A DNA stretch of 64,000 nt from Monocercomonoides exilis PA203 (Eukaryota > Protista > Preaxostyla), in contig LSRY02000004.1 of NCBI GenBank assembly GCA_001643675.2, positions 1,798,001-1,862,000 of the forward strand, read 5' to 3'. The notes under the pieces were generated by a model that saw only the letters and a program-made list of their open reading frames with translations, was not told the DNA's origin and ran no database searches. Position 1 is the first letter of the stretch; every line of letters starts with the position of its first letter. The position numbers and the translations under genes are program-made. Of this stretch, positions 1 through 64,000 are shown piece by piece.

Positions 1-672
1 ATATTTTGAGTGGACTTAATTGAATTCATTTTTTTCAAGTAAGATTTGTGTTTTTTCGGGGATTTTTTGTTAACTGTTTTTGTCGTTTTGTTATTTTATT
101 TTTTTCAATTAAAATATTTGTTTCTTATGGTTTGTATCTCACAAATTTTTATTTAGCATTTTTAAAATGAGTTGATCTTATTGATTTTATTCATTCAATG
201 GAATACAACATTTGAATTAAGATTGAAAAAGAAATTTCAATATTTTAAGAATTGTCATAAAAATTAAAACATGAAATGAATTTATTTTTTAAAAAGAAAA
301 GCTATGCAACCGAAAATAAAATATTAAAAACGATATGCTGATATGATTACAGCTTCATTTACAATATTTCTTCTTTCTGAACAAATCAAACATCTACAAA
401 ACTTAAAATATCGACTAAAAAAACGAAAAAGATTCATTAAACAAAAGAATAAAATATTTTTTATAATTAAAAAATTGAAATTTGCAGACGGTTAGAGGTT
501 CCGAATTCTTCAATCAAATTAAAATCTCACATAAACAGCCTCCACAATAGATACACAGCAAAATAAAAAAAAAAAAAAAACTAAACATACAAATTGACAA
601 TAAAAAAATAAGAAAGGAGATTCTTATTCTTGCTTTTTTCATTCTGATGTTCAAGAAATTTTAATGGTGCCA

Positions 673-3600
673 TTAAGATTGCAGAGTTCTATTCATTTTC
701 AATACTTGCCTCTGCAAAGTCAAAGCTTCCATAAATATATTTTCAAACAATTCTCCTTCAACAGGTGACTTTTGTATTCTGGTTCTTTTACCACTTGATT
801 TTTGTTTATTAATACTCATTTTATTACCCTCTCTATCTTCATCCCCACTCTTCTCTTTCATTTCATCTTCCTCTTCATGTTCGCCACTATATTTGCTTTT
901 CTCATCATCCTCGTCTTCATCATAACCTGTTGAGCTTCGGTGTGTTCCTTCTCCATCAAGCACTGTAGCCCTATGTATTGGATAAAATGTATTGTCGCCT
1001 TTCAGATATTTTCCGATCAGCCACAATTCATCTCCTCCAACAAGATTTATCCTTTCTCTAACAGTATCCACTTCGCTCTTTAGCCCTTGCCTTATGCACT
1101 CATTCATCTTTTCCTTAGTTGCAATAATTGATTTTTTAAGTTCTGCCACATATGGATATTTCTCTTTTATTCCACTTTCATCATCATCCTCGTTACCGTC
1201 ACCACTTGATCCTATTAAAGAAGATACATCAAAACCTTTTTCTCTTTGTTGTTCTATGTATTCGTTCAACTGAAACTGGTACTGCTGTATTTCATTCATA
1301 AATTTCTCTTTCTGTGCTTTAAGCAGCTTTGCCTTTGTCTTTCTTTTTCTCTTCTCTTCTCTTCTCTTTCCAAATATTGTCTCGTTAACATAAATATATG
1401 CTGCAAAATAGCGCCACGGATTGTGATCTTCATCTCTGTGTTTGGAAAATTCATATCCACGTGACATAAACGGATTGGATGGCATTCCACATGCAAAGCA
1501 CTTTTCTGTTCTTTCTTGTACAGCTTTATCTCGCTCATCCGAAAGCTCATCAAAAGTATCCACAATAATACCGGAAATGATCCCAAGAAGAATTACTGAT
1601 AATATCATAAAGTACAACATCATGTACACAAAGTCTGCAAACTGTGATCCCGCATGATCATTTGTCCCATCCCAGCCTGCAAAGAGAAATCGTTCTTGCA
1701 TCCATTTTCCACCTGTCATCATCCCCGCAACCATCACAAGGAAGCAGCGAAACACATCGTCACAGACGATTCCTGCATCTGGATCATCGCTGTATTGAAG
1801 CAATGAAGAACGAAAGAAGCGCAGCCCAATAATTCCGAAGAGATAACAAACGACGACCAACAGTAGACCAGTAAATATCAGTTCGGCTGCATTGTGAGAG
1901 ATTGAATGGAAAATCATGTGGACTATTCGCGATTGGTCCAGGATATCTAAAAGAGGAACGAGGAAAAATGCAGGAGAAACTGCAAGTCCCAACACGGGTG
2001 AAACAATATATGCAACCAATGTCCAAATTTCTCTGTTTGTAAGGATGGATATTGCGTAGCATTTTGCATGAAAGGCAAACGAAATATTGATTGGAGATTT
2101 AGCTGATTCCTTCAAGATCAAATTGAATACATCGTCCGAGTTCAAAGACAAAGAATTTTCTTCGTCTTTACTACGTGTGCCTTCCTCATCATTGCTGCCT
2201 TCAGATATATTCTTTTGTGCATTTTTTTCTGTTTTTGTTGCAGAAGTAGATGCTGATATAAAAAAGTTGGTTTGATTTTTTGGATCGTTATTTTTTGATG
2301 ATGCTTTTTGCTTTTCTTTCTTTTCTTTCTTTCGCATCTGTTTAATGTTTGCAATCTCTTCTTTACGCTTTTTGCGCTCTTCCAAGAACTCCTCCAAAGT
2401 CTTTCCCGTCTCTTCCCAAATCTTTGCCGCTTGCTCTCTTCTCTTTTCCCAATAGTATCGCTCAGCTCTAATGTGGAATTTTAGCATAAACTTGGACACA
2501 AGTATAAACGACGAAGTGACAATAAGCACAGTTGCCAATATGGCAGTGATAATGAAGAATGTTCTGTTGGATATACTGTCACCGTCCAAAGCGTCTGATG
2601 GAATGAAAATCACCATCACGTTCAGGACAATCGCAACAATGTTAAACAGGATCCGCATAAACGATATGAACTTTGAGCGAGTAAGAAAGTAGCTAAACAT
2701 TCTTGAAGCCATTTTTGCTTTTGGAATTTTCTGAATCGCAATTTTTTCCGAAGAACTTGAAGGGTCCAACATTCTGGCAAGTGATGAATTCACTTGCCCA
2801 GCATTATTGCTTTCAGCATTATTTGTAATTTCATCTGGTTCTTTGGTCATTGATGAGTTCTGTTTCAATGTATTTTGAGAGGAAGATGAAGATACAACAT
2901 ATTTTTGCTGATTGCTATTGTTCTTTTTTAACATTTCATTCTCGTCTTTCTCTTTTTCAATTCTCTTTGGCCAGTGCCTCTTCTTCCAATCTTTCATTCT
3001 GGACTTTATTTGTGCAACTTCGTACAGATCTGAGCATCGAGTTGAGAACTCAGCCAGCTTTCCTGGCAGATTCGAGTGATCCAGATCTCCCATCACAGCT
3101 TCCTTGTCATCGTCGCTAAGCTCGTTGCACAAAGAAGGAATTGGGAAGAAGTACTTCTGCAAGTTTCCATCGCGAACTATTTCCACCCATGTAATGCATT
3201 TTGAAAACATTGGTTCAAATACTATATGTAGAGAAAGATCAACAGCTTCCTCTTGCTCAAGCTGAGAGCTCAAAATCTCTAAATTATCTTCGGCTATGCT
3301 ATCTTCTTCTTTGTCCTCATCATTTGTATTATCAGAATTAATTTCATTTGACATTAGCAGAGGATCGGTTATATCCAATTCTTCAAAGTCATTTAATTCA
3401 TCATTGTCTTCTTGTGAAAGTGTTCCGATGATGTTGTTTCCACTTTGATTTCCGTTCAACCCTGTATTCATTTTATCACCTTTGCTGTTTAAGGCAACTT
3501 TTGCTTTCCTCTTTTTGGGTTTTTTTCCTGTAACAATCCATTTTTCTTCTTCTTCATCCCACAATTTCATATTTCCAACCCTCTCGAATCCAATTGGCAA

Positions 3601-6600
3601 TTTGGCCACTTTCTCCAAGACCCCCCATTCACCAACATCATCGCCATCTAATTTCATCTCAACTTTGGCTTTCTCCTCTTCATCTCTGTCGAGAATCTGA
3701 CGATATAGTATGTATGCATTCAGACCTTCTCTGAAGAATATCTCTTTCTCTTGATCTGTTTCGAATGTATCCATAATGTCACTTCGCAAAATCATTGCAT
3801 ATGCAGCCACTCTTCGGATCAATCCGTGTCTAATTCTTGTTAATCTTGACAGTTTCACCGCACGAACAGCTCCTCCACTTCCCTCAAGCACTGCTCGAAC
3901 CAAAGACACAGCAGCGCTGGTAAGCCTCCGCTCAGCCAGAGACAAAGCTTTGCTTGATTCAACAATATCTCCTGCAGACGTCAGGAGATCACTTGTGGCA
4001 GACCGCGTATATTTTCTCTCTGTTGGTGCAAGTGGGTTTCCTTCCTTTTTTGAAAGCAGTGTGAAGTAATCTGAAGCTCTTTGGAACAATCCTTTTGATT
4101 TATTGAATTTCATTCTCAACTCTCTTTCATGTTTGAGAAGTGATAGACCAATCTCATCTATTTTCAATTTTAGAGAGAAAAGAGAGTTTATAAGTTTCAA
4201 GCCAGCATCACTGGAGACGAAAAACAATTGGTTTTGCTCATTGGGTCCTTTCATTGTTGCAGCCATAGCATGAAGAGAAAGTGTAATGTGATGGAGCATT
4301 TCATCCGCACTCATCCCCAAATTGTTATTCAATGAAGAAAAAGACAACGGAAGCTTGCTTTCAATGAGCAACGATAATCCATAATCAACTGCTTTTGAAT
4401 CACTGAATTCTGAATCATCTGAAGTTGTTTGCAAAGATATCGATTCATTGGATGAAGGAGCATTCGCTTTATCTGTTGCATTATCCACAACAGCAGGATC
4501 GAATAAGCTGAAATATGCCTCAGGAAACGAGTTTGGTATAATTGCGTTAACATATTCTATAACTGCTAAAAGGATATTACCTTCACCTCTGAAAGCAACT
4601 CCATCTTCGTTCACGCATCCGCTTCCTCTGAGTACTTCTTGCGCTTTGAAGTTGTGTCCGTAGCAAAGTTGCCCCATTAATGCAAACACAGACTGAATCA
4701 AAGTGTGGGCACAATTATCCTCCTTTTGAGAGGAGAAAAGATTTGGTGGAGTTGATGAGGTTGGAAGAATAGCAGTTTTTGCGGATGGAGAATGAGATGG
4801 AGTTGGAGTTGGAGTTGGAGAAGTGCTTGGCATATTTGATGAAACTGATTGCGTCAACGGAAAAGTTGAATCAATTTTTGCAGTTGAACTCTGAGCAAAG
4901 AATTCCATATTATTCCACCAAGGTGATGCACGAACAGAGATTGTTTCGTTTTGGATGATTGCTTCAATACACTTTCCAAAAGAAATCTCATTCTTATTTG
5001 TTGTCGAAAGCGACGAAGAAAGAGAAGAAGTTTCTGGTTCAGAATTGCTATCTTTTTTGTTGCACAATATGTCAATAAGTCTGTTTCGAACTGTTTCATT
5101 TCCTCCAACCAGCAAGAACAACAAAACACGAAGTGAGCGCAAAGTATTCTCTTCAGACAAAGTGCTTGCCTCCAGTGAATCTGCAGCAGCAGATGAATAA
5201 TTGAATGAAGATGCCAGCTCATTATTTGAGAGCAATGATGAGATTGCATTGTCGCACATACCACAACGAAATGCAAACAGCTGCTTGTTTATTACATCTG
5301 TTAAAGAACCAAGGAAAACAGACATTTGAAGAGAGGATGCATCAAAGGGAGATGAATGAGAAAATGTCACCGAAGAAGAAGCGGAATAAGACGAAGATAA
5401 AAGAAAAGAAGAAGATGATGATGACGACGAGGCTGAAGATGATCCAGAATAATCTCCAGGAAAAGTTGAAGTTTCTGTTTTGCAGACTTGCAGCATTGAG
5501 TCATCCTCTTCTTCAATAAGTGACAGAAGCGAGCGAACAAGATACTCCTCCGTGCTGACAATCCAATTCTTTCCTTTCTTTTGTTTTTTTCTTTTTGCAG
5601 TCTGAATAAAAAAGAAGAAGAAGTCCAAAATAACTCCTTTCAAAGTCGCTTCCCATTCGCTTCTGTCTTTACGTTCGGCATCCAAAATCTCAGCAGCCAC
5701 AGCAATTGACTGAGAATGTGTCGGAAGCAGAGAATAGAATGATTGCTGAAGAAGTGATGTAACTCTTGCAAACGCTTGCGGATTCTTCTGAGTCATCTCC
5801 ACAAGCGAGGAGAAGAAGCAAATCGACTGGAAACTCATTTTATAAGCAAACATGGAATGAAATAGCGTACAAAATAGATTCCATCGTTGAAGAACCAAAG
5901 CATCAGAGCCAGTTGCAAGATTGCTTAACGTCAATGGAGAGAAAATATTCCCAACACTTTTTGAATTTCCATTTCCTGTTTTCAGGTCTTTTTTCGAAGC
6001 ATTCATTATTAGTGTCTGTGAACGACTTAGGGTACCAAAATGTCCTGCATTGCCTTGCTTTTGGTTAAAGCACAAAAGAGATGCAAGCTCAGTCATTTGC
6101 TTGTACAATTTATCGCAGTATTGATACAATTCTCCACTGATCGGTGCTGTTAGCGGTGATGATGAGCCAAAGAAGATTGACAAGTTGATGATATTTGGAT
6201 ATGATCCTTGGGAAAATAACATCGGGGAAAGTTTTGGTGTTGGAGTATCGTCAGATTCTACGAACGAAGAAGGTGTGCTTACTGGTGTGGAATTCTGCTG
6301 CTTGCTTGTTGAAAGAAATGGTGCAGATAGTAATCTTTTGTGGGAAGGTGAATTTGAAATCGTGTTCGAATTTTCTGAAGGTGTGGCAGCTAAAGATGGA
6401 GTATTGCTTGAATTTTGTCTGATATGAGCAGTAGATGGAGAGCCAGCAATTGAAGTTGACGATGCAGAATTTTTGCTCAAAGGCAAATTGATCATCATTG
6501 GAATTGCAGCAGAATAATAGTGCTTGGCTGCCTCTCTTCTCCAAAGCAGTGGGCTGTGAGTGTAAGCTAAAGAAGTCTGCAAACTGGAATAAATTCCCAG

Positions 6601-9600
6601 AAGTGTATTTGTGGAATCGGTGAGAAGAATACAGATATTCTTTTGAAGTGCCTCAGAAATCTGAAACGGAGTTCGTGACAAATCAAGAGTGCTTGATGAA
6701 AATGGAGAAATCACAGAAAGAGGAGAAGAAGAAGAAGAAGAAGGCAATAATGAATCTTCTGTTGAAGTTGATCCATTTTGCAAAAGAGAAGAATTTTCTT
6801 CATCTTCTTCGCTTTTCTTCTTCTCTTCACTTTCACCTTCAAACTTCTTCTTTGTGTATCTTCGGAGAAGCTCAGAGCCATGAAGCATCTGCGAGAATGA
6901 GTACTTTTCCACAATAAAAGTCACAAGTGTTGTGTTAAAGAACGTCTCAATGAAAAGAGACAGAGATGATAAAAGAGAAGAACACAGCGAATGAACAGAA
7001 AAGACCAGTTCGCGATTGCTTTCGAGAGCATCAGAAACCAATGCGCCAATGTTGAAGGAATCACCTTGAGAGGAACAGAGGGGAGGAGGAGGAACTGGTG
7101 CTTGCGGAGCATTGTCTGCCGTATGAGAGATGGAAAGTGGAGATGATTCAGCTTCTTTTATATTTGCTCTGTCCATCATCTGCACAAAGTATGCTTCTAT
7201 TCCGCTATGTTTGATATCCAAAGCTGTGAGGAAAGACATAACTGGAACAATGCTATCAAGAAAATCTTCAAGAAGCACAATTTCGTCTGCCTCCAAAGTG
7301 ATCACCGAGGCATATGGAGAAGGTGGAAGGAAAACCCTCACAGGGAAAGGAGACGACTTGGAAATGACAGGAACGAAATCGATGGGCACAAATGACTTCT
7401 TTTTGACATGTCGCAAACGAAGTGTGCCAAAAGGTGAGTTGCCTGTGGAAAGCGTAGGCAATGACACTTCTGATGACGAGGCAGATAAACTTTCACTTGA
7501 AAGAGAGTGTGAATACGAATGAAAAGGGTTAGGCGAAGAAGAGACGGACGAACCTGAATGAACTGTTTTCGCAACAACAGAGGTTGTTCTGACGCTGACA
7601 TATGGTGTCAGATATGCGTGTGTTAAGAATGAAAAATAGGCTGATAGCACTTTTGTTCTCTTGATAATCCTTTCAGTTACGCTCAAATCATCATCTTCAT
7701 CCTCTTCCTCCTCCATATCGTCATCATCTTCGTTCTTAAGTTCGTTCGTATCACTGTCAGCTCTCTCATCCTTATCAGAAGGCTCGCTTTTATTGTTTTG
7801 TTTGGAAATGCTTCTTTTTGTTTTCTTTCCAGTAATAGGAAAAGATTGTTCAACTTTCGTCTGCTTCTTCATTCCCTCTTTATTATCTTGTGCATCATCA
7901 TCACCTTTTGCTGATCCTTTTCTCTTATTCAAGCATTCCCCAACCATCTCTCCAATCTTCACTAACACTTTGTTTCTCTTTTCGTCTTTCAAAATGTCTG
8001 CCACCAAAGAAAGCGGAAAGCACATCCGACAGAATTGCTGAGCCTGTCTGCTGAATCCTCCTGCACATACAGACGATAAGAGAGAGAGAATGGCGAGATG
8101 GAAAGGAAGCGAACACAGGAAAGAAGATGCAGAATGGTAATTTCTGAAAGAGCCTGACTCTGTGCGAGCAGTTGAATACAAAAGAGAAGAGGTAGAAGAA
8201 GAGTCTTTAGAACCTACAAAGGAAGATAAACTGAAGTTGCTCTCTTTTCCATTGTTAATTCTGCTTGTGCCATCATCCAAAGAACGAGGTTTCAGTTTCT
8301 TTGATGTTATTGATTGCACTTCTGCTGCATTAATCGCAGCATTAATAATTTTGTTTCCTTCTTTTGTTTTAAGAAACGAAAGAATGATTGCCTGTGAAGA
8401 AGGCGAAACAGCAGTTCCATCAAATGCAATTGAAGAGAGGACATTTGTTATCAAAAGAATTGGATGTTCTGAAGATTCGCTTTTATGTGCATTTGTCACA
8501 GAACAATTTTGTGTGTCAATACCCTGCGTCTCTTTCTCAACTTGTATTTCAAACGCAAATTGAAGAAGATAACAGCAAAATTCAACCACAGTATTCCCCT
8601 TTGCATCAGTTGGACTCATTTTCCCGTTGTTGGAGCTGCTATTCCCATGAGAAGTTGATCCTGATTGATTGTCCAATGTTGAATCTTCAGCGTTTTTGTT
8701 TTCATTAGTCGCATCTTCTTCCTCTTTGTCTTCGTCTTCGTCTGCTTCTTCTCTTTGCTGTTTCTCTTTCCTCTTCATGCTGTTAATTGCTCTTTCAATC
8801 AACAAGGAAAGACCTTTAATCTTCTCGTCGCTGAAGATGAGGATAAGAAGCAATGGAAACAAAGCAATAAGATCAGAGCAATCAGATTGTTGTGGAGGAG
8901 AAGAAGCAGCAAGAAGCACTGTGATGCACATCTGAAGGAGCGATTGCACAGGATTCGTGTGGTCTCTTGTCCATTTCGAAGAGGATTGAGAATTTGCTGA
9001 TGCTGAGGAAGATGTTGATTGCATTGTCAATGAATAGCTTTCTCCTGCCGAATTTGAACTATTCAGTTTTTCTTTCTCCCGATATAGTATCAACTTCCTT
9101 GCAGTCGAAAATGCCTTATCAACCTGCTGTTTTGTCCTGAGTTCTGATGCGTTGTTAACATCAGCAGACTGAAAAGATAAAGAGTTCTTTGAGTTTTGGA
9201 TGATATCAAACGCATACACAAGTGGAAGTAACTCAGCTGGAATGCAAAAGCGGAGTACGGACGATATGATTGATGCTCCGTCCATCGAAAAGAACAGCCT
9301 TTGGGACAGCGGATGCACAGCATAAGAGCTGAGCTGTGCTGCTTCAAGCTCAGACAAAGAATGCTGTTTGTTGACACAGACAGACATGCTAGAGGAACGG
9401 GAGGCAGACGAGGAAAGTGTTTCAAGCGCATAAGATGACAAAGACGAGGAAGAAGCAAAAGAAAAAGAAGAAGAGGTTGCAATGGAAGCAGTAATTTGAT
9501 TTTGGAGAGCACTTCCAACTTCAAATGGGTTAAGAGTTCGCAATTTGAGGGAGTTTGTTGAGCGAATGAATGGAAATTCAAGTTCAGGATCGACTTTTGA

Positions 9601-12600
9601 TGAAGCATTTTTTGAAGCTGAAGAAGAAGAAGAAGAAGCTGATTGCTGTCCTTTTGTTGGCAAAGGCTGGTCAAATAGGAGATGGAGCAAATTAACAAGC
9701 AAACAATAAACATCGCTTATGCACACAACAAGACGGCCTGAATCAAGCAATCTCTTTTCTTTCATTTTCATCTCGATTAGAAGCTCAGCTGATTTTGAAT
9801 GTTTTTCTTTTGAATTAGCTGATTGAATCAACGAATTTGATGCAACTTTGTGCCTCAGATAATCCATTGACAACTGATATATAACATTAAGATAATTTCC
9901 CTTGCGTTGAAGAATTGCCCATTCATTCAGTACAGCACACATCGCTTCTGCTGTCCATCGCAATAAAGTGCTCATCGCATTCACGTAAGAAAATGTTGTT
10001 GGAGCCGAAGAAGACCCAACTCCAGTCTCTGATTCAACTTCTTTTGCAATTGTGTTGGATCTTTTTGGTTTCACGTTTTCGTCTGTATAAATCTCAGCAT
10101 TCTTAAGCGCATTCCACAGTCGGTAAAAGGAAGTGTTCTCACGCGAAAGGAGAAGAGCGAACTGAGTGTAGAGGAAAGGATGTGTATCCTGAGTGAAAAC
10201 AGAGTTTGTTGCTTTCAACAAACCACAGAAAAATGAAGTGGGTGTGTTTGATTCAATGAGATGGGTGAATGAAGAAGTCAGTGTTTGAGTGAATGAGGAG
10301 GAAGGTGAGGAAGCCACCAGTGTGGAAGACGGAGTCTGCGCTGGAGACAAAGCAGCTGTACCAATCTCGTTAAATGACTCAACAAAGAAGTCGAAGGAAG
10401 CATCAACGCATTCAGACTGAATGCTTTCATCAACAACACGCAGCAGCTGCAGAATGAACTGCTGTGTGTGCAGAAGCGTCTGCTTGTACAAAAAGGAAGA
10501 GCGTGTCAGATTTGACAAGGGGAGTGATGATGATGATGATGATGATGAGATTGTGTTGTGAAGATTCAATGGCAAAAGAGGTGGCAATGAAGATGAATAG
10601 AAATGTGAGAGTTGCACAGATTGTTCATCGCGTAGTGTTGGCAAGGGAAGTATTGCAGACACTGCAGAGGCTGACAGAGGAATAGCAGGAGAATTCAATG
10701 AGCTGCCTTTGTATTTCTGTATTTGAGATGGTTGCTTGTTCTCTCCTTCGTTTTCTGCTTCAATGGCAAAATAGCACCCACCTTCATCAACTTCCCACAG
10801 CCTTCTTTCATCAATGAAAGTTTTGTTGCTTTTTGAATAGCCTTTTCCTTGTGTATTTAAACCCCAATTATCTTCTTCATCGTTGTCATCGTCGTTGTCA
10901 TCATCATTTGCATTCATTGCTGGATCATTTCCATCCACATTCTTCTCTCTCTCCAGCATCTTCATCTTCTTCCTCTCCACAATCCTCTCTTTTATCTCCT
11001 CTTCTTCTGCCTCCTTCCTTCCTTCCTCCGCGCAGAACCGCTTCAGCGAGTTCAAACAGCGCCGAAGCAGCTTCTGAGGAAGAATCGAAAGGGCACATTG
11101 TCTTGTCCGGAGGAGATGAGCAATCAAAGACACAGCTACAGAAATGTATTGCAACTGCTCTACAGAAAGCGATGGCGCAATTATTTCAACTTCTTCCTCG
11201 TCGTTGCTGCTTCCATTTCCTGTCTTATTCTTTTTCTCTCTTTTCACGAGCTGCGAGACGGCTGATTTACCATCTTCAGACGGGCCGAATGTGGTGGAGT
11301 CGCAGAGAATGACAAGTGAATTGAAAAGAGTGATGGCAAATGAAGAGGGCGCTGTGTGGGCTGGCTTTGGAAGTGAGGTTGAAGGGCAATAGCTGGAAAG
11401 ATGGGCAAATTGAAAGTGGCTTGGTGAAGTGTTTGAAGAAGAAGAAGAAGAAGAAGAATTTGATATCAGCTTTTGAAATGAAAGTGGAGTGGAGAACAAA
11501 TCTGGAGATGAAGCAACAGGTGAATCAGACACAGCATTGCGGTTGTAAACCAGATGATGTCGCATAATTCTGCCTTCGCCTTCCTCTTTCTTTCTAATCA
11601 TCTCTCTCCATCTGTTTGCGCGGAAGAATTCCTGCTCTTTTGGTGCAATGGCATCCAAAACAGGCGGCGGAACAGGAAGTGCAGAAGATGACGAGCTGAA
11701 CATCGAAGAAGTTGAGCGCAAACTTCTTTGACTTTCCTTTTGTTTGCCTCCGTTTTTGTTGCTGTCTGCTTTCTGCTCTTCGCCAAATGAGCCGTCTTCG
11801 AAGTAGAGCAGCCGAGTCAGCGCGATCAGCTGTGTCTTCACAGAGACAGGGACAGCAGAATCGAATGTGCTTTCAAAGCAGACAAGACGCTCGAGAACAG
11901 AGAGAGGGAAAAGCGAACGCAGCGAAGACAAGATGAAAGGGCGTTGTGTGTGGGAGAGTGTGATGAAGAAAGAAAGGAGAGAGAGATGAAGCGTCATGAA
12001 GGGGATCATTTGGGAAGATGGGATGGGATGAGTGCCTGATGAAGAGAGTGAAGAAGAAAAAGAAGAAGAAGAAGTTAAATTTTGTTGTGAGGAAGTTGAC
12101 TGGGGAAGCTTAGATAGGTCAGCATTAAGAACAAGGATGAAGCTATTTTGCTTGTTTGAAGAATAAGAAGAGGCAGAGGAAGAGGAAGAAGATGAATTTG
12201 AAGACGAAGACGAAGGGCAAAGATGTTGGAGAAGCGAAGGAGATTCAATAAGAATGCTGAATATGATGTCTATTGGATGTGCAAGAACATCATCAGAGGA
12301 AGAAGAATGAATTGAATGTTTTGAGCTCATTGAAGATGATTTGCTGCTGTTTCTTTCATTCTTCTTTTCTCTTTCTCTTTCAGCGCATTCTCTTTTGATC
12401 CCCTCTTCGATCTTCTTCTGCTCTGCTGTTTTCTTTTCCTCTTCTTCTTCTTCTTTGAGATGATGAGCAAACAGCGAAAGAGGAGCAATCAGAGGCGAAA
12501 GTAACTTGACAGAGCCATCTTTCTTCAGTGTCATCAAGCTCAAAGACGGATGTGGATGTAAATAAACATCTCCTCTTCCGCTACTGCTGCTGCCAGCTGA

Positions 12601-15600
12601 GTCCAGCAGAGATGAAGCAGAAGAAGAAGAAGGAAGAGAAGGAACAAGAGGAGCACATTGAAGAAGATGGTGCATGCTGTCGAAGTCGTTGAAGGCGATG
12701 GGAGCAAGGCACATGTGAGGCGGGATGCGTGCAATTGATGAAGATGATAGGGAATTCAAAGCAGAAGATGCTTCGGTTGAAGCATTCATCGAATAACTGG
12801 AAGCAGAATGAGAAGAAGAGCGAGGCAAGAATTCAGTGTTAACGTGTTGTATTTGCATTTTTGAGTCAACAGAAGGAGTTGGCACGAAATAATCGATGGC
12901 TGAAAATGCGAATGGGTTGTGGCTGACCTGTTTGGTTGTGCACAGCACGCTCAGCACAGCCAGCATCTTCCTCGAATGCTCAGTGGAGAAGTGGCTTTCT
13001 CGAAAGATGTTCTGATTGTCGTCAGTTTTCGCCCTCATTGAAGTCTGCTTCGCTCTTTTGAAAAGAGAAGATGATGAAGAACTTGCTGAAATTGCCATTT
13101 TACTTGAAATTGGGGTTGTTCCAAGAACATCCTTGTCTTCTTGTGGCGAAGGCGGGACAGGCACTTTCCTCTTTGCTGCTTCTTCTGCCATCTTCGACAG
13201 TTGAATGCAGTCTTCCTTCACAGCATTTTCAGTGGCGATGACTAACTCTTTAATCAGCCCTGGAGGAAGCGAAGACTTCAGCGATGGAGGCAAAGAGGAG
13301 AAAAGTGAAATGAACAAGTCACAGACGGAGTTTTGAACAGAAGGGAGAGATTTCAAAAGAGGAAGAAGATAATTCCGGAGAGTTAAAATGAGAGCATCTT
13401 TGGTTGGATTAAGAGGGGAAGAAGGAAGAGAAGAAGAAGAAGTAGCGGTGGTAGTTGAAGGCAGAGGAAGTGATTCAATTGAGTGAATGAGGCTGGCTTT
13501 GATGTTGGAAGACAGTTCAGACACACTCCAAAGCAAGGAAGAAAAAGGAAGGACATCAAAAGCAGCAGAAGAAGAAGCAAAAACAAGACGGGTCAAAAGG
13601 CGAATAAGTTGGATGAGCGAAAGGAAGAGGAGGACAACAAGAGAAGGAGACTGAGAAATAACAGCAGGAATAGCAGAAATGGATAAATGTTGCTGAGAAG
13701 ACTGAGAAGAAGAAGAAGAAGAAGATGTTGATGATGACGATGATGATGATGATGATGATGATTGAGATGCAGAAAAAACAGATTGTTTGAGCTTTGTTGT
13801 CTGTGCCTGTTTGATCGACTTTGCCTGTGTGTCGACAATATTCTGGTAAGAATGAGACAAAGAAGAGAGCGACGCATCCAACCACCTCAGAACATAGGAA
13901 AGGCGAGCGATGGAAGAAAGGATATGCGAATGGAGCTGCTGCGACAGAAGCACTTTTTGTATGATGGCAAAGGGAATGCTCAGGAAACGGTGGGAAAAGC
14001 AGAAAGAGGAAGAGGAGGAGGAAGAAGAAGAGGAAGAAGAAGAATGAAGAGGAATTTGGTGAAATGAGGAAGAAGATGGAGAAGTGATGTCTGCGAGAGG
14101 AATTTGGAAAGAAGGAGGAGAAGAGGATGATGTGGCTGAAAAACAATGAGAAAATATTAATTCCGAATACATTTTGGGAAATGGCAAAGAGAGAACTGAA
14201 GAAGAAGAAGAAGAAGAAGATGATGATGATGATGATGATGATGCTGAAGAAGCCTGTAAGCTGTCTTCATCTTTCTTTTGGCTTTCCTTCTTCAGCCACT
14301 CATTTACGCTGATTTCGTGTTTTTCCTCTCTTTCATTGACTTTTTCAATGCAGTCAGCTATGATGCTATTCAAAGCAGTTGCAGAGATGCTCTTAAAACT
14401 CTGATTAGCAAAAGAAGACGACGAAGACGACGATGCAGTCTGTGAATAAGACACAGAAGTGTCAGTGAAGCTGAGAAGAGCATTAGATGCAGCCAAAAGA
14501 GACCTGTAGGATGGTATCTGGAGGAGAGGGCTGAGCAGATTCGGCTGAGGCTGTGTGAAAGATGGGATGTTTTCATCGAGGCAAAGCGGATCAGACAGAG
14601 AAGAAGGCAAAGTGAGGGTTTTGTCATTCATCAGCTGGAATTGCTTCTTTGTGAGTTCTTCTTCACTCATTTCTTTGTCGTGCTGCATTGAATCAAACAA
14701 GTCGTTTTGTCCTTCTGAAAAGTATAGTGGAAGACTCATATCAGATTCATCACAATCATCCGAATCATCCTCGTTTGTTGCATCTTTCCCCATTTTTCTC
14801 TTGTCTTTCTTCAAATTCTCAAGCAGCACATTATTTTCCTCATCCGTTTTGCACAAGTTGCAGAACTGTGCAATCCCCGCCACTTCATCCTGTGACTCAT
14901 ACAAAAGAGAAAGATAACTGGTTGTCAGCGAAGACGATGTGAAATAAACAGAAGCGCTTTCCAGAGCAGTTTTGATCGAGTCATGCTCCTTCGAAGCTGG
15001 AGACGAAGAGGAAAAATAATCAGAGGAATAATTCTGATTCAGAAGACACAAGTCGCCTGGCTGAATCGGAGGTGGAGGATGCAAAGAAGACAGCTGCATT
15101 GCTTTTTGTCGGCTGGGAGGTTCTTGTAAAGATGGAACACGCAAATTATTTGGTTTATTCTTTTCGTGTAAATTGTGATGCTTCGATAATCCATTTTCTT
15201 CCTCTTCCTCTTCCTCTTCCTCTTCTTCCTTTTGAGCGTCCTTCAATCCCTTTTCTGTCGCCAATTCCACATTCTGCACGAAATGGCGCAGAAACAGCGA
15301 CAAGTCAGGAGGAGACAGAGCCAAACATTTTTCTCCGCCAACTTCAACACATCGCATCAGTGAAATGATTTCCTCTTCATCATCATCTTGCTCTTCTTCT
15401 TCTTCTTCTTTGGGAAGATGAATGAACGGTCTTTTTGACAAACCTAGTAAACTTGCTTTGTTACCAATAGCGTTCTCTTTCCGCTTGCCAAACGCAGAGA
15501 GGATGGCCGAAGAGCCAGCCATCTTCAGCTTTCGGCGCATGTTCGACTCGTTCTGAACAGAAACATTCGTCTCAAAGCCGTCTTCGCTGCCGCGCCACAC

Positions 15601-17433
15601 AGAAAGCGCCGAAAGATTGCGCTTGGAATGTGCAGGAGGCTGATGCTGTGTGTAAAATTCATGTGAAAATGGAGTTTTCAGAGACGAGACAGAAAGTAAT
15701 GCAGAAGAAGCGATGTGCACAAAAGAGAGAGTTGCTGTGTGCGGAACGGGTGCTCCTTGCTCAAAGGGATGAGGAAGGACAACACGAAAAAGTGTGTTGA
15801 AATAAAGTGTTTCTTTTGGATGGCCTCTGCTGCTTTCGTTTGAGTTTGTCTCATCCTTTTCGCTGTTCAAGTCAGCGGAAAGTGTCTCAATAGATCGTGT
15901 TGGTAGAGACAAAGCAGAAACCACAGTCTCAGAAAGCGACAGATGAAGCAAAGGAGATTGGAATCTGTAGCGAACATTTGGAATTGCAAGACGAAGCATG
16001 GTAGTTTTGTCACCTTCGTCCGTAGCTTTTTCTTCCTCTTTGAAATCGACAGAAAAATGTGTCTTTTTCAAGAACTCCTCCAGCCTTATTTTTTGCTCTT
16101 TTCCTCCTTGTGATCCTTTCTCCGCAGAAACCTCAACAAAACTGCTTCGTTTTGAACGTTTGCCTTTCCCGTTTTTTGAGCAGAGACCGCAGAATGTCTC
16201 TGCCAGCGTTCTGTTCTGAATGTCTATATCAGAACAACAAAGATAACGCTTGCTTAACTTGTGCCGCAACCGAACAATGTCTCCATTGCATACAAATGGA
16301 GAGGTTGAACTTGCAAAATGGGAATCATTGGGGTAAGACACTATGCCAGTGGGATGTTTTGAAAATTTTTCATTTCTCTTGCCTGAACAAAGAAATGCTG
16401 ATTCACAGTCACACAAAGTGTAATCTTTAAACGGATCTTTCTGAGTAGCATCGAGATTCTCCTTTGCAACAACTTCAATTTCAAATGTATCCTCCAAGTC
16501 AGCAACATCTGTGAATGTTGCGCTTGGCTGAATAATATTTGTTGATCCACTCACACCAACAGCTGAGCTAAACATGTTGGTATCTGCAAAATCATTATGG
16601 GAATCGACCATAAATGTCAAATATGGTGAATGTTGAGTGTTGTTCATGAATGAATTGTTGATGAATAATTTATGCTGTTTGTTCATTTTGCGAATTGATT
16701 GCGAATTTTTTACAATATTACGAGAAAAGCAAATTGGCAAGTGTGAGGATCCTTCTTGTCTGGAATTTAATCTGAATGTTGAATTATTCAACACATATGG
16801 GGAAATCAAAGAGGCAGATAATGGTATTTTCCCCAAAGAATTTGATGGGGGAGCGACTTCAAGTTTCCATTTTTGAGGAGGATGAGAAACAAACGCTTGA
16901 AAATGTTCCATTGAGCTGTTTGCAATTCCAATTTTATTTGAAAACTTAGAAAAATAACCAAGATTTAATTCAAGTCCTGTTTTTTGATGAAATAATAAAA
17001 TTCCATCACCAATGCATAAGTTATCTGAATTCAAAGCTTTCATTCCCATTGATTTTGAAAATGGCTTTATAGCCCAAATGAGATCTTCAGAGTTCTCATT
17101 GTTATTTACTGTAACGAATGGAAGAAGCTCACCTGAACGTTTTTCGTAAGTTCGTGAATTTGCAGATAAATATAAATTGTCCATATAGCTTTGAATATAC
17201 ACCAAATCTCCATAATGAAATTGCGTATATTCCGTTTCAGCAACATCCTTTTTAACAGGAATTAATTTCCAATAACAATATTCGCGTTTATATTTGTTAA
17301 TATGCATATTTAATAAATTGCTGTCAATAACGCAAATTTTCCCTTTAAAGCAAGTTAGAACATAATTAGCTGCTAATCCATTAACTTTTGTATAAAATTC
17401 AATAAAAGAATTTGATATTATAGCTTGCTGCAT
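673..17433 (-). CDS. Giant IP3-receptor/ryanodine-receptor-like Ca2+ release channel (5586 aa, single exon)
   Basis: N-terminal MIR/beta-trefoil-like segments (GDLVYIQS, GDGILLFHQKTG, GDIVRLRHKLSKRYL); RIH-associated-like motifs (QLCYGHNFKAQEVLR, KGPNEQNQ); VEIVRDGNLQKYFFPIP; C-terminal TM helices; pore region CDDVFRCF...GMMTGG; ILLGIISGIIVDTFDELSDE; CFACG...HRDEDHNPWRY zinc-finger tail. Many poly-Ser and acidic insertions. Confidence 0.9.
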   Translation of the reverse strand: MQQAIISNSFIEFYTKVNGLAANYVLTCFKGKICVIDSNLLNMHINKYKREYCYWKLIPVKKDVAETEYTQFHYGDLVYIQSYMDNLYLSANSRTYEKRSGELLPFVTVNNNENSEDLIWAIKPFSKSMGMKALNSDNLCIGDGILLFHQKTGLELNLGYFSKFSNKIGIANSSMEHFQAFVSHPPQKWKLEVAPPSNSLGKIPLSASLISPYVLNNSTFRLNSRQEGSSHLPICFSRNIVKNSQSIRKMNKQHKLFINNSFMNNTQHSPYLTFMVDSHNDFADTNMFSSAVGVSGSTNIIQPSATFTDVADLEDTFEIEVVAKENLDATQKDPFKDYTLCDCESAFLCSGKRNEKFSKHPTGIVSYPNDSHFASSTSPFVCNGDIVRLRHKLSKRYLCCSDIDIQNRTLAETFCGLCSKNGKGKRSKRSSFVEVSAEKGSQGGKEQKIRLEEFLKKTHFSVDFKEEEKATDEGDKTTMLRLAIPNVRYRFQSPLLHLSLSETVVSALSLPTRSIETLSADLNSEKDETNSNESSRGHPKETLYFNTLFRVVLPHPFEQGAPVPHTATLSFVHIASSALLSVSSLKTPFSHEFYTQHQPPAHSKRNLSALSVWRGSEDGFETNVSVQNESNMRRKLKMAGSSAILSAFGKRKENAIGNKASLLGLSKRPFIHLPKEEEEEEQDDDEEEIISLMRCVEVGGEKCLALSPPDLSLFLRHFVQNVELATEKGLKDAQKEEEEEEEEEEENGLSKHHNLHEKNKPNNLRVPSLQEPPSRQKAMQLSSLHPPPPIQPGDLCLLNQNYSSDYFSSSSPASKEHDSIKTALESASVYFTSSSLTTSYLSLLYESQDEVAGIAQFCNLCKTDEENNVLLENLKKDKRKMGKDATNEDDSDDCDESDMSLPLYFSEGQNDLFDSMQHDKEMSEEELTKKQFQLMNDKTLTLPSSLSDPLCLDENIPSFTQPQPNLLSPLLQIPSYRSLLAASNALLSFTDTSVSYSQTASSSSSSSFANQSFKSISATALNSIIADCIEKVNEREEKHEISVNEWLKKESQKKDEDSLQASSASSSSSSSSSSSSSSSVLSLPFPKMYSELIFSHCFSATSSSSPPSFQIPLADITSPSSSSFHQIPLHSSSSSSSSSSSSSFCFSHRFLSIPFAIIQKVLLSQQLHSHILSSIARLSYVLRWLDASLSSLSHSYQNIVDTQAKSIKQAQTTKLKQSVFSASQSSSSSSSSSSSTSSSSSSSQSSQQHLSISAIPAVISQSPSLVVLLFLSLIQLIRLLTRLVFASSSAAFDVLPFSSLLWSVSELSSNIKASLIHSIESLPLPSTTTATSSSSLPSSPLNPTKDALILTLRNYLLPLLKSLPSVQNSVCDLFISLFSSLPPSLKSSLPPGLIKELVIATENAVKEDCIQLSKMAEEAAKRKVPVPPSPQEDKDVLGTTPISSKMAISASSSSSSLFKRAKQTSMRAKTDDNQNIFRESHFSTEHSRKMLAVLSVLCTTKQVSHNPFAFSAIDYFVPTPSVDSKMQIQHVNTEFLPRSSSHSASSYSMNASTEASSALNSLSSSSIARIPPHMCLAPIAFNDFDSMHHLLQCAPLVPSLPSSSSASSLLDSAGSSSSGRGDVYLHPHPSLSLMTLKKDGSVKLLSPLIAPLSLFAHHLKEEEEEEKKTAEQKKIEEGIKRECAEREREKKNERNSSKSSSMSSKHSIHSSSSDDVLAHPIDIIFSILIESPSLLQHLCPSSSSSNSSSSSSSASSYSSNKQNSFILVLNADLSKLPQSTSSQQNLTSSSSFSSSLSSSGTHPIPSSQMIPFMTLHLSLLSFFITLSHTQRPFILSSLRSLFPLSVLERLVCFESTFDSAVPVSVKTQLIALTRLLYFEDGSFGEEQKADSNKNGGKQKESQRSLRSTSSMFSSSSSALPVPPPVLDAIAPKEQEFFRANRWREMIRKKEEGEGRIMRHHLVYNRNAVSDSPVASSPDLFSTPLSFQKLISNSSSSSSSSNTSPSHFQFAHLSSYCPSTSLPKPAHTAPSSFAITLFNSLVILCDSTTFGPSEDGKSAVSQLVKREKKNKTGNGSSNDEEEVEIIAPSLSVEQLQYISVAVSLIAHLLRTRQCALSILPQKLLRRCLNSLKRFCAEEGRKEAEEEEIKERIVERKKMKMLEREKNVDGNDPAMNANDDDNDDDNDEEDNWGLNTQGKGYSKSNKTFIDERRLWEVDEGGCYFAIEAENEGENKQPSQIQKYKGSSLNSPAIPLSASAVSAILPLPTLRDEQSVQLSHFYSSSLPPLLPLNLHNTISSSSSSSSLPLSNLTRSSFLYKQTLLHTQQFILQLLRVVDESIQSECVDASFDFFVESFNEIGTAALSPAQTPSSTLVASSPSSSFTQTLTSSFTHLIESNTPTSFFCGLLKATNSVFTQDTHPFLYTQFALLLSRENTSFYRLWNALKNAEIYTDENVKPKRSNTIAKEVESETGVGSSSAPTTFSYVNAMSTLLRWTAEAMCAVLNEWAILQRKGNYLNVIYQLSMDYLRHKVASNSLIQSANSKEKHSKSAELLIEMKMKEKRLLDSGRLVVCISDVYCLLVNLLHLLFDQPLPTKGQQSASSSSSSASKNASSKVDPELEFPFIRSTNSLKLRTLNPFEVGSALQNQITASIATSSSFSFASSSSLSSYALETLSSSASRSSSMSVCVNKQHSLSELEAAQLSSYAVHPLSQRLFFSMDGASIISSVLRFCIPAELLPLVYAFDIIQNSKNSLSFQSADVNNASELRTKQQVDKAFSTARKLILYREKEKLNSSNSAGESYSLTMQSTSSSASANSQSSSKWTRDHTNPVQSLLQMCITVLLAASSPPQQSDCSDLIALFPLLLILIFSDEKIKGLSLLIERAINSMKRKEKQQREEADEDEDKEEEDATNENKNAEDSTLDNQSGSTSHGNSSSNNGKMSPTDAKGNTVVEFCCYLLQFAFEIQVEKETQGIDTQNCSVTNAHKSESSEHPILLITNVLSSIAFDGTAVSPSSQAIILSFLKTKEGNKIINAAINAAEVQSITSKKLKPRSLDDGTSRINNGKESNFSLSSFVGSKDSSSTSSLLYSTARTESGSFRNYHSASSFLCSLPFHLAILSLLSSVCAGGFSRQAQQFCRMCFPLSLVADILKDEKRNKVLVKIGEMVGECLNKRKGSAKGDDDAQDNKEGMKKQTKVEQSFPITGKKTKRSISKQNNKSEPSDKDERADSDTNELKNEDDDDMEEEEDEDDDLSVTERIIKRTKVLSAYFSFLTHAYLTPYVSVRTTSVVAKTVHSGSSVSSSPNPFHSYSHSLSSESLSASSSEVSLPTLSTGNSPFGTLRLRHVKKKSFVPIDFVPVISKSSPFPVRVFLPPSPYASVITLEADEIVLLEDFLDSIVPVMSFLTALDIKHSGIEAYFVQMMDRANIKEAESSPLSISHTADNAPQAPVPPPPLCSSQGDSFNIGALVSDALESNRELVFSVHSLCSSLLSSLSLFIETFFNTTLVTFIVEKYSFSQMLHGSELLRRYTKKKFEGESEEKKKSEEDEENSSLLQNGSTSTEDSLLPSSSSSSPLSVISPFSSSTLDLSRTPFQISEALQKNICILLTDSTNTLLGIYSSLQTSLAYTHSPLLWRREAAKHYYSAAIPMMINLPLSKNSASSTSIAGSPSTAHIRQNSSNTPSLAATPSENSNTISNSPSHKRLLSAPFLSTSKQQNSTPVSTPSSFVESDDTPTPKLSPMLFSQGSYPNIINLSIFFGSSSPLTAPISGELYQYCDKLYKQMTELASLLCFNQKQGNAGHFGTLSRSQTLIMNASKKDLKTGNGNSKSVGNIFSPLTLSNLATGSDALVLQRWNLFCTLFHSMFAYKMSFQSICFFSSLVEMTQKNPQAFARVTSLLQQSFYSLLPTHSQSIAVAAEILDAERKDRSEWEATLKGVILDFFFFFIQTAKRKKQKKGKNWIVSTEEYLVRSLLSLIEEEDDSMLQVCKTETSTFPGDYSGSSSASSSSSSSSFLLSSSYSASSSVTFSHSSPFDASSLQMSVFLGSLTDVINKQLFAFRCGMCDNAISSLLSNNELASSFNYSSAAADSLEASTLSEENTLRSLRVLLFLLVGGNETVRNRLIDILCNKKDSNSEPETSSLSSSLSTTNKNEISFGKCIEAIIQNETISVRASPWWNNMEFFAQSSTAKIDSTFPLTQSVSSNMPSTSPTPTPTPSHSPSAKTAILPTSSTPPNLFSSQKEDNCAHTLIQSVFALMGQLCYGHNFKAQEVLRGSGCVNEDGVAFRGEGNILLAVIEYVNAIIPNSFPEAYFSLFDPAVVDNATDKANAPSSNESISLQTTSDDSEFSDSKAVDYGLSLLIESKLPLSFSSLNNNLGMSADEMLHHITLSLHAMAATMKGPNEQNQLFFVSSDAGLKLINSLFSLKLKIDEIGLSLLKHERELRMKFNKSKGLFQRASDYFTLLSKKEGNPLAPTERKYTRSATSDLLTSAGDIVESSKALSLAERRLTSAAVSLVRAVLEGSGGAVRAVKLSRLTRIRHGLIRRVAAYAMILRSDIMDTFETDQEKEIFFREGLNAYILYRQILDRDEEEKAKVEMKLDGDDVGEWGVLEKVAKLPIGFERVGNMKLWDEEEEKWIVTGKKPKKRKAKVALNSKGDKMNTGLNGNQSGNNIIGTLSQEDNDELNDFEELDITDPLLMSNEINSDNTNDEDKEEDSIAEDNLEILSSQLEQEEAVDLSLHIVFEPMFSKCITWVEIVRDGNLQKYFFPIPSLCNELSDDDKEAVMGDLDHSNLPGKLAEFSTRCSDLYEVAQIKSRMKDWKKRHWPKRIEKEKDENEMLKKNNSNQQKYVVSSSSSQNTLKQNSSMTKEPDEITNNAESNNAGQVNSSLARMLDPSSSSEKIAIQKIPKAKMASRMFSYFLTRSKFISFMRILFNIVAIVLNVMVIFIPSDALDGDSISNRTFFIITAILATVLIVTSSFILVSKFMLKFHIRAERYYWEKRREQAAKIWEETGKTLEEFLEERKKRKEEIANIKQMRKKEKKEKQKASSKNNDPKNQTNFFISASTSATKTEKNAQKNISEGSNDEEGTRSKDEENSLSLNSDDVFNLILKESAKSPINISFAFHAKCYAISILTNREIWTLVAYIVSPVLGLAVSPAFFLVPLLDILDQSRIVHMIFHSISHNAAELIFTGLLLVVVCYLFGIIGLRFFRSSLLQYSDDPDAGIVCDDVFRCFLVMVAGMMTGGKWMQERFLFAGWDGTNDHAGSQFADFVYMMLYFMILSVILLGIISGIIVDTFDELSDERDKAVQERTEKCFACGMPSNPFMSRGYEFSKHRDEDHNPWRYFAAYIYVNETIFGKRREEKRKRKTKAKLLKAQKEKFMNEIQQYQFQLNEYIEQQREKGFDVSSLIGSSGDGNEDDDESGIKEKYPYVAELKKSIIATKEKMNECIRQGLKSEVDTVRERINLVGGDELWLIGKYLKGDNTFYPIHRATVLDGEGTHRSSTGYDEDEDDEKSKYSGEHEEEDEMKEKSGDEDREGNKMSINKQKSSGKRTRIQKSPVEGELFENIFMEALTLQRQVLKMNRTLQS

Positions 17434-17919
17434 GGATTAAAAAGGTGAATAATAATTTTCTAATTATTTAATGGTACTAACGATCAATGAAATTCAATTA
17501 AATAAAAAAGGTCTTTTCTGTGATTATTTTTATTGTTAGTGATTTAAAAATGAAAAAATTTGAATAGATATAATTGAACGAAAATTGTTTTTTGAATTCA
17601 CAAAGGAAAATGATAATCAATTAAAAATGTCATTGTAAACACAAAATTGTGATAAAAAAATAAAAAATAAAAAATATATATAAATTTATTAATCACATGT
17701 TGGATTGGTATATTATTATTTTCCAAAGTGATTATGAGCTTAAAGATGAAGTTGTTTGAATAGTTGAGTTTCATCAAAAAATAAAGAATTACAAATATCT
17801 GCTCTTGTCAAAGCAATCCAAATGTTATTTTCGTTCGAAAACGTAGAAAGCCATTTATCCAAAAAATTTTTTAATAAAAAAATAATTTATATATTATACA
17901 CCATTATAGATCTGATTGA

Positions 17920-19329
17920 ATGATTGGTAGTGAGTCAATAGAGTCAATAAGTGAAAAGCATTTCGGTATTTTTTCAGCAAAAACTCTTTATTTCAAAAAA
18001 AAATAAATTCATTCCATTTTGAAGAATTGCTTGATGAATTGAAAAGAAGTGTGATTACTGGCCAAATAGCAAAAATCAATGAATTGAGCAAAATGACAAG
18101 CAAAATGAATGAAAAAGACTTGGATTTAGTTTTCACAGAAGAGACATTCAACAAAATAGATCAAATGATTGAAGAAAAGAAAATATCAATTGAAAATATG
18201 TGTTTATTGTTGAAGCAAATGGGATATTGCAAAATATTGAAAACAAATTGGAATAACAGTTATGTCTTTTCTTCGTTGAGCTTAAGAATTGAGAGGATGA
18301 TTTTTGACGAAGATAAGAAAAAAGAAGAAAAGAACGTAAATCTTCTTGTTGATCTAAGTGAATGCTATCTTTTTCTTACCAACGGATTATCAAAAGAACT
18401 ATTATTGATTTGCATTCCTTGCCTTTTGAAAATTGCATTGAAGAAAGAGGAAAACGAGGAAGCTCAAAAAGAAGTGGAAATGGCTTTACTGGCTTTGAGC
18501 AATGCTGGATATCGTGTATGAGGAGTTTGCATTCCGTTTTGATATTGTTGGTTTTTTTGTTCTCTTTTTTTAGGAAGTGAGAAATAGTCTTTTCGTGGAT
18601 AAAATCAAAGAGATTATCCAATATCATCAGAATCATCGCAATCTTACGCATCTTGCTTATCAATCCGCTTGGAAGTTTCTTAAAGACAGATTTTACAGCT
18701 CAAGAAAATTAATTAATGATTTAATGAACTCTCTGCATTTTATTGAAGAAGCAACGAAAGAATTGGACGAGTTATCAAAAAATATGAATTGGAAGAAAAA
18801 GGACAAGGATGAAAATGAAATGAAAGTCATATGGACAATTAGAAGGTGGTTTAGTTTGATTTATTCGTATTTTTATAGAGGTGAATTTCGTGGAAAACAG
18901 CAAACAAGAGTGATTTCGTGTATTTTGAGGATTAACAAAGCAGCAAAAGATGATTGTGATGAAATTAGCATAAATTGGTTGGATCTATTTAGAGCAATGC
19001 TTACAAATGGAACAGTAGGTGTAAGTGAGTTATGGAGATGCGGAGTGGGAAATTTCGTATTGGATGAAATCATCAAATCAACTTTGAAATTTTCTGGTTT
19101 ATGCTATTGCTTACAATTCTTTCATACTCTTTCGAAGTGCATGAGGAAAATAAAAAACATTTCCGATGAAAAATCAAAAGCAATTGAAATAAAAAGAGAA
19201 ATATTTGAGATGCTTGAAGAAGAAGATTACGAAGATGTAATCGTCACATTTTATGGATATTTTCCGTTTATAAGTGATTATGGAAGAGACTTTTCTGGAC
19301 AAATCACAGACTTTTTAGTGAATGTGTAA
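17920..19329 (+). CDS. Lineage-specific multicopy hypothetical protein (3 exons: 17920-17965, 18025-18515, 18574-19329)
   Basis: ORFs 18027-18521 and 18577-19329 join in frame via a GTATG...TAG intron at 18516-18573. A further GT..AG intron at 17966-18024 gives an upstream ATG. Motifs KKEENEEAQKEVEMALLALS, HRNLTHLAYQSAW and EEEDYED resemble a large repeated gene family I recall from Monocercomonoides. Confidence 0.7.
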
Positions 19330-19722
19330 AATATGTGTTATCTTTTATTTCTTGAGTTTATAATGCAACGATTAAAGAACTATAATTTTGGAAGATTGAG
19401 TGTTTTATTTATTTATTTTGTTATTTTCAATTTTGTTTTTATGTGTCTTTCTTCTTTTTTTTTTCTTTCAAAAACTTATTCATAAAGTTTTTTCTTTTGA
19501 GAGAATGCAAAATTGAATGATTTGTTCATTTGAAAACAAAAAAGAACTTCCGTTTCGATATTTCATCGACAAACAGTCAAATGTTTTGTGAGAATCTTTC
19601 TATTTATTACCACAAACACTTCATTTTCAATATTTATAAATCAAATTCTATTGACAAAAAATAAAAAAATATAATCTCTGAATTTAAAATTTATTTATAA
19701 TTTGTTCTTGTAAAGTTTACAG

Positions 19723-21619
19723 CTAATTATCAAACAAAAAATTGATAGCGCTTTCCATGTTTTTCCCACATGCAATGTATGCCTCTGTAGCTGTAGCTGA
19801 AGCTGAGCCGGTCATTTCCACTATTTGCTCAATTTTTGCTCTGTCTTCGTCTGTCAGGTCTTGTCCAATTGCTGCATCATCAGCCAATGCTGAAGCTCTT
19901 ATTGGAGAAGATGGAAGAGTTGTTTGAACAGAAGGTGCCATTTGTCCACGAAATTGTGGAGGCATATACGGAAGCATATTCTGTCTTTGTGGAGGCTGTG
20001 CTGGTGCCTCTGCATCCTGATGATGCTCTGCTGCGGACTGAGGGGCTGTGCCGCTCACAGGCTGAGCTGTCGGATGCCCAGCTGTCTGGTTGATCATCTC
20101 CACCATCTGGTTCACCCGCTCAAGCGTCCCATCTGCCGTTGTACCAGAATATCCCGTGATGATGCATATAAACTCGCGGGGATATTGCGTGATTTCCTGT
20201 GCAAGTTCTGGGTTGGTCCCAGAAAGAAGCGTGACAATCTGCGGAAGAGAAGTGGGTGCTGTCGTCAGCATCTGCCTGAGCTGCATCAGCTGCGGATGTG
20301 TGCGAAGCTGGTCGAGCATCGGGTGCTGTTCAGCTGCAGACTGAACCTGAGCTGTACGTCTTGTGGCTGCCTCGTTAGCAAGGCTTTGAAGCCGCCTTGT
20401 TTCCTGCTGAAGCCCACGGACCCTGCTGAGCAATTGGCTGACAGATGGATTTTCCTGGCTTTGTCCTTCGGTTGCTTGCGACTGATAGCGCTCTCTCATC
20501 GCATTCAGATCGTCGCTTCTCGCTTCCATTTCTCTATATATGTCATGAAGAGCTGCATCATTTCCTTCTACATCGTCTGCATCCATCGATACAGATGAAC
20601 TCTCAGAAAAATCATCTCCGTCTGAAAGTTCAATGCTCATCGCGGCATCAATGCTCGCCCTCCTTCCTCTTGGAGCAGGGCCATCTGCAGGAACTCCGTC
20701 CACTCCACTCAGCAGTGCCATGTCATCCGGTATCCCGTTCATCAAGTACTCAACAGCTCCATTCACATCACCAAATGCAGCACGCAATGCTCTCCCAGCT
20801 TCATGTGGATCAAACCCCATTGCAATCAGCTCTTCCAGCTGAGCTGAATTTGCATCGCCTCCTTGGGCAGGCGCTGGTTGAGAATCGCCGGCTCCTGTAG
20901 TCGGCTTTGGTTGTTCAGGTTCTGTAGGAGGAGTAGGATTTGTACTTGTTGTGGTTGATGTGCCGAAAAAAGATGCAAGATTCCTTTTAGCAGAAGAAGA
21001 GTTTTGCTGTTGTGATTGTTGCAAAGATGTTTCAGGCTGCGAAGATGGTTGAGAAGTTGGCTGAGAAGTTGGCTGAGAGGCTGGTTGAGAGGCTGGTTGA
21101 GAGGCTGGTTGAGAAGTGGGTTGCGAAGCTGGTTGGGATGAAGGTTGAGAAGATGGTTGAGAAGGCAGTGTGTCATTCGAAGGAGGCTTTGAGGAAGATA
21201 TTGGCTGTGAAGTATTTTGTGTTGCATTGCTCGCTGGTGGTGCTGCAGTCTGTAATTAAGTATATTTAGAATTATTTAGTTCAAAAAATTCAATTACCAC
21301 GATTTTTGAAATTAAAAGGAGCAAACTCGCTTTACATAAAAGACAATGACACTATTGTCAATCTGAAATATGTTATATTTATCAAAAATTTTAGTCAAAA
21401 TCAAAGTTATCATCTTCAGAAAAGGAGATTTCAAACAACATTGCATTCTTTTAGTGTTTTTCCATCTTGCAAAACTTTTCCAGCAAAAACAAGATTTTGA
21501 CTTTGAGCTGCGAATCCATGTTTGATTTCTATTTCATGTTTGAGATCAAAAACACTTGCACTTTCATCAATTTCAATCTGATAAATTTTTGATGACAAAG
21601 TCTTCAATTTGATAAGCAT
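19723..21619 (-). CDS. RAD23: UV excision repair / ubiquitin shuttle protein Rad23 (UBL-UBA-XPC-binding-UBA; exons 21619-21437, 21362-21327, 21249-19723)
   Basis: UBL domain (MLIKLKTL...QNLVFAGKVLQDGKTLKEC); SQP-repeat linker; UBA1 (LIAMGF...ALRAAFGDVNGAVEYLMNGIP); XPC-binding region (QLRTHPQLMQLRQM...NPELAQEI); UBA2 (EAYIACGKNMESAINFLFDN). Two GTTTG..CAG introns preserve the frame. Confidence 0.92.
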
Positions 21620-21794
21620 GTGTTTTCGTTCAACTAATTTTCGCACCAGATATGTTGAAAATGCGTATTTCAAATTGAAATTCGAAAAACGAAATGAAAA
21701 TTCATATAAACCCAGATAATTGAGCATACATTTTGATCAAAAGATCCATATCCCATTCACAATCTATTATTAATCGTTTTGTTTCGAAATTTTA

Positions 21795-22716
21795 TACACC
21801 AAAAATTATTCAAAGTCGAAAAACTTTCAAACGAAATCGAAAATTATTATTCAAAGTCAGAAAACTTTCATTCAAAGTCGAAAACTTTCATTCAAAGTCG
21901 AAAAAGTTTCAATCAAAGTCGAAAAATTTCATTCAAAGTCGAAAAAGTTTCAAACGAAATCGAAAAACTTTCAACCGAAATCGAAACCAAGACAAAAAAA
22001 TGAACGATTAATATTGAAAATTCAATTGAAGTGGATCTTTGTTCTTTTGTTTTTGTGAATATTATCAGCAATGTGTGTGTTGTTGATTTCTGCAAAATAT
22101 GAGGATTAAGAATCAAAATAAACTCTTTAATAAGCTCGAGACAAAATTTATTCAACATTTGTTTCCTTCCATATTAAATGAATATTTTGATATGAAAAAC
22201 TCGAATTATGAAATCAAATTTTGAGTTCATCATTCTTCATAAATTGTGAAAATATAAGAATAAAAATTTTTTTCTAATCTTTTGAAAAGCAATGCATTTC
22301 AATCGAAATATTATAAAAATATATCATTATATCTCTCATAATTTAAAATTTTTGTAATTGGACAAAAGAAGGCAAAGAAAAACATCGGAAAAAAGATGAA
22401 AAATCATAAAAACAACAAATATCATCGATTTTTTAACAATCACAATGTTTTTTGACTTTTATTAATTTTTGTCAACTCTTTGAAATTTTGAAAAATTTCG
22501 AACTTTCGACTTTGCTTGAAAGTTTTTCGATTTCGGTTGAAAGTTTTTCGATTTCGTTTGAAACTTTTTCGACTTTGAATGAAATTTTTCGACTTTGAAT
22601 GAAAGTTTTCGACTTTGAATGAAAGTTTTCTGACTTTGAATAATAATTTTCGATTTCGTTTGAAAGTTTTTCGACTTTGGTTGAAAGTTTTTCGACTTTG
22701 AATAATTTTTGGTGTA
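21795..22716. mobile_element. Non-autonomous foldback/MITE-like element with ~200-bp TIRs built of ~20-nt tandem units, TA flanks
   Basis: TA|TACACCAAAAATTATTCAAAGTCG... at 21793 is the reverse complement of ...CGACTTTGAATAATTTTTGGTGTA|TA at 22718. Both arms are arrays of variants of TTCAAAGTCGAAAAACTTTC. The AT-rich core is non-coding. Confidence 0.8.
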
Positions 22717-23249
22717 TATCTTCTCAAAAGACTGAAACAGATTGCTGTTTTTCAATTCCACAGGTACAGTAGTTTCCTAGGCTTTAAGAAGCTTTTCTGG
22801 AGAAAAGACATTTTTTTATCCAATGAGTGAAGATATTGAAAAGGCTTTTAATTTTCAATTTCTCACATAACCTTCTCTATCTACCCACTTCACATCTTTA
22901 CAAGGCATCTTGCTATTTTGGAAGAATTAGTTATTTTGAAGTTGAAATATCACTTAAGGCATACTTCAATCATTGTCTTTCCAAATAAATTCTTCGTTTT
23001 TTGATCTAATTAAAAGTGATTTCTCAATATTTTTCATATATTCGTATCACAATTTGCTCTAAAACTGAGCATAAATGCATAAACTTTGAAATTCTTTTCA
23101 CTGAAGCGTGCAATCAACTTTTCTAAATTGTACCACAGTTGAGTTGGATATATTGCTTATTAAAATCACAATAATTTATTGCTTTTTTTTTTCGGTTTTC
23201 ACCAATATTAGAAGCTGTTTCAACAAACATAAAGAAAGATATCATGCAA

Positions 23250-37107: not shown

Positions 37108-38379
37108 ATGGGTAAAGCACGGACTTCATCAAAACCGAATGATAAATCGAAGAAAAAAGAGGCATCCGTCTTTTCAGGAACAGCTAATCTGACAAATACA
37201 ATTATTGGTGCTGGAATTCTTGGACTTCCATTTGCCTTTGCTAAGTCTGGATTAGTACCGGCTATACTGATATTCCTGGTGATGCTGTGCTTGTCGTATT
37301 TCTCATTCTATTTTTTAATGTATTCTGCAGACGCAACTTGCTTGTACACTCTTGGAAGCGTTTGCAGATTTATAGATTATTAAATCCTTGATATATGAAT
37401 ATTGCTTAATCTTTTCTGTTTTCGAATTATTAATTTTAGATTGGAGGAAGATTATTTGGACCTATTGGCATATTTTTTGTTGGTGCATGTACATTTCTTC
37501 AGTGTTTTGGCTTCCTGTGGGCTTATGTTGTACTTGTAGGTGATTTTTGTCTTTCACTACTGCGTGCAGCTGGAGTACCAGATGGAAGCGTGGTTTTACA
37601 ACGTTGGTTTATTACAGTGCTTCTTGGATTTTTCTTCTTTCAGCCTTTGTCATGGTTTCGTCGAGTTGATTCATTAAAAACTGTTAGCTCGTTGGCGATC
37701 GTTGCTATCATTTATGCAATAATTGTTGTATTTATAAGATTTGTTGCACCAATGGAAGGAATGGATTCTCATGGCCCCGCAGAGGCGGTTCATCCTTCTT
37801 TGACAATTATTCAATGTTTTTCAACTTTGTGCTTTGCATTTGGATGCCAGCAAAACATTCCCATCATTCAAGGAGAACTGGGTCACAAAAGCATGGCATC
37901 CATGAAAAAAGTTGCATTGTCAACGTTAAGCATTGTCGGGATTTTATACCTCTTGTCATCGCTCTTTGGATACATACAATTCACTGATCTATTTTTCAGT
38001 GCAGAATCTGCAGGAAACATCCTTACAATGTATAAAGATACTGATGTTGTTGTGCTAATCGCGAGAATTGGCTTTATAGCTGCTTTGATCTGCTCTTATC
38101 CTGTGATGTTTATTCCGACTCGTGCAGAATTGCTGGGGATAATAAGGTGCATTGTCGATATGGCCACATTGAAGGATAAAGCTGAGCTAAAAAGGAGATA
38201 CAGCGGTGGAAGAGGACCCCCACCGCTGATTCCGAGAGAATGGAAAAATGTGCTTATTTGCGGGAAGATCACTAAGCATCACTTGACAACTGGAATCATT
38301 GGGTCTCTTATCACTCTTTTGATTTGCACTCTTTCCATCTTCTTATACAAGGTTTGAATAATTGAATGTTTCTATCAAG

Positions 38380-38416
<37 letters not shown>

Positions 38417-38421
38417 AAGAG

Positions 38422-38484
<63 letters not shown>

Positions 38485-40643
38485 AAAAGAAAAAATCATT
38501 TTTTGAATAAAATTCCTTTTAATGTCCATTTGTGTTTCCGTAATTATTATTCACTATTTGTTTAATATTTTATTTAAATCCATTATTACTTACTATTAAT
38601 TATTTACTGTTCCTTATTCCAATGAACAGGTGTCTTTTGTGTTTGATATCGTAGGATCAACAGCAGGAACCTGTGTGACGTTTGTTGTCCCGTGCATGTT
38701 TTTCATTCGAATAGCGACTCAGCCGTGGCGGTTTGTGAATGAGAAGAGGCTCCAGGCGATAGAAGGGTATCCCGATGACCTTGAAAAAGACGAAAAGGAA
38801 GTGTTGGGCAAAGACGAAGTCGGAGTCAACATGAAAGCCGGTGAAGGCAAAGTGATGTTGGGAGATGAAGAAGATGAAAGCGACAAGACTGATGATGATG
38901 ACGACAAAAGCTCGGATGATTCAGAAGACAGCGACGACGAGAGCGAGATTGATCAGGAGATCATTGCGAGCAGCCGAACAAGGAGGAATCCGAAGGAGAA
39001 AGAGATGGAGCCAACTGTTGAGGAAGGGATAAGCAGCGAGGCGTCGAAGTCGCTGTCGCATTTGAGCTCTGCTCTTTCGAGGCAGTCAGCAGGCAAGCTC
39101 TCTGGTGTTGAGTCCAATTCCAACATGGGCAAAGCTAATGATGCGAGCTTGAAGTATGACACTGCCGATGACTCGGATGATTTTGACTCAGACGAAGATG
39201 ACGACGAACCAGCTCCTACGTCATTCATTACTTCAACAGCGTCTTCGTCGTCTTCCTCTTCCCCCGCCTCGTCCTTGTCTGCATCTGCACACCAATCCTC
39301 CGCACGCAATCTTACAATCCCGCAGCGCTCGCCTTCTTTCTATGCAGATCAGCCGTTTGAGAGCACGCCATCGGTGACGGCAACTGAGATCAAGTTTGTT
39401 CCCTCCCAAAATGCCATTGCTCCGCCCAGGCCGTCCGACATCGCTGTTTCCTCTGCCTCTCAGCCAGCAGCCATTGCCTCTTCTCCTTCGAGTGTATTCG
39501 CCTCATCCACACACCCCACACCGACTAATCCGGGAATGATGAGCTCGCCTTCTGTCAACTTCGGCAACGCTCAGCATCCAGGGATTCGCCAGACACCGTC
39601 CACGTCTTTCTTCCAACCGTCTTCTGCAGTCCCTCCAACATCAACTGATTCGTTAAAGAATTTATCCTCATCATCTTCTTCTTCTTCTTCTTCGTCTTCT
39701 TCTTCATCTACTGCATCGCTGTCAGCAGCACCTGCCAGCTCAAACCAGTCTGCACTGCACTCTGCCTCGCGGCAGAAGCTGTCTCTTCCACAGCATCCGT
39801 CAATGTCTTCTCGTTTGGGCTTCACTCCTTCTCGTGCTGCTTTGACTTCCACACAGTCCATCCACTCAGCAATGGACGGGCTGGCCAGAAAACCTTCATT
39901 CTTGACTGCTGGCTACGGTGTTATGCAAAGCGTTCCTGTGGCAAGCGGTTTGTTTTGATTCTGATAATTAAAAGAAAGAGCTTTTTTTTTCCTTTTTCTG
40001 TGTAATGGTATTTACTGTGGTTGTTTTTTTTTTTATAAGAATTCGTTGAAATTTTTCTTTTTCAATTTTTGATGTTTCATTTTTAATAATTTTATTTATT
40101 TTTTTTGAAAATGTGTGTTGATTTACGTTTCATATTTCATAAATTGAATTCTAATTAGAATGGCAAGGAGAGGTGAATGAAGTGATACCCTCAGACATTC
40201 CACCCGAAGTTGAAGACAAAACAAAGAGTGGTATAAGCGAAGCAGATGCCAAAGTTGTGAAGAGGAAAAAAAGCGAGGCTGATGGAGCAGAATATCTCAG
40301 CGCAGATTCAAAGAGAAAGCGGAAGAGTTCTCGCTTGTCAAATGTAGATTTGGCTGCGGCTGTGAAAGACGGAGATGAAGAAGATCAGGAAGCGAAAGGT
40401 GCTTCTGTGAAGAACCCTGCTGCAGATATGAAGGATCAGTTGCTGAGCAAAGTATTTATTGATCCAGAAGTCGTTGAGATGCACAAAAAGAGATTGCAAG
40501 AATTGCTGACTCCGCGGGAACATACCTCAAAGCCTGTGTGTTTTGCATGGGTTCTGCTTGTTCTTGGAATTGTGTTTGGTTTGATGTCCCTTGCAATGGC
40601 GATTATTTTTGACACAGATCTACATTCAGATATTGGACTATAA
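37108..40643 (+). CDS. Amino-acid transporter, AAAP/SLC38 family (exons 37108-37359, 37440-38351, 38630-39947, 40159-40643)
   Basis: NLTNTIIGAGILGLPFAFAKSG, FAFGCQQN, LFGYIQF, GNILTMY, SYPVMFIPTR and FDIVGSTAG motifs. Three GTTTG..AG introns preserve the frame. Confidence 0.88.
38380..38490. repeat. Poly-A plus (GAAA)n microsatellite in a transporter intron
   Basis: Seen directly. Confidence 0.9.
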
Positions 40644-41414
40644 ATATATATATGTACAATTATAAAAAAAATTTTTTATAATAATTTTAATTTTCTATTA
40701 TACATTCAGAAAATATCTTAATTTCATTCTTGTCTTGATGATAAAGCATGGATTGAAAAGATGTCGCAAATTTTAAAGTTTCAATTGTAAGTTAATGAGT
40801 TGATCTTTTTTGAAAATGTTTATGTGGATTGTTTGTTAAAAAGTTATGTATAACTTTTCCATATCATAACCCGCAAATTTTTTGTTTTTAATGATTTCAG
40901 ATGAACATTTAAAATATGGGATGAAATTTTTGGTCTTATGAAAAAACTAAGATTTATTCCAAACTTTTTCAGCAATCATATCATATAAATCAACCGTAAC
41001 AATGCAAAAATTTTACAGAAAATACTCAAAATTGAGAAAAACATTTAAAAGTTCAGAATTGAACAAATTCCTGAATCAATAATTATCATCCCACATCTTG
41101 AATAATCAACGTGCTGGAAAAAATGTAATTTCAAAAATAATTACACAGTCATTTTCAACAAAAAAAAGATAAAAACAGAATATTTTTTTTTCAAAGATTA
41201 TGTTTTGCAAAATTAATTGAATAACAAGGAGAAAAATGAGCAAAATTTAAATTAGTGAGATTATCTTGTTTTTTAAACCTTGTATCAAAAATAAGCTTCC
41301 TCATTTGTAAATTTAATGCTTCATTGAAATGTATTTTTAGTTAACATTTCATAATCAAAGTTTTTCTTTCAATAAAAGAAGACCATAATATCATACCATA
41401 ATTATAAAGTGAAA

Positions 41415-43043
41415 ATGATTAGACCTTTCAAAAGTTCTTTGAGGCCCGACTTTTCTCAGATAAAACGCGATAAAGATGAAACAATGAAAAGGCCACATAC
41501 AGCCAATTCTGTGGACAGCGGATCAAGTATGGATTCTTTTTTTAAAAGTCCTTAAAAATATTAATATTTCAAAACTCAAATTATTGTTGGGGTACAAGTC
41601 ACATTAGAAACTGTACAGAATTTACCAACAAGGATTTTATTTGGAGATTCATTTTATAAGCAATTGCTCCAACTTGAATATCAGTTTAATGTTAATAGAT
41701 GTTATAACAAATCAGACAGAGACATTTTGCGTGTATTCTCATTGTTTAATGTTCGTAAAGCATTAACGCGCAATTATCTCGGAGAAATAAAATATACATG
41801 GGACAGAAACTTATTTCAAAAACAATTGATGGATGCTGCAGTTATTCCTCACAGATTCATGGATCCAGAGCTAATTGAACTTGTGACAGTGGGATTTTGC
41901 TGTTCTTATGACAGCGGATTATATGAAGGAAAAAGCACAACGATGTTTGGAAAATTGTTTTGTCGAGCACTGTTGCTTAAGACTAGCGAACACAACTGGA
42001 AAATTCGTATGAGTTTAGCATCTCTTGGGCTTATGTTCTCATCAACGTTTAGATGTTTGCTGTGCAGCATTTTGCTTTTTTTTTCTTCTTCTTTTCAAAT
42101 TTTATTTTTAAGAGGACAATTGAATGTGATATGTGTATGTTAGAATGTGAAATACACATTTGCTATTTCTATTTTCTGTTTTTGGTTTATTATTTATTTA
42201 TTTATTTATTGTTTATATTTTATTTTATTTTATTTTTTTCAATTTCTTTGATATTGAATAGGGTTTAAAAGCTCAAGATTCACTCTCAAAGAAACCTTTG
42301 CTTTGGCACTTGAAAGACATAAAAGAAAAGAAATTCGACTTCCAGGGCTTACACTTATTTGCATTCTTTATTTGAGTATAAAGCCCATTTATTTAGAATT
42401 TCCAACACCAGATTACAAGATTGCAAAGGAAATAAAGTTGGACCAACATTGGCTATACGAAGAGGCGCTTGTGCGCTCAATGGAAGATTTAAATGAGGCC
42501 AAAGAAAAAGTTCCCAACAATTTTCTGCATATAGATCTTTGCAGATTTGCTGTGAAAAGTGTCTTTTTGTGCCTTTTAAAATATGACCTCACATTTTCTG
42601 ATGGAATGGCTTCCTATTCTGATCGATTCAATCATCTTTTGCTTCAAGCAATAAAGGAAAATATTGTTTGCTTGAAAGAACTTGATCTAGGCCTTGATTT
42701 TGAAGGTGTTGGTGAAGGGTTCGAGAGCATCATCGCTCCTTTGCTACAAAGAAGCAGATATTTTCACATTATTTCGTTTGGTAAAGAAGGAATCAAATGC
42801 ATCGCGAACTATCTTAGAAAATTGTCTACATTGAATTCATATAAAGCAAATCAACAAATGAGGTCAATTGCTTATCATTTGAAAGATATGACTTTCGACC
42901 CTTCAAGATCCATAAAAGACTGCGCAATATTATATAAAAAATATATGGAGGAGGAAGGTTTTGCTGATGCCTATGTAGCAATTGGTAGTCAGTCATTTTT
43001 CTGGAATTGTTTTGACAGAAATTTGTATACAACGCTGCTATAG
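41415..43043 (+). CDS. Hypothetical protein (exons 41415-41526, 41599-42054, 42262-43043)
   Basis: GT..AG introns at 41527-41598 and 42055-42261 join ORFs 41664 and 42303 in frame. The C-terminal MEEEGFAD echoes the EEEDYED end of the 17920-19329 gene. Confidence 0.6.
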
Positions 43044-43538
43044 AGAAGGATGTGAATGATTATAATATGCAATGATTGTAATATTGATTTTTGAATGTAA
43101 TCTGTTTGTGATTTTTACGGTTGTAATATTTCTTTAGCATGAGTTTTTCATGCTTGTTTGTGGATTTGATGAAATAATTTCAAAAGTTTTCGTTTCTGTT
43201 ATTTTATGTGAATTGATAAAGATTGAAATTCACCACTCAATTTATGTACTTTTTTTTTTATCTGTGCGAACTTTTTGAAAAAAAGTGAGATTATCTTAAA
43301 AGATAATGCCAATTATATTTCAAAGAGAAATAAGATGCTATTTTTTCAGATTTTCTACACACATTAATGGGAAGCCATTATCGTGGTTTTCTAAACTTTA
43401 TTCCACCCTTCATTTTTTTATCTAATTCTTTAATTAATCGTTTTTCAATTATTTCGTTAAAAAAACACTCCAATTATAATTATTTGAAAGCATGAAAAGT
43501 TTGGAATAAATATTTGAATTTTTCTTTTTAGCAGCATA

Positions 43539-44502
43539 GGGTCAATTATTAATCGGTGCCCAAAAAATTAATCGGGACCTAAATTTTCTGGCTCTCAAGA
43601 GCAGTTTTAGAAAAAAATAAATAATAGAAAATTATTAATATGTTATTATTTACTATTTCTGAAAATATTTTTTCATATTTTAATTTTTGTGAAAAGATCT
43701 GGTGTTTTTTGTTTTATTTTTAAGATCAAAGACTTGCTCGTATTTTCACCAGTTTTTTGTTTTGAGATTTTTAAGTATTGTTATTGTTATTGAACATAAC
43801 TTCTTTATGTTTTTGGTTATTTTTCATTGTTTAACACTTCGTTTTTTATTATTTTTTCCATTTCACTAAATTTCAACAAATTAAAGAAAACATATAAATA
43901 AATAAGTTTTTACGTTAATTCAAAAGGGAAAATATTTAAATTATCAACAAAAAAGGCATTCAAAAAAATAAATATCTTGAAGTTTTTATAATTGTGATTA
44001 TTATTCAAAACAACTTGTTTTTGTGTATTTTTGTGTTTTAAACTTCAAATCATATTTTTTCATTTCAAAATTTAGATGATACACATACCAATCAGTTTCA
44101 TAACCATTCTTCAATGAACAAAAACATGGTAACTCTAATTTCACAATTTATTTTTTATTTTTTCGAAATTTAGTGAAATGGAAAATATAATAAAAAAACG
44201 AAGTGTTAAACAATGAAAAATAACCAAGATTATAAAGAAGTTATGTGCAATAACAATATCAATACTCAGAACACTCAAAACAAAAAGCTCGTTGAAATAT
44301 GAGCTAGTCTTTGATCTAAAAAATAAAACAAAAAACGCCAGATCTTTTCACAAAAATAAAAAATTTTAAAAAATATTTTCAGGAATAGCTTTTTATAATA
44401 TATTGAAAATTTTCTATTATTTATTTTTTTCGAAAAGTGCTCTGGAGAGCCAGAAAATGTAGGTCCCGATTAATTTTTTGGGCACCGATAAATAATTGAC
44501 CC
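43539..44502. mobile_element. MITE/foldback element with ~345-bp TIRs
   Basis: GGGTCAATTATTAATCGGTGCCCAAAAAATTAATCGGGACCT... (43539 to ~43885) is an inverted, slightly diverged copy of ~44155-44502. TA flanks both ends; ~270-bp non-coding core. Confidence 0.88.
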
Positions 44503-44599
44503 TACATACTATTTTTGGTCTTTCTTTAGCTAAAATGACAAACAATGCGATTTGTTCCTTTTTTTTCAACTTTCTGATCATTATAATTAAATCATAATT

Positions 44600-47900
<3,301 letters not shown>

Positions 47901-48760
47901 AATGATTAACTAAATGCTAATTGTTGAACTGGTATCAAGTGAGGATGAGTGCAGATTGGGATATGAAAAGTAGAAAAAGGACGAATATGAATGAATGAAA
48001 AGACACAAATGAAAAAGATGAAGAAGTTGAATGAAAGTTTTATGTATATATTTAAGAAGAGATTTTGATGATACGTTAAATAAGAAAAAAAGACATCAAG
48101 CGTAACAGTTTTGTTGCAACGTTCTAAAAAAAGATTGCTTATGCATTTTCAACAAACAAAGTCAAGTGTTGCATTAATAAAAGTTCAAAGTTGGAAACAC
48201 TTATTTTTTTTTAACTGCAATCTTCAAGTTGGAATACAACAAGCGAAGCATCATTATTATCAACTCCATATTCATTGAAAAAATGAAAATGTCTCTTTTT
48301 TTGTTCACAGTCCTTAATAACTTCTTTTCCTTATTTTTTCATCCTGAAAAAATGTTGAATGCGAACATTCTTCATCTATTGCTTCTTCTTTCTATTTTCA
48401 TATGAACAAGTTATTTTTCCTTTCGCAGTTGCAAATTCTCCGCTTTTCTGCAAGATTACATTTATAATTTGGATCAAAGAAAAATCTGTTTCCTTATATT
48501 CACATTTTCATACTCTTCTATATAGGAAAAAATTGCTTTTTTCGTACAAATACAAAGCATCTCTTAATTATCATGAATTAATATAAATATGTTCATTAAA
48601 CCAGAAAGATAACAAAAAAAAAGTTACATTTTCGATTCTTTTTTTGCATTTTCACACAAAATAAAACAAGCTTAATAGTATTTAAAGTTTATTATAAACA
48701 TTTATTTTTTATAAATAAAGAAAACTCAACACACAAATTTTAAACAACCCATAATTTATT

Positions 48761-49200
48761 ATGTCAAAGGATTTACATGACGCTTCTGAGCTAGAGAAAG
48801 AAATTCTTTGGGAAAACGAAGAAGATTTAGATAACATATTTGGAAAATTGGCAAAAACGAAAAGAGTTTTGCTCAAATGCATTTTTTTTGCAACAAATAA
48901 AAATTATTTTTATTCAGCATGCAGTGGCAATCGGGAAGCATATTGACGATAGCGTGAAGCTTCTTGATCAAACGGTTTTATTTTTATATATTGCTTTGAT
49001 AAATTTGTTATACCGTTCATCAGGCAGATTCAACAATTAAAGGGCAAACAAATATGAAAAATTCTCGGAAAAATCTTTCAACAATTACTTCAAAAGATCC
49101 AGACAGAAAATTATTTTGGGGAATAATTTTAGGGATGAATCTTATTTCAATCATAATTGCTTTATACATTCGATTTTCACGAAATAAAAAAGGATCATAA
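48761..49200 (+). CDS. Small Qc-SNARE, Bet1-like (112 aa; exons 48761-48865, 48918-48974, 49024-49200)
   Basis: The spliced product MSKDLHDASELEKEILWENEEDLDNIFGKLAKTKRHAVAIGKHIDDSVKLLDQTADSTIKGQTNMKNSRKNLSTITSKDPDRKLFWGIILGMNLISIIIALYIRFSRNKKGS has a SNARE heptad motif and a C-terminal TM anchor. Two phase-0 GT..AG introns. Confidence 0.75.
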
Positions 49201-49808
49201 ATCTTTCTTATTCATGTGGTTTAATTTTTTTCTATAATAATTTTATGATTGCAAGAATTGTTAGTGCTGTTCAATTTTTGTTTATATTTTTTCAAAGCAT
49301 TTATTTTTATTTTTATTTTTGATTTTCAAATCGAGAAATAGAAATTATTATCCAATGTATCCAAATGGTTATAAAAAAATAAGTCACTGAACAGAATAAA
49401 ATGATTGGCATGGCGGGAGTAAATTAAGTGGTCGAATAAACATAACAGTTGATTTCCTTCTGATCCTGAGCTATCACTTTGTTTTAGGAAAAGAACGAAC
49501 AGATATTGCTTTTGCATTCAAAAAGAAGTGAAAAATACTTTGCCTTATTTATTTGATGATAAGAAATTTAAGATTTTGGAATAATAAAATTCATTACTCT
49601 CATGTATAACTGTTCAAAAAAAAAGAAGAAAAAAACTTTTTTTTTGTGATAAACATTTCAATCATTCTAATAGAAATTTTTTGTTTCTACTAAAAAAAAA
49701 AAAAAAAGAAAAGAAAAGTGTTATCTCGGAAATTATTCATTTTTTTTTAAAAAACAAAAAAATTGCATTTTCTGTTTGAAAAGAACGATAATAATAATTA
49801 TGAACCAC

Positions 49809-52800
49809 TTATCCTTTAGCAATCCAATGAAAAACATCATTTATTTTTTCTCCAATTATTGTGCTTCTATTCTTTTCAACAAGATTTTCAGTAATTTCCT
49901 TCACCCTGTTATCAGAGACTTCTGGGAAAAATCTATCATCAAACTATTTCAATAAGATAAAAATAAATAAAATATTAATATTACAATTTTAGAAAAAAAA
50001 ATAAAAGAGAATAGAATAGAATAAATATTCACAACTTTAATTTTTCTTTATAAAGAAGCATACGTATTTTGATAAACAGTTATCTTCAAACAGTTTCGGG
50101 AATAAAGTTTTAATGGATTTAAGGAGGAGAGCAAATTCAGGATGATGATGGCGCAAATGAAAAAAACATAGGGATAAGTAATATATCAGTTCTGCCTTTT
50201 TATTGTTGATCACTCTCTAACGATGAAAAATAAATAAAGAAATAAAGAAATTAAATATATTAAAATGTTATCAAAATGCATTGGACGATTAATAATTTAA
50301 ACCAGCATTCTTGCTGAGAGCAGGAAGAATGGTTGAGAATTACATACATTAAAGATTTCAGTTTTTATTCCAATCACAGTCTGTTCCATTTTCGCAGCTG
50401 GACGAGAGCCACAGATGTAACCAAAATCAATATGAAACATTTTCCCAGTGAATTTTCCATCGCCTTTGCCCGCAAAGCATTACATGTTTTTGAAGAAATA
50501 CAATTGCAATCAAAAATATAAAAAAGTGGGATATAATTTAAAATAAAAGCAATAAGAATAAATTTTTGAATGTGCAAACTTCCAATATGCAACAATATGT
50601 TGTTAATATGACGATCTGTAATGCCAAACAAGAAGCACGGAAAAGAATACGCAGCTGGGCAAAAGGAAAAAAAAAAGAAGAAGATCAAAATTCAGTCAAA
50701 AAAAGAAAGTTAATTTTATAAAATTGCAAATTTGTTAATGTGGTTAGTTCAATAAGTGCGCATACCACTTGTTTGTGCAAGAAGGAGATCATAATTGCTA
50801 TTTTCGCTAAAAGATAATAATAATGTTAAAATTGAAAAAAAAGGAATATTTATATAAATGAACGAAATTACACAGAATAGTGACAAAAATGATAGAAATT
50901 AATTCCACGTTATTTGTTGAAAAAATTATGATAACCAAAACAACTTTCATTAATTAAAAAAACATTTACTCAAATGCACAATAACATCTTAAAGATTTAT
51001 CGTCTGAGTCCACATTTTCCTTTCTTTCCAGTGATCAATCTCTTCAAAATGAAAACATACGCTGGGATGCACTCTGTTTTCTTTAGGTCAGCAGTGTTTG
51101 GAACAAACTCCACAATTCCACTCAGCTCGTCTTCATTCGCATTTTGTCCGCTCCTTCCTGGATTTTCCATTGGGGTAGCCATTGCCGAATAGCAAGTGTA
51201 CAATCCTCTTATTCCTTGCTCTGATAATATTGCGTCCATCATCTGGATTCCCTGCAAAACAATCATATCCTGCCGAAGGTCGTCGCCTTTCTTTATCATA
51301 ATTCCCTTGACCACCGTCTTATTTTCGTTCCTCTTTTTCAGTCTGAATAGCAGCGCCATAGGCATTTTTGCGGAGTTTGCAACATGAAACATTTTATCTT
51401 TAAGATGAATTATTTCAGAAAACATAAACAATATATGAATATTAAATGTATGGAAAAATAAATAAATATTTAAATATTTAAATAAAAACTTTTTTGCTAA
51501 TAAAATATTTACAAGACAACTCAAAACAGAAATCCCAAAACAGAAAAATCAAAACATTTTTCGAGTTTATAAATAATCACACATTTTTTTTGGATTCTTC
51601 CATATTCATCGACTTCGCTTTTACAGAAAGGCTCAACGCTACATATCTCGAATGATGGATCAAATGGAAAAGGAGGCCTATTTCCTTCAATAAGCCCAAG
51701 TTCTCTATTAACAGATGAAATGCCGAGTCTGTCAGAAGACGAGGATGACGACGAAGAAGCAGAATCTTCTGAGCTGTTTGATTGATGATGCTTGGCATAA
51801 AAGTTAAACAATTGCCTAATAAACATATTCACTTTATTAACTTCGTTTCTAATTGGAATTGTTGATTTTCCCTTCTAATTTCAAAGTAAAAGCAAAAAAT
51901 ATTGGAAAAAAAAGAGAGAGAAAGAGTTGCACTTTTCACGTATAACGGAAGATGATTAACGCAAACCGCATTCACAAAATAGTCCGCCATCATCACTTGA
52001 ATAAACTTTTTGTATTTTTTCACTCTTTCATTGTTATTTTTTGAACAAAATTTGGAGGCTTCAAAAGCAAATGACCTTCAGAATGTGAACCAGGTGCATA
52101 AATATTTAAATATTCAAATGCAAAAAAGAAAAACAGAAATATGGAAATTATTTAATGTTCACATGATTAAAAAATAATCAATAATATTATAATTGATTAA
52201 TAAAAATAAAAAATTAAATTAAATTAAATAAAAATAAAAAAATAAAAACAAAAAACAAAAAATTAAAATTAAAATTAAAAAAAAAAAAAACATTATAACC
52301 AATAAATCATAAAAGCACAATTATCCATAGACAAACCAATAACATTTAATAGCGGCTTGAAGAGAATACGACCATATCCATCGAAAGAGTGACAAAAGCG
52401 GATAGTCAGATGGTCTATTTAGCAGATCTTCAACATTTTCATTATTAATCCTGTTGTCTTCCAAATCAACTGTTAATACCAACTGAGGCAAAAACTTGAC
52501 TATGGACTTTACAAGCACCCAACGAACAATTGTTGACAAAGATTCATACGTAATTAACATTCAAAAAAGAAAAAAATATTCAATTAATTTTTAAATTAAG
52601 TGACAGATACGTGAAAATTTCATAATTTGGATATACAGAAGAAATTCAATCGAATAATTCCAAAAATTTCAACAATAATAAACAATAAAAAGTCTTTCAT
52701 TTCATATGTGCTCCAAGTTGTTTTCAACTTTTTTTTCTCTCATAATCACATCTTCTTTTATTCGATAAACAGCAATTAGCAAACGCTTTCCTGCTCCAAT

Positions 52801-54562
52801 TTTTAGAATACATTCAAACCTCTCCTTCTCCTTCTTTGAAAAGCTTGATTATTTGAATAATTGCCTTTTTATGTAAATCTAAATGCTTGCTTTTCATTCC
52901 CACCAATTCCACCAGAGTCGAAACAGGCACTTTTCGTATTTGCTTAAATATTTGCTAAATGTAACAATCGATAAAAAGAAAGAAAAACAAAAATTGAGAT
53001 CAAATTTTCAAAAAAAAATAAAAAAATAAAAAATAAAAAGAAAGAAAAGAAAAGAAAGAAAGAAAAAGAAAAGAAAAGAAAAACAATTATTGAAATATTT
53101 TAGCCTTCAATCGAATCATACAAATGCTTTTTTTGCTTGATCGATGAGCTGCCACTCAATACAGTCCGTAATGTGAATGAAGCATTGCGGATAATACTTC
53201 ACAAACGACAGAAATCTCCGTCCTCTTTCTTTTTTCTCCTCAGTCAAATTATTTTCTGGTGCCCTTATCGTTAATTGCTTTGTTAGAAGCCAATGAAAGA
53301 AAAGATTAAATTCACAAATAAACAAAAAATGCAATGCATTACAAATAACAGAGAAAAAATATTTCCAGTATGATAACACTAAAAGAGGATTATTATTTAT
53401 TATTCATGCCTGCATAAACAACTGGATTTCTTCTTTTTTAGCTTCACACAATCGGCAATCGATTATCTTCCATTCGTTCATCGAATCATCTACGTCAATA
53501 AACTCAAATTCTTCATAGCATTCATCCTTTGAAAATTCCTTTATTCGTTTCTCTTCAATTCTCCCTTTCTTTTCCTGCACAATAGGAGCATCTTTCGAGT
53601 GAAGAGGTCCTCCAAATCCAATTTGCGTTTCTCCAACTTTCACAAAACCGCACATGGTTTGATTTGGGCTAATTTGATGCAGACTTTTTTGAAACGATAA
53701 TGAACTGTTTCTTTCATCAGAATAACTGTTTTGAATCTAAACAAGCAAATATTTGTTAAAATGAAAAAGAGAAGTTATTAACCTTTTGATTTTCAGTTTC
53801 CAATTGTATTTCAATAATAAGTGTTGCAATAAAAAAAGAATTTGGGTGGTTTTCACTTGTTTTAGTGCATAAATCAATGGGCAGAATCCTTGTTACCAAT
53901 GAAGCAGAACCTCTTTTGATTGAAGTTGTTTTGGAGAGATATGAAAAAGACAAAATATATTTTAAAAATAGCAAAGAAAAGGCAAGAGAGAGAGAGAGAG
54001 AGAGAGAGAGATTGAGAGAGAGATTGAGAGAGAGATTGAGAGATTGAGAGAGAGAGAGGATGAGAAAAGAAGACTATGCAAAAAAGAAAAGAATTTTTAG
54101 AATTCATTTTTATAAACTGTTTTACGTTCATAAGCTTCACTTCTTTTGTCAAAATATGCTTGCTTAATTTTCCATCTGCTTCAATCCAAAATTCGACCAC
54201 AAGTTTTGTACTCTTAGTGATTTGTGTTATAAGAAAGGGAAGGGTTATTACTTTTGATGTTGGGATTCTTCGAACAAATACTGGTGACGTTTTCCGAATT
54301 TGTCGCTCTTTCAAAGCAAAAGATAGTTCATAATCTTTGCAAATTTTCAATTCATAAATGTAACTTGTTGTTCGAAATGAAACATTTGTTCCAAACTTAA
54401 TTGATCAAAGACTTTTGGATATAAATAATTCCGAATTGCATCATTATCAACAGTTAAAGAATATCTAAATTATCAGGATCTATAAATTACAAAATCAATA
54501 AATGCTTCAAACATTTTAACTTTAAGCAAAGAATTTTCAACTGTGCTTGAAAATATATTCAT
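49809..54562 (-). CDS. Phosphatidylinositol 3-kinase catalytic subunit, multi-exon (C2-like, helical and kinase domains)
   Basis: Exonic motifs NSAKMP, KKGDDLRQDMIVLQGIQMMDAIL, GIVEFVPN, YSFPCFLFGITDRHINNILL, GKMFHIDFGYICG and C-terminal KINDVFHWIAKG*. Helical-domain-like FLPQLV...LFRW. Exact exon structure and start codon are not fully resolved. Confidence 0.85.
53985..54058. repeat. (GA)n / (GAGAGAGATT)n microsatellite in a PI3K intron
   Basis: Seen directly. Confidence 0.85.
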
Positions 54563-54802
54563 AAAATAACTTTCATAATAATAAAATAATGGTTTTATTG
54601 AATTCAAAAATGGCTGAACCTTCTAAAATCATCCTCTCTTTCGAGTTTTGAACAAAATTTGGTTAGTGGGTGGATAACGAATGAAAAAAAAAAAATTCAT
54701 TTAAATGTCTTTTTTATTTATGCTATTGTTAATAAATCTAAAAATGATATTCCGAAATTGGTTTTCAAATGATAGTGTTCAAAATAAAGAGAGCCTATTA
54801 AA

Positions 54803-54857
<55 letters not shown>

Positions 54858-55539
54858 AGGAATTTTTATTAAAAAACCACTTCACTTAAAATTTAATACA
54901 AAAATCAGTTAATTAAATAAAAACTTTTTGTTAAAGATAACCTGAATAAACACATTGACAAGGGACAAAACATTTTTTTCTAAATGAAAAGCGAATTGAA
55001 AATAGCTCTCTTATATATCTTTTGGATTTTATCATAATTATTGATCATGAAGTCTTTTTAACCTCTGAAAGTTTTTTGTTTTTTAACGAGTATTTCTCCT
55101 TTATGTGAATTTTTTCATCAGAATATAAGGTTTAAAAAGGTCAAATATATTTCTAACAGACAGATTTTATTCCTGACGCTATGTTCCCTCTTTCCCAAAA
55201 TTTTTATCTTTATGGAATTTTGAAAAAAATATTCAACAATTTTTAATACACGCCTTTTAATGAAGTTTAGAAAAGTGATACAGTTTATGCAAAAAATACT
55301 GGACAATATTGATTTCTCATTAAGAGCAAGAAGAAAAATTCTGACAATTTTCCTCCAAACGTATCGAAATAATACTAACTCGGTTTGTATATGAGATTTT
55401 CTTAAAAGCCTCATTTGTGCTCAGAAAAAAATTATTAATAAAATTTAGAAGAAACTCAAAATCCTATTTCTCCGTAATTTCAGTCATCAATTTTTTTGAG
55501 TACAAATGAAGCTATTTTGAAAGTTTAGGAAAGCAAATG

Positions 55540-55586
<47 letters not shown>

Positions 55587-55859
55587 AAAAGTTCCTTTTG
55601 TTTTATTGCCTAAATAAACAAAAATTTCATATTTCAATCAAAATTTTTTTCCCTATCATCAAACTTCGCTGTCATAGAAACAAAATATTAAAAATGTTTT
55701 TATTTTCAATTTTGCGAAGTTTCGTGAGAAGGAATAGAAATTTGATCGAAATATGCATTTTTTATTCTATTTGAAAGTTAAATTGAAAGAAATTCTGATT
55801 GACATAATTTCATTTTTCCTTTATCCTTTTATGTGCGAATCGGTTTTTTAATATGAAAC

Positions 55860-55986
55860 TTTCATTAAAAAAATGCAAAAGAGCAAAAGAACGCATAGGT
55901 GTATTTAAGGAACATTCCCAATCCATGATTATTTTTTGAACATTATGATTATAAAAATGTTGATTTAATAATATTACATCTGAATG
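55860..55986 (-). pseudogene. Probable 3' continuation of the interrupted Merlin transposase
   Basis: Reads HSDVILLNQHFYNHNVQKIIMDWECS, in frame with the 5' part across the TGAATG duplication. KIIMDW fits the second catalytic Asp motif (TIISD.W). Confidence 0.5.
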
Positions 55987-55991
55987 GACAA

Positions 55992-57013
55992 GAAATATGG
56001 TATATCAGCAATAGATCCATCTAGATTAGGTCAATCAATATTATCGATTTATGAATATCTGGTGGTTGTTATCATCTTGTATAATAAGTTGAATAGGTGA
56101 TGATTATAAGATAGAGATCGATGATTATTGCTGATACTCTTAGAGGTTTCTAACGATTATATATTCAGTGATGTTCTATAAAGATGGAGTCATTGATAGG
56201 TGTTATCGAGATATATCTATAGCTGATATACCATAACTCCTAGGAGGAGAATCAGCTAAAAGATTAACTGGAAGATTTGTTAAAGGTGTTCAAGTTGGTA
56301 AATTAGTGGTGAATTTGTGTGTTATCGTTGATGTTATCGTTTGTGAAATCGCAAATAAAAATAATTGATTTTGTTTTTTGTTTTATAGTAAATGGGTCGG
56401 AAGAAGATATACGCAACTGTCGAAGAAGCTAAAGCGGCTCAACAGAAGCAAATTAAGCAGTTTCAGGAAAAACGGAAGGAAGAAGCAAAGTATTACAATG
56501 AACATGTATCTGAAAAACAGAAGAAGTTGATTAAGATCTTGAGGAGAAAGCTTATCGAAAGTGATGAGCTGTTAGATGAGTTGATGGAAAAAGTTAATGG
56601 TTATTGCCTGCACAGGCTTGATTGGGCAAAATGTGTTAATTGACGAAATATAACAGACTACACACGTTCGTTGTATCTCCAGTAGAATCAAACAGTAGTC
56701 ACGGTGGAGTTGTGGTGGATTGTCAACATCAATATTTTTTCTTGGAAAAAGTGTAAATCGGTAAACCGGATACCGGGTTGTGGCAATGTCTGAGACTCAG
56801 CGGAAGGGAAATATTGGGTTAAATCTCCGTGCTGGAAGCGTAAACCGGTTAACAGGTAAACCGGATCTTTATATTTCATCTGAAAAGAGCTGCCAGCATG
56901 CCATTTCTGCCAACATGAACATTTTACCCCTAATTTGCTATGATTTTGAAAGTTTTTATTTAATTTCGACTGTTTCATCATTTTGCAACACTTCCACATG
57001 GAATTGATGGTGG
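55992..57013 (+). repeat. Left terminal inverted repeat (~1022 bp)
   Basis: Reverse complement of 59708-60729. The ORF track shows identical mirrored proteins; visible mismatches are confined to the outer ~40 bp. Confidence 0.95.
56392..56643 (+). CDS. Small basic helical protein in the left TIR (83 aa), possibly DNA-binding
   Basis: ATG after an AT-rich leader; GRKKIYATVEEAKAAQ motif followed by a charged helix; identical copy in the right TIR. Confidence 0.65.
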   Translation: MGRKKIYATVEEAKAAQQKQIKQFQEKRKEEAKYYNEHVSEKQKKLIKILRRKLIESDELLDELMEKVNGYCLHRLDWAKCVN

Positions 57014-57375
57014 CATACGTTCGTTGTATCGTCAGTGGTACACATCAGTTTTATCGTCAGTTGTTAAGAACAGTTATCACCTGCACAGGATAAGCTGGTT
57101 AGGTGACAAGTGTGATGCTGTGGGGTGGAAATATTGAGTTAAATCTCCGAGCTTTTCACCTGCAAAGTGTGCACAGGATGCACTGGATAAATTACATTCT
57201 GCGAAATATGTGGGCAAACGGGAAAAGTGAGCAAAGTGGGCAAAATACATTTAATGTGAAAATTTCCTGTTATCGTTTATTTTCGACATTCTCCCAGACG
57301 TCATCTTCCTCGTAAATGCACGTTACAAAAATAAATCTGTTTCAAAAAAAAAATTGTTTTTTTGATTTTTATTAA

Positions 57376-59641
57376 ATGACAAACTCCCAACCAGACTCTG
57401 ATAACGAAATCCAACGACTAATTGATTCAATGTCAACAGAACAGCAAACGCTGGGAGAACGAATGAAAGATCACGTTGTTGACTTGTTCGACTGCAAGAA
57501 ATATTCCGACAAGAAGCAAGGCCAACGACACACTGGAACAGCTGTCGATATCAGCAAATGTGAGGATCTCTGTGTGGTTGATGTTGATATCAACAAATCC
57601 CTTCAAGCTGAACAAACGAAAACCGTCAGGAATTCCATTCTCGAGAAACTCCCCCGAAATGTCGGACTTGTACAAACAGCTCATGGTGGTCTTCACATTT
57701 ATTGTGAGCTGCTTGGTTATCCCCTCAAATGTTCATCACAAACCAAAGTGTTCACGAGTCCAGAGTTTGATATCGACATTTTTGCAGGTATTGGAGATGG
57801 AAAACAGAGGCTTGTTGTTCAAGCTGACTCTTCATCCAGAGAGATGAAAGATGGCAAGAGAATCATCACCAAATACATTTCACTCAACAATTGCAGAGAT
57901 CAGAGATCTTTCATCACTTCAGAGTGTTCTTGCTATCTTCGGTATTGACATCAAAACAGAGAATACAACAACGACAATGGCAGCTGAACCACACAATCTT
58001 CTCACACAAGATGGAATCGTAAATATGTCGTCAACTGTCGCACTTGCTCTTGTTGGTGGACTCGAAAATGTTGAAATACATAACGACACAGATTTTTTGT
58101 CACTTGATTCTGAGTTTACTCTTTTACTGTCATTTGCAGCTCTCAACTCACTCGTCAACATTAATTGTTTCGATAACCAATCGATAGATTTTCTTTACAA
58201 TCAAATCAAAGAGACAGCTGCTCTTACAGCAAATGTGATCACTCACTTTGAAGAAAAACGATACATGCACAGAGATAACAAGTCACATCCATTTGTTCTA
58301 CAAATGATTGTCAAGAGGTGGAATCCAACATATTACAACGATGTGATCATTCCACTCCTCAGAAAAGAGAATGAGCAAAAGGAAGAACCTCCACAAGAGA
58401 TTACTGTTCATGAAATAGATCTCAACTCATCGTTCTCGTTCTCTGAAATCAGGGATAAAGCTTTTCGAAAATAATACTCCTCAGCATCTGAAGTCGCTGA
58501 AGATCTCACAAAAGTTCTGAGGTTTGTTGAAGCAATGGACGAGCTGTTCAAAACAATAATACTCTGGCATGATGACAAAAAGACTCTCACAGTTGAGACA
58601 GCTTTCGAACAATACTCACATGTTCTATCGATTGATGATGTGAAGTTCTTCTCAGATAACAATCGAATATTCTCTCAGTTCCATGGGTTCAAATATCAAA
58701 TTGCAAACGAACAAAATGACGAAATCATCAAAACATTCCTCGATTTCACACGAGAAGTTATTGCCAACAACAACGAAAAACTCTATCAATACATCCTCTG
58801 TTGGATTGTATCAATTGTTCATAATTCTGGTCAAAAAGCGGAAACATCACTTGTTCTCAAAGGCTTGCAAGGTATTGGAAAGAATGTCTGGACAAATGTT
58901 TTTGCTGAACTGTTGGCAGGATATTCATGTCCAAATGTCACAGAGATTGCAGAACTGACAGTACAGTTCAACTCCATCGTTGAAGGGAAATGCTGATTGC
59001 ACTTAACGAATTGAAGAATTTTGGAGATGATCGAACAGCTAACTTTGACTCATTGAAGAGTAAAATCACGTAATTCAACAATCAGAATCAACGAAAAGAA
59101 TCAGCCAAGAAGAACAGTTGAGAACGAAGCTAATTTCATGTTTGTGACAAATCACTCATACACTATCAAGGTTGAGATTGGTGACAGGAGATATGTTGTT
59201 TGTGATTGTGACTCAAAATATAAGATCAATCTTTCATTCTTCAAGGATTTCACAAGCTCTTTCGATAATGAATTCTATGAACAACTTCACTTTTATATCT
59301 TCAGCAAAGATCTCTCCAATTTCAACACAAGGGCAATACCAACAACAGAGGTGAAAGAAGATATCATTGCAGCATCACTCTCTATCATCGATGTGTTCTG
59401 TCAGGAGCATTGCAATAAACTCAAAGAAGTGTGGGGACGTTCTGAAGCACTATGTTTCAGACCAGTTGAATACAAGAACGATCGCTCATTCCAATTGGAA
59501 ATCAAAGACAGATGCGAGAGAAAACAAATAAGTGGTGGAGGAAATCAAGTGTGGTGTTATGAACTCAAGCCAGAGAATGAACAACTCCTCAAACGGCGAG
59601 AAGATGAAGATAACATTGACTGTTCAGTGGAAATTAACTAA
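57376..59641 (+). pseudogene. AEP primase-polymerase fused to a D5-like SF3 helicase, disrupted
   Basis: Prim-pol motifs LCVVDVD, VQTAHGGLHIY and DIDIF. Helicase region FSQFHGF...YQYILCWI...KAETSLVLKGLQGIGKN (Walker A), LIALNE (Walker B), ANFMFVTN (motif C) and DRRYVV (Arg finger). Frameshifts near 57895, 58990 and 59071; in-frame TAA at 58472. Confidence 0.88.
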
Positions 59642-59707
59642 ATATATTCGTTTTTTTGGAAATCATTAATACAAAAACTATACAGCTTGTGTGCCACTTG
59701 TTATATA

Positions 59708-60729
59708 CCACCATCAATTCCATGTGGAAGTGTTGCAAAATGATGAAACAGTCGAAATTAAATAAAAACTTTCAAAATCATAGCAAATTAGGGGTAAAAT
59801 GTTCATGTTGGCAGAAATGGCATGCTGGCAGCTCTTTTCAGATGAAATATAAAGATCCGGTTTACCTGTTAACCGGTTTACGCTTCCAGCACGGAGATTT
59901 AACCCAATATTTCCCTTCCGCTGAGTCTCAGACATTGCCACAACCCGGTATCCGGTTTACCGATTTACACTTTTTCCAAGAAAAAATATTGATGTTGACA
60001 ATCCACCACAACTCCACCGTGACTACTGTTTGATTCTACTGGAGATACAACGAACGTGTGTAGTCTGTTATATTTCGTCAATTAACACATTTTGCCCAAT
60101 CAAGCCTGTGCAGGCAATAACCATTAACTTTTTCCATCAACTCATCTAACAGCTCATCACTTTCGATAAGCTTTCTCCTCAAGATCTTAATCAACTTCTT
60201 CTGTTTTTCAGATACATGTTCATTGTAATACTTTGCTTCTTCCTTCCGTTTTTCCTGAAACTGCTTAATTTGCTTCTGTTGAGCCGCTTTAGCTTCTTCG
60301 ACAGTTGCGTATATCTTCTTCCGACCCATTTACTATAAAACAAAAAACAAAATCAATTATTTTTATTTGCGATTTCACAAACGATAACATCAACGATAAC
60401 ACACAAATTCACCACTAATTTACCAACTTGAACACCTTTAACAAATCTTCCAGTTAATCTTTTAGCTGATTCTCCTCCTAGGAGTTATGGTATATCAGCT
60501 ATAGATATATCTCGATAACACCTATCAATGACTCCATCTTTATAGAACATCACTGAATATATAATCGTTAGAAACCTCTAAGAGTATCAGCAATAATCAT
60601 CGATCTCTATCTTATAATCATCACCTATTCAACTTATTATACAAGATGATAACAACCACCAGATATTCATAAATCGATAATATTGATTGATCTAATCGAG
60701 ATGGATCTATAGTTGAAATTCCATATTTC
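59708..60729 (-). repeat. Right terminal inverted repeat (~1022 bp)
   Basis: Mirror of 55992-57013 (paired coordinates sum to 116721). Confidence 0.95.
60078..60329 (-). CDS. Small basic helical protein in the right TIR (83 aa, identical copy)
   Basis: Same translation as 56392-56643. Confidence 0.65.
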   Translation of the reverse strand: MGRKKIYATVEEAKAAQQKQIKQFQEKRKEEAKYYNEHVSEKQKKLIKILRRKLIESDELLDELMEKVNGYCLHRLDWAKCVN

Positions 60730-60732
60730 CAG

Positions 60733-61320
60733 TGAATGTTCATTTTTGTTTGGAAGAAATTCAAGTTTGAGTTTCTGTTTCTGTATTTATGTTTTTCTTT
60801 CAATTGCTCCCCAAAGCTATTGTTGATCTTTTTCTCTTCCCACGTTATTTTTGTTTTTTGAAATAAATGTTTCGTCCATTTCTATTGTTTTGTTGATGCC
60901 GATTTTGTCCAAACAATTCAGTTCAAATTAGACACAAATTCTTCTCATCAACTGATTGAATTTTTTATTGTTTAATTTGATAAATTTGTTTCTTTTGTTG
61001 TTTCATTTATCTCGTGCCGATACCAGTAATGGTACAAAAAGCACATTGCAGAAAATTGTGATATTTTGTGTTCATAAAAAATTATTTAATTATTCCAAAA
61101 ATATTCCTTTTTGAATCTCATACATCGAAATGAGTAATTGCTTTTAACATTTCTCCATTTTTTGAGTAACATGTTGACCACGTTCTTATGTAATTTTTTA
61201 TTTTTGTTCAAAATTCCATATTCTTCAAACAGTGAAAGGGAAAACTCGTCGCTCCCTGATCAATTAATTAAAAACTGTGTGAATGTTGGAAATTTGCACT
61301 GTTCTGATTCCTCTTGCATG
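60733..61320 (-). pseudogene. Merlin (IS1595/ISXO2-like DDE) transposase remnant, 5' part
   Basis: A minus-strand frame not covered by the ORF track reads KIGINKTIEMDETFISKNKNNVGREKDQQ*LWGAIERKT*...EFLPNKNEHS, matching the Merlin pattern KIGG..VEIDES...K.N.GR....WVFG.IER. Upstream FEEYGIL and FFMNTK resemble the Merlin N-terminus. Confidence 0.75.
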
Positions 61321-62759
61321 GATTTGAAGAGTATTAAAAATTTTTCTAAGTTCTAATAAGATTATTAAATAATGTTTTTGATCAAAAATGAAAAAAATAA
61401 TTATGGGATTTATGATCAATTAAAAAATTGAGTGAAATTTCATGATCGAATTTCGGCATTTCCCTTTTTGAATCGCTTCGTCAAATTGTGTGGATTAACG
61501 CTATGATATTACAATTATGAAAAAATTCAAACTGAAGTGGTACAATTTACACCTATGCTAAATATTGATCTGAACAAATCATCAAAAGTTCGAGAATCTG
61601 CGGTTTCGAATAAGATGGGTGAAGGTTGTTGCTCTAATTCAGCATGTGAAAAAATATTTGAAGAAGCTGTTGGGATCTTGGAGCTACTGCGTTGGGAACT
61701 TGTTGGCACACTGATCTGCATTGCAGTACCAGTTGAAGGTGAGAGTTCAGCTTTCAATGGGGTCTGCGAGGAGCAAAACATTTTTGATCACGAAAAGTGA
61801 CATGACACATTTAGTGGCATCTCTCAACAAGAAGAGAAGAAATTGAATAGAAGTTTTATTGACAATTAAAATGTTATGCATTTTAATTGATATTAAAATT
61901 TTTGAAAAAAAATCGTGTTCCTCTAAAATCTTCATTTAAGCAGAAATCAAAATATTTTAACCAATAAATTACATTCGCAATAAAAATAACAATAAAAATA
62001 TTGGAACAATACAAGAATTCAATTTACGTAGTTAAATGTGCGAATGGTTAGCAAAGATAAAAATAAATATTAATAAAACACGCCCAAAAGAAAAGACAAC
62101 ATAATATGTGAGTGCAAATAATTTTTTTTATAACATCAACAACGCTAAGGGAAAAGGTGATAGGCAGAATTATTCTCCATTGTATTTGCCTTTAAAAAAA
62201 TTACAATCCAAAATTTATTGAAAATTAATATGCAAAAAGGAAAAAAAAAAAAAAGAAAAAGAAAAAGAAAATACACACAAATAATAATAATATTATTAAT
62301 AAATAAATAAATAAATAAATAAATAATAATAATATTTATGAACAATGCAGATAAACAAATGTATTCGAAGATATGCCTACAAATAAACAAAGGGTGACAG
62401 TACTCAAGATAAGGGAAGGAAATGAAAAAGAATTAATGAAATTACAATGCGAATAACAGAAAATAAAATTTGTGAATGATTTTCTTCAGATATATGAAAG
62501 CAATAAGTTGAAAAAGAGAATGAGCAAATCAAAGCATTCTCGTTTCGGCTTTTCTAAATCAATTTGATGCGAGATGAATAAAGCACTAATGAAGAAAGAT
62601 CGAAGAGACAGAACTATTTCAATTCTTTTTGTGTATGCTGAAAGAATACCAAACTTTTCATGTTTCATTACACAAACAAAGCAATATGAGACATCTGGCT
62701 ACGTGTTTGCAATTTCGTGTCATCCTCTCAAAAGATTTCAATCGACAAATAAATCGCTT

Positions 62760-64000
62760 TCAGCTTTCTCCTTTTATGGCTGATGCGTTTGTCATAATCT
62801 TTGTTTCATAATCGAATTCAACTTTAGCTGCGATATCTACCTCACACTCACTCTTGTCAAACAAACAATTCTCAGACTCCTTTCGAACTGAACAGTCCGA
62901 GTTCGATGGAAGCTGCGCTTCTGAATGTATCTGCTTCATCGAATGAGGAGATGGACCAGTCGCCTCATTTGTATCATTACTCACACCCCCACTTTCTGAT
63001 AAGCAGCCAGTTGATGAAGCTTTGTCACTTTCTTCTGCTAATTCATGAGTGACTTCTTTTACTGATGAGTCACCAGATACAGCCATCATCGCAGCTGTCT
63101 TCTGATTTTTCTTCTTCTTTTTCATGTTTTCCTTTGCCACAGACAGCATAAGCACCAGCCTGTTGATCTGGTTGACTTCTGTCCCGCTGGTGTCAAAATC
63201 AATCGCCACAATGTTCGTTCCTGGGTATCTCTCCCTCATCTGCTTCATGAACCCTCTGCCTGTGATGTGGTTAGGAAGACAGCCCCACGGCTGAAGCACA
63301 ACAATGTTGCTGCAGCCGAAGTGCTCCACCAGCTCCACCATCTCCGCCACCAGCAGCCAGCCTTCCCCCCAAATCATCATCGGAGAGCAATGCGGCTTCA
63401 TCATCGCAAACAGCTCCTCCCCCGTCGCAAACGGCAGGAAGCGCGACTCTTTCCTTCTGAACAGCGTGTTGATCGGAGAAAGCAGGCGCTGGTAGTACAG
63501 CAGCATCGCCTTGTTCCACACAACACCCTTGAAGTCCTTCTTGAACTCGTCGTTGAGCCCCAGATCGTCGGCCGAGCAGTAGCCCAGAAAGTCCATCATC
63601 CCGAAGCACACCACCTCTGCCCCCAGCATCTCCAGCCTGTCCACAATGAAGTTGTTCAGCGACGGCCGCATCTGCACCCCAATCTCGCCCACAATGCCAA
63701 CCAGCGGCTTCCTCTCCATCTCCCTCAGTGGCAGCTCCTGGAACCTGTTGATGGCCTTCTTGCACCACTTGCAGTAGGCGTCGTAGTCTGTAGACTTCGC
63801 TAGCAGGCGATAGCCTTCTTCCATCATCTCCAAGCACAGGCTGTTTGCGGAGTCCCTCACTGCCTCATACGGACGAGTGCGTAACAAAAGACGCTGCAGC
63901 AGATCGCCCATCACAAAGGCGAAAGCAGCATCAATCAGAACCAACGGTGTAATGGGGAAGCCTGGGTGCTTGGCGTTCAGCTTGGAGGAAGAGGCGAAGG
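62760..64000 (-). CDS. C-terminal part of a bacterial-type 2-hydroxyacyl-CoA dehydratase activase-related protein (DUF2229-type multidomain); 5' end beyond the window
   Basis: GDLLQRLLLRTRPYE, PLVGIVGEI, GEGWLLVAEM, QPWGCLPNHITGRG and AIDFDTSGTEVNQINRL match the C-terminus of anaerobic bacterial CoA-substrate-specific activase fusions. Extra low-complexity tail. Confidence 0.85.
   Translation of the reverse strand, partial: FASSSKLNAKHPGFPITPLVLIDAAFAFVMGDLLQRLLLRTRPYEAVRDSANSLCLEMMEEGYRLLAKSTDYDAYCKWCKKAINRFQELPLREMERKPLVGIVGEIGVQMRPSLNNFIVDRLEMLGAEVVCFGMMDFLGYCSADDLGLNDEFKKDFKGVVWNKAMLLYYQRLLSPINTLFRRKESRFLPFATGEELFAMMKPHCSPMMIWGEGWLLVAEMVELVEHFGCSNIVVLQPWGCLPNHITGRGFMKQMRERYPGTNIVAIDFDTSGTEVNQINRLVLMLSVAKENMKKKKKNQKTAAMMAVSGDSSVKEVTHELAEESDKASSTGCLSESGGVSNDTNEATGPSPHSMKQIHSEAQLPSNSDCSVRKESENCLFDKSECEVDIAAKVEFDYETKIMTNASAIKGES

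Follow-up and report, generated by a model that had tools for sequence, protein, structure and literature searches.

A 4.7-kb element of Monocercomonoides exilis, lying at 55987..60732 of the 64,000-nucleotide stretch analysed here (the window), consists of 1-kb inverted ends and a single broken primase-helicase gene. Our preferred reading, held with somewhat better than even confidence, is that the element is a defunct member of a multi-copy, non-autonomous family, which likely derives by reduction from a metamonad (TvMav3-like) Polinton and would depend on full-length Polintons for its integrase. We read it as a reduced Polinton because the primase-helicase gene is a standard part of metamonad Polintons. 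No account of the element was found in the literature searched, a scope outside which lay most subscription papers and Repbase.

Arms and termini

The inverted arms (55992-57017 and 59704-60729) match over 1026 nt with 99.3% identity, so that long terminal inverted repeats, a Polinton criterion, are present. This agrees with an earlier note on this DNA, which described repeats of about 1 kb around one primase-helicase gene. Six of the seven mismatches fall in the outer 40 nt (56001-56030) and the seventh lies at the inner edge (57014). Short-read contigs came from four runs of one sample, which may be the assembly's own source. Among the 32 pieces listed, difference-free contigs spanned two of the four junctions: the left outer junction in three of the four runs and the inner right junction in one run. 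Feature coordinates are collected in Table 1.

The hexamer TGAATG stands on both flanks, as the earlier note had stated. In 20,000 draws of random position pairs, a calculation for this one locus, a 6-nt match occurred by chance at 0.07% when exact, 0.8% with 3-nt slack and 1.5% with 5-nt slack. Polintons have target-site duplications of 5-6 bp and ends that start with AG. The TGAATG pair is a likely, not a certain, 6-bp duplication, because unpaired bases separate hexamer from arm (5 nt left, 3 nt right) and because alternative ends, with TG at 55985, CA at 60731 and a 5-nt target repeat with one mismatch, fit about as well. The hexamers are thus real, and the 6-bp interpretation given to them earlier is retained only as likely. 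The tips are uneven and do not begin with AG, which counts against derivation from a Polinton. Similarity to a paralogue of the right flank starts only at 60731 and extends outward, and no open frame crosses the insertion point in the reconstructed empty site.

The outer arms contain a weak fold-back (self-BLAST E 1e-4), and DNA folding z scores for the first 260 nt were -2.3 on the left and -1.5 on the right (40 shuffles). There was no sign of flip-flop hairpin ends, as the first 120 nt folded no better than shuffles. Rfam gave no match.

Each arm encodes the same 83-aa basic protein, as previously claimed. Its ORF weakly resembles a small ORF that, on each of two Polinton contigs, L208 and L279 (L numbers denote related loci, described below), is tail-to-tail with the helicase gene. 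It beat 4998 of 5000 shuffles against the L208 ORF and 4999 of 5000 against the L279 ORF, both of which are convergent with the helicase; the link is weak, with an HMM E of 0.04 and a basic, low-complexity sequence. An Atlas search with the small protein returned scores under 0.9 and no lead.

Table 1. Features of the element and its flanks, in window positions
Feature	Position	Strand	Remarks
Target-site duplication, left copy, likely 6-bp	55981..55986	+	Sequence; chance 0.07-1.5%
Left arm	55987..57017	+	Pairing from 55992, outer 5 nt unpaired; outer junction in difference-free contigs
Weak fold-back, outer arm	55996..56235	.	55996-56016 with 56215-56235; mirrored in right arm
83-aa basic ORF, left copy	56392..56643	+	Identical to right copy
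Left spacer	57018..57375	.	Inner-arm motif copies, diverged (66-88%), then AT-rich stretch up to ATG
AEP primase-polymerase + SF3 helicase gene, broken	57376..59641	+	Five lesions; catalytic motifs still legible
Right arm	59704..60732	-	Pairing to 60729, outer 3 nt unpaired; inner junction in difference-free contig 59465-59798
83-aa basic ORF, right copy	60078..60329	-	Convergent with helicase gene
Target-site duplication, right copy, likely 6-bp	60733..60738	+	Sequence; right-flank paralogue

The primase-helicase gene

By sequence and structural model, the central gene is a primase of the pRN1/NrS-1 type fused to an SF3 helicase, in line with the earlier identification of an AEP primase and SF3 helicase. 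The AEP primase-polymerase part covers about 57376-57897. Its N-terminal structure model (pLDDT 91) matched pRN1 ORF904 best (Z 8.7, rmsd 3.3, 129 aligned), followed by NrS-1 (Z 7.4), and all of the best 18 structural matches were of primase-polymerase type; Foldseek alone gave E 5e-3. The AEP motifs DxD, H and D (D69, D71, H107, D134) were at least 90% conserved among 58 sequences. The helicase part matched NrS-1 at E 8e-27, and the SF3 Walker A, B and C motifs and arginine finger are all present. Pfam returned only sub-threshold DUF5906/VapE matches for the five main ORF pieces. In the Atlas, the cluster nearest to the full protein has 165 members, most commonly from Parabasalia, which we take as a lead only. 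An NCLDV D5 origin was rejected, as pRN1 and NrS-1 outrank the poxvirus E5/D5 and ASFV AEP domains.

The lesions are a frameshift near 57897, a stop at 58472-58474, a 25-codon deletion near 58535 and frameshifts near 58987 and 59070. A ciliate-type genetic code was not needed, since table 1 reads long host ORFs. Iteron-like words were weakly enriched, the best 7-mer being reached in 4 of 500 shuffles and the best 8-mer in 24 of 500, with several word lengths tried.

Genes absent from the element

We compared the window by tblastn with 113 ORFs from 16 related loci and with three pPolB-type proteins. Matches fell only on the helicase gene or its antisense frames, apart from one 14-residue chance match outside the element. 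Neither these three proteins nor the L208 pPolB revealed a protein-primed family B polymerase, for which there is also no room. Likewise, no match in the element was obtained with the integrase-like ORF of L138 or with the MCP-like and A32 ORFs of related loci, representing rve integrase, capsid and packaging ATPase. No element ORF is long enough for a double jelly-roll capsid module or a tyrosine recombinase; the longest other stop-to-stop frame in the arms, among those listed, is 131 aa. The absence of integrase, pPolB and capsid genes reported in the earlier note is therefore upheld by the related-locus ORFs. A pogo-like transposase remnant was observed in the window.

Related loci and their Polinton context

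Among 264 loci scored, 10 exceeded 300 bits; after removal of L163 (648 nt) and addition of seven contigs, 16 related loci were retained. Polinton-type neighbours (pPolB, A32 ATPase, rve integrase or capsid-like) occurred at six of the 16. L208 has a pPolB neighbour (PF03175, 112 bits) and L277 an A32 ATPase above the cut-off. L138 has an rve neighbour below the cut-off (E 2e-4) and an ORF that, on visual inspection, looks like the Histomonas MCP in Table S3 of PMC10120064, and L097 and L279 have MCP-like neighbours. L205 has pPolB-type, ATPase and DUF4108 neighbours. Its pPolB call comes from the stored domain of a 98%-identical protein and from similarity to the L208 pPolB (E 2e-9 to 2e-11), the L205 polymerase itself having no Pfam match on direct scan; a word-index search with the L205 pPolB-type protein, a weak method, returned three proteins, none named M. 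exilis. L205 is the only one of the six Polinton-context loci with the same primase domain as the element, and it falls in the same helicase subclade (support 0.90) in a midpoint-rooted FastTree tree, topology support being from FastTree values alone. Long inverted arms around the gene were found at none of the 16 loci, seven of which have little or no flank.

In TvMav3, the primase is present in 91.8% of 1705 copies (PMC12289875 supplement). From common DUF4108 neighbours and context, rather than direct alignment, the element's protein would be a member of the TvMav3 primase family. On this sequence evidence, the gene descends from Polinton genes. The suggestion that it is of a free-standing NCLDV or plasmid type was not borne out, given the neighbours, the tree and TvMav3.

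Wider searches were less informative. IMG/VR yielded 80 retained loci, all helicase-only matches at 22-35%, and no match in a motif scan. A metagenome scan with automatic patterns gave 589 stretches and no relatives, and a second gave 118 loci from 25 of 64 parts. Genome scans gave two chance loci, a further one 28 loci, and a scan with P0096 none.

Copies in the M. exilis genome

M. exilis encodes an intact 758-aa paralogue, MONOS_12125, with 85% identity across 699 aligned residues; other contigs carry four further, truncated paralogues. Sequencing contigs 85-99% alike covered all 30 bins in all four runs. Summed over the gene, depth exceeded that of difference-free single-locus contigs by a factor in the tens, a rough figure and not a copy number. 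The family proposed earlier is thus multi-copy, with many diverged copies in the sequencing contigs.

Contigs from other copies connect the 3' end of the gene with arm-type sequence (59546-59834, 37 differences) and the gene start with spacer (57208-57607, 55 differences); the connection between arm and spacer is seen at joints 56602-57112 and 57112/60046. The paralogue P0035 continues into sequence matching the window up to 59716, within the right arm. Because separate contigs join arm sequence to both gene ends in other copies, the compact layout is probably common to the family, each of these short contigs being shorter than the whole element. Short contigs of metagenomic homologues were rejected as a sign of compact elements, since most members of the cluster closest to the Polinton-borne L205 gene likewise come from short contigs.

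The element's copy of the gene has 43 private residues in 479, compared with 2.6-4.1% in five paralogues, and the inner ~987 nt of the arms have one mismatch. As the gene has decayed and yet the inner arms are near-identical, one arm was likely copied anew from the other at a late stage, either while a helper drove replication or through conversion at the site. The six outer mismatches are equally compatible with a recent insertion and with an older one that underwent conversion in situ. Both arms share letters absent from most other copies (56099/60622 and 56105/60616). The depth of these letters in one run was about twice the single-locus value (6.9 vs 3.6), weak evidence from one contig.

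Discussion

Like metamonad Polintons/Mavericks, and Trichomonas vaginalis TvMav class 3 above all, the element has long inverted repeats (those of TvMav1/2 measure 500-900 bp), a primase-helicase gene with a small basic ORF next to it and a likely 5-6-bp duplication. It differs in being 4.7 kb rather than 10-28 kb, in lacking pPolB, integrase, ATPase and capsid, and in having arms of 1026 nt compared with 100-130 bp in TvMav3. On the preferred reading, the family likely arose when a metamonad Polinton lost all except its ends, the primase-helicase gene and the small neighbouring gene. Once a linear copy had been excised, the primase-helicase of intact members would open the arms and start synthesis there; the strand displaced in the process would pair arm to arm as a panhandle, one arm being copied from the other. 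Insertion, with duplication of 5-6 bp, would then fall to an rve integrase acting in trans, perhaps accompanied by pPolB and capsid. The claimed lack of an own integrase held, and the genome offers a plausible helper: M. exilis has six Polinton MCP matches (PMC10120064 Tables S1 and S4), and its MCPs fall in a cluster common to Streblomastix and parabasalids (PMC10120064).

A more far-reaching version is tentative and, in our judgement, clearly short of even chances: a nuclear counterpart of transpovirons, i.e. a one-replicase Polinton satellite with its own primase-helicase, linear panhandle replication and borrowed integrase and capsid, which would outnumber its helper in Monocercomonoides and whose dead members would still be copied. 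Mimiviridae transpovirons are likewise small, capsid-less, helicase-coding and bounded by inverted repeats, and their origin from Polinton-like viruses through gene loss has been proposed (PMC5499653). Their helicase, in contrast to the AEP-SF3 protein of the element, is of the SF1 Tlr1-like kind and carries a fused, inactive pPolB; they travel in giant-virus particles, whereas the element resides in a nuclear genome. In the end module of PLVs and in 'mobile helicases' (PMC11296320), a primase-helicase also adjoins inverted repeats, proposed as its origin, and Ca_PLV1 is integrated without an encoded integrase (PMC11296320); these, unlike the element, have capsid genes, a tyrosine recombinase or GIY-YIG neighbours. 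The AEP fold and SF3 helicase are common to pRN1 ORF904 and phage NrS-1, but these are prokaryotic plasmid and phage enzymes, with about 11-20% identity, and activity in the element's family is predicted.

The element could instead be a one-off remnant of a full Polinton that lost its middle by deletion or end-over-end copying and has been immobile since, the other gene copies lying in larger elements. The five lesions, 9% private residues, mismatched and partly unpaired tips (six mismatches) and diverged inner-arm motif copies in the left spacer, as after a template switch, fit such a history, as does the adjacency of helicase and small ORF in real Polintons. We consider it unlikely, since diverged contigs connect arm-type sequence with both gene ends in other copies, P0035 runs into right-arm sequence, and gene depth suggests tens of copies against six MCP matches.

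Somewhat less probable still is a helper-independent mini-replicon, episomal through its own primase-polymerase-helicase and reaching chromosomes through host repair or the action of a non-Polinton transposase. An AEP fold nearest the pRN1 plasmid replicase and NrS-1, an intact ORF (MONOS_12125), tips unlike the Polinton type with a possible TG...CA reading, and the pogo-like remnant in the window would suit it. A clean 5-6-bp duplication points instead to a DDE enzyme, the nearest relatives with known context are Polinton genes, and iteron-like words are only weakly enriched. Least probable is that assembly or polishing created the near-identity of the arms, or that a foldback-type DNA transposon took up a Polinton fragment. 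Arm mismatches do cluster where unique flank anchors reads, confirmation extends to two of four junctions among the pieces listed, and both flanks are themselves repeats; against this, the two arms carry rare letters at about double depth (one contig, weak) and hold a gene that adjoins the helicase in Polintons.

If the element is a one-off remnant, it is ordinary. If the compact layout marks a family, it would represent a second, independent route from a Polinton to a capsid-less mini-replicon, through AEP-SF3 rather than the SF1 of transpovirons. Ends, a primase-helicase and one small protein would then suffice for being replicated, and the family would offer a natural minimal substrate for the role of the metamonad Polinton primase-helicase beside pPolB. 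Unclassified repeats make up 35% of the M. exilis assembly (PMC8767320), and such a family would give an identity to part of them.

Inverted arms and target repeat

The earlier note had described inverted repeats of about 1 kb around the element, the 4.7-kb unit with a broken primase-helicase gene at its centre. This was confirmed, with 7 mismatches between the arms, 6 of them inside the outer 40 nt, and the same 83-aa ORF was indeed encoded in both arms. The claimed TGAATG direct repeats stood in part: the hexamer was present at both flanks, with a chance of 0.07-1.5% for such a match depending on slack (20,000 random position pairs), but TG...CA tips with a 5-nt repeat containing one mismatch fit about as well. 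The few bases separating TGAATG from the arm were unpaired. Polintons have 5-6-bp target duplications and AG ends. No further copy of the element was found within the 64-kb window. Other features of the window are listed in the table; the MITE-like element was assigned to the Tc1/mariner/pogo type because of its TA duplication.

Coordinates and neighbouring genes (window positions unless preceded by an L number, which denotes a contig locus bearing a relative of the helicase gene)
Feature	Position	Description
Left inverted arm	55992-57017	1026 nt, pairs with right arm
Right inverted arm	59704-60729	1026 nt, pairs with left arm
Frameshift, central gene	near 57897	versus intact protein
Stop, central gene	58472	versus intact protein
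25-codon deletion, central gene	near 58535	versus intact protein
Frameshifts, central gene	near 58987 and 59070	versus intact protein
High-depth repeat	55217-55867	immediately left of element
Imperfect 81-nt inverted pair	55589-55669/55714-55794	inside left-hand repeat
Right flank	60733-61500	likewise repeated
pogo-like remnant	24524-25635 (+)	broken DDE_1 transposase (PF03184, E 1.5e-6, above cut-off)
MITE-like element	43539-44502	~960 bp; 354-bp inverted arms at 88%; TA either side
Stop-free open frame	676-17436 (-)	5587 codons
Adjoining open frames	30455-36925 (-)	1078 + 1020 codons; no match in Pfam scan at E 0.001
Rad23-like gene	19726-21255 (-)	UBA, XPC-binding; ordinary host gene
Amino-acid transporter	37440-38354 (+)	ordinary host gene
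pPolB neighbour	L208	
A32 ATPase + MCP-like end	L277	
rve-like integrase	L138	below Pfam cut-off
546-aa ORF	L138	by-eye match to the MCP of Histomonas given in Table S3 of PMC10120064
MCP-like ORFs	L097, L279	
pPolB-type ORF + ATPase + DUF4108	L205	
Divergent 837-aa pPolB-type protein	L205:2986-5496	adjoins AEP-SF3 gene
Helicase-only gene + DUF4108	L140:51-2276	between 73-nt inverted pair, 75%

Primase-helicase and its copies

Structural comparison bore out the proposed AEP primase-SF3 helicase fusion. The N-terminal 174 residues, modelled with 58 sequences (pLDDT 91), matched pRN1 ORF904 (Z 8.7, rmsd 3.3, 129 aligned), NrS-1 (Z 7.4) and further AEPs; Foldseek by itself gave E 5e-3. Catalytic D69, D71, H107 and D134 were conserved at 90% or above. 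The C-terminal half was an SF3 helicase with NrS-1 as nearest solved structure. The family numbered 2480 representatives with E < 1e-30, helicase-only matches included.

The best protein match to the central gene was the intact 758-aa M. exilis MONOS_12125. Its cluster held six members, all named M. exilis and lying on contigs that differ in length: two near-identical full-length records (perhaps one locus) and four truncated. MONOS_17995, also from M. exilis, was the sole match to the 83-aa ORF (90% identical). Other copies retained the 25-codon stretch, as loose contig ends at 58535 indicated in 3 of 4 runs. The entire element was covered by 85-99%-alike contigs in all four; their summed depth, a rough measure not equal to copy number, exceeded the depth of single-locus contigs by a factor of some tens.

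At sites where other copies agree, 43 of 479 residues (9.0%) differed in this copy, compared with 2.6-4.1% in five paralogues, a set biased to intact ORFs. Arms drifting as long as the gene would be expected to differ at dozens of bases, and their inner 987 nt held one difference; late copying of one arm from the other is therefore likely. Letters rare among other copies were common to both arms, and the left spacer (57018..57375) contained diverged forms of inner-arm motifs. Re-copying could have taken place in a panhandle-shaped linear intermediate whose replication was helped in trans, or by conversion within the chromosome, which the ragged outer 40 nt fits at least as well.

Genomic context of relatives

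From 264 loci fetched, the 10 exceeding 300 bits were combined with contigs from four genome bins, giving 16 for examination. Polinton neighbours occurred at six (L208, L277, L138, L097, L279, L205); the other ten comprised two with other neighbours (L135, L140), seven with little flank and one fragment. At none of the 16 did long arms enclose the gene. Only L205 among the six had the element's primase domain, and the tree placed it and the M. exilis protein in one subclade (FastTree, 59 helicase regions, midpoint-rooted; support 0.90 without a topology test). Both L208 and L279 had a small basic ORF following the helicase gene in convergent orientation, an arrangement like that of the right-arm ORF. 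Compared with these, the 83-aa ORF scored above 4998 and 4999 of 5000 shuffles; by HMM the likeness was weak (E 0.04 over 28,952 ORFs).

The relative-bearing contigs would be gut-protist DNA within bacterial bins. Metamonad-type Polinton genes were seen in bacterial- or archaeal-titled bins (L205, L206, L208, L214, L223 and more contigs of bins G002 and G003, with 8 matches in G002 by itself), likely through protist contamination. For the 837-aa protein three database relatives were found, and a direct Pfam scan gave no match; L205 would be a Polinton with two priming systems, its polymerase perhaps eroding. The same helicase carried no N-terminal primase (L138, L208), a different N-terminal domain (L277, L270) or a pRN1-type AEP (L205, L214, L223), a variety that indicates primase swapping inside one Polinton group.

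Related systems and rival readings

Our literature search, with Repbase, bioRxiv supplements and most subscription papers outside its scope, found no published account of this element. An article giving unclassified repeats as 35% of the M. exilis assembly mentions neither Polinton nor Maverick in the passages available (PMC8767320). According to the available parts of other sources, 91.8% of 1705 TvMav3 copies carry a primase and 58.8% carry DUF4108, and TvMav1/2 arms measure 500-900 bp (PMC12289875); M. exilis has 6 MCP hits in a cluster common to Streblomastix and parabasalids (PMC10120064); PLV primase-helicase end modules and mobile helicases are described, as is an integrated PLV in which no integrase was detected (PMC11296320); transpovirons are presented as reduced PLVs bearing an SF1 helicase (PMC5499653); and insects have Polintons with gene-bearing arms, and without polB (bioRxiv 10.1101/2025.02.07.637071). 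Background alone came from PMC11161782, PMC2836005 and bioRxiv 10.1101/2024.03.23.586382. On the features tested, the element was not an autonomous Polinton, a PLV or a transpoviron; despite the last result, it likely operates as a satellite of similar style.

We lean towards regarding the element as a member of a family of reduced Polintons. The primase-helicase made by intact members would start synthesis and open the duplex at the arms of those members, and a helper's integrase would insert the copies. A full Polinton at this site that lost its middle and never moved again is an unlikely source: among diverged contigs from other copies, some ran from the 3' end of the gene into arm-type sequence, some linked the start of the gene with the left spacer, and some linked that spacer with the arm. 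Chained from separate joins among the 32 pieces and 15 joints listed, with no single contig spanning an element, these suggest that the compact layout recurs.

A helper-independent replicon seems less probable again. Least probable is an artefact of assembly or polishing, or a foldback-type DNA transposon with a captured Polinton fragment. Polishing collapse may have produced the near-identity of the arms; short-read contigs without base differences spanned the left outer junction (3 runs) and the inner right junction (1 run), and another over 58995-59195 confirmed the lesion near 59070, all from a single sample that is possibly the source of the assembly.
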